The position numbers and the translations under genes are program-made. Positions 1 through 64,000 of a DNA stretch of 64,000 nt are shown here, one piece after another (positions within the stretch are counted from its first letter, which is position 1; every line of letters starts with the position of its first letter). The stretch is from an uncultured Candidatus Binatia bacterium (GTDB lineage Bacteria > Desulfobacterota > Binatia > UBA9968 > JAJDTQ01). The notes beneath the pieces are model-generated. The model did no database searches, was not told the origin of the DNA, and saw nothing but the letters and a program-made list of their open reading frames with translations. The stretch lies in contig OZ244070.1 of assembly GCA_965215605.1 (NCBI GenBank), positions 1,920,001 through 1,984,000 on the forward strand, read 5' to 3'.

Positions 1-365
1 TGTTCGACCGGTTCCCCGATCTTCGGGTGGGTTTTCTCGAAGGCGGCACGTCGTGGATTCCGCTGGTGCTCGACCGGCTGAACCGCGAGGTGGAGTACGG
101 CGGCCTGCAGCTCAAGAGGGAACCCCTCGACTACTTCCGTAGCGGCAGGGTCTTCATCGGATGCGAGGGCAACGAGGACGTGCTGGTCTACTGTGTCAAT
201 CGCATAGGACACGAGGTCTTCATGTTCTGCTCCGACTTCCCTCACGAGATCACCATGGACAACTGCATGGAGGAGATCGACGAAATCCGCGACCGGGAAG
301 AGCTCACCGACGAGCAGAAACAGGCCATTCTCGGGGACAACGCCCGGAACTTCTACAAGATCTGA
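1..365 (+). CDS. Amidohydrolase family protein, 3' partial
   Basis: C-terminal motifs GFLEGGTSW, F-C-SDFPHE and ILGDNARNFY; truncated by the window edge. Confidence 0.85.
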   Translation, partial: FDRFPDLRVGFLEGGTSWIPLVLDRLNREVEYGGLQLKREPLDYFRSGRVFIGCEGNEDVLVYCVNRIGHEVFMFCSDFPHEITMDNCMEEIDEIRDREELTDEQKQAILGDNARNFYKI

Positions 366-402
366 CGCAAGGGCGGCGGGAAGGGGAGGCCCTTTCCGCC
401 GC

Positions 403-431
403 TTGACGCTTCCGGACCGAGGGGCTACCAT
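403..431 (+). promoter_or_regulatory. Putative sigma70 promoter of the RRM gene
   Basis: TTGACG-N17-TACCAT, directly after a GC hairpin (373-402) that follows the upstream stop. Confidence 0.55.
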
Positions 432-591
432 GGTTTCGTCCCTTGGGGACAGACCATCGTAAGTCTCACCTTGCGAAGCCTACTCGAAGGACCGACCGAG
501 ATCGTGGTTCAGAAGAGGATCTTGCCATCTCCGACTCCTTTTGAAGTTAGCATTCAGGGTGTATGGCCATAACGTTTCAGGAGGAGCACAG

Positions 592-867
592 ATGGAAGGC
601 AGGAGACTCTATATCGGCGGGTTGCCGTACTCGACGACCGATATGCAGCTCGAGGAAATCTTCTCGGCGCACGGCACCGTTGAATCCGCACAGGTCATCA
701 TCGACAAGTTCACCGGGCGCTCCCGGGGGTTCGGATTCGTGGAGATGGGTACCCCGGACGAGGCCGAGGCCGCGGTCAACGCCCTCAACGAGACGGACCT
801 CGGAGGACGCACCATCACCGTGAACGAGGCCCGGCCCCAGCGCCGTGACTTCGGAGGCCGCCACTAG
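592..867 (+). CDS. RRM RNA-binding protein
   Basis: RNP2 LYIGGL and RNP1 RGFGFVEM; AGGAGGAG RBS before ATG 592. Confidence 0.93.
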   Translation: MEGRRLYIGGLPYSTTDMQLEEIFSAHGTVESAQVIIDKFTGRSRGFGFVEMGTPDEAEAAVNALNETDLGGRTITVNEARPQRRDFGGRH

Positions 868-1162
868 CGCGAACGGGACGTCCGTCCCTCGCCGGCTCGA
901 TTCCAACCGTCATGACGGGCGCTCGGGCGCCCTTCGAAACACCCAAGCCGTGGGGCATGCGCGCCTCACGGCTTGACCCCATCCTTTCCCGGCGTGAATA
1001 CGCCGTCCGAACCGTCACCCCACGCACCCACAACCTCATTCCGGGCACCGCAGCGTCATCCCGGGCTTGACTTGGCGTTTCGCGTCATTGCCATTTCCCT
1101 ACGAATCGTGCATTTAGGCCTTGAGCCGACACAAGGGACCGGAGACTGAAAGGAGAGTCGAG

Positions 1163-2284
1163 ATGGCGACTGGCAACGGGTTCGGCAGCGCGAGCAAGAT
1201 CAAGCAGGTGGGACGCATGGACCTGCCCGGCGGCGGCAAGATCGAGGTGGACAAGGGCTTCGCCTACGTGGGGCACATGGACCCGCCTCACGGCACCTCC
1301 GTCATCGATGTGCGCGATCCGAAGAATCCCAAGCTCGTCGCCCAGCTAGACGTGCCTCCGGGGATCCACTCCCACAAGGCCGCGGTGAGCGACGGCGTGA
1401 TGATCGTCAACTACGAGCGCTACGAGAACAACCAGGATGCTCAGGGCGGCCTCAAGGTGTTCGACGTGTCTGATCCGGCCAAGCCGCGCGAGACGGCGTT
1501 CTTCGAGGCGTCGGCCAAGGGCGTCCATCGGTTCACTTTCGACGGCCGCTACGCCTACTTCTCGCCGGTGCCGGAAGGATACGTGGGCAACGTCTGCATG
1601 ATCCTGGACCTGGCGGACCCGGCCAACCCGCAAGAGGTGGGCCGTTGGTGGATGCCGGGGCAGTGGGTGGCCGGCGGCGAGGAACCGACGTGGCCCGGCA
1701 CCATGCACCGCTGTCATCATCCCATCCGCCGGGGCGACCGCCTGTACGTGAGCTACTGGCACGGCGGTTTCGTGATCCTCGACATCTCCGACATGAGCAA
1801 GCCCACTCTGGTGAGCCATTTCGATACGAGCCCACCCTTCCCGTCGCCCACCCACACCGCCCTGCCCATGCCGGAGAAGCTCATGGGCCGGGAGATCCTG
1901 GTGGTGGTGGACGAGGAAGCCCAGAAGTCGGCGCCCCTGCCTTACGCCTTCATGTGGGTGGTGGACATCAGCGACGAAGCTCATCCCGTGCCCATCGCCA
2001 CGTTCATGCCGGACATCGACGGCGAGCCGACGGACCGCTACGGCGCGCATCAGCCGGCGGAGCAGGTCTACAGCAACGTCCTCTACGTCACCTGGTTCAG
2101 CGGCGGCCTGCGCGCGGTGGACGTGTCCAACCCGTACCGGCCCAAGGAGGTAGGCTACTACGTGCCCGAGCCCGGCAAGGGCCAGAACACGGTCCAGAGC
2201 AACGACGTCTTCCATGACGAGAACGGACTGTTGTACCTGATCGACCGCCTCGACGGGCTGGAGATCCTCGAGCCCCAGGTGTAG
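1163..2284 (+). CDS. LVIVD-repeat beta-propeller protein
   Basis: Repeated (L/V)xIxDxSDPxxP units, HSHK, RLYVSYW; RBS AGGAG before ATG 1163. Confidence 0.85.
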   Translation: MATGNGFGSASKIKQVGRMDLPGGGKIEVDKGFAYVGHMDPPHGTSVIDVRDPKNPKLVAQLDVPPGIHSHKAAVSDGVMIVNYERYENNQDAQGGLKVFDVSDPAKPRETAFFEASAKGVHRFTFDGRYAYFSPVPEGYVGNVCMILDLADPANPQEVGRWWMPGQWVAGGEEPTWPGTMHRCHHPIRRGDRLYVSYWHGGFVILDISDMSKPTLVSHFDTSPPFPSPTHTALPMPEKLMGREILVVVDEEAQKSAPLPYAFMWVVDISDEAHPVPIATFMPDIDGEPTDRYGAHQPAEQVYSNVLYVTWFSGGLRAVDVSNPYRPKEVGYYVPEPGKGQNTVQSNDVFHDENGLLYLIDRLDGLEILEPQV

Positions 2285-2307
2285 GGCCCGGGGTTCACCG
2301 CACCGCC

Positions 2308-4716
2308 ATGGCGGATCGACGGAACGGCTCGGAGCCGCCCGCGGCACTGGGCCACCTTCGGGTGGTGGAGCTGGGAGACGTGCCCGCTGCCTACGCGGGC
2401 CGGCTGCTGGCCGACCTCGGCGCCGACGTCATCAAGGTGGAGCCGCCGGGCGGCGCCCCCGAACGCAGGCTTCCACCCTTCGCCGGAGGTGTTGAGGACA
2501 TCGAGCGGAGCCTCACGTCCATCTACGCCAACACCAACAAGCGCGGTCTGGTGCTGGACCTCTCCGCGGCCACGGACCGGGACATCTTCACGAGGCTCCT
2601 GCATTCGGCGGACGTATTCATCGAGGCCACGCCGCTGGGCCGCCTGGAGGAATGGGGCTTCACCGACCCGTGGTTGGAGGAGGCCTGCCCCGCACTGGTG
2701 ACGGTGTCCATGACGCCCTTCGGCCGTACCGGCCCCTACCGTCACTACAAGACCAGCGACGCCATCACCAACGGCGCCGGCGGCTTTCTCTACGGCCAGG
2801 GAGACGACGAGCGCGGGCCATGCACCGCGCCGTCCCACTCCGCCTACCAGGTGGCCGGGTGCGTGGCCGCGACCCTGGCCGTGGCCGGAGTTCGGCACCG
2901 GCGACGCAGCGGCGCGGGCCAGCGGCTGGATGTCTCGCTGCAGGAGGCCCTGACCTTTACCAACAGCAGCTCCATCGCCCGCTACACCCTGGAGAACCGC
3001 ATGGGGCGCCGGCCCGGCGCCAAGACCTACGGCGGCTCGGTGACCAACATCTACCGCTGCAAGGACGGCCGCTACGTCCACTTCACCGCCAACCTGCCGC
3101 ACATGTGGCGCGAGTTGACCCAGAACTGGATGACCGGCACGGTCCTGTCCGAGCCGCAATGGGAGGACATGGCCTACCGGGACGCCCGCAGCGACGAGGC
3201 CTCCGCGGTGGTGGCGGAGTTCATCGGCGGCTTCACTGCCGACGAGTTCGTGGCCGAGGCCCAGGGGCGGCATCTCTCCGCGGCTCCCCTCAACACCGTG
3301 GGCCAGTTCGTGGAAGGCGAGCAACTGGCCGCGCGCCACTGGCTCCAGGAGATCGAGCACCCGATCATCGGCCGCTACCGGGCGCCGGGTTTCCCCATGC
3401 GGCTTTCCGGGACCCCCATGCGGGTGCGCCGTCCGGCGCCGCTGCTGGACCAACACCGGCAGGAGGTGCTGGCCGAGCTGGAGCGGGGCAGGGAACCCTG
3501 TGCGGTGCCCGCGCAGACGGACGCGGAACCGGGCGACGGCATGTTGTCGGGGCTCCGCATGGCCGACCTGACCCAGCAGTTCGCCGGCCCCCTGGGCACC
3601 GAGATCCTGGGCTACTACGGCGTGGAGGTGCTCAAGATCGAGTCCAGCACGGTGGCGGCCCGGGGCCGGGGCGCCGCCATCCACGCCGACATGAACCGGG
3701 CCAAGCTGGGCGTCACCCTGAACCTGCGGCACGACCAGGGCAAGGAGATGTTCCGCCGGCTGGTGGGGCGCTCCCAGTTGGTGGTGGAGAACTTCAGCGT
3801 GGGAGTCATGGAGCGGCTAGGCTTCGACTACGAGTCGCTGCGCAAGGTGAACCCGGGCATCATCCAGGTGTCCATGCCCGGCTGGGGCAGGGAAGGGCCG
3901 CTACGGTCGTGGGTGGCCTGGGGCTGGCAACTCCTGGCCTACACCGGCCTCATGCGGCTCTGGGGCTATCCCGAGTCGCCCATGCGCGCCCGCTGCAAGA
4001 TCGCCTGGCCGGACCGGGTGGGCGCCATCACCATGGCCCTGGGAGTCGCCGCCGCCGTGGAGCACCAGGAACGCACCGGCGAGGGACAGTTCATCGAGGC
4101 CTCCATGCTCGAGGCCCAGGGCGCCATGATGGGCCCCGCCATCCTCGACTACACGGTCAACGGCAACGAATGGGACACGCTGGGATACCGGGAAATACTC
4201 GGGGAGCCCTACGCCCCCTACGGCTGCTACCCGTGTGCCGGCAACGACGACTGGGTCATCATCGCCTGCGAGACCGACGAGGAGTGGCGGGCCATGGCCG
4301 GGGTCATCGGCGCGGGCTCATGGGCCGACGACGAGCGCTTCGCCGACAAGGAAGGGCGGCGGCGGCACCGCGACGAGCTGGATGAGAAGCTGACAGGGTG
4401 GACCCGCACCCAGACCGCCCGCCAGGCCTTCCGCCGCCTCCAGGAAGCCGGCGTGGCCGCCGGCATCCCCATGTCCGGCGAGGACCTCTACTACGACCCC
4501 CACCTGCGCGAGCGCGGCCACATCGTCGAGATGGACGAACCCCCCTGGGGCCGGGTCGGCCACCACGGCATCCCCGGCATCCCGTCCCGCTCCAAGGCGA
4601 GCGCCGCCCAACCCGCGCCCTGGATCGGGGCGCACAACGCCTATGTGCTGGGCGAAGTACTGGGGTTGTCGGAAGAGGAGATCGCCGCATTGGAGGAAGC
4701 GGAGGCGATCAAGTAG
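2308..4716 (+). CDS. Fused two-domain family III CoA-transferase (CaiB/BaiF)
   Basis: Two CaiB domains: LADLGADVIKVEPP/NTNKRG and LSGLRMADLTQQFAGP/NRAKLG. Confidence 0.9.
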   Translation: MADRRNGSEPPAALGHLRVVELGDVPAAYAGRLLADLGADVIKVEPPGGAPERRLPPFAGGVEDIERSLTSIYANTNKRGLVLDLSAATDRDIFTRLLHSADVFIEATPLGRLEEWGFTDPWLEEACPALVTVSMTPFGRTGPYRHYKTSDAITNGAGGFLYGQGDDERGPCTAPSHSAYQVAGCVAATLAVAGVRHRRRSGAGQRLDVSLQEALTFTNSSSIARYTLENRMGRRPGAKTYGGSVTNIYRCKDGRYVHFTANLPHMWRELTQNWMTGTVLSEPQWEDMAYRDARSDEASAVVAEFIGGFTADEFVAEAQGRHLSAAPLNTVGQFVEGEQLAARHWLQEIEHPIIGRYRAPGFPMRLSGTPMRVRRPAPLLDQHRQEVLAELERGREPCAVPAQTDAEPGDGMLSGLRMADLTQQFAGPLGTEILGYYGVEVLKIESSTVAARGRGAAIHADMNRAKLGVTLNLRHDQGKEMFRRLVGRSQLVVENFSVGVMERLGFDYESLRKVNPGIIQVSMPGWGREGPLRSWVAWGWQLLAYTGLMRLWGYPESPMRARCKIAWPDRVGAITMALGVAAAVEHQERTGEGQFIEASMLEAQGAMMGPAILDYTVNGNEWDTLGYREILGEPYAPYGCYPCAGNDDWVIIACETDEEWRAMAGVIGAGSWADDERFADKEGRRRHRDELDEKLTGWTRTQTARQAFRRLQEAGVAAGIPMSGEDLYYDPHLRERGHIVEMDEPPWGRVGHHGIPGIPSRSKASAAQPAPWIGAHNAYVLGEVLGLSEEEIAALEEAEAIK

Positions 4717-4725
4717 CCCGCGGTT

Positions 4726-5454
4726 TCAGGTTGGTCTGGAACTCCCCACGTTGGGCATCTGATCCCACACTTGGTTGTCCAGGGTTCTTCCTGTTCTCTT
4801 CTTGAATACCCCGCCCCATTGCTTGAAAAAGAATGGCACCTTGTTCTGTAGGCAGTTGTCGCGGATTTCCCGTATCCAGTCGGCTTCCATCGGTCGTGCC
4901 CTCGGTCCCGATTCGCCGCCGACAATCACCCAGTCGATGCCATCAAGGGGCATGCCCGTTAGTGGTCCAAGCAGGGGTTCCAGCGATAGAAATTTGACCA
5001 AAGCACTGGTTTCTCTGAGTCGCTCCAACCTGTCCAACCACCGTACCGACTCGATACTCGTTCCGAGCCAGATATTCGGCGTCCATGACAGCCGGTTCTT
5101 TAGTTGTAAGACCCGCCCGGGTCGCTTGGTGAGCACCTGGAAGGTGTGTTGGGGTGAGCGGTTCATAGCATCGAACACCGCACCGATGAACTCGGTCGGG
5201 ACCGATTTGTGGAACAGGTCCGACATGGAGTTGACAAAAACAAGATGCGGCCGACGCCAACTCGCGGGCTCCTCCAACGTACGCGGGTGGACGGTTACCT
5301 TGAAGCCCTCTCGGTACTTGTGCGCCCCCATGGCTTGCAGCCGCCTGGACATACGCTCCGCGTAGCAGTGTTTGCAGCCAGGACTGATCTTCGTGCACCC
5401 GGTTACCGGATTCCAGGTGATCTCAGTCCATTCGATGGCGGAGCGAGAAGCCAT
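4726..5454 (-). CDS. DUF5131 (phage Gp37/Gp68-like) three-Cys-motif protein
   Basis: [50 protein letters not shown]. Confidence 0.92.
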
Positions 5455-5456
5455 GC

Positions 5457-5576
5457 CTAAAGATGTTCCAGGATATGCCCTGCGATACGTTTGGCAGTGG
5501 CTGTTCCTTTCGGATTGCCTACGCAGAACAATAGCTCGAACAACGGCGAATTCCTGGAGTTCCTCGGCAGTTGGTC
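5457..5576 (-). pseudogene. tcmP: 3' remnant of three-Cys-motif partner protein TcmP
   Basis: [32 protein letters not shown] resembles TcmP C-termini; its stop is 2 nt before the DUF5131 start; upstream part replaced by a crotonase gene. Confidence 0.65.
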
Positions 5577-5581
5577 GATCT

Positions 5582-6472
5582 TTATGAATGCGCCCCTTTG
5601 GAGAACGGCCCGAAGGGTTCCGGGCGGAAAGGCTCGTCCCGGGCTTCGAAGAAGGCCCGCAGGCCGCCCTGCTTGCGGGCGTCCTCCAGCCTCTTGTTGA
5701 ACTCTTCCCGTTTGGAGAGCCGGGCCATGGCGCTCAGCTCCGAGTTGAGCAGCCAAGCCTTGTGGAGCCCCATCATCTCCAGCCCCTGGGTGGCGATGGC
5801 CAGGTTGATCTTCACCGTCTCGGGCGGCACCAGGGCCACGCGCTCGACCATGCGGAAGCATTCCTCCAGGAGTTCCTCCCTGGGCACGACTTTGTTGACC
5901 AGGCCGATGCGGAGCGCTTCCCCCGCGTCCACGTGGTCGCCGGTGAGGGCGTAGCGCAGGGCGTTCTTGGGGCCGGCCAGCAGCACCCAGATGAAGTCGG
6001 TGCCGGCGGCTTGGCGCACTTGGGGCTGGCCGAACACGGCGTCGTCCGCGGCCACGGTCAGATGGCAGGTCAGGGCCAGCCACGAGGCCGTGCCCAGGCA
6101 CCAGCCGTTGACCGCGCCGACGATGGGCTTGGGGTACTCCCAGCGGTAGAGGCGCCGCCGCAGGATTTCCTCGCGGTCCTTGTCCCGGACGTCGTCGAAC
6201 TCCTTGTAGAGTGGCACTCCCTCCGGCAGGGCTTGGGGCCACACGGTGTCGGGGACATCTTCCCCGGACATGTCCTCGCCGGTGGAGAAGCAGTCGCCCG
6301 AGCCGGTGAGAATCACGCCCCGCACTTCCGGATCGTCCTTGGCCTCGGCCAGGGCCGTGTCGAGCTCGGCCAGCAGCGCCTCGCTCAGGGCGTTGCGCCG
6401 TTCCGGACGGTTGAGGGTGATGAGGACGCCGCTGCGTTGTTTTTCGTAGAGGATGTTCTGATAGGTGGTCAT
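5582..6472 (-). CDS. Enoyl-CoA hydratase/isomerase family protein
   Basis: [37 protein letters not shown]. Confidence 0.9.
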
Positions 6473-6529
6473 GGGGTCTCCTCGCGGGATGTTCGTTTCC
6501 GGGTGCCGTGTGGCCTTCGGCCGGCGGCC

Positions 6530-7408
6530 TTACTCCTTGGGCTTCGATCTCGGACCGAACGGTTCGGGCTGGAACGGACCGTCGCGCAGTTGCAGGTACT
6601 CCCGGATGTTCTTCTCCCTGGCCTCGTTGAGCGGGCGGCGGTGCTCCTCGCGCAGCATGACGTGGGCGGGGGCCGAGAGCTGGGAGTCCAGCATCAGGGC
6701 GTCGCGCAGGCCCATCATCTCCATGCCCAGGGTGGCGATGGCGAGGTTGATCTTCACCGTTTCGGGCGGCACCAGCGCGATGCGGTCCGCCAGCTCGAGG
6801 CACTCGTCCAGGAGCCGCTCATGGGGCACCACCTTGATGACCAGGCCGATACGCAGGGCTTCCTGGGCGTCGATGTGGTCGCCCACCAGGCCGTAGCGGA
6901 GCGAGTTCTTGACCCCGGCGAGCATGGTCCAAAGGAAGCTCGTGTTGGAGCCGTGGCGCACCTCGGGCTGGGCGAAGACCGCGTTCTCCGAGGCGATGGT
7001 GATGTGGGTGCACAGCGCCAGCCACGAGCCCGCGCCCATGGCCCAGCCGTTGATGGCGCCGATGACCGGCTTGTCCAGCTCCCACAGCCGCAGGAACTCG
7101 TTGCCCTCCCGGCCGCGCCAGGAGTCGATCCAGTCCGACGCGGACTGCCCCACCGGAACGCCGTACGGCCACTCGAGATCGCGCCGCCGCCCGGGCTTGG
7201 GTCCCTGGTCCATGCCGGCGGAAAAGGCGCGTCCGGCGCCGGTGATGATGACGGCCCGCACCTCCGGGTCGGCCACGGCCTCGTCCAGCGCCGCAGACAT
7301 CTCGTGCTGGACCGTGGGGCTGATGGCGTTCATGACCTGCGGCCGGTTCAGCGTGATCAACCCGGCGGCGCCGCGTCGCTCGTACAGAATCTCGGTGTAG
7401 TTTGCCAT
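6530..7408 (-). CDS. Enoyl-CoA hydratase/isomerase family protein
   Basis: ITLNRPQVMNAI, GRAFSAGMD, KPVIGAINGWAMGAG, FAQPEV. Confidence 0.92.
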   Translation of the reverse strand: MANYTEILYERRGAAGLITLNRPQVMNAISPTVQHEMSAALDEAVADPEVRAVIITGAGRAFSAGMDQGPKPGRRRDLEWPYGVPVGQSASDWIDSWRGREGNEFLRLWELDKPVIGAINGWAMGAGSWLALCTHITIASENAVFAQPEVRHGSNTSFLWTMLAGVKNSLRYGLVGDHIDAQEALRIGLVIKVVPHERLLDECLELADRIALVPPETVKINLAIATLGMEMMGLRDALMLDSQLSAPAHVMLREEHRRPLNEAREKNIREYLQLRDGPFQPEPFGPRSKPKE

Positions 7409-7426
7409 GGGGTTATTCCTATCTTC

Positions 7427-8062
7427 TTATTTCTCTTTCTTCCACACGATGCGGTAGATGCCGGCGATGTCGGCGAGCGGCATGATGATGGGGTCGTAGC
7501 CGTGGGCGATGCTGATGAGGACCAGATTGCCGTTCTGTTTCTTGATGCGCTTGATCAGGTACTCGCCGCCCACGGTCTTGACCACGCAGTAGTCGCCCGA
7601 GTGCCATTCCTTGTTGGGCGAGCACACGACGATCTCCTTGTCCTCGTAGCGCGGGCTCATGGAGTCGCCGCGGACCTCGACCCCGAAGGCGTTGGCGTCG
7701 CCGAGGTCGTAGGGGCGCGACACCCGGCGCCAGCCCTCGCCCACCGGAAAGCCGTCCTCGGAGAACTCCCCCCGGCCGGCGCCGGCGCGTCCCACCACCG
7801 GCAGGTCGTCCGGCACGTGGCCGGACACGTCCCGCACCTGGTCGTTGGTGGACAGGAGCCATTCCAGGGAGACGCCGCACACCGACGCCAGCCGGTGCAG
7901 GATGGCGGACTGCGGCGCGCGGTCGCCGGCCATGTAGTTGTAGACCGCGGTCTTGGAGATTCCCGCCCGCGCGGCCACGTCCAGCGGGTCCCGGTCCGCT
8001 AGGGCGAGGGTCAGGCGACGGGCGAGATCGGTCTTGGGTAGTCTTGTTTTTTTCCTTGGCAT
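7427..8062 (-). CDS. XRE HTH + S24 peptidase (CI/LexA-like) repressor
   Basis: N-terminal HTH (VAARAGISKTAVYNY), AG cleavage site (VGRAGAG), catalytic VRGDSM and LIKR. Confidence 0.9.
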   Translation of the reverse strand: MPRKKTRLPKTDLARRLTLALADRDPLDVAARAGISKTAVYNYMAGDRAPQSAILHRLASVCGVSLEWLLSTNDQVRDVSGHVPDDLPVVGRAGAGRGEFSEDGFPVGEGWRRVSRPYDLGDANAFGVEVRGDSMSPRYEDKEIVVCSPNKEWHSGDYCVVKTVGGEYLIKRIKKQNGNLVLISIAHGYDPIIMPLADIAGIYRIVWKKEK

Positions 8063-8091
8063 CGTGTATATAGTTCTCGATTGAAAAAATG

Positions 8092-8129
8092 ATTGACATT
8101 ATAGTAGTCAATTGATAACTTCCCGTCAA
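8092..8129. promoter_or_regulatory. Divergent promoter/operator region
   Basis: ATTGAC-N9-GTCAAT palindrome (8092-8112); + strand TTGACA-N17-TAACTT; exact TATAAT on the - strand (8098-8103). Confidence 0.6.
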
Positions 8130-8172
8130 GCAGCGGTCATGACGCGACTCTCAACGGGAAGGAAGGACCAAG

Positions 8173-8451
8173 ATGGCAAGTGAGACGAAACGACATCTGA
8201 AATCGGTGGCTGGAGGCCGCGAAACGAAGAAGTGGGTGGAGGTGGACGCCTCGCTGGTAGGGCTATCGGTGCTCTCGGCCCTGCACAAGCTCGACCACGG
8301 CGAGGAAGACGAGGCCGACGTGGAAATCGGCGGCCGCACCCTGCGAATCCGTCTTGACCCGCTCAAGAAGCGCGTCCTGATGTTCGAGCTCAAGAAGACC
8401 CGAAGCCGCAACCCCCGCCTCGGCGGTCCCGGCACCAAGTCCCTCCACTGA
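8173..8451 (+). CDS. Small hypothetical protein divergent from the repressor
   Basis: GGAAGGA RBS, GC3-rich codons, 92 aa, no recognisable family. Confidence 0.65.
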   Translation: MASETKRHLKSVAGGRETKKWVEVDASLVGLSVLSALHKLDHGEEDEADVEIGGRTLRIRLDPLKKRVLMFELKKTRSRNPRLGGPGTKSLH

Positions 8452-8473
8452 GACCGGCGACGCCACCGGCGGC

Positions 8474-8640
8474 ATGCCGCGTGACGACCGAATCACGCGC
8501 CAGTGGCGGCCGCCGGAAGTTGGAGGGCTCCCGAGGGGCGACCCTCCAGCCGCATCCTTGCCTGAATACGACTCGCGCCATCCCCGCATCATCCGGCGTC
8601 ACCTCGAAGCCATCAAGGCGGTCCGCATTCCCCTGACAAG
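8474..8640 (+). pseudogene. Degraded 5' fragment of a WYL/HTH regulator
   Basis: MPRDDRITRQW...AASLPEYDSRHPRIIRRHLEAI aligns with the N-terminus of the intact WYL at 27175; indels and truncation. Confidence 0.8.
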
Positions 8641-8661
8641 CTGGCATCATTTACCGGGTCT

Positions 8662-9108
8662 TCATCCCCTCCCCGCGCGCGAGTGCGCCGACCAGGGATT
8701 CAATATGGGAACCCCGGTTCCCTGGAAGTCCTTCTCGTTACGGGTACAGAGTGTCAGGGAGTGCACTCGTGCCGTAGCTGCGATGAAAAGGTCCGGCTGG
8801 CCGAAAGTGATGCGCCTGTCTCTGCCCCACGCGACCATACGCCGCCATTCCAGAATCACTTCCTCGTCTACCGGAAGGATGCGCCCCGCGAACCAGGGTC
8901 TCAGCCGCTGGGCGAGCCAAGTTTCGAGCTCCTGATGAGGAATGAGGTCGGTTTGTCGCTCGATTCCGAAACGAATCTCTGCGAGGGTCACGCTGCTCAA
9001 GAAGAAGCCATCCGATGGCTGCGCATCGGACCACGCCTTCACCCGGCCATCGGGTCGGGTCTTGCGCAACTCGGATACGACGTGCGTGTCGAGCAGCCAT
9101 CCGTTCAC
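8662..9108 (-). CDS. vapC: PIN-domain (VapC) toxin
   Basis: WLLDTHVVSEL, DLFIAATA, TRNEKDF; overlaps the antitoxin stop. Confidence 0.92.
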   Translation of the reverse strand: MNGWLLDTHVVSELRKTRPDGRVKAWSDAQPSDGFFLSSVTLAEIRFGIERQTDLIPHQELETWLAQRLRPWFAGRILPVDEEVILEWRRMVAWGRDRRITFGQPDLFIAATARVHSLTLCTRNEKDFQGTGVPILNPWSAHSRAGRG

Positions 9109-9401
9109 AGATCGACCTCTCGAACGGGGCTCCTTACGCCTTCGTCGCCAAAGTCCAAGCGGTTCAAGGGGGACTTGGACAACAAATCGTGCAGGCTCAC
9201 CGACTCAGCGCGCGCGCAAAGGCGTTCAAACTCGGACGTCGCGACGATGACGACGGTATCCTTGCCGCGTACCGTTACATGCTGCGGTTGACCGGAGGCG
9301 GCGAGGCGGACGACATCGCTGAACCTTGCCTTGGCCTCCCCTAGCTTCCAACCGTGAAGCGCTGTCGGACTGGTCTGCGAACCTTGACGAGACTTACCCA
9401 T
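9105..9401 (-). CDS. Phd/YefM family antitoxin
   Basis: WKLGEAKARFSDVVRLA...PQHVTVRG; upstream palindrome TGACC-N5-GGTCA (9419-9433). Confidence 0.88.
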   Translation of the reverse strand: MGKSRQGSQTSPTALHGWKLGEAKARFSDVVRLAASGQPQHVTVRGKDTVVIVATSEFERLCARAESVSLHDLLSKSPLNRLDFGDEGVRSPVREVDL

Positions 9402-9524
9402 GTGGCTCGCTCTTCTTGTGACCGGATTGGTCAAGATTACAGGGGAGGGAAAACCCTTTCAAGGGTCGTCGAAGGAGTAGGTAGGGCCAAGGTCAGCCGG
9501 GACACTGACGACGCGGCGTACCGC

Positions 9525-9559
9525 GCTTCAATGAGGCCGAGGCAATCACGCCTCGGATC
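9525..9559 (-). repeat. Solitary CRISPR-like repeat, type I-G (I-U)-like, copy 1
   Basis: Minus strand GATCCGAGGCGTGATTGCCTCGGCCTCATTGAAGC: 7-bp hairpin CCGAGGC/GCCTCGG and 3' ATTGAAGC end. Confidence 0.75.
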
Positions 9560-9909
9560 CCCGGTGGCGTTCGATGTAGCGGCGGGTCTCTGGACGGCGT
9601 ACCCATCGGACGAGCAATGTACTGTGGATCGCACGGTTGAGCTTGCCCCAGCATACCTCAGGCAGGTGGTCTCGCCGTGGTCCAAGGAAGCACGGATCAG
9701 GCGCACCGGCCGGGGCATGTAGGAGAAGACCTGATGCTCCCGGAGGCAGTTGGATCGAGCATCTCGTCTTGAGGACGGTGAGGGCCGCTGACGTTGAGTC
9801 AGTAGTGCGCGGCAAGCGATGTACACAATTCCGAACGCCGCTGGCAAAGGAGTCCAGCGGACTAATGACGTCAAACCCGGCGGCGCTGAGTCGGTCCGGT
9901 GGCTGCGGT

Positions 9910-10119
9910 TCACGCACGGTCGAACTCCTGACGCGTGATGCCGAGGTCTCTCAGGATGGCTCTGACGGTTCCCGTTTTCAACTCGTGGCTGCCCCAGTTG
10001 GGGATGGTCGTCCTGCGGCCGTTCGACGATCGAATCCAGACCTCGTGGTCGCCTCGGGCGCGTCGATCCAGGTTGCATCCGAGTCGGCGCAGCTTGCGCG
10101 TGAGTTCGCCGTACCTCAA
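9910..10119 (-). CDS. hicA: HicA mRNA interferase toxin
   Basis: KLRRLG...RGDHEVW...TTIPN...LKTGTVRAILRDLGI. Confidence 0.88.
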   Translation of the reverse strand: MRYGELTRKLRRLGCNLDRRARGDHEVWIRSSNGRRTTIPNWGSHELKTGTVRAILRDLGITRQEFDRA

Positions 10120-10379
10120 ACTGCAACCATGACCTCACCGAGGCCCTCGTGCTGCAGAGCGTCAACGATGGCTGCTTCAACCTTTTCCGGGAGCGGCTCG
10201 CCACGGTCCCGGTAGGACTCGATGAAAGCCGTGGCAACGCCCTGAAGACTCTCCAGCGCCTGCACACGGGTGTCTCCCCAAGCGCGACAGCCGGGTAAGT
10301 CGGGGATTTCGGCAAGGTACTTGCCTTCGGTTTCCTCCGATGGATCCCGCAGGACGAATCTTAGCCTGTATAGTTCCAT
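10116..10379 (-). CDS. hicB: HicB family antitoxin
   Basis: YLAEIPDLPGCRAWGDTRVQAL...GEPLP; 4-nt overlap with hicA. Confidence 0.9.
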   Translation of the reverse strand: MELYRLRFVLRDPSEETEGKYLAEIPDLPGCRAWGDTRVQALESLQGVATAFIESYRDRGEPLPEKVEAAIVDALQHEGLGEVMVAV

Positions 10380-10631
10380 TTCAGCATCCTCGGCTCAGAC
10401 GCAAAGCGTTCACAGCATCGTTCGTGGTCCCGAAGTTTGCCGGATTTTTCCGGTCGTGGCAAGAAAGGGAGGTGGCCACGGACTGACGGGTGTTCCGGCG
10501 CCGGACCTACATCCGCTGGCTCGAGTCGCGGATCGCCGAGCTCTCGGAGAGAGAGCGCGCGCCCGGGAGCGAGGCTCCCAAGCAGTTGTCTTTATTCCAC
10601 TAAAGGCGAACTGCAAAGTGACGCGCCAAGC

Positions 10632-11039
10632 CTAGGCGTCCCCCCGCACCGTTATCGCCAAAGGATGGTCCAGGAGTTGACGGTCGGCCGTGAGGAGCTT
10701 CAGGTTTTCTTCTTGAGCCTGGACGAGCAGAAGTTCGTCGAACGGGTCTTTGTGGTCCAGCGGTGTTGCAAGCGTGCGTGCGGCGTGCGCGGCGGTCATC
10801 GGCAGAAGCGTCACATCCTGTGCTCTCAAGACGGCGATCGCGTCGTTCGGTTCGAAGGGACTCTTTCGTGTTCCCGACCGGCGGCGAGCGCTGTGCTTGA
10901 GACGCATTTCCCAAATCGACACAGCACTCACGAAGAGCTCCGACCCGTCGCTTTGGAAGAACCTGCGTTCAGCCGCCAGGAGTTTTCCCGGTGCCTCCAT
11001 GAGGTCGTAGAGATAGGAGGTGTCGAGAAGAATACGCAC
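10632..11039 (-). CDS. vapC: PIN-domain toxin with no adjacent antitoxin
   Basis: RILLDT, VSAVSIWEM, HKDPFDELLLVQA, LLTAD. Confidence 0.9.
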   Translation of the reverse strand: MRILLDTSYLYDLMEAPGKLLAAERRFFQSDGSELFVSAVSIWEMRLKHSARRRSGTRKSPFEPNDAIAVLRAQDVTLLPMTAAHAARTLATPLDHKDPFDELLLVQAQEENLKLLTADRQLLDHPLAITVRGDA

Positions 11040-11065
11040 GGACCGCGGTTCTATTCTTGCTCGTA

Positions 11066-11097
11066 TTCAATGAGGCCGAGGCAATCACGCCTCGGAT
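11066..11097 (-). repeat. Solitary CRISPR-like repeat, type I-G-like, copy 2
   Basis: 32 nt identical to 9527-9558 (TTCAATGAGGCCGAGGCAATCACGCCTCGGAT on the + strand). Confidence 0.75.
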
Positions 11098-11138
11098 TCC
11101 GCCCGAACCTCCTGCTGGATGGCGACCGACGTGTCTGG

Positions 11139-11357
11139 CTACGTGGTTGGCGTCCGGCGTTTCCTTGCAATTACTTCGCCGGCTACTCGGTCCACTTCTA
11201 CTTTACTCTGTCGCAGCAACTCGATCTCATAAGGAGTCAGCATCCGGGGAGCGGGCGATTTGCCAAGCCACCGATTGAGCAGTTCGATGGACGGGGTGGC
11301 CGAGGTGCCTCTCCGTGCATTGCTCAGACTCTGTTTCGTAGCGTTGTCCGACTTCAT
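11139..11357 (-). CDS. Small hypothetical protein
   Basis: 72-aa ORF with a helical-looking C-terminus LTPYEIELLRQSK; no family recognised. Confidence 0.4.
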   Translation of the reverse strand: MKSDNATKQSLSNARRGTSATPSIELLNRWLGKSPAPRMLTPYEIELLRQSKVEVDRVAGEVIARKRRTPTT

Positions 11358-11389
11358 CCAACTGTTTTAGGAAGTTGATTTTGACCGAG

Positions 11390-11449
11390 GCAGTCCCGCT
11401 CGCGTAGTTCGCGGAACGTCTGCGTGTCGATAGGGAGCCGTTGTTTCAT
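11390..11449 (-). pseudogene. 5' stump of an AAA-ATPase-like (PD-(D/E)XK-associated) gene
   Basis: MKQRLPIDTQTFRELRERDC matches the LPIGIQxFxxLRxxxxYYVDKT N-terminus, then breaks off. Confidence 0.65.
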
Positions 11450-11465
11450 GGGCGGTTGCCCGAGG

Positions 11466-12485
11466 TTAGTCGCTTCCTCGAAATCCCTCAACCCTGACCG
11501 CCCGCGCCGTCGCCAGCGACTCCGCCGCGGCCTCGGCAACGGCCAGCGCCGCCAGACCGTCCTGTCCGCTCGGATAGGCTACGTCACCGCCCCGGACCAG
11601 AGCACAGAACGCCGCCATCTCTTCGCGGTAGGCGCTGGCGTAGCGGTCCATGAAGAAGTCGTTGAGGGGGTCGGTGGCGAAGCCCTCCCGGCCGGCGCGG
11701 GTGACGGTGGTGGCCACGGGGTTGCCGGCGGAGACCATGCCCTGGGAGCCGTGCACCTCGATGCGTTGATCGTAGCCGTAGACGGCGCGGCGGGAGTTGG
11801 AGATTACGCACAGGCGGCCCCTCGCCGAACGCAGCAGGGCCACCGCGGTGTCGATGTCGCCGGCCTCGCCGATGGCGGTGTCGATGACAGCCGATCCAGT
11901 GGCGCTGACCTCGACGATGGACTCGCCCGCGAGGTACCGGGCCATGTCGAAGTCGTGGATCATCATGTCCTTGAACAGGCCGCCGGACCGTTGAAGGTAT
12001 TCCATCGGCGGCGGCGCGGGATCGCGCGAGGTGATCTGCACGAGTTCGACGGTTCCGATGCGGCCGCGGTCGATTTCGTCCCGCAGGCGCCGGAACGACG
12101 GGTCGAAGCGGCGGTTGAAGCCGATCATCAGGGGAACGCCGCCACGCGCGGCCGCGTCCACGGCTCGCTCCGCCCGGGACAGATCCAGGTCGATGGGCTT
12201 CTCGCAGAAGACCGCCTTGCCCGCGGCGGCTGCCCGTTCGATCAGGTCGGCGTGCAGGTCGGTGGGGGTCGCGATGAGGACGCCTTCGATGGCGGGGTCG
12301 CCCAGCACTTCCTCGACGGAGGCGGCACGAGTGCCGGTCGCCTGGACCACCGACGCCACGGCAGCCTCGTCGGGATCGGCCACGGCAACCAATCGGGCTC
12401 CCTCGATGGCCGCGACGGACCGGGCATGGGTCTTGCCGATGCGGCCGGCTCCCAGCAGCCCCAGCCTGACGGGATCGTCCGTCAC
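11466..12485 (-). CDS. iolG: myo-inositol 2-dehydrogenase
   Basis: GLLGAGRIG, FCEKP, GFNRRFD, ITSRDP, DMMIHDFD, YGYDQRIEV. Confidence 0.93.
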   Translation of the reverse strand: MTDDPVRLGLLGAGRIGKTHARSVAAIEGARLVAVADPDEAAVASVVQATGTRAASVEEVLGDPAIEGVLIATPTDLHADLIERAAAAGKAVFCEKPIDLDLSRAERAVDAAARGGVPLMIGFNRRFDPSFRRLRDEIDRGRIGTVELVQITSRDPAPPPMEYLQRSGGLFKDMMIHDFDMARYLAGESIVEVSATGSAVIDTAIGEAGDIDTAVALLRSARGRLCVISNSRRAVYGYDQRIEVHGSQGMVSAGNPVATTVTRAGREGFATDPLNDFFMDRYASAYREEMAAFCALVRGGDVAYPSGQDGLAALAVAEAAAESLATARAVRVEGFRGSD

Positions 12486-13291
12486 TTGGAGTCCCGCTGG
12501 AAGATCCAGTCGTGGTCGGGATGGTTTCTGAAACGCCACTGGCGCCTGGGGCCCGCCATCACGTTCAGGTAGTACATGTCGTAGCCGTACGGCGCTCCGC
12601 ACGGATGATGCCCGCGCGGCACCAGCACGGTGTCTCCGTCGGACACCGCCATGGTCTCGTCCAGTTCGCCGTCTTCGGTGAACACCCGCTGAAAGCCGAA
12701 CCCCTGGGGCGGGTCGATGCGGTGGTAGTAGGTCTCCTCGAGATAGGTCATGTCCGAGCCCTCGTCCGAGTCGTGACGGTGCGGCGGGTAGCTCGACCAG
12801 TTCCCCTGGGGCGTGTAGACCTCGGTGATGAGCAGGCTGTCGGCGATGTCGGTGTCGTCCATGGCAATGGGGTGCACGTAGCGGGTGTTGGCGCCCTTGC
12901 CGCGTTCCAGCACCGGTATGCCGTCCGGATCGATGGCCTTGGCCGGATGTCCGCCCGCGCCGGGCGCCGAGCACACCGCGATGGTGCAGTCCGTTGCCGC
13001 GTGGGCGGACCAGGACGTCCCGTTGGGAACGTAGACGGCATAGGGCTTGGTCTGCTCGAACACGTTCATGCGCTCGCCCTGGACGCCGAAATCCACCTCG
13101 GGCGTTGCCAGGCGCGCCTTGCCCTCGACCATGACCAGGATGGCTTCGCGTTCACCGGTGGCCTCCCCGGCGCTCTCCCCGGCCTTCAGCGCGTAGACGG
13201 CGAACCCGACGTACCGCCACCCGGCGTCCTCGGGCGTGATGTCGACGATCTTGCCCGTCGTCCCCGACGGCTTGCGCAATAGATTGCTCAT
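12482..13291 (-). CDS. iolB: 5-deoxy-glucuronate isomerase
   Basis: GNWSSYPPHRHD, LEETYYH, YYLNVMAGP. Confidence 0.95.
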   Translation of the reverse strand: MSNLLRKPSGTTGKIVDITPEDAGWRYVGFAVYALKAGESAGEATGEREAILVMVEGKARLATPEVDFGVQGERMNVFEQTKPYAVYVPNGTSWSAHAATDCTIAVCSAPGAGGHPAKAIDPDGIPVLERGKGANTRYVHPIAMDDTDIADSLLITEVYTPQGNWSSYPPHRHDSDEGSDMTYLEETYYHRIDPPQGFGFQRVFTEDGELDETMAVSDGDTVLVPRGHHPCGAPYGYDMYYLNVMAGPRRQWRFRNHPDHDWIFQRDSK

Positions 13292-14196
13292 TGGATGTGC
13301 TCCTGGTCCAAACCCGCGTCCCGCGCCATGGCGCGGAGCGTCTTCAATGCCAACGTCTGATAGTATACCGGATCGCGTTGGGTCGGGTCCTGCTCGGCCT
13401 CGGCGACGAGCCACCCCGAGTAGCGGTGGCGGGCGGCGATCCGCAGCACCGCGGGGAAGTCCACGCAGCCCTCGTCGTCGCCCGGCACGGTGAACACACC
13501 GAGCCTGACAGCCTGAAGGAAGGACAGTCCTTCCGCAAGCGCTTTCCGGCGGACGGCCGGACGGACATTCTTGAGGTGTATGTGGACGATCCGGTCCATG
13601 TACCGCTCCGCCACGGCCGCCGGATCGGCGCCCGCGAAGGCGGCGTGCCCGGTGTCCAGCAAGAGCCTCGTGCTCGGCCCGGCATGGGCCATGAACGCCT
13701 CGATCTCCTCCATGGTCTCCACCACCGTGCCCATGTGGTGATGATAGGCCAAGTGGATGCCGTAGTCGCGGCAGTGCCGGGCGATGGCCTCGACGTCGGC
13801 GCAGAAGCGGCTCCAGCCGGACGGCGCGAGCTTCGGTCGATGCGCCAACGGCGCGTCCCTCTCGCCGTGCACGGCGCCGGTGGTCTCGCACGCGATGCAC
13901 ACCGAGCACCCCAGGGCCGCCAGCACGTCGAGGTGCGGCTGAATCGCCGCCTTCTCGTCCTCCACGGACCGTTGGAGCAGCTTCAGCGAGTGCCATCCGG
14001 ACACGTAGGCCAGGCCATGGCGTTCGAGCGTCGCCTTCAGGGTCGCGGCGTCAGAAGGGAACTTGTGGCCTTTCTCGATCCCCTCGAAGCCGATCCGGCC
14101 GGCGTCGCTCAGGCACCGTTCCAGCGGGATGTCGCCGCCGAGGCTGCGGTCGTCGTCGTTGGACCAGGCGATGGGGTTGGTCCCGTAACGGATCAC
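13288..14196 (-). CDS. iolE: myo-inosose-2 dehydratase
   Basis: [33 protein letters not shown]. Confidence 0.95.
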
Positions 14197-16016
14197 GGGC
14201 GCTTCCTGAGCGCCGCGTCGTAGGACTCGCGGGCCGCCACCACCTCGGCCCGGTCCGAGACCTCGGGCACGGCTACGTCCCACCAATGGCCGCCGGCCCG
14301 GGTGCCGAGCGCGGGCTCGGTGTCGATGACGATGACGGAGGTCCGGTCGGCGCTTCCGGCCTCGACCAGGGCGGCTTCCAGGCCCGCGACGTCGTCCACG
14401 TGGGTCGCGGCGGCCCCCATGGAGGCGGCGTGGGCGGCGAAATCGATGGCCGAGGGCGTCTTGTGCCGGGCCGTGTCCAGCAGGTTGTTGAAGCTGGCGC
14501 CCCCGGTGGCCCGCTGCAGCCGGTCGATGCACCCGAACCCCCGGTTGTCCAGCACCACGACGGTCAGCTTCAATCCCAGCATGACGCTCGTGGCCAGCTC
14601 CGAGTTCATCATCATGTAGGAGCCGTCGCCCACCACCACCACCACGTCGGCTTCCGGGCGCGCCATCTTGACGCCCAGCCCGCCGGCGATCTCGTAGCCC
14701 ATGCACGAGTACCCGTACTCGAGGTGGTAGTCGCCCCGGCGCGGCGAGCGCCAGAGCTTGTGCAGTTCGCCCGGCAACCCGCCGGCCGCGCATACGACGA
14801 TGCCGTCGTCGCTCATGGTCCGTTGCACCGCGCCGATGACCTGGGCGTCCGACGGCGTTGCGCTGCCGTCCGTTGCGGCCGCGGTGGCGGCGTCGGCGGC
14901 CCGGTCCCAATCGGCCTTCAGTCTCTCGCCCGGCGGGGCGAAGACGTGGTCGCCCAGAGCGGCGTCCAGCTCCGCCAGCGTGGTCCGGGCGTCGCCCACC
15001 ACCGCGACGGCGTCATGTTTCGTGGCATCGAAGGGCGCCGCGTTGACGGTCAGCAGCCGCGCCTCCGGGTTCTGGAAAAGGCTCCAGGAACCGGTGGTGA
15101 AGTCCTGCAGGCGGGTGCCGACGGCGAGGATCAGGTCCGCGGTCCGGGCGATGGCGTTGGCGCTTTCGGCGCCGGTGACGCCGATGGCGCCGGCGCTGCA
15201 GGGGTGCGTCCACGGCAGCGCCGACTTGCCGGCCTGGGTCTCGGCCACCGGGATGCGGTGCCCCTCGGCAAAGGCGGCGAGGGTTTCGCACGCTTCGGAG
15301 TAGTGCACGCCGCCGCCGGCGATGATGAGCGGCGCTTTGGCCGCGCGCAGGGCCTCAGCCGCGCGGGCCAACTCTCCCGCGTCGGGCCGTTGCCGGCGCA
15401 TGGCCCAGGTGCGCGGCTCGAAGAACGCCTCCGGGTAGTCGCTGGCCTCGGCCTGGACGTCCTGGCACAGGGCGAGGGTGACGGGACCGCACCCGGCCGG
15501 GTCGAGGAGCGTCGCCATGGCGCGGGGCAACGCGGTCAGGAGCTGTTCGGGACGGGTGATGCGGTCGAAGTACCGGCTCACCGGGCGGAAGCAGTCGTTG
15601 GCGCTGACGGTGCCGTCCGAGAAATCCTCCACTTGCTGCAGCACAGGGTCGGGAATCCGGTTGGCGAAGACGTCTCCGGGCAGGAACAGCACCGGCAGGC
15701 GGTTCACGTGCGCCACTGCCGCCGCGGTGACCATGTTGGTGGCGCCGGGTCCGATGGAGGAGGTCACAGCCATGACCCGCTTGCGGTTGTTGGCCTTGGC
15801 GAAGGCGATGGCCGCGTGGGCCATGCCCTGCTCGTTGTGGCCCCGCCACGTGGGCAGCGCGTCGCCGGCCCGATGCAGCGCCTCGCCCAGGCCGGCGACG
15901 TTGCCGTGCCCGAAGATCGCCCAGACACCGGCCACGAAGCGCTCGCCGTCCTCGTTCACCTGCGCGCTGAGGTAGCGAACAAGAGCCTGGGCCGCGGTCA
16001 GTCGGATGGTGCTCAT
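14193..16016 (-). CDS. iolD: 3D-(3,5/4)-trihydroxycyclohexane-1,2-dione acylhydrolase
   Basis: IFGHGNVAG, TSSIGPGATNM, EYGYSCMGYE, GDGSY TPP motif. Confidence 0.95.
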   Translation of the reverse strand: MSTIRLTAAQALVRYLSAQVNEDGERFVAGVWAIFGHGNVAGLGEALHRAGDALPTWRGHNEQGMAHAAIAFAKANNRKRVMAVTSSIGPGATNMVTAAAVAHVNRLPVLFLPGDVFANRIPDPVLQQVEDFSDGTVSANDCFRPVSRYFDRITRPEQLLTALPRAMATLLDPAGCGPVTLALCQDVQAEASDYPEAFFEPRTWAMRRQRPDAGELARAAEALRAAKAPLIIAGGGVHYSEACETLAAFAEGHRIPVAETQAGKSALPWTHPCSAGAIGVTGAESANAIARTADLILAVGTRLQDFTTGSWSLFQNPEARLLTVNAAPFDATKHDAVAVVGDARTTLAELDAALGDHVFAPPGERLKADWDRAADAATAAATDGSATPSDAQVIGAVQRTMSDDGIVVCAAGGLPGELHKLWRSPRRGDYHLEYGYSCMGYEIAGGLGVKMARPEADVVVVVGDGSYMMMNSELATSVMLGLKLTVVVLDNRGFGCIDRLQRATGGASFNNLLDTARHKTPSAIDFAAHAASMGAAATHVDDVAGLEAALVEAGSADRTSVIVIDTEPALGTRAGGHWWDVAVPEVSDRAEVVAARESYDAALRKRP

Positions 16017-16050
16017 GGATCGTCAGTCCTTACTCCGGTATAGCCGGAAC

Positions 16051-18021
16051 CTATCGTTCCGCCCTCACACCGGTGCGTGCCTCGTCCCATGCGTCGCAGA
16101 GCCGGGCGAAGTTCCCGGCCATGCGGGCCACGGCCTCATCGTCGGCCATGTTGCCGGCCATCCAGGCGCGCGCCACATCTCCGAAGATCGTACGCCCGAC
16201 GGCAAACCCCTTCACCATCTCATGCCCGGCCGCGGTCTGGAAGCTCGCCCGCAGGTCTTCGAAGGGCGCGTCCAGGCCCAGGACCACGATGCCCCGGCAG
16301 TGCGGATCGTTGCTCTCGATGGCGGCGCACGCCCTTCGCCAGGCCGCGTCCGATACCATGGGCTCCAGCTTCCACCAGTCGGGAAAGACGCCGATGGCGT
16401 AGAATCGTTCGATGACGGCGGCGGTGGTCGAATCGTCCACCGGCCCGAATTTCGACGGGATGATTTCCAGCAGAAAGTCCAGCCCGTTGGCGCGGGCGGC
16501 CTCCGCCAGACGCTTCACCGTCGCTTCCTGGCCGGCGCGCAGTTCCGCCGGGTCGCCGGGCCGATAGAAGCAAAGCACCTTCACCACGTGCTCGGCGGGC
16601 CACTCCGCCAGCGCCGAGCCGAAGTCGTTGCCGATCTCCAGCCGCAACGGTCGGCTGCCGGGCCGCTCCACCGGACGGCCGATCCACAGTCCCGTGCCCG
16701 CCGCCGCGTAGAGCACGTCCCGGCCCAGGCGGCCGTCGCACAGGATGCCGTACCCGTGGCGCCCGCCGGCGACCCGAAGCGCCGCCTCCAGGCACAGGCG
16801 CTTGAACGCGCCGATGCGCTCCACGATGACGGCCTCCTCCAGCGAGGCGCGGCTGCCTCGTGCGATGTCCTCTTCCGTCCCGACGCTGCACTCCCTGGCG
16901 ATGTCCTCGAATTGCGAGCGGTGATCGAAGGCGAAGACGTGCATGCTCGGCCACGCCCTGGACCGGTTCGTGGCCCAGTGGAGCTGCTCCAGGCGCGCGT
17001 CCTGGCGGACCGCCGGCGTCGATGGCCCGTTTTCCATGAAGTCGCGCAGCTCGACGGCGCTGGGATAGGCCGGCGTGCAGCCGTGGCGCGACACCGCCAG
17101 CGCGCCGCAGGCGTTGGCGATACGCAGGGTCCGGGCCCAGGCCTCTCCCGAAAGCCAGCCCTTCAGCAGCCCGGCCATGAAGCCGTCGCCGGCTCCCAGG
17201 ACGTTGAACACCTCGACCTCGAACGGCTCTCCGCTCACGCCTTCGTCGAGGCTCGCCGGGATCGGCCCCTCGAAAACGGTGGCGCCGCCGGCGCCGCGCT
17301 TGCACACCAGCGCCGCCTGCGACACCGTGCGCACGTTGGCCAGCGCTTGGACCGTGTCGGATGCGCCGCCGGCAATGTGGAACTCCTCCTCCGTGCCCAC
17401 GATGACGTCGAACCGCGCCAGGGTGCCTTGCAGCCTGGCGGTCACCGCCGCCGACTCGATGAAGCGGTTCTCGCCGTCGCCGTGCCCGGAGAGGCCCCAC
17501 AGGTTCGGCCGGTAGTCGAGGTCGACGATGGTCCTGGCGCCCGACTCCCGGGCCAGGTCCAGCGCCCGCAGGGTCGCCGCCTCGGTGCGGGGATGGGACA
17601 GGTGGGTGCCGGAGGCCAGCACGCAGCGCGCCTCGGCGATGAAGTCCGGGTCGATGTCGTCCGGCGACAGCGCCATGTCGGCGCAGTTCTCGCGGTAGAA
17701 GATCAACGGGAACCGTTCCTGGTCGCGTATGCCCAGCAGCACCAGTGCGGTCAGCCGTTCCGGATCGGTGATGACGCCGCGGACGTCCACCCCTTCGGCC
17801 CGCAACTGCTCGCGGATGAAGCGGCCCATGTGCTCGTCGCCGACCCGCGTGATGACGGCGGACCTGAGGCCGAGCCGCGCGGCGCCGGCGGCGGCGTTGG
17901 TGGGCGAGCCGCCGATGTACTTGCGGAACGACCGCATGTCTTCGAGCCGTCCGCCCACCTGGCCGCCGTAGAGGTCCACCGACGAGCGGCCGATGGCGAT
18001 GACGTCGAGAGCCCGCTTCAC
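16051..18021 (-). CDS. iolC: 5-dehydro-2-deoxygluconokinase fused to DUF2090 domain
   Basis: [18 protein letters not shown] (PfkB), then [20 protein letters not shown]. Confidence 0.93.
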
Positions 18022-18839
18022 ACGGTACCGCCCAGGGAGCCTTCGAGCCGCGCCAGTTCCTGGCCGCCGGCCATCATGTCCTGAAGCTCGTCGGCCTTGA
18101 TCTCCCCGCGCATGGCCGTGCCCAGGGTGGCGCCGCGGTTCAGCACCGTGTAGCGGTCGCCCACGGCCATGGCGTGGCGGACGTTGTGGGTGATGAAGAC
18201 CACGCCGATTCCGGATTTGCGGACCCGGTCGATGGTGGTCAGGACGTTGGACGTCTGCCGCACCCCCAGCGCCGACGTGGGCTCGTCCAGGATCAGGATC
18301 TTGGCGCCGAAGTAGACGGCCCGGGTGATGGCGACCGTCTGGCGCTCGCCGCCGGAAAGGGTCCCCACGGCCTGGGCGGGCTCGCGCAGGCGGATGCCCA
18401 TGTCGGCCATCCGGGTCATGGTGACCTCGTTGGCCTTCCTGAAGTCGATGTGCCTGAACGGCCCCCAGCCCTTGGTGGGCTCGCGGCCCATCCAGAAGTT
18501 GCGGGTCACCGACATCAGCGGGATCATCGCCAGGTCCTGGTACACGGTGGCGATGCCGGCCAGCATGGCGTCGCGCGGGCTCTCGAAGGTCACCGGCTGG
18601 CCGCCCATGAAGATCTGCCCGCTGGTGGGCTTGTGCACGCCGGACATGGTCTTGATAAACGTCGATTTGCCGGCGCCGTTGTCTCCCAGCAGGCAATGAC
18701 ATTCCCCCGCGTGCACCGCCACCGAAACCCCCGCCAGGGCGATGACCGCGCCGAAGTGCTTCTCGATCTTTTGCAACTCGATCAGCGGGGCCTCGCCGGT
18801 GTGGACATCGCGCATGTCATAAAGCGGTTCGCTCATCAT
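18018..18839 (-). CDS. Sugar (inositol) ABC transporter ATP-binding protein
   Basis: [22 protein letters not shown]. Confidence 0.92.
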
Positions 18840-19933
18840 CGTTCTCCCGTGATCATGCGGCGGATGTAGGTGTTCAGGATCACCGCCAACAACAGGATAA
18901 GGCCGAGGAAGACCCGGAACAGGCTGCTTTCCACGCCGGTGAAGAAGAGGCCCTGTTGCACGACGCCGAAGATCAGCGCTCCCAGGGCCGCGCCCACCAC
19001 CGAGCCGTAGCCGCCCGTCAACAACGCGCCGCCGATGACCACGCAGATGATGGCTTCGAATTCCTTCAGCAGACCGCGGTCGGCGGCGGCGGAGCCGAAC
19101 TCCATCACCTGGCAGGTGGCGAAGACCGTGGCGCAGAACGCCGTCAGCATGAACATGAGGATCTTGACGCGGTTCACCGGAACGCCGGTGTAGAGCGCGG
19201 CCTGGGCGTCGCCGCCCGAGGCGTAGATCCAGTTGCCGAACTTCGTGCGGGTCAGCACCCAGTGCCCGATGATGACCAGCACGATGGCCCACACCATCAG
19301 CATGGGAATGCCGTCGACGATGGGCTCGCCCGCCCGGCGGCCACGGGTGAAGGTCTCGATCATCCCCATGTCCGCGAGCCAGACGAACAGGCCTTTGAAT
19401 ATCTTGCCGCCGAAAAGCGGCGCCAGCCAATCGCCCGCCGCGGCTTCCTTGACGCCGCCGATGATGGTCTTGCGGGTGGCGGCGATGGACAGGAAGATCG
19501 TCAGGCCGCGCAGGATGTAGAGAAACGCCAGGGTGACGATGAAGCTCGGCAGGCCGGTCTTGATCACCAGCCAGCCGTTCAGCGCCCCCAGCGCGATGGC
19601 GATGGCGAAGGCCAGAACGATGCCGGTCCATACCGGAAAGCCCCACTGGACCGAGACGATGGCGATGACGATGCCCGCGAACCCGATCATCGAGCCCACC
19701 GACAGGTCGAACTCGCCCGAGATCATCAGCAGGCACGCGCCCACCGCGATGATGGCGAACTGGGCCGAGACGATGCCCCAGTTCATGGCCCCTTCCGGGC
19801 TGAACATCCCGGTGTCGGCCGCTACCAACAGAAAGAATACGAAAACGAGGATGGTGCCGCAGATGGCGCCCAATTCGGGCCGTATCATCGCGCGGCGGAA
19901 CGATGACATCTCCTTCAAACGTTCGTCGGCCAT
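18836..19933 (-). CDS. Sugar (inositol) ABC transporter permease
   Basis: [29 protein letters not shown]. Confidence 0.92.
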
Positions 19934-20055
19934 GACCCCTCCTTTGTGGCCTTCCCGTTGAAGGCCACCCGTCTCAACCGATCAACGTACGGCGGCCCCG
20001 CCGCGGCGCGTGGCCGCGACGGGGACAGACCGTTGCGGAATATGCGAGAGCCCGT

Positions 20056-21006
20056 TCAGCGGAATTCGCCGGCGTACTTCTCCACCAGGCCGATGTTCTT
20101 CTTGGTGACGAAGCCCGGACCCGAGTTCATGTGCCCGGAAGGAAGCACGCCGTAGCGCGCCAGGTTCGTCAGAATGACCACGGGCATGTAGCCCTGGAGG
20201 TAGGGCTGCTGGTCGATGGCGAACGCGATGGTGCCGTCCTTGACGCCCTTGGCGATCTCGTCCGAGAGGTCGAAGGTGGCGAAGTGGACCTCACCCTCGA
20301 GTCCCATATCCCGCAGCGCGGCCAGGGTTGGGTGGGCGGAGGTCGGACCCAGGGTGAGGATGCCGTTGGCGTCCTGGTTGCTGTTGAGATAGGCCTTCAC
20401 CTTGTTCTTGATCTCGGCCGGGTCCTGGCCGCTGTCGATCATCTGGCGGCCGAGCTTCACGCCCAGGGCGTCGGCATAGCCCTGGCAGCGCTCCACCGAG
20501 GCGGGGTTGGTGATGTAGTGGTTGACGCACAGAAACTGCTTCACACCCGCTTTCTTGGCCTGCTTGCCGGCGCCGAGCCCCGCGTCGTATTCCGGCTGCC
20601 CGACGTGCAGCAAGGCGCCGAGTTGCTCCGACTGCTTCTTGGTGCCTGAATTGATGGTGATGACCGGGATGCCCTTGTCCACCGCGGCCGTGATGGGTCC
20701 CTTGAGCACGTCGAAGTCGGCGATGGTGACGATGATGCCCGCGGGGTTGGCCGCCGACGCCTGTTCGACGATGCGCGCCATGTCGGCCAGATCGCCGGTG
20801 GGCGGGTTGCGGTAGTCCACGGTCACGTCCATCTGCTCGCCCGCCACCTTGATGGCGTTCTTGATGGTGTTCCACCAGCTATCGCTGTCGGGCGCGTGGC
20901 TGATCAGGACGAATTTCTCACCCGCCGCGGCGGCTGGCTTGGCGACCATCGCCAAGCCTGAAGCCATCAACGCGGCGGCAGCAAACAACAAGTATCTCGA
21001 TTTCAT
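20056..21006 (-). CDS. Sugar (inositol) ABC transporter substrate-binding protein
   Basis: Signal peptide, HAPDSDSWW, AIDQQPYLQGY. Confidence 0.9.
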   Translation of the reverse strand: MKSRYLLFAAAALMASGLAMVAKPAAAAGEKFVLISHAPDSDSWWNTIKNAIKVAGEQMDVTVDYRNPPTGDLADMARIVEQASAANPAGIIVTIADFDVLKGPITAAVDKGIPVITINSGTKKQSEQLGALLHVGQPEYDAGLGAGKQAKKAGVKQFLCVNHYITNPASVERCQGYADALGVKLGRQMIDSGQDPAEIKNKVKAYLNSNQDANGILTLGPTSAHPTLAALRDMGLEGEVHFATFDLSDEIAKGVKDGTIAFAIDQQPYLQGYMPVVILTNLARYGVLPSGHMNSGPGFVTKKNIGLVEKYAGEFR

Positions 21007-21103
21007 GAGTTCCTCCTTTCGCGCCGGGTGCGTGCACCGTTGGGCGAAGCCGGCGCGTCGGACCGGCTGGCGCCCTCTCGGCAGCGGCAATTAATGAGAT
21101 CTT

Positions 21104-21200
21104 CGCCAATAATATAAGCGCAATCGCTGGAATTGAAAGCAGAACATCAGGCCTCGTCCACCGAACGAACAAGAGACAGCGACACGGCACAGAGTTTGCT
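21104..21200 (+). promoter_or_regulatory. NtrC-like site and sigma54 promoter for the ANTAR regulator
   Basis: CGC-caataatataa-GCG (GC-N11-GC, 21104-21120) and CGGCAC-N5-TTGCT (21185-21200). Confidence 0.6.
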
Positions 21201-21307
21201 TCCCATTGAGTACTTTTGAGTCCTCTCCAGTACTCTTGAGACCTCTCGCGGTCCGGCGGCGAAATCCTTCGGGCCTGACCGCAAAAGCATTCCTGAAGGG
21301 CTGCCCG

Positions 21308-21883
21308 ATGAAGTGCCGTGTCTTGCTGATCGACGATCATTCACCCTCGCGGACCCGCCTGGAGCGTGTCCTGAACGAAGAGGGGTTCACCATCGTCGGT
21401 CAAGGGTCCGATGGTGCGTCCTCCCTGTCCCTGGTTCGGCGGACGAAGCCAGACGTGGTTCTCATGGCCGTGGGCCTTGCCGACCTGGACGGTGTCCGTG
21501 CGGCTCGACGGATCATGGAGGAGAGCCCCGTCCCCATCGTCCTGATTACCAGTCACTACGAACAAGAGACCGTGGATCGGGCGATAGCGGCAGGGATCGT
21601 GGGGTATCTGATCAAGCCCCTGAGGCGGGAGGAACTTCGCCCGTGTATCGGGTTGGCGGTCTCGCGCTTCGAGGAGCTCCGCGCCCTGAGGCGTCAGAAC
21701 GAGGAACTGCAGCATGCCATGGAGGTCCGCAAGGACATCGAACGCGCCAAGGGCATCCTGATGAAGAGCCGCGGTCTGTCTGAGGCGGACGCTTTCGCCC
21801 TGCTGCGGAAGAGGAGCATGGACACGCGGAAGTCCTTGGTCGAGATAGCCCGCGCGGTGATCGTCACCGCGGACATGGCGTAG
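21308..21883 (+). CDS. REC-ANTAR antiterminator (NasT/AmiR-like)
   Basis: Receiver fold plus ANTAR RKDIERAKGILM...AFALLRKRSMD; phosphoacceptor Asp replaced by Ala (PDVVLMAV). Confidence 0.9.
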   Translation: MKCRVLLIDDHSPSRTRLERVLNEEGFTIVGQGSDGASSLSLVRRTKPDVVLMAVGLADLDGVRAARRIMEESPVPIVLITSHYEQETVDRAIAAGIVGYLIKPLRREELRPCIGLAVSRFEELRALRRQNEELQHAMEVRKDIERAKGILMKSRGLSEADAFALLRKRSMDTRKSLVEIARAVIVTADMA

Positions 21884-21947
21884 CCTGGCCGTGTCCCGCG
21901 GTTCATCGCACATGGCTGGATGTGCCGCGTCCGCGGCCCCCTGGAAA

Positions 21948-22061
21948 CGCTCGATGTTTGGGCACTGCAAACTTTTTGGGCAGTCGGTTGCCCGGATCGG
22001 ATACACGGACGCCGGTTGCGACCGCGTTCTGGGGTGGTTCAGGGGTGGCATGGCAATTGCT
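21948..22061 (+). promoter_or_regulatory. Tandem NtrC-like sites and sigma54 promoter of the cyn operon
   Basis: GC-N11-GC sites at 21948-21964 and 21966-21982; TGGCAT-N5-TTGCT at 22046-22061. Confidence 0.7.
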
Positions 22062-22165
22062 TATATTTGCACGTAGACGATGACCGTCCAGGCTTCCCGT
22101 TGAGCACGTTCCCGTGCGGCGGAATGCCGGAGTCATTGAAAGTTCGATCGAGTCGGAGAGCCTGA

Positions 22166-22205
22166 CGGTTCCAACGTTGCAACCGAGGGCTGGGCAAAGG
22201 CGCCT
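22166..22205 (+). ncRNA. ANTAR dual-hairpin leader RNA
   Basis: Two hairpins with A1/G4 hexaloops: CGGTTCC-AACGTT-GCAACCG and GGGC-AAAGGC-GCCT. Confidence 0.8.
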
Positions 22206-22237
22206 GTTCTTCCCGAGTGGGAGAGGCGCCTTTTTTT
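22198..22237 (+). terminator. Leader terminator overlapping ANTAR hairpin 2
   Basis: AGGCGCCT...AGGCGCC stem followed by T7; mutually exclusive with hairpin 2. Confidence 0.8.
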
Positions 22238-22255
22238 ATTGTGGAGGTCAAAACG

Positions 22256-23629
22256 ATGTCGAAATTCGGTCTGGACGATCCATTCGATCCCGAGAGCCAT
22301 CTGTCGCACGCGGAGCACCATCAGCATGAGCCGGAGGGGTCCCATGGCGCCGCAACCGAGGCCCAGGGAACCGAGGCGATCATTGATCGCGCGGTGGAGA
22401 GCGCGGTGGTGCGCGCGGTGTTCGGCCACAACGAAATGGCCCGAAGACGGTTTCTGAAGCTCGTCGGCTCCGGCACGGCCGCGGCCGTATTGAGCTCGGT
22501 GTTCCCGCTGGCCACGGCCAAGGCCCTGGCCCAGGAGAAGGCGAAGGGCATCGAGAAGAAGGACCTGACCGTGGGCTTCATTCCCATCACATGCGCCACG
22601 CCCATCATCATGGCCGAACCCATGGGCTTCTATGAGAAGCACGGACTCAACGCCAAGGTGCGCAGGGCGGCCGGTTGGGCGATGGTGCGCGACTGGGCCA
22701 TCAACAAGGACGTGGACGCCGCCCACATGCTCAGCCCCATGCCCCTGTCCATCACCTTGGGCGCGGGATCGAAACAGGTTCCCTACCTGATGCCCGCGGT
22801 GGAGAACATCAACGGCCAGGCCATCACGCTGCACAGCAAGCACAAGGGCGTGAAGAGCGCCGCGGACATGAAGGGCTTTCGCTTCTGTGTTCCCTTCCGT
22901 TACTCCATGCACAATTACCTGCTGCGCTACTACCTTGCCGAGGGAGGCGTGCACCCCGACAAGGACGTGCAGATTCGCGTGGTGCCGCCGCCGGAGATGG
23001 TAGCGAACCTCAAGGCGGGCAACGTGGACGGCTATCTTGCACCGGATCCCTTCAACCAGCGGGCGGTGTACGAGAACGCCGGCTACATTTACATGCTTTC
23101 CAAGGAGATCTGGGATGGACATCCGTGCTGCGCGTTCGCCATCTCGCAGGAGTTTGCTACCACCTATCCCAATACCTTCCAGGCGCTGTTCCGGTCCATC
23201 GTCGATGCGACGCACTTCGCTTCCAAGTCCGAGAACCGCAAGGACATCGCCAAGGCCATCGCTCCCAAGAACTATCTGAACCAGCCCGTGATCGTGCTGG
23301 AGCAGGTCCTGACGGGCCGCTTCGCCGACGGGCTCGGCAACATCAGGAACGTCCCTGATCGTATCGATTTCGATCCGTTCCCCTGGCACTCCATGGCCGT
23401 GTGGATCCTCACCCAGACGAAGCGCTGGAAACACGTGAAAAGTGACTTCGATTACAAGACGGTGGCCGAACGGGTCTATCTGGCATCCGAGTGCGGCCGG
23501 ATTTCCAAGGAACAGGGCTACGAGACTCACGGAAACACCTACGCGAAACATACGCTGATGAACGGCAAGGTATTCGATCCTGCCAAGCCGGATGCGTATC
23601 TGGCGAGCTTCGACATCAGCAACCTGTAA
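22256..23629 (+). CDS. cynA: CmpA/NrtA-family substrate-binding protein, cyanate ABC transporter
   Basis: Tat motif RRRFLK, GFIPITCATP, ENINGQAIT, YSMHNYLLRY, WDGHPCC; in operon with cynS. Confidence 0.85.
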   Translation: MSKFGLDDPFDPESHLSHAEHHQHEPEGSHGAATEAQGTEAIIDRAVESAVVRAVFGHNEMARRRFLKLVGSGTAAAVLSSVFPLATAKALAQEKAKGIEKKDLTVGFIPITCATPIIMAEPMGFYEKHGLNAKVRRAAGWAMVRDWAINKDVDAAHMLSPMPLSITLGAGSKQVPYLMPAVENINGQAITLHSKHKGVKSAADMKGFRFCVPFRYSMHNYLLRYYLAEGGVHPDKDVQIRVVPPPEMVANLKAGNVDGYLAPDPFNQRAVYENAGYIYMLSKEIWDGHPCCAFAISQEFATTYPNTFQALFRSIVDATHFASKSENRKDIAKAIAPKNYLNQPVIVLEQVLTGRFADGLGNIRNVPDRIDFDPFPWHSMAVWILTQTKRWKHVKSDFDYKTVAERVYLASECGRISKEQGYETHGNTYAKHTLMNGKVFDPAKPDAYLASFDISNL

Positions 23630-23640
23630 GGAGCGAGACG

Positions 23641-24540
23641 GTGGCGCACTCGTTACTATTGCGGATCAAGGGGAAGGCCGGTTCCCTGCTTATTTCCTTG
23701 TTGGTAACAAGCGCCTTCGTCGCAACGTGGCACATCGCAACCGTCCGGGCCCCGTTCGATCCGACGGGTCTCACGGAAGAACAGTTGATGAACCTGGAAT
23801 TCAACGGCGACATCGTCCGTGCCGAGGACGGACGTTATATCCACAACCCCGACAAGGTGAAGGGCCTGGCGGGACCGTGGGACGTGATGGCGAAGATTGG
23901 AGAGGAGTTGTCCGACCCGTTTCACAAGAAGGGGACCAACGACCACGGCATCGCTCACCTGATTCGTTATACGGTCACGCGCTTCGCCATCGGCTTTGCC
24001 GCGGCGTCGGTGCTGGCGGTGCTCATCGGCATGGTGATCGGCTTGTCGCGCACCCTGTTCGAGGCGTTCAACCCCTTCATCCAACTACTCAAACCCATAT
24101 CGCCGCTGGCGTGGATGCCCTTGCTTCTCTACACGGTGCAAAACCCGACCATGACCGCGATACTTGTGGTGTTCATGGCCTCGTTGTGGCCCACGGTGGC
24201 CAATACCGCCTTCGGCGTGAACTCCATGCGTACGGACTACCTTCGGGTTGCCAGCCTGTTGCAACTCTCGTGGTTCCGCCGGCTCATCATGGTGGTGCTG
24301 CCGGCCGCGGCCCCCGCCATCGTCGCCGGGCTCCGGATATCGTTCGGCAGCGCCTTGGTGGCGGTGGTCCCGGCCGAGATGCTCCTGGGCGAGCTGGGAG
24401 TCGGCTACCTGAGCTGGATCGAATGGAACAACCTCGACATCTCCGGGGTCATATTCGCGATTCTGGTGGTGGGCGTGGTGGGCGTCATCCTGGACAGCGG
24501 CTTCAACCGCTTGGCCAAGCTCGTCACTTACGCGGAGTAA
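23641..24540 (+). CDS. cynB: NrtB-like ABC permease
   Basis: PFIQLLKPISPLAWMP, LWPTVANTAFGV. Confidence 0.85.
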   Translation: MAHSLLLRIKGKAGSLLISLLVTSAFVATWHIATVRAPFDPTGLTEEQLMNLEFNGDIVRAEDGRYIHNPDKVKGLAGPWDVMAKIGEELSDPFHKKGTNDHGIAHLIRYTVTRFAIGFAAASVLAVLIGMVIGLSRTLFEAFNPFIQLLKPISPLAWMPLLLYTVQNPTMTAILVVFMASLWPTVANTAFGVNSMRTDYLRVASLLQLSWFRRLIMVVLPAAAPAIVAGLRISFGSALVAVVPAEMLLGELGVGYLSWIEWNNLDISGVIFAILVVGVVGVILDSGFNRLAKLVTYAE

Positions 24541-24548
24541 CCAGCGCC

Positions 24549-25376
24549 ATGAATGCATTCTTCGAGATCGACCACGTAACCAAGTACTTCGGGGATTCCG
24601 CCGGCGCTTCTTCCTGGACGGCTCGGTCGAACTCCTTCTGCGTCATGAAGGATGTCAGCCTGAGCATCGCGCGCGGGGAGTTCATCAGCACCATCGGCCA
24701 CTCCGGATGCGGCAAGAGCACGTTGCTCAACATCATGGCCGGTTTCGAGAAGCCTTCGGCGGGCGGCATTATCCTCGACGGTCGGGAGGTCACCGACCCT
24801 GGGCTCGACCGCATGGTCGTATTCCAGAGCTTTGCCCTGATGCCGTGGTTGTCGGCCCTGGACAACATCCGCATCGGGGTCCGCGCGGCCCACCCCGACT
24901 GGGGCAAGGCGCAAGCTCTCGAGCATACGCAGAAATATATCGACCTCATGGGTTTGAAGGGAGCCGAGGCCAAGCGGCCGGCGTTCCTGTCGGGCGGGAT
25001 GCGTCAGCGCGTGGGTCTGGCTAGGGCCTTCGCCGTGGAGCCCAAGATTCTGCTGCTGGACGAGCCGTTCGCGCAGATCGACGCCCTCACGCGAGGGGTC
25101 ATCCAGGAGGAACTGGTGCGCATGTGGAGCGCGACGAAAAATACGATCTTCATGGTCACGCACGACGTGGACGAAGCCATTCTGTTGTCGGACCGAATCG
25201 CGCTGATGTCCAACAGCCCGGAGGCTCGCATTGCCGATTGCATTGAAGTCGATATCCCGCGGCCACGCACGCGGGAGTCCGTCATCGATATGCCCGAGTA
25301 CACGAGGATCCGGAACCATGTGCTGCGGTTCCTGATCAGCGGTGCCCGAAACGGAGAGCGGCCGGCCCTGAACTGA
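24549..25376 (+). CDS. cynD: NrtD-like ABC ATP-binding protein
   Basis: GHSGCGKS, LSGGMRQRV, LLDEPF, VTHDVDEA. Confidence 0.87.
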   Translation: MNAFFEIDHVTKYFGDSAGASSWTARSNSFCVMKDVSLSIARGEFISTIGHSGCGKSTLLNIMAGFEKPSAGGIILDGREVTDPGLDRMVVFQSFALMPWLSALDNIRIGVRAAHPDWGKAQALEHTQKYIDLMGLKGAEAKRPAFLSGGMRQRVGLARAFAVEPKILLLDEPFAQIDALTRGVIQEELVRMWSATKNTIFMVTHDVDEAILLSDRIALMSNSPEARIADCIEVDIPRPRTRESVIDMPEYTRIRNHVLRFLISGARNGERPALN

Positions 25377-25433
25377 TGGTGGGCCGGCCCCCATCCATCG
25401 TGAAGTCATTCTCAAACTCAAGGAGGGAGTGTC

Positions 25434-25907
25434 ATGGCATTGGAAAAACTGATGAGCAGGGAAGAGGCCAGGGACATCATGCTGGCGGCCAAAAAGGAGA
25501 AGGGTCTGAGCTTTCAGGAAATCGCCGCCGCCGTGGGCCGGGACAAGGTTTGGGTCGCCGCGGCCTTCATGGGCCAGGGAACCATGGACGAAGCAGAGGC
25601 TCAAAAGGCGGTGGGCGCGGTGGGCCTGGACGAAAGCGTGGCCTCCGAGGTTGCTTCGGCGCTGCAGGAGATCCCCACCAAGGGCTCCCTTGACAGCACG
25701 GTTCCAGTGGACCCGCTGATCTACCGGTTCCACGAGATCACCCAGATCTACGGCACCTCGATGAAGGCGATCATCCACGAGATGTTCGGCGACGGCATCA
25801 TGAGCGCCATCGACTTCGAGCTGGACGTCCAGAAGGAGGAAGACCCCAAGGGCGACCGGGTCGTCGTCACCTACAGCGGGAAGTTTCTGCCGTATCGAAA
25901 GTGGTGA
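25434..25907 (+). CDS. cynS: Cyanase (cyanate hydratase)
   Basis: DPLIYRFHE, EMFGDGIMSAIDF, GKFLPY. Confidence 0.96.
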   Translation: MALEKLMSREEARDIMLAAKKEKGLSFQEIAAAVGRDKVWVAAAFMGQGTMDEAEAQKAVGAVGLDESVASEVASALQEIPTKGSLDSTVPVDPLIYRFHEITQIYGTSMKAIIHEMFGDGIMSAIDFELDVQKEEDPKGDRVVVTYSGKFLPYRKW

Positions 25908-26024
25908 CCGCGACAGTGCCCCACCGATCAGAAGGGTTCGATCAAGCGCGGCTTGTCGTCTTGGCCCGCGTCCGACCATCCATTACAATGAACGAATCAT
26001 CGGTTCGCGTTGTGGAGGGACGGC

Positions 26025-27152
26025 ATGCGCGCTATCGGAGTCGGTCTGATCGGCACGGGCTTCATGGGCAAGTGCCATACGCTCGCTTACCGCTCCGTCC
26101 GGGCGGTGTTCGATGCGCCACTGTCGCCGCGTTTGATTTCCGTGTGCGACCGGCAGGCCGCCGCCGCCGAGCGGCACGCCGCGCAAGGCGGCTTCGACAA
26201 GGCCACCGATGACTGGCGCGCCGTGGTGGACGACCCCGATGTCGACCTCGTCTCCATCACGACCCCGAACAAGTTCCATTACGAGATGGCGATGGCCGCG
26301 CTGGCGGCGGGGAAGCACGTCTACTGCGAGAAGCCCCTGGCTCTGACCCTGGACGAGGCCGAACGCATGGCCGCGGCCGCGGCGAAGGCCGGGGGCAAGA
26401 CCATCGTCGGCTACGCCTACACCTGCAACCCCTTGTATCAGCACGCCCGCGCGCTGCTCCGTTCCGGCGCCATCGGGCGACCGTTGTTCTTTCGCGGCGT
26501 CTGCGACGAGGACTACCAAGCCGACCCGGAACTGCCGTGGACCTGGCGCTCGGCCAAGGCCGAGGCCGGACTGGGCGTGTTGGGGGACATGATGTGCCAC
26601 CTGGTCAGCATGGCCGACGGCCTGCTGGGTCCCATCGAGACCGTTCTTGCCGACTGCCGCATCCACTACGCTACCCGTCCCGCCGCCGGCGGCGAACGGC
26701 TCCCGGTGGAGAACGAGGACGTCGCCTCCGCCCTGGTTACCTTCGAGAGCGGCGTCACCGGAACGCTCTCGTCGTCCCGTGCCGCCTGGGGCCGGAAGAA
26801 CCATCTGGCGTGGGAGCTTCACGGCGACGCCGGCATGCTGACCCAGGACCAGGAGCGCATGAACGAGCTTCGGATCTACCGGAACGACGGGCCCAGGAGC
26901 GATCAGGGTTTCAAGACCATCCTGGCCGGGCCGGCACACGAGCCCTACGGCAACTTCTGCCCGGCGCCCGGCCACGGCCTTGGCTTCAACGACCTCAAGA
27001 CCATCGAACTGGCCAACTTCCTCAAGGCCATCGCGGACGACGCGCCGGCCTATCCCGATTTCGCCGCCGCCCTGCGGTTCGAGCGAGTCATCCACGCCAT
27101 CGCGCGGTCGGCAGAGAGCGGGGCGAGGGTGCGCGCGGATAAAACGGGATGA
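26025..27152 (+). CDS. Gfo/Idh/MocA oxidoreductase, inositol-cluster type
   Basis: GLIGTGFMGKCH, YCEKPL, FCPAPGHGLGFNDLKTIE. Confidence 0.88.
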   Translation: MRAIGVGLIGTGFMGKCHTLAYRSVRAVFDAPLSPRLISVCDRQAAAAERHAAQGGFDKATDDWRAVVDDPDVDLVSITTPNKFHYEMAMAALAAGKHVYCEKPLALTLDEAERMAAAAAKAGGKTIVGYAYTCNPLYQHARALLRSGAIGRPLFFRGVCDEDYQADPELPWTWRSAKAEAGLGVLGDMMCHLVSMADGLLGPIETVLADCRIHYATRPAAGGERLPVENEDVASALVTFESGVTGTLSSSRAAWGRKNHLAWELHGDAGMLTQDQERMNELRIYRNDGPRSDQGFKTILAGPAHEPYGNFCPAPGHGLGFNDLKTIELANFLKAIADDAPAYPDFAAALRFERVIHAIARSAESGARVRADKTG

Positions 27153-27174
27153 GCCGGCAAATCAAGAGGTAGGC

Positions 27175-28158
27175 ATGCCGCGGAACGAACAAGTCACGCG
27201 ACAGTGGCTTCTGTTGAAGAGACTGGAGGGCGCCCGCGGCGGGACGCTGCAGGAATTGGCGGCATCCCTGCCCGAAGACTACGCGCGCCACCCCCGCACC
27301 ATCCGGCGTGATCTGGAGGCGCTGGAGTCGGCGCATATCCCTCTCATCACCGAGCATCGGAACGGCCGGACCGTGTGGCGCCTGATGGACGGCTACCGCC
27401 AGACGCTGCCGCTGGCGCTATCGCCGACGGAGTTGATGGCGCTGGTGTTCAGCCGCGATCTCCTGAAGCCCCTGGAGGGAACGGAGATCAAGGAGTCGCT
27501 GGATTCGGCGCTGAACAAGGCCACGGCCGCGTTGCCGGCCGAAGGCGCGCTGTACGTCGAGGCCCTGCGCGGCCATTTCGCGGTTGGACTGGGGTCCCAC
27601 AAGACCTACCGCGAGCACCGCCACACCATTGGGCAACTCTCCCGGGCTATCTCCCGCACCCGCACGGTCCAGATGCGCTACTACACCGCATCGCGCAACA
27701 GGACGGGCCGGCGCGATGTGGATCCCTACCGCCTGTGGTACGCCGACGGCGGCTTGTTTCTCATAGGCTACTGCCACCTCAGGCGCGACGTGCGCACGTT
27801 CGCCGTCGATCGCATTCGTTCCCTGGCCATCACCAGCCGTCCCTGCCAGATGCCCCTCGGATTCGATCTCGACGCCTACGTCAAGGACGCCCTCGTGGTG
27901 ATGCGCGGGAAGCGCATCGAGCTGGAACTGCTGTTCGACCGGCCCACCACCGCATGGGTGAAGGGGCGCATCTGGCACCCAAGCCAGAAGACCCACGTGA
28001 CCCGGGACGGCCGCCTCGCCCTGTCGCTCCGGGTCGCGGACACGCCCGAGCTGGTGGGCTGGGTGCTCCACTTCGGCAGCGGCGTCAAGGTCATCCGTCC
28101 CGCAACCTTCCGCGACAAGGTCCGCGAAGAAATCCGAAAGATTCTCGACCGGGCGTGA
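27175..28158 (+). CDS. HTH-WYL-WCX transcriptional regulator
   Basis: RTIRRDLEAL HTH; RDVDPYRL...LFLIGYCHLRRDVRTFAVDRI; WVLHFGSGVKVIRP. Confidence 0.92.
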   Translation: MPRNEQVTRQWLLLKRLEGARGGTLQELAASLPEDYARHPRTIRRDLEALESAHIPLITEHRNGRTVWRLMDGYRQTLPLALSPTELMALVFSRDLLKPLEGTEIKESLDSALNKATAALPAEGALYVEALRGHFAVGLGSHKTYREHRHTIGQLSRAISRTRTVQMRYYTASRNRTGRRDVDPYRLWYADGGLFLIGYCHLRRDVRTFAVDRIRSLAITSRPCQMPLGFDLDAYVKDALVVMRGKRIELELLFDRPTTAWVKGRIWHPSQKTHVTRDGRLALSLRVADTPELVGWVLHFGSGVKVIRPATFRDKVREEIRKILDRA

Positions 28159-28171
28159 CCCCGGATGTCAC
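28155..28171. promoter_or_regulatory. Candidate WYL operator upstream of cas3
   Basis: GTGAC-N7-GTCAC palindrome overlapping the WYL stop codon. Confidence 0.45.
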
Positions 28172-28284
28172 TCCTGCCTGCTACCTCTTACGGCCAAGCC
28201 CTCGCGATTCGTTTAAGGACGGCGCGAGAGGCAGAAGGTGGCCGCACGGGACGGAACGATTCAGCGCGATGGATGAGGGGTGAC

Positions 28285-30825
28285 ATGACTCTATCTGCTT
28301 GGGGAAAGACGGATGTAGCCGAGGGCTCCACTCACCACTTGGCTCATCACTCAATGGATGTCGCTGCTGTATTCCAGCGGCTGTTGGAGTTGCCAGCGTT
28401 CAGAAGCCGCGCCGAGAAGGCAGCGGGAACGGGTTTCTCGCGCCAAACCGTCGCGCGACTAGGCGCGATCGTGTTTCTGCACGATATTGGCAAGCTCCAC
28501 CCTGCGTTTCAGGCGAAAGGCTGGCCAGAGGGATTGTGGACTCGGCCCGTGCGAGGCCATGTGCCCGAGAGCCTGGCGTTCCTGGAACTCTCCTTGCGGT
28601 CTGGGGATCATCCCTTCAGGGAAGTGACCCAATCCCTTCGACAGTGGGGCGGAGGGGTCGAGCCACTCCTCATCGCGAGTCTGTCGCACCACGGACGGCC
28701 CATTGAGCAGGGGCCTCAGGCCATGGCCGGAGATTGGCGCGAATTGCCCCACTATAACTGGCGCGTGGAGGCGATGATGATGGCCGAGGCCTTGCGGGGC
28801 TGGTTCCCGGAGGCCTTCAAGGAAGGTGGGGAGTTGCCCGAGCAGCCAGGGTTCGCGCACTTCTTCGCGGGACTCGCGGCGTTGGCCGACTGGGTCGGCT
28901 CTGACAAACGGTTCTTCGAATTCGTTGCCGTCTTCGATGGGGACTATGACCAGACGGCTCATGCCCGGGCGGAGCGTGCTGTTCTGGAGCTTGGGCTCGA
29001 CGTAGCACGTTTGCCTCGACGTCCTTCCCTTTCCTTCGCCGAGGTGACCCCGTTCGCGGAGCCGAACCCCGCTCAGGCCGTCGTTGGCAAGATCGGGAAC
29101 GATGAACGGCTGGTGATCCTCGAGGCGGAGACCGGCTCGGGCAAGACCGAGGCGGCGCTCTGGCGTTTCGCCCGGCTCTTCGCCGCGGGCCGCGTGGAAG
29201 GGCTCTATTTCGCCGTTCCCACCAGGGCGGCTGCGCGACAACTTCATGGTCGCGTCAACGCGGCGATGCGCCGGATATTCGGAGACCGCGCTCCAGAGGC
29301 GGTCCTGGCCATTCCGGGAATGCTGGCGGCGGGAAAGGCTACAGGCCAACGTCTTCCAGGGTGGAAGTTCTTGTGGGAGGACCAGCCGGGAAGCGTACCG
29401 GCACGGTGGGCCGCCGAGCATGCGACGCGCTTCCTCGCCGCCACCGTTGCGGTCGGTACCGTGGACCAAGCCATGCTGGCAGGTCTCATGGTCAAGCATG
29501 CCCATCTGAGAGGAAGCGCACTCAGCCGGAGCTTCCTCGTGATCGACGAGGTCCACGCGTCGGATGCCTACATGACCGGGGTGTTGGCACATCTTCTGGA
29601 AGCGCACCTGGCACTGGGAGGCTACGCGATGCTGATGTCCGCCACGCTGGGGTCGCGGGCGAGGATACGCTGGACGAATGAAACACCACCGGAGTTCGGC
29701 ACGGCGGTCGCGACGAATTACCCGGCGGTCTGGGTTGGCGGGGAGACAACTCCCAGGCAGGTGGAGGGCACCGGACGGTCCAAGGAGGTGCGGTTGACGG
29801 TGGACGACATGGCGCCGGAACGGGCGGCCGAGTTGGCCCTTGAAGCGGCCGGTCAAGGCGCGCGAGTCCTGGTGGTTCGTAACACCGTGAGGAAAGCCAT
29901 CGAGACGTGGGAGGCGGCGCAGAAACTCGGCGGGACCGGACGGCTTCTACAGGTGGCCGGCGGCCCCGCGCTTCACCATGGCCGTTTCGCCGCGGAAGAT
30001 CGAGAAATGTTGGATCGGGCCGTTGAGGCGGTCCTCGCACCAGACCCTCAACGTGCCCGCACGGGCGTGGTTGTCATCGGAACACAGACGCTGGAGCAGT
30101 CGCTGGACATCGACGCCGATTTTCTGATCACGGACCTTTGTCCCATCGACGTCCTGCTTCAGCGGATCGGCCGGTTGCATCGCCATCCTCTGCCGCGTCC
30201 CGCGGGTTTTGACGAAGCCGCAACGGTGGTGCTGACGCCACCGGAAGGCCTCGATCGGCTAACGGCACCCGCTTTCGACAACGGTCTCGGCGCATGGGAG
30301 GACCAAGGGGAGTTTCAGGGCATCTACCGCGACTTGCCAGTGCTGGAGTTGACGAGGCGCTTGATCGGGGACGAGCCGGTCTGGCGAATCCCGGAGATGA
30401 ACAGACGGTTGGTCGAGGCCGCCACGCATCCGGAGAGGACGGAGTCTCTTCTCAAGGAGAAGGGGGAGTCGTGGGCCGGTTATGAGCGGAAGCTCGGGGG
30501 AGTCGAGGCGGCCGAGCGCGGGTTGGCACGGTTGCGGCGGCTCGACCGAGAACAGCGTTACGAAGAACTCCGTTTCCCGAGCGCTGATGAGCGTGTCATG
30601 ACCCGGCTGGGAGAAGACGGGGTGGTGTTGACGCTCGATTCCAACGCCCTGAGTCCATTTGCGAATCGCATTTCGCAAATCACACTACCCGCCCGATGGT
30701 CGGCAGGCATTTCGAAAACCGATGCGGAAACGGTTGTGGTCAGGCCTGTTTTCGGAAGGCTTGGGCTCATGGTGGGAGAACGCCAGTTCATGTACTCCCG
30801 GAAGGGCCTTGACGTTTTGTCGTGA
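28285..30825 (+). CDS. cas3: Cas3 HD nuclease/helicase (type I-E)
   Basis: FLHDIGK, SHHG, LADW, ETGSGKT, DEVH, MSAT, QRIGRLHRH. Confidence 0.96.
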   Translation: MTLSAWGKTDVAEGSTHHLAHHSMDVAAVFQRLLELPAFRSRAEKAAGTGFSRQTVARLGAIVFLHDIGKLHPAFQAKGWPEGLWTRPVRGHVPESLAFLELSLRSGDHPFREVTQSLRQWGGGVEPLLIASLSHHGRPIEQGPQAMAGDWRELPHYNWRVEAMMMAEALRGWFPEAFKEGGELPEQPGFAHFFAGLAALADWVGSDKRFFEFVAVFDGDYDQTAHARAERAVLELGLDVARLPRRPSLSFAEVTPFAEPNPAQAVVGKIGNDERLVILEAETGSGKTEAALWRFARLFAAGRVEGLYFAVPTRAAARQLHGRVNAAMRRIFGDRAPEAVLAIPGMLAAGKATGQRLPGWKFLWEDQPGSVPARWAAEHATRFLAATVAVGTVDQAMLAGLMVKHAHLRGSALSRSFLVIDEVHASDAYMTGVLAHLLEAHLALGGYAMLMSATLGSRARIRWTNETPPEFGTAVATNYPAVWVGGETTPRQVEGTGRSKEVRLTVDDMAPERAAELALEAAGQGARVLVVRNTVRKAIETWEAAQKLGGTGRLLQVAGGPALHHGRFAAEDREMLDRAVEAVLAPDPQRARTGVVVIGTQTLEQSLDIDADFLITDLCPIDVLLQRIGRLHRHPLPRPAGFDEAATVVLTPPEGLDRLTAPAFDNGLGAWEDQGEFQGIYRDLPVLELTRRLIGDEPVWRIPEMNRRLVEAATHPERTESLLKEKGESWAGYERKLGGVEAAERGLARLRRLDREQRYEELRFPSADERVMTRLGEDGVVLTLDSNALSPFANRISQITLPARWSAGISKTDAETVVVRPVFGRLGLMVGERQFMYSRKGLDVLS

Positions 30826-30937
30826 GGTGCGCTTTTCGCTATAGGAAGCAAATTCTCCTAATGAATGCCGGCTGCGTTGATTGTCCACATGAAAGCGCTA
30901 TCCACTTTGGATGCAACTGAAACATCGGAATTCGCAA

Positions 30938-32488
30938 ATGAACCTTTTGACCCACGACTTGATCTCAGCAGCGAACATGCAACGTATGTCACTTCCCGGG
31001 CTTCTGGCCGCAATGGCACGGGGTGAAGTCGCGGGATTCCCGGCACTCCGACCCCATCAGCGTCCAGCGTGGCACATGTTCCTGGTGCAGCTTGCGGCGT
31101 TGGCACTTTGGGGTGCCAAGGACGAGAAACTTCCCGACGAGGCTGAGGAGTGGACCGATCTACTGCGTAGGCTTACGCCGAATCACCCGGATGACGGCCC
31201 CTGGTGCCTCGTTGTCGAGGACTACAGCAAACCCGCCTTCCTTCAGCCGCCGGCTCCCGCGGGATTGAAGTGGTCGCCGGTGCCGACGCCGGACGCGTTG
31301 GACCTCCTCATCACGGCACGCAACCACGACCTCAAGCAATACGTCGCCCGCGACGTTGAACCCGAAGACTGGCTGTTCGCCCTCGTATCCGTTCAGACCT
31401 CCGCCGGCTACGACGGCAGGGACAACTATGGCGTTGCCCGGATGAACGGTGGGTCTTCCAGCCGCCCCATGCTGGGACTCGTCCCGGTGCATGCAAAGAC
31501 CTACAGGCTCGATCCGAGCAAGTGGTGGCGTCGGGATGTCGAGAGGCTTCTGTTTGAACGACGCGCGGGTAACGGTCCCGAATTTGGTTGCGAGGGTGGC
31601 CTTGCCCTTCTCTGGTGCCATGACTGGCCGGAAGGACGCCAACTTGACCTCCGCACCCTCGATCCGTGGTTCATCGAGGTCTGCCGACGAGTTCGTCTTG
31701 TTGGGAGCAGTCAGCTACTCTCCGCCGTCAAGGCGGGATCAAAGGCCGCCCGAATCGATGCGAAGATGTACCATGGCCATGTCGGAGATCCGTGGGCGCC
31801 GGTGCACATCGATGACGGCAAGAGCCTGACGCTGGGCGGCGGTGACTTCCACTACAAGAAGTTGGCGGAGCTACTGTTCGAGGGGAAATGGAAGTTGCCC
31901 CTCTTGGCAACACCCGGGACCAACGAAACCGCAGCGGGCAGCCTGCTCGTTGCCGAGGCACTTTCCCGCGGGAACAGCAAAACGAAAGGCTTCAAGAGCC
32001 GCATCGTCCCCATGCCGGATAGTGCCGTTCGGCTCTTCCGAACCGACGTAGCCGGGAGGACATCACAGGTTCAACTGGACGAGATCAAGGCCTTCGATGA
32101 AGGTTTGCGCAACGCTATAGCGCTCTTGGCCGGACGAGGTGATTGGGAACAGGTCCGCCAGGACCAGTATGCGAGGTCGAGATCAGCGAGGGAGCGTTTC
32201 GACCGCGTCGCTGACCGGATGTTTTTCCCCTACCTTTGGCAACGAATCCAGGCGGCAGATTCAGGTGACGTTGAGGCGGAGGAACGGACCCGGCGCGCGT
32301 TCCAGCGCACTCTCTTCGACGCCGCCAACGCGGAACTGGAAGGCGCAATGTCCAGCGTCCCTTGCGCGACCTTGCAGCGCCCGAAGGCGGAAGCGCGGGC
32401 TCGTCGGGCGTTCCTTTCCCGAGTATGGAAGCTCGACCCGCAACTTCACCAAACCGGGAGGCAGGAGGATGTCGATGCCGAAGACTGA
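30938..32488 (+). CDS. cas8e: Cascade large subunit Cas8e (Cse1/CasA)
   Basis: LRPHQRPAWHMFLVQL, PAFLQPP, ARMNGG, RGNSKT; position after cas3. Confidence 0.88.
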   Translation: MNLLTHDLISAANMQRMSLPGLLAAMARGEVAGFPALRPHQRPAWHMFLVQLAALALWGAKDEKLPDEAEEWTDLLRRLTPNHPDDGPWCLVVEDYSKPAFLQPPAPAGLKWSPVPTPDALDLLITARNHDLKQYVARDVEPEDWLFALVSVQTSAGYDGRDNYGVARMNGGSSSRPMLGLVPVHAKTYRLDPSKWWRRDVERLLFERRAGNGPEFGCEGGLALLWCHDWPEGRQLDLRTLDPWFIEVCRRVRLVGSSQLLSAVKAGSKAARIDAKMYHGHVGDPWAPVHIDDGKSLTLGGGDFHYKKLAELLFEGKWKLPLLATPGTNETAAGSLLVAEALSRGNSKTKGFKSRIVPMPDSAVRLFRTDVAGRTSQVQLDEIKAFDEGLRNAIALLAGRGDWEQVRQDQYARSRSARERFDRVADRMFFPYLWQRIQAADSGDVEAEERTRRAFQRTLFDAANAELEGAMSSVPCATLQRPKAEARARRAFLSRVWKLDPQLHQTGRQEDVDAED

Positions 32489-33053
32489 CGACGTGAACCA
32501 GAGTGCGGTCGCCGCGGCCCGGATGCTGCAAGGGCTTGAACCGGGACCATTGGCCGAACTGCGCCGGATGGAAACCGGCGCGGGGGCGGCCGGGTTCTGG
32601 CGCCTGGCAGCGCAGCATCCCGAAACCATCGGACGCGACCAGGAGCCATGGATGGCCATCATCCGCATCATGGCCATCCTGACTACCAGGGGCGAGCCGG
32701 CGTCACGCCGGCCTTTGCATGACGCCAAGCGGCGTTTGGGCGCGGTATTGTGTGACGGCGGCGATCCAGGTTGGCCGGGGTCCGCGCCACCCCGCGCGGT
32801 ACTGAGCGAGCCTCGCCTCGGACGGCTCATTGCCTCCCGTGGCAAACAGCGCGCGGTGTTGTTGACCCGCGCCGTGCGCGCCATCGCCCGCACCCGGCAG
32901 CCAGACAGCGGGGTCAACGTCACCGACATCGCCTGGGCATTGCTGGATTCGGATTCCGACCGTAGCGGGCGTCAGCTCGCTGAACCGTACTACCGCCGGC
33001 TGGACCGGGCCGAGCGCGAACACCGAACCGACGAAGAAGGAGCCAAAGAATGA
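32475..33053 (+). CDS. cse2: Cascade small subunit Cse2 (Cas11)
   Basis: GPLAELRR, LSEPRLGRL, LAEPYYR; AGGAGG RBS; operon position. Confidence 0.85.
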   Translation: MPKTDDVNQSAVAAARMLQGLEPGPLAELRRMETGAGAAGFWRLAAQHPETIGRDQEPWMAIIRIMAILTTRGEPASRRPLHDAKRRLGAVLCDGGDPGWPGSAPPRAVLSEPRLGRLIASRGKQRAVLLTRAVRAIARTRQPDSGVNVTDIAWALLDSDSDRSGRQLAEPYYRRLDRAEREHRTDEEGAKE

Positions 33054-34168
33054 CCGCACCCCGTTTTCTCCAGATCCATACGCTGAGCCCCTATACCGGC
33101 GCTCTCCTGAACCGCGATGACGCGGGGCTGGCCAAGCGCCTGCCCTATGGAGACGTGCTGCGCACGCGCGTTTCGTCCCAGTGCCTCAAGCGTCACTGGG
33201 CGAAAGCGGACGACCCGCACGCGCTTACCCGGATTGACGGGGCGGAAGCCGCCTATCGTTCCCGTGAGTTGGTGACACATAAGGTCGTTGACCCGTTGCG
33301 CGATCATTTCCCGGACGACGTGGTCAACGCACTGGAGCCCGAAGTGCAGCAGGCCGTGTACGGCGACAAGGGTACGACAAAAAAGGGCCGCCAGACGCTC
33401 CTGTTGGGCGCGCCGGAAATCGCCTGGCTGTCCAGGGAAGCGGAGCGTTTGGCCAAGGAGGCCAACGGCGACGCCGACGCGGCCAAGAAAGGGGCAGCGG
33501 ATTGGAGGAAGACGTTCCAGGCCAACATCAAAGCCATGCGCGAGGGCGCGACGCTCCCCGCGGGACTTACGGCGGCGTTGTTCGGACGTATGGTGACCTC
33601 TGATCCCGGCGCCAATATCACCGCGCCGGTCCACGTCGCCCACGCATTCACGGTGCACGGGGAGGAGGCGGAGAGCGACTACTTCACGGCCGTGGACGAC
33701 TTGTCCGAGGATGAGCCTGGAGCCGATACCATCCAGGAGACCGAGCTGACCTCGGGTCTGTTCTACGGCTACGTCGTCGTCGACCTGCCGCTCCTGATCG
33801 AGAATCTCAACGATGTCGAGTTGGCGGGCGCCGTCCTTCACAATCTCATCTATCTCATCGCCGAGGTTTCTCCGGGCGCTAAGCTCGGCTCTACAGCTCC
33901 CTACGGCCGGGCCTCTTTGGTGTTGCTGGAGGCCGGCGACCGGCAACCCCGTTCCTTGGCCGAGGCGTACCGTCGTCCTTGCAGGCCGGATACCGCGGCT
34001 GCCGCCGACGCCATGCGGGCGTACCTGACTCGGCTCGACGAGGCGTACGACACAGGCGAAGAGAGGCAGGTAATGACTCTGGTCGACGTGGAGCTTCCTC
34101 GTGTGCAACGGGGCTCCCTCTCAACTCTGGCCAACTGGGCGAAGACGTTGCCGGGAGGCCTCGGATGA
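33050..34168 (+). CDS. cas7: Cas7 (Cse4)
   Basis: LLNRDDAGLAK, RVSSQCLKR, ALFGRM, VAHAFT, DYFTAVDDL. Confidence 0.96.
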   Translation: MTAPRFLQIHTLSPYTGALLNRDDAGLAKRLPYGDVLRTRVSSQCLKRHWAKADDPHALTRIDGAEAAYRSRELVTHKVVDPLRDHFPDDVVNALEPEVQQAVYGDKGTTKKGRQTLLLGAPEIAWLSREAERLAKEANGDADAAKKGAADWRKTFQANIKAMREGATLPAGLTAALFGRMVTSDPGANITAPVHVAHAFTVHGEEAESDYFTAVDDLSEDEPGADTIQETELTSGLFYGYVVVDLPLLIENLNDVELAGAVLHNLIYLIAEVSPGAKLGSTAPYGRASLVLLEAGDRQPRSLAEAYRRPCRPDTAAAADAMRAYLTRLDEAYDTGEERQVMTLVDVELPRVQRGSLSTLANWAKTLPGGLG

Positions 34169-34878
34169 GTCACAAGTGGCTCGTCGTGCGCCTTGAGGCG
34201 CCGCTGATTGCCTTCGGCGGCGTCGCCGTGGACCAGGAGGGTCCCACACGAGATTTTCCAGCGGCTTCGATGCTCACCGGCCTTGCGGCCAACGCCTTCG
34301 GACTGCATTGGTCCGACCGCGCCGCGCACCAAGCCTTGCAGGACCGGCTGATCTTCGCCGCGCGGCGTGAACGTGAGCCGCGTGCGTCGGGCGTCGTCAC
34401 GGACGTGCAGAACGTACAGCTTAACAAGGCGGACAAGGGCTGGACGACTTTCGGTGTACCGGAGGGACGTGACGGGGCAAACCATCGCGCCCCGCATCGT
34501 CGTACCCGGCACTACCTGGCAGACCAGGCGGTGCGGGTCGTCCTGCGCTTCCACCCGGCGGAGCCCCACCCGACCCTGGAAGCGTTGGCCGAGGCGCTCG
34601 ACCGTCCGGCTCGCCCGCTCTTTATCGGACGCAAACCATGCCTTCCCTCGTGCCGTCTAGTGGACGGATGGGTCGATGGGGACACGGCCCATGAGGCTCT
34701 ATGCGCAGTTCCGGGCTTGGGGACTTTCCGGGCCTTGTGGCCCGCGCGCGAGGGGCCGGAGACCGGCGACGAGGTAGAGCGCGTCATCGATCTCGCCGAC
34801 ATGCGGAACTGGCGGACGGGGCTGCACGGGGGATCGCGGCAGGTCGTGGAAGGACGTGTGAAGGGAGCGGATTCATGA
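34165..34878 (+). CDS. cas5: Cas5e
   Basis: LEAPLIAFG, FPAASMLTGL, RHYLAD, LFIGRKPCLP. Confidence 0.95.
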   Translation: MSHKWLVVRLEAPLIAFGGVAVDQEGPTRDFPAASMLTGLAANAFGLHWSDRAAHQALQDRLIFAARREREPRASGVVTDVQNVQLNKADKGWTTFGVPEGRDGANHRAPHRRTRHYLADQAVRVVLRFHPAEPHPTLEALAEALDRPARPLFIGRKPCLPSCRLVDGWVDGDTAHEALCAVPGLGTFRALWPAREGPETGDEVERVIDLADMRNWRTGLHGGSRQVVEGRVKGADS

Positions 34879-35660
34879 AACCTCTGTTCCTGATCCGTAT
34901 GCCCGTAGCCATGGACAAGCTGGCGCTCTGTGCGGGAGAGCGCGGTTGGCTGCGGCATCGTGACCGCGTGGCGGGTTTCGATGAAGGTCGCGCCCTTCAT
35001 CACCTGCTGGATGAAACGTTCAGCCCGGGGGCGCTGCGTCCGTTTCGCTTGCTGGTGGCCGGTCGCCAAACCGTGGGAAGCCTCTACGGTTATTGTGTGA
35101 GCGACGTTGACAGCCTGCGCGAAGACAGTCGTATCCACGCTCCTCCCGAGCATCTGAGCGTTCTGAGGCTCGAACGCCTGGAGGGCAAACCGATGCCGAG
35201 CGCATGGACGGAAGGGTGGCGGCTTGGTTTCGATGTGCGGGCGAGGCCCGTTCGAAGGCTGAAGAACGACCTCGTGGACGGTCAGACGGCGTTCCACAAG
35301 GGGGCGGAAGTCGACGCCTTTCGGGTGGAAGCATTGCGCCGATATCCGGACAACCCGGAAGGCATGGAACAGCATGGCCAAACGAGAGAAGGTGTCTATC
35401 TCGACTGGCTTGCGGACCGGCTGGCACCGGCGGCAGAACTCGACCGCGATGCGACGCGACTGGTCCGTTTCCAGCGGGTTCGGGTCTCGCGCGGCAGCGG
35501 GGGACCCGAAGGGCCGGACGCAACCTTCCATGGCGCGTTAACAGTCAAGGACCCCGAAAGCTTCGCGACGTTGCTTGCCAAGGGCGTCGGGCGGCATCGA
35601 GCCTATGGTTACGGCATGCTTCTCCTTCGCCCGGCTTCGAAGCCCGCACCGAGGCGATGA
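34875..35660 (+). CDS. cas6e: Cas6e (Cse3)
   Basis: C-terminal GVGRHRAYGYGMLLL glycine-rich loop. Confidence 0.95.
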   Translation: MKPLFLIRMPVAMDKLALCAGERGWLRHRDRVAGFDEGRALHHLLDETFSPGALRPFRLLVAGRQTVGSLYGYCVSDVDSLREDSRIHAPPEHLSVLRLERLEGKPMPSAWTEGWRLGFDVRARPVRRLKNDLVDGQTAFHKGAEVDAFRVEALRRYPDNPEGMEQHGQTREGVYLDWLADRLAPAAELDRDATRLVRFQRVRVSRGSGGPEGPDATFHGALTVKDPESFATLLAKGVGRHRAYGYGMLLLRPASKPAPRR

Positions 35661-36544
35661 TGCTCAAGGGTCGGCTCGGTCTCGACAGCGCGAGGGTCCC
35701 CCACGGTGATCGCGCCGGGCTCCTCTACCTGGCGCGGGGTGCGTTGACCGCTCGGGACGGGACGCTGGCATTCCTCCAGGGCGAGGCAACCAACGCGGAC
35801 GCGTTGTCGCCCGGAGATTATGCCATCCCGCTCCAAGGGATATCCATGATACTCCTGGGTCCCGGCTCCACCGTGAGCCACGACGCCTTGCGACTCCTCG
35901 CGCGTGCCCGCACGGCACTGGCTGCGATAGGCGAAGACGGAGTCCGGATGTACACGGCCCCGCCTCTGATTCCGGATCGTTCGGGCCTTGCCCGGACCCA
36001 GGCCCGCCTATGGGCGGATGACAAGAAGCGACTGGACATCGCGCGACGCATGTACGCGTGGAGGTTGGGCGAAGTGCTGCCGCATCGCGATTTCGACGTG
36101 CTTCGCGGGATTGAAGGCGCGCGCATGAAGCAGTCTTATCGTCTCCTCGCCCAGCAGATCGGGGTCGAATGGAAGGGTCGGCATTATGACCGTGCCCGCC
36201 CTGACGCTGCCGACCTCCCCAATCAAGCCCTGAATCATGCCTCGAGCGCCGTCGAGGCCGCTGCGGCGATCGCCGTGGCTTCGACGGGTACGGTCCCGCA
36301 ACTCGGCTTCATACACGAAGACCCGGGCCAGTCTTTCGTCCTCGACATTGCCGATCTTTACCGGGACAACGTAACCATCCCGTGCGCCTTTCGGGCGGCC
36401 AAGCGCGTCTCTGAGCGACCCTTTGAAAACATCGAACGTACGACCCGCCGCATGACCGGCGAAACTTTGGCGCGCGAGAGAATCATCCCGGCGATGATCG
36501 ATCGAATCAAGTCGGTGTTCGAGCAGGCCGACTCGAAAGCATGA
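35657..36544 (+). CDS. cas1: Cas1 (type I-E)
   Basis: LGPGSTVSHDA, LRGIEGAR, PQLGFIH, SFVLDIADL. Confidence 0.96.
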   Translation: MMLKGRLGLDSARVPHGDRAGLLYLARGALTARDGTLAFLQGEATNADALSPGDYAIPLQGISMILLGPGSTVSHDALRLLARARTALAAIGEDGVRMYTAPPLIPDRSGLARTQARLWADDKKRLDIARRMYAWRLGEVLPHRDFDVLRGIEGARMKQSYRLLAQQIGVEWKGRHYDRARPDAADLPNQALNHASSAVEAAAAIAVASTGTVPQLGFIHEDPGQSFVLDIADLYRDNVTIPCAFRAAKRVSERPFENIERTTRRMTGETLARERIIPAMIDRIKSVFEQADSKA

Positions 36545-36554
36545 GAGGCCGAAA

Positions 36555-36848
36555 ATGCCGATGACTATCGTCGTGACACGCGACGTTGAGGCCCGTTATC
36601 GCGGGTTTCTCACGTCAGTCATGCTGGAGGTCGCCCCCGGTGTGTATGTTGCCCCTGACCTGTCGGCGGGCGTACGCCAACGTGTCTGGGACGTTGTCGA
36701 GGCCTGGTGGTGGTCTCTTGGCCGCGGGACGATCGTAATGGTCTGGCGTGACGTGGCCGCCTCAGGACACCTGCGGATCGAGACTCTCGGAGAGCCGCCT
36801 AAAGAGATTGTCGATGCCGACGGCGTTCTACTCTTGAAGCGAAATTGA
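36555..36848 (+). CDS. cas2: Cas2 (type I-E), no DnaQ fusion
   Basis: RYRGFLTSVMLEVAPGVYV, VRQRVW, DADGVLL. Confidence 0.95.
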   Translation: MPMTIVVTRDVEARYRGFLTSVMLEVAPGVYVAPDLSAGVRQRVWDVVEAWWWSLGRGTIVMVWRDVAASGHLRIETLGEPPKEIVDADGVLLLKRN

Positions 36849-36909
36849 GGGGCGATCTTCGTTCCCTTGTTCTTTGAAAACTCGTAATATCAACGGGTTA
36901 GGTACAAGG
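36849..36909 (+). promoter_or_regulatory. CRISPR leader with IHF site
   Basis: AT-rich 61 bp; TATCAA-CGGG-TTA (36888-36900) fits WATCAANNNNTTR. Confidence 0.75.
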
Positions 36910-37780
36910 GGTTCCCCCGCATGCGCGGGGATAGACCCAACGGCCTCGCGGCCTGGGCTTACGCCTGTCAGGTTCCCCCGCATGCGCGGGGATAGACCCG
37001 AGTGATGCCAGTGGGCATCCCTGACGTCATTGGTTCCCCCGCATGCGCGGGGATAGACCCCTCGAGGCTCAAACATGGAGCGAGATTATCGCGGTTCCCC
37101 CGCATGCGCGGGGATAGACCCCCACCATTCTTGGCGGCCGCTTGGGTATTCGAGGTTCCCCCGCATGCGCGGGGATAGACCTCTACGCCGTCTCAACGTG
37201 CCAGCTTCGATAGTGGTTCCCCCGCATGCGCGGGGATAGACCCCCCTAGAGCCCAGCTTCGAGGCTACGCCAAACGGTTCCCCCGCATGCGCGGGGATAG
37301 ACCCCAGTCTCGCATTTCGGTATCCCCCATGCGACCGGTTCCCCCGCATGCGCGGGGATAGACCCCCGACGTGGCGCCCCAGGGCCTCGGACGCCTTGGT
37401 TCCCCCGCATGCGCGGGGATAGACCCCCAGCCACCGCCGGCGTGAATCTGGTCCGGGGGGTTCCCCCGCATGCGCGGGGATAGACCCCGGGAAAGGAAAC
37501 GCCATGACAACACCTGCCCGGTTCCCCCGCATGCGCGGGGATAGACCCTACCCGGGTGATTGAGGGGGTGGTGGGCAAGCGGTTCCCCCGCATGCGCGGG
37601 GATAGACCCTCTGACACTGTGGACTTTTGGCGGGAGCTAGAGGTTCCCCCGCATGCGCGGTGTTGGTGGCAACTGTAAATTTCCCATTTATGGCAATCGA
37701 AAACTGCACACATTGATTGCTGGCGTGAGTGCTCGGGTCCAGGCTGTTGGCAAGACCAACAGGAACGGAGCGGAGCACAG

Positions 37781-38803
37781 ATGCACGGATGGGAGACGAG
37801 GATGCTGCTTAGGCACTATCTGGAACGGGGTGTAACGAAGACGGAGCTGTCGCGGCGGTTCGGGGTGAGTCGCCGGACGATCCACGAGTGGATCGAGACA
37901 GGACAGTTGGACCGGGATCTGTCGGGAGGCGGGACGCGATACAGGGCGAGGCCGCCGGTGTGTCACAAGCTGGATCCGTACAAGGGGATCATCGAGGCGC
38001 GACTGGAGGAGTATCCGCGGTTGTCGGCGAAGCGGCTGTACGACGAGGTACGAGGGGCAGGCTACACGGGCGGGTACGTCCGTGTGAGGGAGTACGTTCG
38101 GGCGGTGCGGCCAAGGGAGCCGGCGGAGGCGGTGGTGCGGTTCGAGACGCCGGCGGGACGGCAGGGGCAGGTGGACTTTGCGACGTTCACGCTTCCCTGG
38201 GGGCGGCGGCATGCTTTGGTGATGGTTCTGAGCCACTCCCGGCTGTTGTGGCTGCGGTTTTACCGGCGGCAGACGATGGCAGTGCTGATCGAAGGGCTGG
38301 AGAGCGCCTTCGAGTGCTTCGGCGGGGTGCCGCAGGAGCTCTTGTTCGACCAGATGCGGACGGTGGTGCTGTCGGACGGCCGCGCGGGCGGGGGCGAGTT
38401 GGTGTTGAACGCGGACTTCTTGCGGTTCGCCGCGCACTGGGGGTTCCGGCCTCGGGCATGCCGGCCGTACCGAGCCCAAACCAAGGGCAAGGTGGAGCGG
38501 CCGATCCGCTACATCCGCAACAACTTCTTCTACGGCCGGGAGTTCCTGAACGACGAGGACCTGAACGAGCAGGCGCGCTTGTGGCTTGAGGGAACCGCGA
38601 ACCGGCGCTGGCACGGCACCACCAGGGAGCGCCCGGTGGACCGCTTCGAGCGCGACGAGCAGCAGGCGCTGCTGCCGTTGGCGAGTTGCCCGTATCGGCG
38701 CCTTGGTATGCACAGGCTTCCACAGCAAGCCCGGCGCCCCCTGCCCGTCACCGTAGACGTCGAGCGGCGCTCGCTCAGGGTCTACGCGGAGGCGGTGTCA
38801 TGA
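37781..38803 (+). CDS. istA: IS21 transposase IstA
   Basis: RFETPAGRQGQVDF, FGGVPQELLFD, CRPYRAQTKGKVER. Confidence 0.95.
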   Translation: MHGWETRMLLRHYLERGVTKTELSRRFGVSRRTIHEWIETGQLDRDLSGGGTRYRARPPVCHKLDPYKGIIEARLEEYPRLSAKRLYDEVRGAGYTGGYVRVREYVRAVRPREPAEAVVRFETPAGRQGQVDFATFTLPWGRRHALVMVLSHSRLLWLRFYRRQTMAVLIEGLESAFECFGGVPQELLFDQMRTVVLSDGRAGGGELVLNADFLRFAAHWGFRPRACRPYRAQTKGKVERPIRYIRNNFFYGREFLNDEDLNEQARLWLEGTANRRWHGTTRERPVDRFERDEQQALLPLASCPYRRLGMHRLPQQARRPLPVTVDVERRSLRVYAEAVS

Positions 38804-39597
38804 GGGCCGAGGCAGGCAACCGGCGCGACCGGCTGCGGGCGATGCTGGCGGATCTGAAGATGCCGGGCGCGCTCGAGGCCGTCGACGACGTCCTGGCCCA
38901 GGCCGACAGCGGGGCGGCCACCGCCAGCGAGGCTATCGAGCAGTTGTTGGACGCCCAGATCGGGTTGCGCAACAACCGCCGCCTCCAGACCGCCATGCGC
39001 TCGTCGCGGCTGCCGGCCGTGAAGACCCTGGCCCAGTTCGACTTCGCCTTCCAGCCCAGCATCAAGCGCGAGCAGATCGAGAGCCTCCACGAACTCGGCT
39101 TCCTGGATCGCCGCGAAAACGTCATTTTTCTCGGGCCGCCCGGGGTCGGCAAGACTCATCTGGCTATCAGCCTAGCCGTCGCCGCCGCCGAATCCGGCCG
39201 CCGCGTCTACTACGGAACCCTGGCCGGACTGATCGAGTCGCTGCTGGAGGCCAAGGCCGCAGGCGAGCTCTCCCGCCGGCTGCGGGTCCTCACCTATCCC
39301 GCCTTGCTCTTGGTGGACGAGATCGGCTACCTGCCGGTTACCCAGGACGGCGCCGTGCTCTTCTTCCAGCTCATCAACGCCAGGCACGAACGCGCCTCCA
39401 CCGTGCTCACCTCCAACAAGGGCTTCGAGGACTGGGGCAGCGTCCTCGGCGACGAGGTCATGGCTGCTGCCCTCATCGACCGGCTCCTCCACCACTGCCA
39501 CATCGTCAACATCCGCGGCAACAGCTACAGGATGCGCGAACACCGCAACCTCATGCGGTCAGCCGACGAGCAGCCTCGCCAGGGAGGCGTCCTGTGA
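38800..39597 (+). CDS. istB: IS21 helper ATPase IstB
   Basis: GPPGVGKTHLA, LLVDEIGY, LTSN, IDRLLHH, GNSYR. Confidence 0.96.
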   Translation: MRAEAGNRRDRLRAMLADLKMPGALEAVDDVLAQADSGAATASEAIEQLLDAQIGLRNNRRLQTAMRSSRLPAVKTLAQFDFAFQPSIKREQIESLHELGFLDRRENVIFLGPPGVGKTHLAISLAVAAAESGRRVYYGTLAGLIESLLEAKAAGELSRRLRVLTYPALLLVDEIGYLPVTQDGAVLFFQLINARHERASTVLTSNKGFEDWGSVLGDEVMAAALIDRLLHHCHIVNIRGNSYRMREHRNLMRSADEQPRQGGVL

Positions 39598-40389
39598 GCG
39601 CCATGTCCTGCCGATCTGCAACCCGTCATGGCCTGGACTCCGCTCGCTCCGCTCCCTCCGTCCAGACCATGACCCATGAACCGAACCAACCGCAGAGCGT
39701 CACTTCTGCACGGACGCTCTTCTCGAAAGTGTGCAGTTTTCGATTGCCAAATGTGTGCAGTTTTCGGTTGCCATTGACACGCGGGGATAGACCCGAGGAT
39801 AGAGCAACGAGGAAACGGGAACGCACGGTTCCCCCGCATGCGCGGGGATAGACCCAGCGGAGACGCCGTGTCGCAAGCGCACGTCGAGGTTCCCCCGCAT
39901 GCGCGGGGATAGACCGCCGTGGGGTGCTTCGGGCCATCCCACGATTGAGGTTCCCCCGCATGCGCGGGGATAGACCCGGAGGCAAACGTTGATGGCGCAG
40001 TATCTACAGGGTTCCCCCGCATGCGCGGGGATAGACCCAGCAGGGCTACGACCTGTTGCAGCGCCCGGACGGTTCCCCCGCATGCGCGGGGATAGACCCG
40101 TGGGATTGAAGCTCACCACCGAGGAAGTGGCGGTTCCCCCGCATGCGCGGGGATAGACCCGGTTAGGTCGGTGTCACGGATGATATCTACGCGGTTCCCC
40201 CGCATGCGCGGGGATAGACCGGGCTCGGCGCCCTTGCCTTCCTGGCGGCCTTGGGTTCCCCCGCATGCGCGGGGATAGACCCGCTGTCACTTACGCTCTC
40301 CAGATCAAGTCGCCGGTTCCCCCGCGCACGCGGGGATAGACCCATATGGGGGACACAATTCATAGATGAAACCGGCGTACGAGGGTGAT

Positions 40390-41034
40390 ATGAGAACACG
40401 ACGACAGACGCGTTCACACGCGAATTTGCGGAAGCTTCATGCACAGCTTGTAGAATGTTCGCGATATCCTGAACGGATTCTCTTTCTGGATGTCGAGACT
40501 ACCGGGTTAAATCCCCACCACCACGAGATCACTGTGATCGGATGGTCGTTCGGCGGCTGCGCAAGGACCATAGTAAGGGGGGCAGATCCAAGCCTGCTCC
40601 GTAGTGACCTTGGATACGCCAAATTCCTGATAACCTTCAATGGCGGTCGCTTCGATACCAAGTTCGTCACGCGGGAACTTCCGGGAATCATGTTGCCGAA
40701 GGTTCATTTCGACCTCATGTATCTTTGTCGGCATGTCGGACTCATAGGTGGCCAAAAGGAAATCGAAAAGACCCTCGGAATAGACTTCCGATGTGAGGCG
40801 TCCGCAATCACCGGCGTCACCGCGGTTGCGCTTTGGCGCAAGTATCTACTGGGCGACCGTGAGGCGCTGCAAAGATTGATCCTGTACAATCGGGTCGACA
40901 TAGCCGCGATGGGTGCCATCCTTGATGAGGTCATTTTTAGAATGAGTGCTCGCTTCGCGTTGCCGATGAACGATGTGCGTTTCAGGGATTGGTCGGCGCC
41001 AGCAGGCTGGCGGGCGTTGCCGGATGTCCCATAG
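40390..41034 (+). CDS. RNase H-like DEDDy 3'-5' exonuclease (YprB/RNase_H_2-like)
   Basis: ExoI FLDVETTG, ExoII TFNGGRFD, ExoIII YNRVD; GAGGGTGA RBS. Confidence 0.85.
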   Translation: MRTRRQTRSHANLRKLHAQLVECSRYPERILFLDVETTGLNPHHHEITVIGWSFGGCARTIVRGADPSLLRSDLGYAKFLITFNGGRFDTKFVTRELPGIMLPKVHFDLMYLCRHVGLIGGQKEIEKTLGIDFRCEASAITGVTAVALWRKYLLGDREALQRLILYNRVDIAAMGAILDEVIFRMSARFALPMNDVRFRDWSAPAGWRALPDVP

Positions 41035-41120
41035 CTTGCGGACGACCCCTTCGCCAAACAAGATTGCAAGGATTTCGTTAGGCGTCGTCCGACCATAGCC
41101 AGATGGCTGTACGGGATATT

Positions 41121-41870
41121 ATGAGTTCCATGATCAAGACGGTACACCTCGCCTTTGTCGCCGTCGGCTGTGCGGTTCTGTTGTCCGGAGCCGCCGGCGC
41201 GCAGTCGATGGACAAGGTGCGGGAGGTGTACGCGGAGGGCCGGTTCGCCGCCGCGGCGGAGCTCGGAGCGGCGATCAAGACCTCCGAGGGCTACGCCTTG
41301 GCGGCGCAGTCACTGGCGGTGCAGGGTCACTTTTTCGCCGAGGGGGAAGAAAAGAAGGCCCTGTTCGAACGCGCCGTGGAGTTGGCGCAGGAGGCGGTCC
41401 GGCTCGATACGGCCAATCCGGAGGCGCACATCCAACTGGCCCATGCCACGGGTCGGTATGCCCAGGTCATCGGGTTCCTGCAGGCGGTGGCCGGAGGCTA
41501 TGCCACGAGAGTGCGGGAATCGATCGAAGAGGCGTTGCGGCTGGACCCCGACAAGGCGGCTGCTCACCTGAGTCTGGCTACCTGGCAGGCCGAAGTCGTC
41601 AACGCCGCCGGTCCGATGGCCGGGTTCCTGTACGGTGCCACGAGTGAGAAGGCTCGCCGGCACTACGCCCGGACCCTGGATCTCGTGCCCGACGCCAAGG
41701 TGGTCTATGTCGAATATGCCTTCGGTTTGTTGTTGATGGACGAGGACCGCAACCGGGAGGAGGCGGTCCGTCTGCTCGAAAGCGCCCTCCAGAAACCCTC
41801 CAAGGACGCCCTCGACCGTCTCTACCACGAGCAGGCGGTGGCGCGGTTGGCCTCCCTCAAGGGCGGCTAG
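41121..41870 (+). CDS. Secreted TPR-like helical protein
   Basis: Signal peptide; repeated AVRLD..NPEAH and ALRLDPDKAAAH helices; start uncertain. Confidence 0.7.
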   Translation: MSSMIKTVHLAFVAVGCAVLLSGAAGAQSMDKVREVYAEGRFAAAAELGAAIKTSEGYALAAQSLAVQGHFFAEGEEKKALFERAVELAQEAVRLDTANPEAHIQLAHATGRYAQVIGFLQAVAGGYATRVRESIEEALRLDPDKAAAHLSLATWQAEVVNAAGPMAGFLYGATSEKARRHYARTLDLVPDAKVVYVEYAFGLLLMDEDRNREEAVRLLESALQKPSKDALDRLYHEQAVARLASLKGG

Positions 41871-41878
41871 TGCAAACA

Positions 41879-41903
41879 GGGGCGGGTTCGATACCCGCCC
41901 CTG
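41879..41903. repeat. REP-like palindrome / possible bidirectional terminator
   Basis: GGGGCGGGTTCGATACCCGCCCC between convergent genes; similar copy at 60145-60168. Confidence 0.55.
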
Positions 41904-41948
41904 CCTTCATCACACGCCGCCGCCGGCCCGAAAGCCGTCTCGCCCGCC

Positions 41949-43406
41949 TCACGCGGCGCCGGGCAACCCCAAGGCATGGCGCACGCCCTCCGAATAGGCC
42001 GGGTCGGCCTTGGCGAAGTGCGCGAGCTGCTTGTCGATGATACTCCGCGGGACACCCTGCATGGCCGCGGCGATGTTGCCGAACAGGCGTTGCTTCTGGT
42101 GGTCGTCGAACAACCGGAACAGGTTCCCGGCCTGGGTGTAGTCGTCGTTGCCCTCCCGGTGGTCGTAGCGGGAGGCGTCGCCCGAGATCCTGAGCGGCGG
42201 CTCCGCGTAGCGCTTGTCCTGCACCGGCCCGCCGAAGCTGTTGGGCTCGTAGTAGGCGTCAACGTTGCCGTGCCGGGGCTCGAAGAACCGCATGGGGCCG
42301 TCCTTGTGGTAGTGGCGCACGGGGCACCGCGGCGCGTTCACCGGCAGCGCCTCGTAGTGCGTGCCCAGCCGGTAGCGGTGCGCGTCGGCGTAGGAGAAGA
42401 TGCGCGCCTGCAGCATCTTGTCCGGTGAGAAGCCGATGCCCGGCACGATGTTGGAGGGGGAGAAGGCCGCCTGCTCCACCTCGGCGAAGTAGTTCTCCGG
42501 GTTCCGGTTCAGTTCCATCACCCCGGCGTCGATCAGCGGGTAGTCGGCGTGGGGCCAGACCTTGGTGAGGTCGAACGGATTGTACGAGGTCTTCTCCGCG
42601 TCCTCTTCCGGCATGAGCTGTATCTTGAGATCCCATTTCGGAAACTCGCCGCGGTCGACGGCGCCGAACAGGGCTTCCTGGTAGGACTCACGGGTCCGGC
42701 CGATGACCTCGGCGCTCTCCGCGTTGGTGTAGTGCCGGTGCCCCTGCCGGGTCTTGAAGTGGAACTTGACCCAGAAGCGCTCGTTGTCGGCGTTGATGAA
42801 GCTGAAGGTGTGCGAGCCGTAGCCGTTCATGTACATGGGCGCCGTGGGGCAGCCCCGGTCGGACATGACGATGGTGATCTGGTGCAGCGACTCGGGCGAC
42901 TGCGACCAGAAATCCCACATGGCGATGGGGCTCCGCAGGTGCGTCTTGGGATGGCGTTTCTGGGTGCGGATGAAGTCCGGGAACTTGTAGGGATCGCGGA
43001 TGAAGAAGACCGGCGTGTTGTTGCCCACCAGGTCCCAGTTGCCTTCCTCGGTGTAGAACTTCACCGCGAAGCCCCGCACGTCGCGTTCGGCGTCCGCCGC
43101 CCCGAGCTCGCCGGCCACGGTGGAGAACCGCACCAGCACCTCGCATTTGGCGCCGGGCTGGAGGACCCTGGCCCGGGTGTAGCGCGAGATGTCGTGGTTG
43201 ACCGTGAAGGTCCCGTACGCGCCCCAGCCCTTGGCGTGCACCACCCGCTCGGGGATGCGCTCGCGGTTCTGGTGGGCCAGCTTCTCGATAAGCTGGTAGT
43301 CCTGCAGCAGGATCGGCCCGCGCTCTCCGGCGGTGAGGGCGTTCTGGTTGTCGGACACGGGCGCGCCCGCGCTGGTGGTCATCACCGGGCATTGCTTCCG
43401 GGACAT
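41949..43406 (-). CDS. katA: Monofunctional small-subunit catalase
   Basis: [41 protein letters not shown]. Confidence 0.96.
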
Positions 43407-43448
43407 GGGTATCTCCTTTCTCCTGAACGAACCGCTGTAGTGTCTTTC

Positions 43449-43476
43449 AGTATAGTCGATAAATCCGAGAATTATC
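43449..43476 (-). promoter_or_regulatory. Fur/PerR-like box next to the catalase -10 element
   Basis: GATAA-N9-TTATC (43458-43476) and TATACT on the - strand (43449-43454). Confidence 0.45.
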
Positions 43477-43531
43477 CGCCACCCTGCGGCGCTGGGGGTC
43501 ATCCCCACCATGGCGCCCTGGCGTCGCGCGT

Positions 43532-43912
43532 CTACCAGATCGTCTGTGAATAGAATGACCGGATGGCGGCGTCGGAGGTGACGAGTGGGCAGGTGTGCAG
43601 ACTGGCGGTGGCCACGATGGTGCGGTCGGCAGGGTCGCGATGGTTCCAGTCGAGCTCGAGGTTCTTTGCCCAGGTGCGGACGTCTACCGGAAGAATATCG
43701 AGGCGGTCGATCCGTTCCAGCCTGTCCGCGAACTCCTGGAGGGGAACCGGGATGAAGAGCTTTTGCCTCTTGACCTTCAGGCCGATCTCCCAAATGGAGA
43801 TGGAGCTCACGATAATGCAGTCGGCGTCGTCGATGGCCCATGAAGCGGCCCGAGAGAGACGCTCCTTGTCCAGGGTCCAGAAGATGAGGGCGGAAGTGTC
43901 CAGTACGATCAT
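43532..43912 (-). CDS. vapC: PIN-domain toxin
   Basis: [37 protein letters not shown]. Confidence 0.92.
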
Positions 43913-44143
43913 TTACGATTCGGCCCATTCGTCCGCGGTGGGGGTGTCGATGTCCTCATGGTAAAGGACCTTGCCCTGAATCGTTCCGAACACTTCCTCC
44001 ACGGATCGCTTTCGAGCGATGGGCTGAATGCGCAAGACGGGTCGATTGTGGTCGGTGACGACTAGCTCCTCGCCACTTTCTTCGATCTCGCGAAAGACGC
44101 GAAGCATATTGGCCTTGAGCTTGCTTTTCGAGATGGAAATCAT
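43913..44143 (-). CDS. Phd/YefM family antitoxin
   Basis: ISKSKLKA...[13 protein letters not shown]; upstream palindrome ATGACC-GG-GGTCAT (44171-44184). Confidence 0.88.
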
Positions 44144-44335
44144 GGTTGCTCTCCAAATATGTCCGCAGTTATGACCGGGGTCATTTCTATCAAGAGCGGG
44201 CCACCTTCGTCAAATGTCATTTGGTCCGGCCAGAGTGTGCTTGCCGTTCGTCCCACCGTGTCCGTCTCGCGCACGAATGTGTGCTATCATGTGGGATGTC
44301 GGCCATGACCCTCGTCCGTGCCCCACGGTAGTTGA

Positions 44336-46795
44336 ATGAACTCGCCGTCCGATACGTCCTCGAACATCGTCACGAGAGATCCCGTGTGCGGGATGGAGGT
44401 TTCTCTTTCGGCCGGGAAGCCCACGCTGGAACATCTCGGCCAGCAGTACCATTTCTGCTGCGACGGGTGCATGCGAAAGTTCGAGGGTGCGCCGGAGGAT
44501 TACATCGAGGCCAGGGATCCGGTCTGCGGCATGACGGTCCAACGCGCCACCGCGCGGTACATGGCCCGGCACGACGGGGAACGGTTCTACTTCTGTTCCG
44601 GGCACTGTCAGGCGCGCTTCGAGGCCTCGCCGGAAGAACATCTCGGTCCCCGTTCCGAACCCGAGCCGGCGCCCGAGGGCGTCAAGTACACGTGCCCGAT
44701 GGACCCGGAGATCGTACGTGATGCTCCGGGCGACTGCCCCGTTTGCGGCATGGCCCTCGAACCCATGATGCCCGCCGCGGATGCCGGCCCCAATCCGGAG
44801 CTGGCGGACTTCCGGCGGCGCCTGTGGATCGGCGCGCCCCTCGGTCTGGCCACCCTTGTCCTGGAGATGGGCGGACACCTCGGGCTGCCCATGGCGGAAT
44901 GGCTCGGGCCGCTCTTGCATGTCTGGCTCCAGTTTCTGCTGGCGACCCCGGTGGTGGTGTGGGTGGCGCTGCCGTTTTTCAAGCGCGGCTGGGCGTCGGT
45001 GGTCAATCGCAGCCCCAACATGTGGACCCTGATCGCCCTCGGCGCGGGGGCGTCCTACGTTTTCAGCGTGGCGGCCGTGCTGGCGCCGGCGCTCTTCCCG
45101 GAATCGGTGCTCGGGCCGCACGGGTTGCCCCCGGTCTACTTCGAGGCCGCGGCGGTCATTCTCATCCTGGTGCTGGTGGGCCAGATATTCGAGCTCTCCG
45201 CCCGGGAGCGTACCGGCGGCGCGATCCGGGCGCTGCTCGACCTCGCGCCCAAGACCGCCCGGCGGGTGACCGACGACGGCGACGAGGACGTGCCGCTGGA
45301 GGCGGTCAAGGTCGGCGACCGGCTGCTGGTGCGGCCGGGGGAGAGTGTGCCGGTGGACGGCACCGTCCTCGACGGACGCTCGGCGGTGGACGAAAGGCTG
45401 CTCACGGGCGAGCCGATCCCGGTGGAGAAGGGGGCGGGGGACCCCGTGACCGGCGGCACCATCAACCAGTCGGGATCGTTCACCCTGCGCGCCGAGGGGG
45501 TCGGCGCCGATACGGTGCTGGCGCGCATCGTCGACATGGTGGCCGCGGCCCAGCGCAGCCGCGCTCCGGTCCAGGCCCTGGTGGACCGCGTCGCGAGCTG
45601 GTTCGTGCCGGCGGTAGTGGCGGTCTCGGTGATCTCGTTCGTCCTGTGGCTGGCCATCGGCCCCGTGCCCGCCCTCGCCCATGCCGTGGTGGCGGCCGTC
45701 AGCGTCCTCGTCATCGCCTGCCCGTGCGCCCTCGGGCTCGCCACGCCCATGTCGATCATGGTGGCGACCGGGCGCGGCGCCCAGGCGGGTGTGCTGGTGC
45801 GGGATGCCGCGGCGCTGGAGAGCCTCGCCAAGGTGGACGTGCTGATCGTGGACAAGACCGGCACCCTGACGGAAGGGAAGCCCGAGCTGACCGACGTGAT
45901 CGCCGCCGATGGCGGCATGGACGAGGCGGAGGTCCTCTCGTTGGCGGCTTCTCTCGAACGCGGGTCGGAGCACCCGCTGGCGGAGGCGATCCTCGCCGGC
46001 GCCCAGGCGCGGGGCGCCGTGCTCCAGGAGACCGCGGACTTCGAGGCTGTCCCGGGAAAAGGCGTCCGCGGCCGGGTCGCGGGCCGGGCGGTGGCCCTTG
46101 GCAACCTGGCGCTGATGCACGAGCTGGACGCCGACCTCGGCGAGGTCACAAGCGTCGCCGAGGGGCTGCAGGAGGCAGGCAAGACCGTCATGTTCGTTGC
46201 CGTGGACGGCAGCCCCCGGGGTCTCGTGGCGGCGGCGGACCGGGTCAAGCCCACCACGCGGGAGGCCATCGGCAGGCTCCGCCGCTCGGGGCTCGGCATC
46301 ATGATGTTGACCGGCGACAGCCCGAGGGCGGCGCGGGCGGTGGCCGCCGGCCTCGACATCGACGACTGGCGGGCGGAAGCGACGCCGGAGGACAAGCGGG
46401 ACGTCGTCGCCGAGTTGAGGGCCGGCGGCCGTCACGTGGCCATGGCGGGCGACGGCATCAACGACGCGCCCGCCCTCGCCGCCGCCGATACCGGCATCGC
46501 CATGGGCACCGGCGCGGACGTGGCCATCAAGAGCGCCGGAGTCACCCTGATGCGCGGCGACTTGAACGGCATCGTCCGCGCCCGCCTGCTGGCCCGCGCC
46601 ACCTTGGGCAACATTCGGCAGAACCTGTTCTTCGCCTTCGTCTACAACACGGTGGGGGTCACCATCGCGGCCGGCGTCTTCTACCCGATGTTCGGTGTGC
46701 TGCTGTCGCCCATGGTCGCCGCCGCCGCCATGAGCCTGTCATCGGTGTCGGTGGTGGGAAACGCGCTGCGGCTGACGCGCATCCGGCTCGGGTGA
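44336..46795 (+). CDS. copA: P1B-type Cu(+)-translocating ATPase with two YHS domains
   Basis: DPVCGM x2, [46 protein letters not shown]. Confidence 0.93.
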
Positions 46796-46825
46796 ACGCT
46801 ATCCGCTAACTCCAGGGTTTGACCC

Positions 46826-47983
46826 TCACAGCCAGGTCAACAGACCTTTATCCGGCACGATGCCGCGCAGAAACTCCTGTACCGGCAGACACCAGATGCC
46901 GTCGATCCGCAAGCGTTCCCGGCCACGATAGAGCACGGCGGTCTCGGCCTCGGGATAGTCCTCGCGAAACGCCTTCAGCGCGCGCAGGTCTTTGGAATAC
47001 ACGTTGGCGGCGTTCTTGACCTCGAATGCCTGGAGCCCCGATTCCCCGTAGACCACGAAGTCGACTTCGGTCCCGCTGCGCGTGCGCCAGAAGAATAACT
47101 CCACCTCGTGCCTGGAATACGCGGCCCACGCCCGGAGATGCTGAGCCACCAACCCCTCCAGCGCCTGCCCGTCTATCTCCTCGGGACGGTCCAACGGTCC
47201 CTTGGGGCGCAACGAGCGGAACACGCCGGCGTCGAACAGGTAGATTTTCTCGTGGTTGACGGTTGCGCGCTTGGCGCGCTTGCGAAAGACGGGCAGCCGG
47301 AAAGCCAGCAGAAGGTCCTCCAGGATGCCGGCATATCCGGCCACCACCTTGCGCTCGACCTCGCATTCCCTGGCCACCGCCGAGACGTTCAGTTGTGCCC
47401 CGTGGGAGAAGCTGACCGCTTCCAGAAATCGGGTGAAGTTCCCGACGTTCCGCGTCAATCCCTCGGCCTGTACCTCCTGTTCGAGATAAAGGCTCGCGTA
47501 AGCGCTCAGGACGTCCGCCGGGTCGGTAGCTCCCATGACCAGGGGCAGCAACCCGATCCGCAGTGCTTGTGCGAGGTCGAAGTCCGATAACTCTGCGGCC
47601 ATGAAGGGATGCATGGTGCGGCGCGCCGCCCGTCCCCCCAGAAGGTCGACACCCTCGCGCCGAAGCTTTCGGGCACTCGATCCAGTCAATATGAAACGCG
47701 GCGGCGAAGGCTCCTCCATCAGCGCGTGAACCACGGTCAACAACTCCGGGATCCGCTGGATCTCGTCGATGACCACGGTGTCCGTCCGGGGCGAGCCGGC
47801 GAGCAGCTCCCGGAGGCGCTCGGGCCGGGCGTTCAGGCTGCGATGAAGGGCGGGTTCGAGCAGGTCCAGGAACAGGGCATCAGGGAGCCGGTTGCGCAAC
47901 CAAGTGGACTTTCCGGTCCCGCGGGGACCGAACAGAAAGCAACTCTGTCCCGGAATGTTGAAAAAACGACTTCTAAATTCCAT
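46826..47983 (-). CDS. AAA+ ATPase with DUF4143 PD-(D/E)XK-like C-terminus
   Basis: GPRGTGKS, IDEIQ, LTGSS, KIYLFDAG, EVDFV...FEVK. Confidence 0.9.
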   Translation of the reverse strand: MEFRSRFFNIPGQSCFLFGPRGTGKSTWLRNRLPDALFLDLLEPALHRSLNARPERLRELLAGSPRTDTVVIDEIQRIPELLTVVHALMEEPSPPRFILTGSSARKLRREGVDLLGGRAARRTMHPFMAAELSDFDLAQALRIGLLPLVMGATDPADVLSAYASLYLEQEVQAEGLTRNVGNFTRFLEAVSFSHGAQLNVSAVARECEVERKVVAGYAGILEDLLLAFRLPVFRKRAKRATVNHEKIYLFDAGVFRSLRPKGPLDRPEEIDGQALEGLVAQHLRAWAAYSRHEVELFFWRTRSGTEVDFVVYGESGLQAFEVKNAANVYSKDLRALKAFREDYPEAETAVLYRGRERLRIDGIWCLPVQEFLRGIVPDKGLLTWL

Positions 47984-48060
47984 TTTGCGTCCAAAATTGG
48001 AATTACTATATCCAATAATGGAGCACCTGGAACTGGAAATCAAATGTCAACGCGAGTTTC

Positions 48061-49371
48061 TCACACCTCGTAGTACCCGTTCATGATCGCGTCGTGCCAT
48101 ACCTTCGTGATCACCGGGCAGACGCCCAGGGGCAGACCTTCCTCGGTGGCCCAGTAGGAATGGATGCCGGTGCCGATCTCGACCACGCGTACCTTGGGGG
48201 CCGGGTTCATGGCGGCGTACTCCTTCTTGACGATCTGGTTGTACTTCTCGGGGGTGTGGTCGCGGCTGAACTTGTTGATGCCGTAGAGAAGCGGCGGGAT
48301 CGGCTTTCCGGGCAGCGGGCGGCCGTAGCCCAGGTAGCGGTCCACCAGGGCCTGGGTCTCCTCGGCGTTCATGTTGAGGCGTTCGGCGGTGACCTTGGCG
48401 GCTTCGGTGAGGCACGGGTGGCTGTCGCTGTGGAGCCAGTTCTCGGCCTTGAACTGGGGGAAACGCTTGGCCCGCTCCCACATCTCGAAGACCTCCTCCA
48501 TCAACTGCGCCAGTCTGAAGAGCGGCTTCGCCCCTTCCTGCATCGCCACTTCGGCGCCCTTGTAGCGCGCCAGCTCACGCCAGTTCCGGATCAGCACGTG
48601 ATCGAAGGGGGTGGGCCAGTCGTGGCCGCTCATCTTGCGGAAGATGAATGCGAACGGCGAGTTCTCGATGCCGATGAGCCCCTTGCCGTTCTCGATGCGC
48701 TGCAGCAGGTAGTGGCTGAAGGGTCCGCCGGTGGAGTGGCCGTGGGTGAACACCGAGTACTCGCCCACGGGCAGGTGCCGGCGGCAGATGTCCAGCATGC
48801 CTTCCTCGAAGGCCACCGGCCAGGCCGCCATGCGATAGTAGAAGTTGCTTCCCTTCTTGGCCCTGGCGTACTTCCGGGAGCCGTAGATCTCCCGCAGGGC
48901 GGCGTCGTCGACCACGTCGTACTCGTCCCTGCCGATGAACTCGCCGTCCAGCCAGATGGGCGTACGCACGCTGCCGTCCTCGTGGAAGGTGTCGCCGGGC
49001 CAGTCGCGGCTCGGGTCCGGCAGGTAGAGGCGGCCCGGGTAGGTCATGTTGCACACCTTGTAGCCGCGCTTCCCGGCGAAGGTCTGCGCCAGCCGCTCGA
49101 TGGAGCGCCAGTCGCTGGCGCCGCCGTGGGCCATGAAGATGCCGAGCTTGTTGCCGTCCGGCCCAGTGGGGATCTTGGCCGGGTCCTCGGGCTCGTACAC
49201 CATGCAGCCGATGTCCCAGTCCATGCCGTTGGCGTGGATGCGGAAGACGTCCTCGGTTTCGGTGTAGGGGATGTCCGGCTCCGCCAGTATCCCGTCGGAG
49301 ATCTTGACCAACTCTTCCTTGGACAGGCTGGCGGGGGGCTCCCAAGTATCGGCGGTCTGTGTCTTGGCCAT
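48061..49371 (-). CDS. Hypothetical alpha/beta-hydrolase-like protein
   Basis: HGG oxyanion motif, GHSTGG nucleophile elbow, C-terminal His; strong codon bias and RBS. Confidence 0.65.
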   Translation of the reverse strand: MAKTQTADTWEPPASLSKEELVKISDGILAEPDIPYTETEDVFRIHANGMDWDIGCMVYEPEDPAKIPTGPDGNKLGIFMAHGGASDWRSIERLAQTFAGKRGYKVCNMTYPGRLYLPDPSRDWPGDTFHEDGSVRTPIWLDGEFIGRDEYDVVDDAALREIYGSRKYARAKKGSNFYYRMAAWPVAFEEGMLDICRRHLPVGEYSVFTHGHSTGGPFSHYLLQRIENGKGLIGIENSPFAFIFRKMSGHDWPTPFDHVLIRNWRELARYKGAEVAMQEGAKPLFRLAQLMEEVFEMWERAKRFPQFKAENWLHSDSHPCLTEAAKVTAERLNMNAEETQALVDRYLGYGRPLPGKPIPPLLYGINKFSRDHTPEKYNQIVKKEYAAMNPAPKVRVVEIGTGIHSYWATEEGLPLGVCPVITKVWHDAIMNGYYEV

Positions 49372-49468
49372 GGCAACGGTCTCCTTGTGGTTGATGCGGG
49401 GACTCTACCACGCCTCGACGTGTCGAACCACATTCGGTGACGCCGGGCGCGCGCGAGCGTCATATCCA

Positions 49469-49585
49469 CGCAACCGTCACACTCGCGCAAGCGTCATACG
49501 TGCGAAAGCGTGATGTCCGCGCAACCGTCACGTGAAGCTCCACCGCCCCTGGATTCCCGCCTTCGAAGGAATGACGGTTGCGCGG
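49469..49585. repeat. Degenerate palindromic (REP/MITE-like) element
   Basis: CCGCGCAACCGTCA (49517-49530) inverted at 49572-49585; TGGATTCCCGCCTTCGAAGGAATGAC core. Confidence 0.55.
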
Positions 49586-49614
49586 GTATGTGTCATTTCG
49601 TATCAACGAAAAGC

Positions 49615-50628
49615 ATGCGACCTCGACTGACTCTGTCCTGTGGTGAATACAGGCGCACCCGGCCGTTGCTGGACGGGCGCGTGGCCGTGGCCGGCTACGA
49701 CATCGACATCCTCCCCGACCCGTTCCCGCCCACCGGCATCCTGGGCGACTACCAGTACCCGCGCACCCTCCGCATGCTCGACGAGAAGGCCTTCGACATC
49801 TGCGAGATGGGCATGGCGCCGCTGGTGACCGCACTCTCGCAGGGCGCACCGCTCGTGGCCATCCCGGTCTTTCACTACCGCCGCTTCCGGCACCGCTACA
49901 TCTTCTGCCGCGGCGCGGCGGGCATCGAAACTCCCGCCGACCTCGCCGGGCGTCGCGTGGGCGTGCGCCGTATCAACCAGAGCGCTGCCGTGTGGGCCCG
50001 GGCGCTACTGCAGCACGACTACGGCGTCGACCTGAAAGACATCACCTGGGTGGTGACCCTGGACGTGCCGCTGCGCGACGCGGTGCGCAACGAGCTCGAC
50101 CTGGAGGTGGCGCGTCCGGGAGAGAGTCTGGAGGAGTTGTTGGTGCGGGGCGACATCGACGCCATGATTGAGGCCTCCAATCTGAGCCCGGCCGGGCGCG
50201 AAGCCGCCGGCATGCGCCGCCTGCTGGGCGAGGACACGCGCCAGCTCGAAGTGGACTACTACGCCCGCACCGGCTTCTTCCCCATCATGCACGCCATCGC
50301 GCTGTGGCGGGACGTGGCCGAGCGCCACGAGGGCCTGTGCCAGGCGCTCTACGACGCGTTCCTTCAGGCCAGAGCGGTGGGGAACGAGGGCGGCGAGCCG
50401 TCCTCGCGGTACGTTCTGGCATCCGAGGAGGAAGAGTGGTGGGAGTCGCTCACGCCGGAACAGGCGGAGATCCTGTGCGGCGGCCCCGGACGTCCACGGG
50501 ACCCCTGGCGCTACTCCCTCGATGAGGACGGCAAGACCGTCGAGGCGTTCCTCGACTATGCCTGTGAGCAGGGGCTCACGCCGGAGCGCTACCGGACCGA
50601 GGATCTGTTCGTCGTGCCCGGGAAATGA
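49615..50628 (+). CDS. 4,5-dihydroxyphthalate decarboxylase-like / SBP-fold protein
   Basis: CGEYRRTRPLLDGRV, FDICEM, IPVF..RRFRH, GFFPIMH. Confidence 0.8.
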   Translation: MRPRLTLSCGEYRRTRPLLDGRVAVAGYDIDILPDPFPPTGILGDYQYPRTLRMLDEKAFDICEMGMAPLVTALSQGAPLVAIPVFHYRRFRHRYIFCRGAAGIETPADLAGRRVGVRRINQSAAVWARALLQHDYGVDLKDITWVVTLDVPLRDAVRNELDLEVARPGESLEELLVRGDIDAMIEASNLSPAGREAAGMRRLLGEDTRQLEVDYYARTGFFPIMHAIALWRDVAERHEGLCQALYDAFLQARAVGNEGGEPSSRYVLASEEEEWWESLTPEQAEILCGGPGRPRDPWRYSLDEDGKTVEAFLDYACEQGLTPERYRTEDLFVVPGK

Positions 50629-50650
50629 CGGGTCCGAGGCTTGAGTACCG

Positions 50651-51175
50651 CTACCCTGCGGCGGTTCTTCTCGTGGTGCCCGGGAGGTCCGGCGCGTAGG
50701 CGCCTTCGGTGTCCCATTCCACGGTGTCGCCGACGCGGATGGTGCCGCTGTTGAGCACCTGGGCGCGCACGCCGCCCCGGTGGACCAACCCCTGCATCAC
50801 GTTCTTGCCCGTGAGCTTGACGAGGTTGACGCAGGGCTCGCACACGCGCAGCCCGCGCATCCGTACCTCACCCACCGAGAACTCCCGGCCCAGCACCAGG
50901 TGGTTGAGGGGAACGCCGCGGGTGGTGATGTTGCGACGGCTGTCCTTGGGGTCCAGCGTGGTGCCGTAGTCCCGCTCCATGGCCTCGAGCGCTTCCGCCT
51001 CGATGAGCGTCACCTCCCGGTCCGGACCCGGGTTGTGCGAGTAGCTGCCCACCTGTTTGCAGTAGCGGTCCCCTTCGAGTCCTTTGCCTTCTATCGCGAG
51101 GACCTCCTGACGATTCTCCATGTCGCCCTTGGCGTCCTTCGCGATCTGTATCGAGACAACCGTTCCTTTGGCCAT
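50651..51175 (-). CDS. MOSC domain protein
   Basis: GLEGDRY, RRNITTRG, CEPC, RGGVRA, IRVGD. Confidence 0.88.
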   Translation of the reverse strand: MAKGTVVSIQIAKDAKGDMENRQEVLAIEGKGLEGDRYCKQVGSYSHNPGPDREVTLIEAEALEAMERDYGTTLDPKDSRRNITTRGVPLNHLVLGREFSVGEVRMRGLRVCEPCVNLVKLTGKNVMQGLVHRGGVRAQVLNSGTIRVGDTVEWDTEGAYAPDLPGTTRRTAAG

Positions 51176-51249
51176 GACGTCTCCTTGATCTGTTGGGGTC
51201 ATACCTTGGACTCCGTTCACCCTGGAAATAGTGTGCGTTTTCCAGTGGG

Positions 51250-52359
51250 TTAGAGCCGGTCCTGCATCCAGTCAAGCATGAAGGGCACGTTGTGCCCCCA
51301 GTAGTCGTGGCTGCAATGGATGGCGCCGCCGGCAGCCGCGTCTTCGTAGATCCTGAGGGTCTTGTCCTCGCTGCCGATGGCTCCGTGAAGCCGCCTGGCG
51401 CCTTCGACATCCATCAGCCGGTCGGCGGCGCCGTGGGTGATGAGGGTCGGGCAGGTGATGTTCCCGGCGGCGCCCTCCATGGTGAAGTCCTTGAGGCGCT
51501 CCCGGGCCTCTTCGTCGCTCACGCCGCCCAGCAGCCGCTGCACCACGGGCCGGAGGTGCTCGCAGAAGATGTACAGGTCGTGCAGCACGCTGTAGCAGCC
51601 GCTCCAGCCCACCAGCGCCTTGATGCGCGGGTCGAAGGCGGCGAGACGTGGGGCGTAGTAGCCGGCCATGCTGATGCCGATGAGGCCGATGCGATCCGGG
51701 TCCACCTCCGGCCGGGATGCCAGGTAGTCGATGCAGGCCTTGCCGGGCACCTCGTAGTCGGGCCGTGTCGGGATGCCCTTGACGTACATGGAGGAGCCCC
51801 GTCCGGGGGTGTCCACCAGCAGCAGCGCCCAGCCGTACTCCGTCACCTGCCGGCCGCTGAAGAATATCTCCTCGGCGAAGGCGTCGGCGCCGCCGATGAG
51901 GAACACCGCGGGCCACTTGCCCGGCGCCGGGTACTTGGGGTGGCAGAAGTAGCCGTCGTACTCCTCGTCGCCGCAGCGCACGGTGATGACCTCCATGGGC
52001 GGGTTGTGCAGCGCCGCGGCCTCCCGGAAGCTGGCCTGGGACAGCTTGAACCGCTCGGCCTTGACGTCGTTCTCGGCGATGGTGAGGAACACGTCGGACA
52101 TGCGGTAGTACTGGTTGGCGTGGAAGAAGAACAGCAGGGCCGTGCGCTGGTGGCCCTTGGACAGGGCCTCCCGCGCCTTGTCCTCGGTCCGCCGGGCGAG
52201 GTCGAGCCAGGCCCGCTCCCAGCCCTTCCGGTCGTTGGGGTCCAGGTCGCGGCACAGCCGCGCGATGTCGAAGGCGTCGCCACCCCCCTGCTGAGCCTCG
52301 GCCACGAGCCGAAGCGTCTGGGAACCCATGACGTTGGTGGGGAAGAAGAAGTCGATCAT
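51250..52359 (-). CDS. Alpha/beta hydrolase, FrsA/dihydropseudooxynicotine hydrolase-like
   Basis: GGADAFAEE, DTPGRG, GISMAGYYAPR, terminal HC. Confidence 0.85.
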   Translation of the reverse strand: MIDFFFPTNVMGSQTLRLVAEAQQGGGDAFDIARLCRDLDPNDRKGWERAWLDLARRTEDKAREALSKGHQRTALLFFFHANQYYRMSDVFLTIAENDVKAERFKLSQASFREAAALHNPPMEVITVRCGDEEYDGYFCHPKYPAPGKWPAVFLIGGADAFAEEIFFSGRQVTEYGWALLLVDTPGRGSSMYVKGIPTRPDYEVPGKACIDYLASRPEVDPDRIGLIGISMAGYYAPRLAAFDPRIKALVGWSGCYSVLHDLYIFCEHLRPVVQRLLGGVSDEEARERLKDFTMEGAAGNITCPTLITHGAADRLMDVEGARRLHGAIGSEDKTLRIYEDAAAGGAIHCSHDYWGHNVPFMLDWMQDRL

Positions 52360-52381
52360 GAATTGCTCCGGTGCGGGCGGC

Positions 52382-53368
52382 TCACGGCAGGTTGTAAAGC
52401 CGCCTGGCGTTGCCCTCGGTGATGTTGTAGCGGTCCTCGTCGCTCAGGCCCGGGACCGACTCGAAGATGGGGACCACTTCCTCGAAGTTGCGCCCGGTCT
52501 GGGGGTCGGTGGCGTTCACCGCGCCGAACATCTCGGTGGCGAACAGCACGCGGTCGGCCCCGACCCGCTTGATCAGCAGCTCCATGCCCTCGGCGTCGTA
52601 GATGGCCATGTCCCAGTAGACCCGGCGGGCCGCCTCCTCGAAGGGCTCCAGGCCCTCCTTCACGTGCATGCCCCGGTGGCGGTTCCACTGGTAGGGCACG
52701 GCGCCGCCGCCGTGGGGGATGACGATCTTGAGCTTGGGGAAGTCCTGGAACACGCGCGAGCTCAGCAACTCCACGGCGCCGTTGTGGTGCTGCCCGATGT
52801 AGTACGAGCTGGTGGTGTGGAAGGCCGGGTTCAGGGACGCGCTGGCATGGATGGTGCCCGGTATGTCCAGTTCCACCATCTTCTCCCACAGGGGGTACCA
52901 CCACTCGTCCCCCAGGGACGGCGTCCAGGGCTCCCGGCCGCTGCACAGATCCGGGTTGATGTTGCAGGCGATGAAGCCCTGTTCCTTGACGCAGCGCTCC
53001 AGCTCCTCCACCCAGCTCTTCGGATCGACCCCCGGCGACTGCGGAAGCTGGCAAACCGGCGAGACCTTGTCGGGCCACAGCCTGGCGACGCGGGCGATAA
53101 GGTCGTTGCACGCCTCGCTCCAGTACCGGCTGATGAGCTCGGAGCCGAAGTGGTGGCCCATGGCCGAGGCCTGGGGCGAGAACAGCAGCCGGTCGATGCC
53201 GGTATCGGCCATTCTCTCGAACTGCGAGCGCATGGACTGTTCGAGTTCTTCGTCGCTGACGTTGAGGTTGGCGGGCGTCGGACGCGCCTGGTTGACGATC
53301 TGGCGGGCGCGAAAGGACTGAAGTGTTGCCGGCGCCGTGGTGAAATGTGCGTGAGCGTCGATGATCAC
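52382..53368 (-). CDS. Amidohydrolase, 4-oxalomesaconate hydratase (LigJ)-like
   Basis: IIDAHAHFTTAP, FSPQASAMGHH, CQLPQSPG, IPHGGGAVPY, LFATEMFGAV. Confidence 0.82.
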   Translation of the reverse strand: MIIDAHAHFTTAPATLQSFRARQIVNQARPTPANLNVSDEELEQSMRSQFERMADTGIDRLLFSPQASAMGHHFGSELISRYWSEACNDLIARVARLWPDKVSPVCQLPQSPGVDPKSWVEELERCVKEQGFIACNINPDLCSGREPWTPSLGDEWWYPLWEKMVELDIPGTIHASASLNPAFHTTSSYYIGQHHNGAVELLSSRVFQDFPKLKIVIPHGGGAVPYQWNRHRGMHVKEGLEPFEEAARRVYWDMAIYDAEGMELLIKRVGADRVLFATEMFGAVNATDPQTGRNFEEVVPIFESVPGLSDEDRYNITEGNARRLYNLP

Positions 53369-53549
53369 GAGGGTAAACCTCCAGGGAGTCCATGTGCCGT
53401 CCGGTGCAGAACGGCAGTGCCTGCAGGAACAGGAGACTACACTAGCAAAGCCCGGTAGGACAGGCTATAGGCTTAGGCCGACCGGGTCCGCAAAGGAGGG
53501 CAGAAGCCGGCGCTTTCGCCGGTACCGGAACCCCCTCAAGGAGCGACAC

Positions 53550-54410
53550 ATGGCCGAAATCCCACGTCTCAACGGTGTCATCAAGGCGCTGGAGGAAGGC
53601 AAGACGGCCTTCGTGAGCTTTACTTCCAACGATATCGAGACCGCCATCGCCATGGCCGGCGCGAAGCTTGACGGCGTGGCTTTCGAGATGGAGCACGCGC
53701 CCTTGGACATCCCTGGCTTGAGGCACTCGTTGCAGTACATGCTGGACCGGCGGCAGTTGGTGGACCGCGGCACCCTCGGCCCCGCCGTGACGCCAATGGT
53801 GCGGATCCCGCCCAACGGCAACGAGATGAACCAGTGGCTGGCCAAGCAGGTGCTGGACATCGGCGTCTACGGCATCATCTTCCCCCACGTCAGCTCGGTG
53901 GAGGAGGCGCGCAACGCGGTGTCGGCGTGCCGCTACCCGCGGCTTTCGTCCGAGCCGCTCTACGATCCGCCGGGCATCCGCGGCGACGCGCCCACCCGCG
54001 CCGCCCGCTACTGGGGGCTGACGCAGCAGGAATACTACAAGCGCGCGGACGTGTGGCCGCTGGCGCCGGACGGCGAGATCCTGGTGGTGATCCAGTGCGA
54101 GGAGGTCCGCGCCATCGAGAACCTGCCGGCGATGCTCAAGGAGGTCCCGGGCATCGGCGTGGTGCTGATCGGGGAAGGGGACCTGAGCCAGGAACTGGGC
54201 CACCCGCGCGACTACGACCACCCGGTGGTGGCCGACCACATCAACCGGATCCTGGACATCTGCAAGGAACACGACGTCCCCTGCGGCCACCCGCATCCGA
54301 GCGCCGGCAACCTGGAGCGGCTGGTGGAGGCGGGCTTCCGCTTCCTCATGCCCGGCGCGCCGCGCTCCTTCGAGGTGCTGAACCGTGCGCGGGAACTGAC
54401 AGGACGTTAG
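53550..54410 (+). CDS. HpcH/HpaI aldolase family protein
   Basis: EMEH, VRIP, KQVLDIGVYGIIFPHV, IQCE, IGEGDLS. Confidence 0.88.
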   Translation: MAEIPRLNGVIKALEEGKTAFVSFTSNDIETAIAMAGAKLDGVAFEMEHAPLDIPGLRHSLQYMLDRRQLVDRGTLGPAVTPMVRIPPNGNEMNQWLAKQVLDIGVYGIIFPHVSSVEEARNAVSACRYPRLSSEPLYDPPGIRGDAPTRAARYWGLTQQEYYKRADVWPLAPDGEILVVIQCEEVRAIENLPAMLKEVPGIGVVLIGEGDLSQELGHPRDYDHPVVADHINRILDICKEHDVPCGHPHPSAGNLERLVEAGFRFLMPGAPRSFEVLNRARELTGR

Positions 54411-54426
54411 AAAGGGGACCAACGCA

Positions 54427-55056
54427 ATGGCCATGGTAAAGCTCGATCCGCCCGAACAACTCAACATGAGCCTCGGCGAGGCCATGTTCACCCAGCGGGC
54501 CATCCGCAGGCTGAAGCCGGACCCCATCAGCGACGAAGACCTCAAGACGCTGATGGATGCGGCGTCCAAGGCGCCCAGTTCGCGAAACGAGCAGAGCGGG
54601 CGGTTTCTGGTGGTGCGGGATCGGGACAGGATCTGCAGGTTCGGGGAGCTGTATCGTGAGGCGTGGTGGGCGAAGCGGCCCGCCGGCTGGACTCCGGAAG
54701 GCGTTCCGGAGGGGGACCTGCATCTCTCGGCTATGCGCCTGGCGGACGCGATGAAGGACGTTCCGCTGGTGGTGCTGGCAGTCTCCACGTCTCAAGGACA
54801 GGCCAGCTCGGTCCTTCCCGCGGTGCAGAACCTGATGCTGGCGGCGCGGGCGCTGGGTATCGGGTCGGTCTTGACCACCCTCCATGCCTGCGTCACCGAC
54901 CGGATCCACGAGCTGTTCAGGATTCCGGCGGAAGCCCAGGTCCACTGCTGCATCCCGCTGGGTTATCCCGAGGGCCGGTTCGGCACGACCACGCGCCGCC
55001 CCACCGCCGAGACTACCTACTACGAGGAGTGGGGCACCCCGCCGCCCTGGGAGTAG
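54427..55056 (+). CDS. Nitroreductase family protein
   Basis: TQRAIRRL, KAPSSRNEQ, AVQNLMLAARALGIGS, PLGYP. Confidence 0.9.
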   Translation: MAMVKLDPPEQLNMSLGEAMFTQRAIRRLKPDPISDEDLKTLMDAASKAPSSRNEQSGRFLVVRDRDRICRFGELYREAWWAKRPAGWTPEGVPEGDLHLSAMRLADAMKDVPLVVLAVSTSQGQASSVLPAVQNLMLAARALGIGSVLTTLHACVTDRIHELFRIPAEAQVHCCIPLGYPEGRFGTTTRRPTAETTYYEEWGTPPPWE

Positions 55057-55074
55057 ACGGGCCGGCCGCCTTGC

Positions 55075-56094
55075 CTACAGCCCGTACAACGCCCGCGCGT
55101 TGTCGCCGAGGATCTTGTCGACGATGGCGGCCGGCACCGAGCCGTCGGTGCGGAGCATGCGCAGCGCCTCGATCTGGCTCGATGTGTCGTTGTGGCCGTA
55201 GTCGGTGCCGATGACGAGGTTGTCCTCGCCCGCGTCCTTGAGGATCACCGGCAGGTCGTCGGTGGTCTGGCAGGCCACGTACATGTGGTTCTCGGCCATG
55301 ATGTTGTCGGGGATGGGCCTCCCGAACTTCTGCAGGCGGAGCCGGAGGTCGTTCAGGGCGTAGGGCACCCACTGGGCGCTCACCTCCACGAAGCCCCAGC
55401 GGAGCTTGGGGAACAGCGCCGGAGTGCCGTCCATGAGCAGCGAGTGGAATGTCCCCACCACCGGCAGCTTGAAGCGCGAGAAGCCGGTCTCGCCTTCGTA
55501 GAGGTCGTGGATGGCGGTGCTGTTGGTGCCGGCGTGGACGCAGATGGGGAGGTCCAACTCGGTGGCGATCTCGTAGAGCGGGAACAGCTCGGGGTTGCTC
55601 AGGCGCTTCTCGTGCTCGACCCCGCGCATGAAGATGCCGCAGGCGCCGTTGTCCCTGGCGAATTCCAGCTCTCCGCGCAGCGCGTCCATGGATAGCAGGG
55701 GCGGCATGCACACCCACCGCAGCCGGCCCTGGCCCTTCTTCCAGACTTCCGCCAGCCAGCGGTTGTAGCTCTTGCACATGGCCATTTCGGTGAGCCGGTT
55801 CTGGGTGCAGGGGCGCAGCATCAGCGTGGGGTAGAGCACCTGCACGTCCACTTCCAGCTCGTCCATGTGCTTGACCCGGGCGTCGACATCGCGCATCTCG
55901 CGCTGGTCGGCGGAGGTGTTGGGGCCGATGTTGTTGTTCTTGACGTGCAGCCGGTTGTCCACCACCCAGTACTCGGGGCCGCCTTCCTGCTTGACCGCGA
56001 ACGGCGCGTGGGCGCGTTCCTGCTCGGTCATGAACTCCCAGGTAAACGGTGTTTCGACGACATGGGCGTCCGCGTCGATGGTTCTCGGGGTCAT
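55075..56094 (-). CDS. Amidohydrolase family protein
   Basis: IDADAHVVE, YNRWL, ICVH, GTDYGH, NARALY. Confidence 0.9.
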   Translation of the reverse strand: MTPRTIDADAHVVETPFTWEFMTEQERAHAPFAVKQEGGPEYWVVDNRLHVKNNNIGPNTSADQREMRDVDARVKHMDELEVDVQVLYPTLMLRPCTQNRLTEMAMCKSYNRWLAEVWKKGQGRLRWVCMPPLLSMDALRGELEFARDNGACGIFMRGVEHEKRLSNPELFPLYEIATELDLPICVHAGTNSTAIHDLYEGETGFSRFKLPVVGTFHSLLMDGTPALFPKLRWGFVEVSAQWVPYALNDLRLRLQKFGRPIPDNIMAENHMYVACQTTDDLPVILKDAGEDNLVIGTDYGHNDTSSQIEALRMLRTDGSVPAAIVDKILGDNARALYGL

Positions 56095-56134
56095 GGCTTG
56101 TCTCCGTCTTGTCGGGTTCCTGCCCGCTCTCGGC

Positions 56135-57226
56135 TTAGTTGGGCGCGATGTCGTAGAGCCGCCGTGCGTTCTGGCCCATGATCTTGGGGAGCGAGTCCGC
56201 GGCGATGTCGTCCCGGTCCAGCACTTCCTTGACCACGTTGGGGAACTTGCAGTCGCCGTGGTTGTAGTCCGAGGCGAATACTAGGCGGTCGTCGCCGATG
56301 AAGTCCATGACGTAGGGCAGGGTGGTCTCGTCGGGCTCGAAGGAGAAGTAGACGTCCCGCTGCCGGATGTACTCGCTCGGCGGCATGGTCAGCAGCGGCA
56401 CGGCGGCCTGCATGTACTCGTAGTGCTCGTCAAGCCGCTCCATCCAGAACGGCACCCAGCCGGCGCCGGCTTCCAGAAACGCCACCTTGAGCTTCGGGAA
56501 CTTCTCCAGCACGCCGCCGCCGATGACGCACATGACGCCGATCATCTGCTCGAAGGGATGGGTGGTGGCGTGCACGAACAGCGCGTTGTCGAAGCGGTCG
56601 GCGGCGGCCGCCGGCCGGCCCGAGCCCACGTGGACGCACACGGGCACGCCCAGCTCCTCGGCGGTGGCGTAGAACGGGTCGAAGTCGGGATGGTCGAGGT
56701 TGCGCCCGGCGGAGTGGGCCGAGGTGGCCGCGGCCACGAAGCCGAGGTCCTGGACGCAACGCCGCAACTCGGCGGCGGCCTCCGCCGGATCCTGCATGGG
56801 CACGCAGGCCACGCCCTTGAGCCGTTCCGGCGCATGTTGGCAGTACTCGTGGAGCCAGTTGTTGTAGGCCTTGGCGACGGCGCAGGCGTAGTCCTTGTCT
56901 TCCAGGAACGGCAGGCTCAGGAACACCGTGGTGCCGAAGTTGACCGAGGTCGTGATTTGCTCGAGGTCCATGTCCTTGAGCCGTTGCACCGGGTCCCACA
57001 TGCCGGTGGTGGGCTGAGGCGAGCGGTTGTGGGGCACGGCGCCGATGCCGCAGCCCACCCCCGAGGGCTTGGCCCAGATGCGGCCTTCCATGAGCAGTTG
57101 CTCGCGGCCGTCGGCCTTGACCACCCGGGGCGCCTTCTTCTTGTAAGGCCCCTCCAGCAGTTCCTCCCAAGGGGCGAACTTCTCCTGCACGTGACCGTCG
57201 GCGTCGATGATCGGGAAACTTGCCAT
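56135..57226 (-). CDS. Amidohydrolase family protein
   Basis: IDADGHV, AYNNWL, FLEAGAGW, ASDYNHGD. Confidence 0.9.
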   Translation of the reverse strand: MASFPIIDADGHVQEKFAPWEELLEGPYKKKAPRVVKADGREQLLMEGRIWAKPSGVGCGIGAVPHNRSPQPTTGMWDPVQRLKDMDLEQITTSVNFGTTVFLSLPFLEDKDYACAVAKAYNNWLHEYCQHAPERLKGVACVPMQDPAEAAAELRRCVQDLGFVAAATSAHSAGRNLDHPDFDPFYATAEELGVPVCVHVGSGRPAAAADRFDNALFVHATTHPFEQMIGVMCVIGGGVLEKFPKLKVAFLEAGAGWVPFWMERLDEHYEYMQAAVPLLTMPPSEYIRQRDVYFSFEPDETTLPYVMDFIGDDRLVFASDYNHGDCKFPNVVKEVLDRDDIAADSLPKIMGQNARRLYDIAPN

Positions 57227-57324
57227 GGCTGTCTCCTGTTCGTCGTGAGGGCAAACGAGGCGGCCTGCATCGGGGGTGCGGATACAGGCCGCCCGTGTCT
57301 AGCCGTCAACAGCGGAAAAGCCGG

Positions 57325-57984
57325 TTACTTGAGGTGCTTGGCCAGGAACTCGGTGCTCCGCTCCCACGCCAGGTTGGCGGCGTCGGCGTTGTAGGCCGCG
57401 CCGGTCTCGTTACCGAACGCGTGCTGCGCCTGATATCGGTAGATCTCGTGGGTGACGTTGCCCTCCTTGAGGCGCGTTTCCAGGGCATCCACTTTGTCCG
57501 GGGTGAAGAACCCGTCCTCCAGCGCGAAGTGGCCCTGGAAGGGGATTGAGATGGTGCGCGTGTCGGCCGCTTCCTCGGGCGGAACGCCGTACCAGCAGCA
57601 GGCCGCGTCCGCGGCCTTGGAGTACACCGCCGCCAGCACGGTGAGTGCGCCGCCCATGCAGAAGCCGATGACCCCCACCTTGGGGCAGCTCTGCTTCAGG
57701 TGCTCCACCGCGCTGCATACGTCCGTGTTGGCATCCCCGAAGTCGAGGTTCTGCATCATGTGGCTGGCTTCTTCCGCCTCCACCGTCACCTTGCCCTTGT
57801 AGAGATCCGGAACCACGGAGGTGTATCCCAAACCCGCCAGCCGGTCGGCCACGCCCTTGATCTGGTCGTTGACGCCCCACCACTCCTGGATCACCACCAT
57901 ACCCGGCGCGTTGTCGCCGGCCGAAGCACAATAGCCCGAGGCCTCCTTGCCGTCGGGCCGCTTGAACGTGATTGTCTCTCCCAT
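57325..57984 (-). CDS. Dienelactone hydrolase family protein
   Basis: QEWWG, GFCMGG, HAF. Confidence 0.92.
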   Translation of the reverse strand: MGETITFKRPDGKEASGYCASAGDNAPGMVVIQEWWGVNDQIKGVADRLAGLGYTSVVPDLYKGKVTVEAEEASHMMQNLDFGDANTDVCSAVEHLKQSCPKVGVIGFCMGGALTVLAAVYSKAADAACCWYGVPPEEAADTRTISIPFQGHFALEDGFFTPDKVDALETRLKEGNVTHEIYRYQAQHAFGNETGAAYNADAANLAWERSTEFLAKHLK

Positions 57985-58239
57985 GACTCTACCTCCTCCT
58001 GGAGTTTTCTGGATATCGTCCGGCGTCGGACGCTGAACGAAGCGAGTCAGAATAGTACGTCTCCGCTAGAGAGTCTAGTGTCTCCCGGTGTCCCCGCGCG
58101 GAGTATCGGGAGCGCCGTTTGCGCAGTTGACGCACGATTCCGATTCTTGTTAAGAAATACCGCGCATTCAGGGCTTTCGCGTCTTCACGCCCGCCACGGC
58201 GGTCCGGAATCAGCGGAACAGGAAGAGAGGGACACGCAA

Positions 58240-58737
58240 TTGACCGAGGATGAAGTACTACAGATATTGGACTTGGTGGAGAAATCGAACTTCGATTATC
58301 TCGACCTTGAGATCGGCGATCTGAAGCTCACGGTCAGCAAGTCGGGAGTACCTGCCGTCCCCGCAACCGTCAGCGTGGCCCAAGCGGCCCCCGCGCCCGC
58401 CGCAGCGGCCGCGGCTCCGGCTCCCGCGGCTCCCGAGCCGGCCCCGGCGGCGGAGAGCGCGCCCGCGGCCCAGCCGGTCACCGTCAAGGAAGGCACCGTA
58501 GCCATTCCCGCACCCATGGTCGGCACTTTTTACGCCACGCCGGAGCCCGGCGCGGCGGCGTTCGTCAAGCTGGGCGACCATGTGGATGCCGAGACCACGG
58601 TGGGCCTCGTGGAGGTCATGAAGGTCTTCAACGCGGTGAGCTCCAACGTTGCCGGCACCATCGACGAGGTCTGCGTGGAGAGCGGCCAGTTCGTCGAGCA
58701 TGGTCAGACCCTCTTCCTGGTCCGTCCGGATGCCTAA
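58240..58737 (+). CDS. accB: Biotin carboxyl carrier protein
   Basis: Ala/Pro linker, APMVGTFY, EVMK biotin site; TTG start inferred. Confidence 0.88.
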   Translation: MTEDEVLQILDLVEKSNFDYLDLEIGDLKLTVSKSGVPAVPATVSVAQAAPAPAAAAAAPAPAAPEPAPAAESAPAAQPVTVKEGTVAIPAPMVGTFYATPEPGAAAFVKLGDHVDAETTVGLVEVMKVFNAVSSNVAGTIDEVCVESGQFVEHGQTLFLVRPDA

Positions 58738-58760
58738 ACAGGGTTTCGAGGGTTCCCCCC

Positions 58761-60125
58761 GTGGCCGTTAACCGTCTCTTGGTCGCCAACCGGGGCGAGA
58801 TCGCGGTCCGTATCATCCGGGCCTGCCAGTCCCTGGGCATCGAGTCGGTGGCGGTGGTTTCGGAGGCCGACCGGGACAGCATGCCGGCCCGCTTGGCGAA
58901 CCGTGCCGTCTGCATCGGCCCGGCCCGTTCCACCGAGAGCTACCTCAAGGTCGAGGCGCTGGTGGCCACGGCCCTGGGCACCGGTTGCGACGCCCTCCAT
59001 CCGGGCTACGGTTTTCTGGCCGAGAAGTCCGAGCTGGCCGAGGCCTGCGCCAAGCACGGCGTCACGTTCGTGGGCCCGCGCGCCGACAGTATCCGGCAGA
59101 TGGGCAACAAGCTGCTGGCACGGGCTACCGTGGGCGCCTTCGGCATCCCGCTGGTGCCCGGCTCCGACAACGTCCGCGGCTTCGAGGACGCGGCCGGTGT
59201 GGCGGCGGAGGTAGGCTACCCGGTGTTGCTGAAAGCGGCGGCCGGAGGCGGCGGCAAGGGCATCAAGATCGTCCGGGAGGACGGCGAGCTCCAGACCGCC
59301 TTCGAAACCGCTTCGGCGGAGGCCCGGGCGGCCTTCGGCGATCCCACCTTGTACATGGAGCGGTACGTCCCCAACGCCCGGCACATCGAGGTGCAGGTCA
59401 TCGGCGACCGTTTCGGCAACGTGGTGCACGTGGGCGAGCGCGACTGCTCGCTGCAACGGCGCTACCAGAAGGTGGTGGAGGAGGCGCCGGCGGCGTGCAT
59501 CCCGGTGGAGTTGAGGGAACGCATCCGCGAGGCCGGGCACAGGGTCGCCAAGGAGATCAAGTACGAGAACGCCGGCACCGTGGAGTTCATCTATGACGAA
59601 GACCGGCAGGACTTCTTCTTCCTGGAGATGAACACCCGCATCCAGGTGGAGCATCCCGTCACCGAGATGGTCACGGGGCTCGACCTCGTGCGGGAGCAGA
59701 TTCGCGTGGCCGGCGGCGAACGGCTGTCGTTCTCCCAGGAGGACGTCCGCTTCAGCGGCCACGCCATCGAGTGCCGCATCACAGCCGAGGCCCCGTGGCA
59801 GGGGTTCCGGCCGTGTCCCGGCGTGCTCACGGAGTGGCGCCCGCCGGAGGGGCCGGGCATCCGGGTGGACACCCAGTGCTTCCCGGGCTACCGCGTCCCG
59901 CCGTTCTACGACTCGCTGCTGGCCAAGCTCATCGTCCATGCCGACGACCGCGAGCAGGCGGTGGCGCGCATGAGGCAGTCGCTCGCCCAGTTCGCCGCCG
60001 CCGGCATCGACACCACCATCCCGTTCCTGAGCGCGGTCATGGATGAGCCGGACTACGTCAGCGGCAAGATCAGCACCCGCTGGCTGGAAGGGCACCTGGA
60101 CGACCTGACGGCCCGCCACGCGTAG
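58761..60125 (+). CDS. accC: Biotin carboxylase
   Basis: ANRGEIA, HPGYGF, GGGGKG, RDCS, EMNTRIQVEH, YDSLLAK. Confidence 0.95.
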   Translation: MAVNRLLVANRGEIAVRIIRACQSLGIESVAVVSEADRDSMPARLANRAVCIGPARSTESYLKVEALVATALGTGCDALHPGYGFLAEKSELAEACAKHGVTFVGPRADSIRQMGNKLLARATVGAFGIPLVPGSDNVRGFEDAAGVAAEVGYPVLLKAAAGGGGKGIKIVREDGELQTAFETASAEARAAFGDPTLYMERYVPNARHIEVQVIGDRFGNVVHVGERDCSLQRRYQKVVEEAPAACIPVELRERIREAGHRVAKEIKYENAGTVEFIYDEDRQDFFFLEMNTRIQVEHPVTEMVTGLDLVREQIRVAGGERLSFSQEDVRFSGHAIECRITAEAPWQGFRPCPGVLTEWRPPEGPGIRVDTQCFPGYRVPPFYDSLLAKLIVHADDREQAVARMRQSLAQFAAAGIDTTIPFLSAVMDEPDYVSGKISTRWLEGHLDDLTARHA

Positions 60126-60173
60126 GGCGGCGGACACCCGGCGCGGGCGGGTTCGAAGCCCGCCCCTGCACGT

Positions 60174-60980
60174 TCATTCCCTGATGAATTCCCGAATGGC
60201 CCTGTGCGAGGCTTCCGGGTTCGAGAAAAAGTAGCTGTGCCGCTCACCCGGCAGGATTACCAGCTTCGCGTTGGGAATCCCCTCGGTGAGGATCTCGGCC
60301 CCCTTGCGGTGTGACATGTCGCTGACCACCGCGTGGTCGTCATCGCCCACCAGCACCAGCGTCGGCACGGCGATGTCCTTGAGACGGTGCCGGGTATCGT
60401 GCTCCTGGCGCGCGATCACGTGCCGGAAGTAGCACTCCACCGACGACAGGTTGGCCATGCGCACCTTGAGGCAGTTCTCGATCTCTTCCGGGTGGTCCTT
60501 CTGGTACTGCTCGGTCCAGCCCACCTCGATGGTGTGGTCTCGCACGTATTTCTTGTAACCCATCTCCACCATCTGCGTGGCGATCCTCAGCGGGATGCCG
60601 TGGGCGCCGGGATGAGCGGCGCCGGACGAGGCGAGGATGAGCTTCTTCACCCGCTCCGGGTGCTCCAGCGCCAGCAACTGCGCCACCCGGCCGCCCATGG
60701 AATGGCCACAGACGATGGCGTCGGTGGCGTCGATGTGGTCCATCACCGCGGCGATGTCGTCGGCGAACATGCGGGTGGTATAGCGCATGGGCGCGCGGGT
60801 GGAGCGGCCGGTGCCGCGGAAGTCCGTGATGATGGTGCGGTGGTCCCGCGAGAACTCGGGCACCTGGAAGATGTTCCAGACGTCGCCGTCGCAGGCCGTT
60901 TCCGAGATGAAGACGAAAGGCGGCCCGTCTCCCTGGACTTCGTAGTAGATGTCCGCGTCGCCGACGTTCAGTGTTGGCAT
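60174..60980 (-). CDS. Alpha/beta fold hydrolase
   Basis: DFRGTGRS, GHSMGG, PTLVLVGDDD, terminal His. Confidence 0.9.
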   Translation of the reverse strand: MPTLNVGDADIYYEVQGDGPPFVFISETACDGDVWNIFQVPEFSRDHRTIITDFRGTGRSTRAPMRYTTRMFADDIAAVMDHIDATDAIVCGHSMGGRVAQLLALEHPERVKKLILASSGAAHPGAHGIPLRIATQMVEMGYKKYVRDHTIEVGWTEQYQKDHPEEIENCLKVRMANLSSVECYFRHVIARQEHDTRHRLKDIAVPTLVLVGDDDHAVVSDMSHRKGAEILTEGIPNAKLVILPGERHSYFFSNPEASHRAIREFIRE

Positions 60981-61149
60981 GATGACCTCCGGGAACTCTC
61001 GTACGATGCTTTGCGTGAAGCCATTAGCACAAACCGCCGGCCGGAAACAGTAGCCGCTGGCAGAACCCGGCAGGGTGCTGGCGTTTGTTCCGTTGATGTG
61101 CAAAACTGCCCGGTTTATCTTGGGTAAACAAAATCTAAAGGGGGTTCAT

Positions 61150-62202
61150 ATGATCAGGAGGACAGGATTGGCAGTCGTGCTTGTGGCGGTGCTCGGCTTG
61201 GCCGCGGGCAACGTTGCGGTGGCCGCCGACGATTTCTACAAGGGTAAGACTATCCGGGTCATCGTCGGCTATTCCCCTGGTGGCGGGTACGACACCTATA
61301 CGCGCCAGATCGTGCGGCACATGGGCAAGTACATTCCGGGGAATCCGAATTTCATCGTGCAGAACATGACTGGCGCCGGGAGCCTCGTGTCCGCGAACTA
61401 CATCCAGAAGCGGGCCAAGCCTGACGGCACGGTGCTCGGCGTCTGGAACAGCGGCTACGTGACGTTTCAGGCTCTCGGTGATTCGAAGGTACGGATCAAG
61501 GCGGAGGACCTGACCTGGATCGGCGCTCCGGTCAAGGGCATCCCGGCATGTGTGTTCATGGCTTGGTCCGGGGCGAAGACCCTGAAGGACATCACCGATC
61601 CCAACAAGCCGGTCAAGGTCGGCGGTACACGGGCGGGCTCCACCGGGATCGATCTGCCGAAGCTCCTCAACAAGACCATCGGAACGAACTTCGACGTGGT
61701 AGCGGGTTATCCCGGAACCGCCGCGTCGCGGATCGCCATGCAGTCCAGGGAGGTCGCCGGCGCCTGCTGGGGCTGGGAATCCATTCGGGTCACGGCCCGG
61801 GCGATGCTGGACGCCAAGGGAGACGAGAAGTTGCTCGCCGTGCTCACGCACCGGAAGATCCCCGACCCTGAGCTCAAGGATGCGCTGATCATTCCGGATC
61901 TGATCGAGAAGCGGGGCGGCAAGGCGGCACTCGCGACATACAGGGGCTGGGTCAACCAGTATGAGTTCCAGCGCCCGTTGTCGGGCCCGCCGGGAATCCC
62001 TGCCGATCGCGTTCAGATGCTCAGGGACGCGCTCCAGAAGACGATGAAGGATCCGCAGTTCCTCAAGGAAGCCAATGAGGCCAAGCTCATCATCGAGCCG
62101 GTCACCGGCAAGGAGATCGAGGGCTACGTCGCCCAGATACTGGGAATGCCCCAGGAGGCAAAGGACGCGCTGTCGCCCATCCTGTTGCGGAAGAAGAAGT
62201 AG
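61150..62202 (+). CDS. Bug/TctC tripartite tricarboxylate transporter receptor
   Basis: Signal peptide, GYSPGGGYD, QNMTGAG, KPDG, GYPG, PPGIP. Confidence 0.9.
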   Translation: MIRRTGLAVVLVAVLGLAAGNVAVAADDFYKGKTIRVIVGYSPGGGYDTYTRQIVRHMGKYIPGNPNFIVQNMTGAGSLVSANYIQKRAKPDGTVLGVWNSGYVTFQALGDSKVRIKAEDLTWIGAPVKGIPACVFMAWSGAKTLKDITDPNKPVKVGGTRAGSTGIDLPKLLNKTIGTNFDVVAGYPGTAASRIAMQSREVAGACWGWESIRVTARAMLDAKGDEKLLAVLTHRKIPDPELKDALIIPDLIEKRGGKAALATYRGWVNQYEFQRPLSGPPGIPADRVQMLRDALQKTMKDPQFLKEANEAKLIIEPVTGKEIEGYVAQILGMPQEAKDALSPILLRKKK

Positions 62203-62238
62203 TAGTCGTAGGCCTTCCTCGGGTCTACCATTGACGCG

Positions 62239-62270
62239 GGTCGGGAGAGGGCGACTGCCCTCTTCCGACC
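62239..62270 (+). terminator. GC hairpin downstream of the TTT receptor gene
   Basis: GGTCGGGAGAGGGC-GACT-GCCCTCTTCCGACC; weak U-tract. Confidence 0.4.
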
Positions 62271-62426
62271 TTCATCCCTCCTGCCCAACCCATCACAGGG
62301 CCCGCCGGCCGCCCACCGGGTTGCCGCGGTACTTCGCACCGAGCGGCTCGCGATCCTGGGGCTCCTCGGCGCCGTCGTCGTCGTTCTGACGGGAATCGTC
62401 ATCGCGCGGCGCGGGAGTGTACGGCG

Positions 62427-63671
62427 GTGACCGGGATGGACGAAAGAAGCCTGCTCCGGGGCTTGTTCGAGGCGGCGGTCGCCACCGCCGAACCGGCCAA
62501 GGTGATCCCGCCGCATCTGCCTTCGCCGCCGCCCGGCCGCACCCTCGTGCTGGCCGCCGGCAAGGCGGCGGCTTCCATGGCCCGGGCCGTCGAGCAAAGC
62601 TGGCCGAACGACGTCGAAGGCATCGCCGTTACCCGGTACGGCCATGGCGTCGATTGCGAACGAATCGAGGTCGTCGAGGCCGGCCATCCGTTGCCCGACG
62701 AGGCGGGGCAGGGCGCGGCATCGCGCTTTCTCTCGACTGCCGCCGGGCTGGGGCTGGACGACCTGCTGCTGTTTCTGCTTTCCGGCGGCGCGTCCGCACT
62801 GCTGGTGGAACCGCAACCTGGCCTCAGCCTGGATGACAAGCGGGCCATCAACCGCGCGTTGCTGGCCGCCGGCGCTCCCATCGCCGAGATCAACTGCCTG
62901 CGCAAGCACCTGTCCGCCATCAAGGGAGGGCGCCTCGCAGCAACGGCCGCCCCGGCGCGCGTCGTGACCCTCGCCATCTCGGACGTACCCGGCGACGACC
63001 CGACGGTCATCGGTTCCGGTCCGACCTTGGCGGACCCCACCTCCTGCGCCGACGCGCTCGCGGTGGCCGGCCGCTACGGCGTCGAGCTGCCGGAGGGGGC
63101 ACGGACGGCACTGGAGGAGGGTGGATGGGAAACCGTGAAGCCCGGGGACTCTTGCCTGACGCGGGCCGACTATGTGCTGGTGGCGCGTCCCGCGGACGCG
63201 CTCGCGGCGGCTGCCGCCAAGGCGCGTGAGATGGGTCTCGATGTAGTCCAGCTCGGCGACGACCTTCAGGGCGAGGCGAGGGAAATGGGTGCGGCACATG
63301 CGGAGCTAGCACTGCAACAGGGCCGCGGCGTGTTGATTTCAGGGGGCGAAGCCACGGTCATGGTCAACGGACCGGGCGGAAGGGGCGGCCCCAACTGCGA
63401 ATACCTCCTGGCACTGGCCGTGGCCCTCGACGGCGCGCCGAATGTCCATGCCATCGCCTGCGACACCGACGGCATCGACGGCTCTGCGGACGCCGCCGGC
63501 GCCTTCATCGGTCCCGACACCTTGGCGCGCGCCTATGCCGTTGGAGTGGAGCCGCGGGATATGCTGGCCCGGCACGACAGCTACGAATTTTTTCGGCGGC
63601 TCGGCGATCTGGTGATGACCGGCCCGTCACGCACCAACGTCAACGATTTTCGCGCTGTCCTGATCGCCTGA
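62427..63671 (+). CDS. Glycerate kinase (TtuD/MOFRL family)
   Basis: AGKAA, GHPLPD, SGGASAL, SAIKGG, SDVPGD, GGPN, TDGIDG, TNVND. Confidence 0.92.
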   Translation: MTGMDERSLLRGLFEAAVATAEPAKVIPPHLPSPPPGRTLVLAAGKAAASMARAVEQSWPNDVEGIAVTRYGHGVDCERIEVVEAGHPLPDEAGQGAASRFLSTAAGLGLDDLLLFLLSGGASALLVEPQPGLSLDDKRAINRALLAAGAPIAEINCLRKHLSAIKGGRLAATAAPARVVTLAISDVPGDDPTVIGSGPTLADPTSCADALAVAGRYGVELPEGARTALEEGGWETVKPGDSCLTRADYVLVARPADALAAAAAKAREMGLDVVQLGDDLQGEAREMGAAHAELALQQGRGVLISGGEATVMVNGPGGRGGPNCEYLLALAVALDGAPNVHAIACDTDGIDGSADAAGAFIGPDTLARAYAVGVEPRDMLARHDSYEFFRRLGDLVMTGPSRTNVNDFRAVLIA

Positions 63672-63727
63672 AGACAATCGCTGGGCGTTGGGAACCAGTC
63701 GTTCATTGATGCAAGGGAGTTTGAACC

Positions 63728-64000
63728 ATGATTTATGCGTACCCGTGTAATCTGATTCCCGACGAAGACGGGGCTCTGGTAGTCACCTTCCCTGACGTGC
63801 CTGAGGCGATCACCGGTGGAGAGAACCGGTCTCAGGCTCTGGAAAGAGGGGAGGACGCCCTCGCCACCGCTTTGGCTGGTTACGTCCATGAGAGATGAAG
63901 GCCAGGACTTGGTCGTTGTACCCACTGTCGTGGCCGCCAAGCTTGCGCTCTACTCTGCCATGCGCACTCAACACGTTACCAAAGTAGAGCTTGCCGTCAG
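63728..64000 (+). pseudogene. HicB-like antitoxin pseudogene, runs off the window edge
   Basis: MIYAYPC...DEDG / frameshift / LVVTFPDVPEAITGG...LAGYVHER* then VAAKLALYSAMR. Confidence 0.75.

Follow-up and report, generated by a model that had tools for sequence, protein, structure and literature searches.

Two copies of a CRISPR-like repeat lie about 1.5 kb apart among toxin-antitoxin (TA) genes in an uncultured Candidatus Binatia bacterium. Do they take part in the control of the neighbouring toxins, or are they left over from an array? A first-pass annotation had offered both views: processing sites or mini-guides that place TA expression under a Cas system acting in trans, or the ends of a cassette of gene size that an eroded array had taken up. 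According to our analysis, the repeats are most probably a non-functional fragment of a type I-G array, with a 1.5-kb TA mosaic at the position of a spacer, inside a collapsed I-G locus. We regard the pair as an ordinary relic.

The repeat pair and its type

A repeat search of the window (the whole stretch of 64,000 nucleotides analysed here) located the exact 32-nt core of the pair at 9527-9558 and 11066-11097, in agreement with the first-pass annotation. The extended repeat comprises 35 nt with one mismatch (9527-9561 versus 11066-11100), the first 32 nt being exact. With up to three mismatches allowed, there are exactly two sites in the window (shuffles with any match: 0 of 100) and the same two in the whole assembly G000 (8 contigs, 4,057,781 bases; reversed control, 0). 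A scan of the assembly with the repeat model exceeded 20 bits at two sites only. The copies, as delimited by this model, are:

9525..9561, minus strand: I-G repeat copy 1 (rep1), RF01330 34.7 bits, model positions 1-37
11066..11101, minus strand: I-G repeat copy 2 (rep2), RF01330 29.7 bits, model positions 6-35

The interval between rep1 and rep2 is 1504 nt (1539 nt from start to start). Rep2 ends 26 nt ahead of the start codon of a PIN toxin gene and rep1 ends 90 nt ahead of the start of vapB. The gene content between and downstream of the repeats, all on the minus strand, had been described correctly, as judged by open reading frames and Pfam matches.

Read on the minus strand, each copy consists of a 7-bp stem (CCGAGGC/GCCTCGG) followed by CCTC and a terminal segment, ATTGAAGC in rep1 and ATTGAATA in rep2; hairpin and end sequence read as the first-pass annotation had written them. 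The 3' end of rep1 is canonical, and its 5' end carries two changes with respect to the genus consensus (GGATCC for GATTCC). In rep2 the 3' end is degenerate and the 5' end reads GAATCC. The copies differ from each other at both ends, in position 2 and in the final two positions, and have a T-to-A change near the 5' end in common. A 26-mer with this variant was found in 0 species representatives in the genome_contigs scan, and no other genome searched has it. Exact scans of metagenomes for the two repeat-flank junctions gave 0 matches each.

The identity of the cores had been taken as a sign of selection or recent origin. At the divergence of the flanks from the congener G022 (5.7-7%), a simple Poisson estimate gives about two expected differences in 32 nt and P(0) of ~0.11-0.16. 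The identity is therefore unremarkable and selection is not needed; it would reflect recent common descent of rep1 and rep2.

The two copies are genuine type I-G CRISPR repeats, as had been proposed. They match the Rfam family CRISPR-DR16 (RF01330) with E-values of 5e-6 and 2e-4 (1.9-kb search); both scores are below the gathering score of 35 bits and lower than those of the array repeats at six relatives' loci (36.7-42.8 bits). Arrays with a 36-nt repeat of the same sequence are present in 6 of 27 genomes of the same genus and in 0 of 33 searched genomes of two other families. Eight congener arrays have repeats of 36 nt and spacers of 34-41 nt. The array of G022 adjoins a full I-G operon (Csb1/Cas7g, Csb2, Cas3g, Cas4g/Cas1g and Cas2), the genes of which match the I-G models TIGR02570, TIGR02165, TIGR02621, NF049934 and NF049935. 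Cas4g/Cas1g and Cas2 also adjoin the arrays of G021, G024, G012, G003, G026 and G022b. A dispersed REP or MITE end was considered as a separate candidate and rejected: G000 holds two copies, and the copies of the relatives lie in arrays.

According to PMC9638904, Csb2 cleaves I-G repeats 4 nt past the stem and leaves an 8-nt 5' handle. Judged from its letters, the geometry in the window fits this rule, with a 7-bp stem, 4 nt and the 8-nt ATTGAAGC. The difference from RF01330 repeats in arrays is that the window has two copies only and that the assembly lacks cognate cas genes. Instead of the regular units with spacers of about 34-41 nt that mark a functional array, 1504 nt of genes separate the copies.

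The collapsed I-G locus

The setting of the repeats is chromosomal, a hotspot bounded by iolG and a LexA-like gene; a viral decoy of the Racr type would instead be encoded in a phage or prophage and act against a cognate host system, and the open reading frames of 7-14 kb were the ones covered with respect to phage genes. In G022 and G020 this interval contains orf72, csb1, csb2, cas3g, a Cas3-extension gene, vapBC, cas4/cas1, cas2, leader and array, and the full I-G locus of G020 sits at the same site as that of G022. The window has cleanly lost 6.9 kb with the effector genes and 5.5 kb with the adaptation genes and the array, and orf72 and vapBC alone remain. Synteny with G022 amounts to 93-94% on both sides and across vapBC. 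Positions 9496-8650 are collinear with 9769-10615 of the G022 locus L037 and positions 8636-5593 with 16158-19188, while 2888-9769 and 10615-16158 of L037 have no counterpart in the window. The remaining parts of the locus are:

8636..8650, unstranded: junction from the loss of cas4/cas1, cas2, leader and complete array (a 5.5-kb segment in G022), from the G022 L037 alignment
8662..9108, minus strand: vapC, PIN toxin and partner of vapB, Pfam PIN 3e-11, 94% amino acid identity to G022
9105..9434, minus strand: vapB, Phd-type antitoxin, TIGR01552 4e-10, 89% amino acid identity to G022
9496..9517, minus strand: remnant of the orf72/csb1 intergenic region and effector-deletion junction, 14-nt match to G022 L037 2894-2907
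11139..11357, minus strand: orf72, a small conserved gene, retained, 97% amino acid identity to the G022 copy

Within 9496..9517 the 14-nt match to G022 is followed by the junction and then by the homology of vapBC. In G022, G020 and G024, vapBC lies between the effector and the adaptation genes. Orf72 accompanies the I-G loci of G022, G020, G021, G012 and G003; compared with G021, its substitutions number 10, 12 and 39 at the first, second and third codon positions, and searches with family models gave no family match for it.

A tblastn search of nine G022 proteins against the 8-contig assembly (E<=1e-3) returned only orf72, vapB, vapC and vapC paralogs. At this threshold Csb1, Csb2, Cas3g, the Cas3-extension protein, Cas4/Cas1 and Cas2 have no match in the assembly, which comes from a community sample and is 97% complete. 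The search for a cognate I-G locus that the first-pass annotation had called for was thus negative in the organism's own assembly and positive in its relatives, with arrays and I-G cas genes in congeners such as G022. The only Cas system in the assembly is a type I-E system, whose repeat is indeed unrelated. In run X1 the window contigs reach a depth of only ~4-5; the same run also holds contigs with the canonical arrangement of repeat, 38 nt and repeat, and the summed depth at repeats is high. Because the community sample contains canonical arrays too, an I-G system may exist in the unassembled part of the organism or in a neighbour.

The repeat-bearing block and the probable order of events

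Both repeats belong to a block of 1.6 kb inside the collapsed locus. Its features are:

9518..11140, minus strand: the block (flank, rep2, TA mosaic, rep1, 7 nt), missing from the block-less allele
9646..9735, unstranded: 90-nt fragment of a longer element that is multi-copy in the genus, many congener copies, 83-93% identity
9910..10119, minus strand: hicA toxin, Pfam HicA_toxin 1.7e-15
10116..10379, minus strand: hicB antitoxin, Pfam HicB_lk_antitox 9.4e-7
10495..10542, unstranded: short dispersed piece at the PIN/hicBA seam, many congeners, 92-95% identity
10632..11039, minus strand: orphan PIN (VapC-like) toxin gene, intact open reading frame, antitoxin missing, Pfam PIN 3.3e-13
11102..11138, minus strand: 37-38-nt stretch from the orf72 stop to rep2, length within the spacer range of 34-41 nt

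An allele without the block was found in runs X5 and X6, where one contig each joins window position 9502 to 11141 and skips 1638 nt. The 18 letters between these positions are identical to the G022 sequence past the orf72 stop. The contigs run unbroken across the vapC/flank junction, and both deletion junctions are the same as in the window. At the orf72 stop this allele has the state of G022 (TGA plus AA) and no extra G at 9503, and therefore looks ancestral. Since the collapsed locus of related strains does without the block, the block is most likely a later, dispensable insertion; this order of events relies on parsimony and on two contigs, one per run, from two runs of a single study.

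The interior of the block is a mosaic. The matches of its components (the PIN gene, hicBA and the two dispersed fragments) differ in place and in congener from one component to the next, and the interior is contiguous in 0 of 27 congeners. The hicBA module is found at other places in G009, G015 and G003 (88-95% identical). The piece at 10495..10542 recurs in several genomes as query positions 524-571, and module boundaries meet at query 566/567. For the 90-nt fragment, nine relatives' copies share homology with one another that extends past both ends of the window piece. The homolog of the orphan PIN gene in G001 (~80% identical) is preceded by an 87-aa open reading frame, judged by eye to be a Phd/YefM-like antitoxin, and the homology of the window gene to relatives begins 2 nt ahead of its start codon; the gene would have reached its place through a break that severed its antitoxin. 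The earlier description of the surrounding DNA as decayed applies to the fragments between the genes, but PIN, HicA and HicB are intact reading frames with Pfam matches.

The stretch 11102..11138 may be a complete spacer or else a stub of the donor array's leader. In local alignments with the leader ends of eight relatives its similarity is weak (best p=0.0085, others 0.13-1.0); depending on the leader, 1 to 116 of 256 real spacers score as well.

Taken together with the state of the locus, we propose the following course of events. The fragment would consist of two neighbouring repeats with flanks of a type I-G array. The block probably entered after the collapse of the locus by illegitimate recombination, and the donor array may have belonged to a second I-G locus, since lost, or to foreign DNA. 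Without Csb2 and Cascade the repeats would not be processed and would guide nothing. The second option of the first-pass annotation, the capture of a gene-sized cassette by an eroded array, came close to this.

Damage of this kind is found elsewhere in the genus. In G012 an element inside a repeat was recognised from its sequence, by eye, as IS1595-like, and G003 and G021 have a MITE-like insert and a 482-nt insert ahead of the last repeat. The window's own I-E array is split by IS21. G022b and G024 carry TA pairs behind the last repeat, and the place where G024 has its array end is occupied in G012 by a solitary repeat, TA genes and a partial repeat. Mobile DNA in arrays and TA genes at array ends thus recur in the genus. 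When the long gaps in the arrays of G021, G003 and G012 and the interior of the block were compared with one another by blastn, no homology emerged.

As to its position, the block lies within ~20 nt of the effector-deletion junction. GCC is the only sequence shared on both sides, and the junctions are messy. If the donor had nothing to do with the locus, the landing of the block so close to this junction in an I-G relic would be a strange coincidence, and this counts against the explanation that we prefer.

This coincidence would vanish if the block predated the loss of the cas genes, perhaps in the form of a mini-array ahead of csb1, and the block-less allele had arisen by deletion between the GCC triplets. 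The position just upstream of the former csb1 start is suggestive in this respect, since autoregulatory mini-arrays in other type I systems sit at such a position (preprint 10.1101/2023.03.03.530964). We nevertheless consider such an origin in place unlikely. In G022 and G020, orf72 and csb1 are only ~40 nt apart, with no repeat in this gap, the block-less allele looks ancestral rather than derived, and slippage that spans 1.6 kb with just 3 nt of homology is a rare event.

A further possibility is a gene-sized spacer: the Cas4/Cas1-Cas2 integrase of a once-active I-G system would have placed 1.5 kb of DNA at the repeat nearest the leader, with duplication of this repeat, and the array end would later have moved to the relic. 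In line with a duplication, both copies have the T-to-A change that all other genomes searched lack; ordinary neighbouring repeats share variants as well, though, three adjacent ones in G024. The leader-like character of the 37-38 nt upstream of rep2 fails for seven of the eight leaders, rep1 and rep2 differ at both ends, and the interior is composed of modules that occur elsewhere only separately. We therefore regard this route as very improbable. The integration of kilobase-sized prespacers is not known to have been described. One detail speaks in favour of it: the left edge of the insert lies within 2 nt of the 3' end of the repeat, with no spacer remnant, which a random break would not predict and which is at odds with our preferred explanation. 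It is equally doubtful that the 1.6-kb unit is a TA cassette between duplicates of an I-G repeat, an integrase-captured oversized spacer or a repeat-bounded mobile unit, able to land in a dead CRISPR locus. If this were true, CRISPR repeats would be the ends of a cassette-capture system for TA genes in Binatia.

A proposed regulatory role of the repeats

We consider it very unlikely that the repeats are functional cr-like elements, at which cleavage by Csb2 in trans or guiding of Cascade would set the transcript level of PIN-hicBA and vapBC in the manner of CreA-CreT or the cas8 mini-arrays. The full stem is kept in both repeats, rep1 has a canonical 8-nt end, and both are upstream of toxin units on the same strand. 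I-G loci of this genus and, by a figure legend of PMC9638904, of Thioalkalivibrio contain or adjoin TA genes, and canonical arrays are present in the same samples. On the other hand, the assembly is devoid of I-G cas genes, the resident I-E repeat is a different one, the block-less allele exists, and rep2, with its altered handle, falls short of the cut-off score. The spacing of 1.5 kb compares with spacers of 20-60 bp in regulatory mini-arrays (preprint 10.1101/2023.03.03.530964). No stand-alone repeat (E<=0.1) was detected in the cas regions of six relatives (G021, G024, G012, G003, G026 and G020).

A target-like match of the flanks is also missing. The first-pass annotation had recommended to map the ~35 nt past the repeats; the 36 nt past each repeat have exact matches of at most 14 nt in the genome (E>=0.29), which is the level of chance, and the longest exact match of the repeat flanks in the genome is 15 nt (E>=0.08), again at chance level. 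The four flanks have no match among 256 spacers of relatives (best, 10 nt), and these spacers give a single borderline match in the genome, outside the window. Sigma-70-like promoters number 0 in 8500-11600 with 0.3 expected, a count of little meaning for this lineage because only the sigma-70 consensus was used. Run X21, presumed to be RNA, yielded nothing. Control of the TA genes through processing sites or mini-guides, as first suggested, is thus not borne out: I-G cas genes are absent from the assembly, the spacing is 1.5 kb, flank matches stay at chance level and an allele without the block exists.

A Cas-independent cis element, with the GC-rich hairpins stabilising the RNA of the TA transcripts, offering RNase sites in it or serving as protein operators, is extremely unlikely: the hairpins are stable (-15.7 and -19.3 kcal/mol in 46-nt contexts) and upstream of both toxin units, but they fold no better than shuffles (z -1.2 and -1.4), have no T-run and are not among the terminator-like sites of a scan, their sequence is fully explained as a CRISPR repeat, and the region upstream of vapBC is the same in G022 with no preceding repeat.

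Comparison with known systems and meaning

The state of the window, which we interpret as an inert array fragment in a dead locus, resembles orphan or degraded arrays and arrays disrupted by mobile elements, with cas genes lost, repeat ends degenerate and foreign DNA between repeats. It differs from them in the place of the repeats, which is not the former array site but that of the effector genes, upstream of vapBC; moreover, a related allele that has undergone the same deletions lacks these repeats. With CreTA and the mini-arrays it has in common one or two ectopic repeats in a CRISPR-Cas locus adjoining toxin genes. In those systems, according to PMC9458426 and 10.1101/2023.03.03.530964, the mini-array spacer is partly complementary to a promoter and the cognate Cascade is required; in the window, by contrast, the interval is 1.5 kb of TA coding genes, with no target match and no Cascade in the assembly. 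The term 'I-G' does not appear in the main text of the preprint. For Thioalkalivibrio sulfidiphilus, the legend of Figure 1 in PMC9638904 describes a type I-G locus with an embedded TA module. This is comparable to vapBC within the I-G loci of G022, G020 and G024; unlike the module in that legend, the TA genes of the window outlived the cas genes, and the PIN gene at 10632-11039 lost its antitoxin.

A solitary CRISPR repeat beside toxins invites a regulatory story, and the presence of cognate Cas proteins and the syntenic site of relatives are the first things to check. The locus also provides a natural series of CRISPR-Cas loss in an uncultured lineage with three states: an intact I-G locus (G022 and G020), a fully collapsed locus with orf72 and vapBC only (the X5 and X6 contigs), and a collapsed locus with a re-inserted array fragment (this genome). 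In this series TA genes and a small conserved open reading frame outlast the cas genes, and across the genus TA modules and mobile elements are repeatedly found at the ends of I-G arrays.

A pair of type I-G repeats

The window carries a direct repeat of 35 nt with one mismatch (9527–9561 and 11066–11100), the first 32 nt being identical. The first-pass annotation had described this pair, and searches of window and assembly confirm it: at ≤3 mismatches there are two sites in the window (0 of 100 shuffles) and two in the whole host assembly (G000; 4,057,781 bases, 8 contigs), where the window occupies C1:1920001–1984000. The CRISPR-DR16 covariance model gave 12 matches at E ≤ 10 in G000, exceeding 20 bits only at the two window sites. 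The sequence is therefore no dispersed REP or MITE end with many copies, the alternative named beforehand. At the divergence of the flanks, exact identity over 32 nt has a chance of 11–16%, and selection, which had been suggested, is not needed to explain it. The toxin–antitoxin (TA) genes and their common strand are as annotated:

11066–11101, minus: repeat, copy 2
10632–11039, minus: PIN gene, between the copies
10116–10379, minus: HicB, between the copies
9910–10119, minus: HicA, between the copies
9525–9561, minus: repeat, copy 1
9105–9434, minus: Phd-type VapB, downstream of copy 1
8662–9108, minus: PIN/VapC, downstream of copy 1

Long ORFs run antisense to real genes, one of them 804 aa in length (5588–8002, plus) and facing the crotonase and LexA-like genes; such ORFs are usual in high-GC DNA and are most likely spurious.

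The type I-G assignment of the repeat is correct, as judged from congener arrays and geometry. On the minus strand the copies score 34.7 and 29.7 bits with Rfam RF01330 (CRISPR-DR16; gathering score 35). At ≤3 mismatches the repeat occurs in 6/27 same-genus genomes, all six with arrays, and in 0/33 genomes of two other searched families of the order. Six stretches of genome_contigs, every one titled as a Candidatus Binatia MAG, contain the exact canonical repeat. Eight parsed congener arrays have repeats of 36 nt and spacers of 34–41 nt. In the repeat, a 7-bp stem is followed by CCTC and ATTGAAGC; this is the geometry published for Csb2, whose cut lies 4 nt 3' of a 7-bp stem and produces an 8-nt handle (PMC9638904). 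Beside the array of the congener G022 lie:

Csb1/Cas7g (TIGR02570, 1.6e-22)
Csb2 (TIGR02165, 3e-80)
Cas3g (TIGR02621, 2e-236)
I-G Cas3-extension protein (NF049934)
Phd/VapC pair
Cas4g/Cas1g (NF049935, 8e-237)
Cas2

The collapsed locus

The minus strand of the window was aligned to the G022 locus (L037). The iol genes together with a 72-codon gene, orf72, match at 93% (14028–11141 = L037 1–2888), vapBC at 94% (9496–8650 = L037 9769–10615) and the LexA-like and crotonase side at 93% (8636–5593 = L037 16158–19188). In this alignment the window has no counterpart of the four effector-module genes (L037 2888–9769, 6.9 kb) or of the adaptation genes, leader and 44-repeat array (L037 10615–16158, 5.5 kb). 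A complete I-G locus occupies the same site in G020, where the repeat is a loop variant. Between iolG and the LexA-like gene the genus has a variable hotspot, ranging from ~0.15 kb (G019) to ~16 kb (G020).

A tblastn search with nine G022 proteins against G000 (97% complete, 5.7% contamination) returned orf72 (97%), VapB (89%) and VapC (94%) at this locus and distant VapC paralogs elsewhere, but no Csb1, Csb2, Cas3g, extension protein, Cas4/Cas1 or Cas2. The check for a cognate I-G locus proposed earlier thus yields no I-G cas gene in this assembly. A single Cas system was seen, a type I-E operon at 28.1–36.5 kb whose repeat is unrelated to the I-G repeat:

28165–36544: type I-E cas operon (cas3, weak cse1 match, cas7e, cas5e, cas6e, cas1e)
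37032–37245 and 39824–40343: I-E array in two parts, IS21 between
37781–39597: IS21 (istA 37781–38803, istB 38686–39597), splitting the I-E array

In G019 the site holds orf72, ~70 nt, vapB and a truncated vapC, with no repeats or cas genes (L063 3011–3766, C2:782011–782766); judging by its junction sequence, which is unlike that of the window, this is a second, independent relic. The hotspot of G006 (C1; L069 3290–5120) contains another CRISPR adaptation module, with 34% (Cas1) and 48% (Cas2) amino acid identity to G022.

The small conserved orf72 accompanies the I-G loci of the genus (window 11139–11357; L031 4207–4416; L040 7418–7624; L041 8520–8720; L062 15417–15629; L063 3011–3226) and has no family in Pfam or NCBIfam. 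Compared with G021 it shows 10, 12 and 39 substitutions at codon positions 1, 2 and 3, and is therefore under purifying selection. A second effector variant (L031 2862–5312 in G021; also L040 and L041) has 37–40% amino acid identity to that of G022. Here the Cas5-like and Cas6-like halves of Csb2 match ~1 kb apart with orf72 between them in another frame, and this Csb2 may be in two parts or interrupted by a large insertion. Cas4/Cas1 and Cas2 at the other congener arrays are 87–99% identical to those of G022 at the amino acid level, across both effector variants, which suggests that modules have been exchanged.

Make-up and probable later arrival of the repeat-bearing block

Both copies share a T-to-A change, reading GAATCC or GGATCC vs GATTCC in all relatives; no species representative in genome_contigs contains the 26-mer with this change. 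Copy 2 has lost its last two handle bases (ATTGAATA) and copy 1 has an additional change at position 2. Upstream of copy 2 lie 37–38 nt, the length of a spacer, with a weak and not robust likeness to the leader ends of relatives. Only 7 nt follow copy 1 before the target sequence resumes.

The interior between the repeats (1504 nt) is a mosaic that is contiguous in none of the 27 congeners. The PIN gene is ~80% identical to genes in G001, G017 and G015; a G022 site matches the 3' part of this gene and the region downstream at 95%, and hicBA is 88–95% identical to sites in G009, G015 and G003. A 45-nt seam piece and a 90-nt piece (9646–9735) are parts of elements that the genus carries in multiple copies; the latter belongs to a longer element with many congener copies (L071–L079, 83–93%). 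On the plus strand of the window this piece resembles the 3' end of a gene. Before the PIN homolog of G001 stands an 87-aa candidate antitoxin ORF, which by eye we take to be Phd/YefM-like. In the window, homology of PIN to its relatives begins 2 nt before the start codon, and the toxin gene has therefore been severed from its antitoxin. A contig of the public run X5 (record 14) contains PIN and 24 nt of upstream flank to 11064 without the repeat, so that the foreign DNA has its left edge at most 2 nt from where copy 2 ends. The most natural reading of the block is a stretch of a putative I-G array in which TA debris would have taken over the space between the repeats; in order, it would comprise a spacer or leader end, a repeat, the insert, a second repeat and the first part of the following spacer.

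In G022 the stop codon of orf72 (TGA) is followed by AA and a stretch starting GCCGCGTCGTCAGT. Fourteen nucleotides of this stretch lie in the window at 9517–9504, 7 nt past copy 1, and homology to the vapB upstream region starts a few nucleotides beyond them. The block is therefore flanked by the orf72 stop on one side and the old orf72/csb1 spacer stub on the other. Immediately past this stub is the effector deletion junction, 20 nt from the insertion point; the two block junctions have GCC alone in common.

Contigs from four public runs in Logan were compared with the window over 8600–11400. X5 and X6, which share an organism label and a study, each contain one contig joining 9502 to 11141 and skipping 1638 nt; the 18 joining letters (sense strand) equal the G022 sequence past the orf72 stop. 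These contigs run unbroken across the vapC/flank junction (8636–8650) and have a 192-nt deletion within vapC. This allele has both window deletions with identical junctions and lacks the repeats and PIN-hicBA. At two small indels, one at the orf72 stop and the other an additional G at 9503 of the window, it agrees with G022 against the window. X5 also holds block-bearing pieces (records 11 and 12; 9480–9771 at ~97%), so both forms coexist in that sample. The simplest order, from one contig per run in one study, would be deletion of the effector and adaptation/array parts in a common ancestor and later entry of the 1.6-kb block (~11140–9518) in the lineage of the window.

Arrays elsewhere in the genus also hold inserts. 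A repeat in G012, with a 7-bp duplication, is interrupted by an element that has terminal inverted repeats and whose transposase is by eye presumably IS1595-like; G003 and G021 have inserts before the last repeat (316 nt, MITE-like, and 482 nt). At a site syntenic with the trailer end of the G024 array, G012 has one solitary full repeat, after which come TA-like genes, remnants of VapC and a partial repeat of 17 nt; we take the TA-like genes, by eye, to be higBA-like. At a second G022 locus a VapBC-like pair lies within ~200 nt of the last repeat. The published Thioalkalivibrio I-G locus contains two TA systems between csb2 and cas4-1 (PMC9638904). Spacer 3 of the G012 I-G array matches 22/23 nt at G000 C1:3468345–3468367, outside the window (E 3e-4); this could be a protospacer within a mobile element of the host genome, or a chance match.

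Regulation or relic

We consider it likely that the window holds an inert piece of type I-G array whose two repeats enclose TA genes, in a CRISPR-Cas locus stripped of its cas genes. The first-pass annotation had proposed that the repeats may be processing sites or mini-guides through which a Cas system acting in trans controls the TA genes, or else the boundaries of a gene-sized cassette in an eroded array. Regulatory mini-arrays have spacers of 20–60 bp, conserved places in cas loci and a partial promoter match (10.1101/2023.03.03.530964), and CreA-type RNAs are described as dependent on the cognate Cascade (PMC9458426). In contrast, 1.5 kb of coding sequence separates the copies here. The 36 nt past each repeat, which the annotation had suggested comparing with TA promoters, have only chance-level matches in the genome (≤14 exact nt, E ≥ 0.29). 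The cas regions of six relatives contain no stand-alone repeats at E ≤ 0.1, the hairpins fold no better than shuffles (z −1.2 and −1.4), and a related strain does without the block, as the block-less allele indicates. A search for sigma-70-like promoters over 8500–11600 found none, the consensus being a weak test for this lineage. The regulatory reading is not supported.

The source of the window is a community, since window contigs in the public run X1 have a depth of only ~4–5. Contigs in which two canonical repeats are separated by 34–40 nt are present in X1, X5 and X6, and an I-G system therefore exists in these community samples, whether in this organism or in another. CRISPR-Cas loss, orphan repeats and arrays invaded by mobile DNA are all familiar events, and the window adds a further example of them. 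Its main residual value lies in a three-state series of locus decay and in the apparent re-insertion of an array fragment near a deletion junction.
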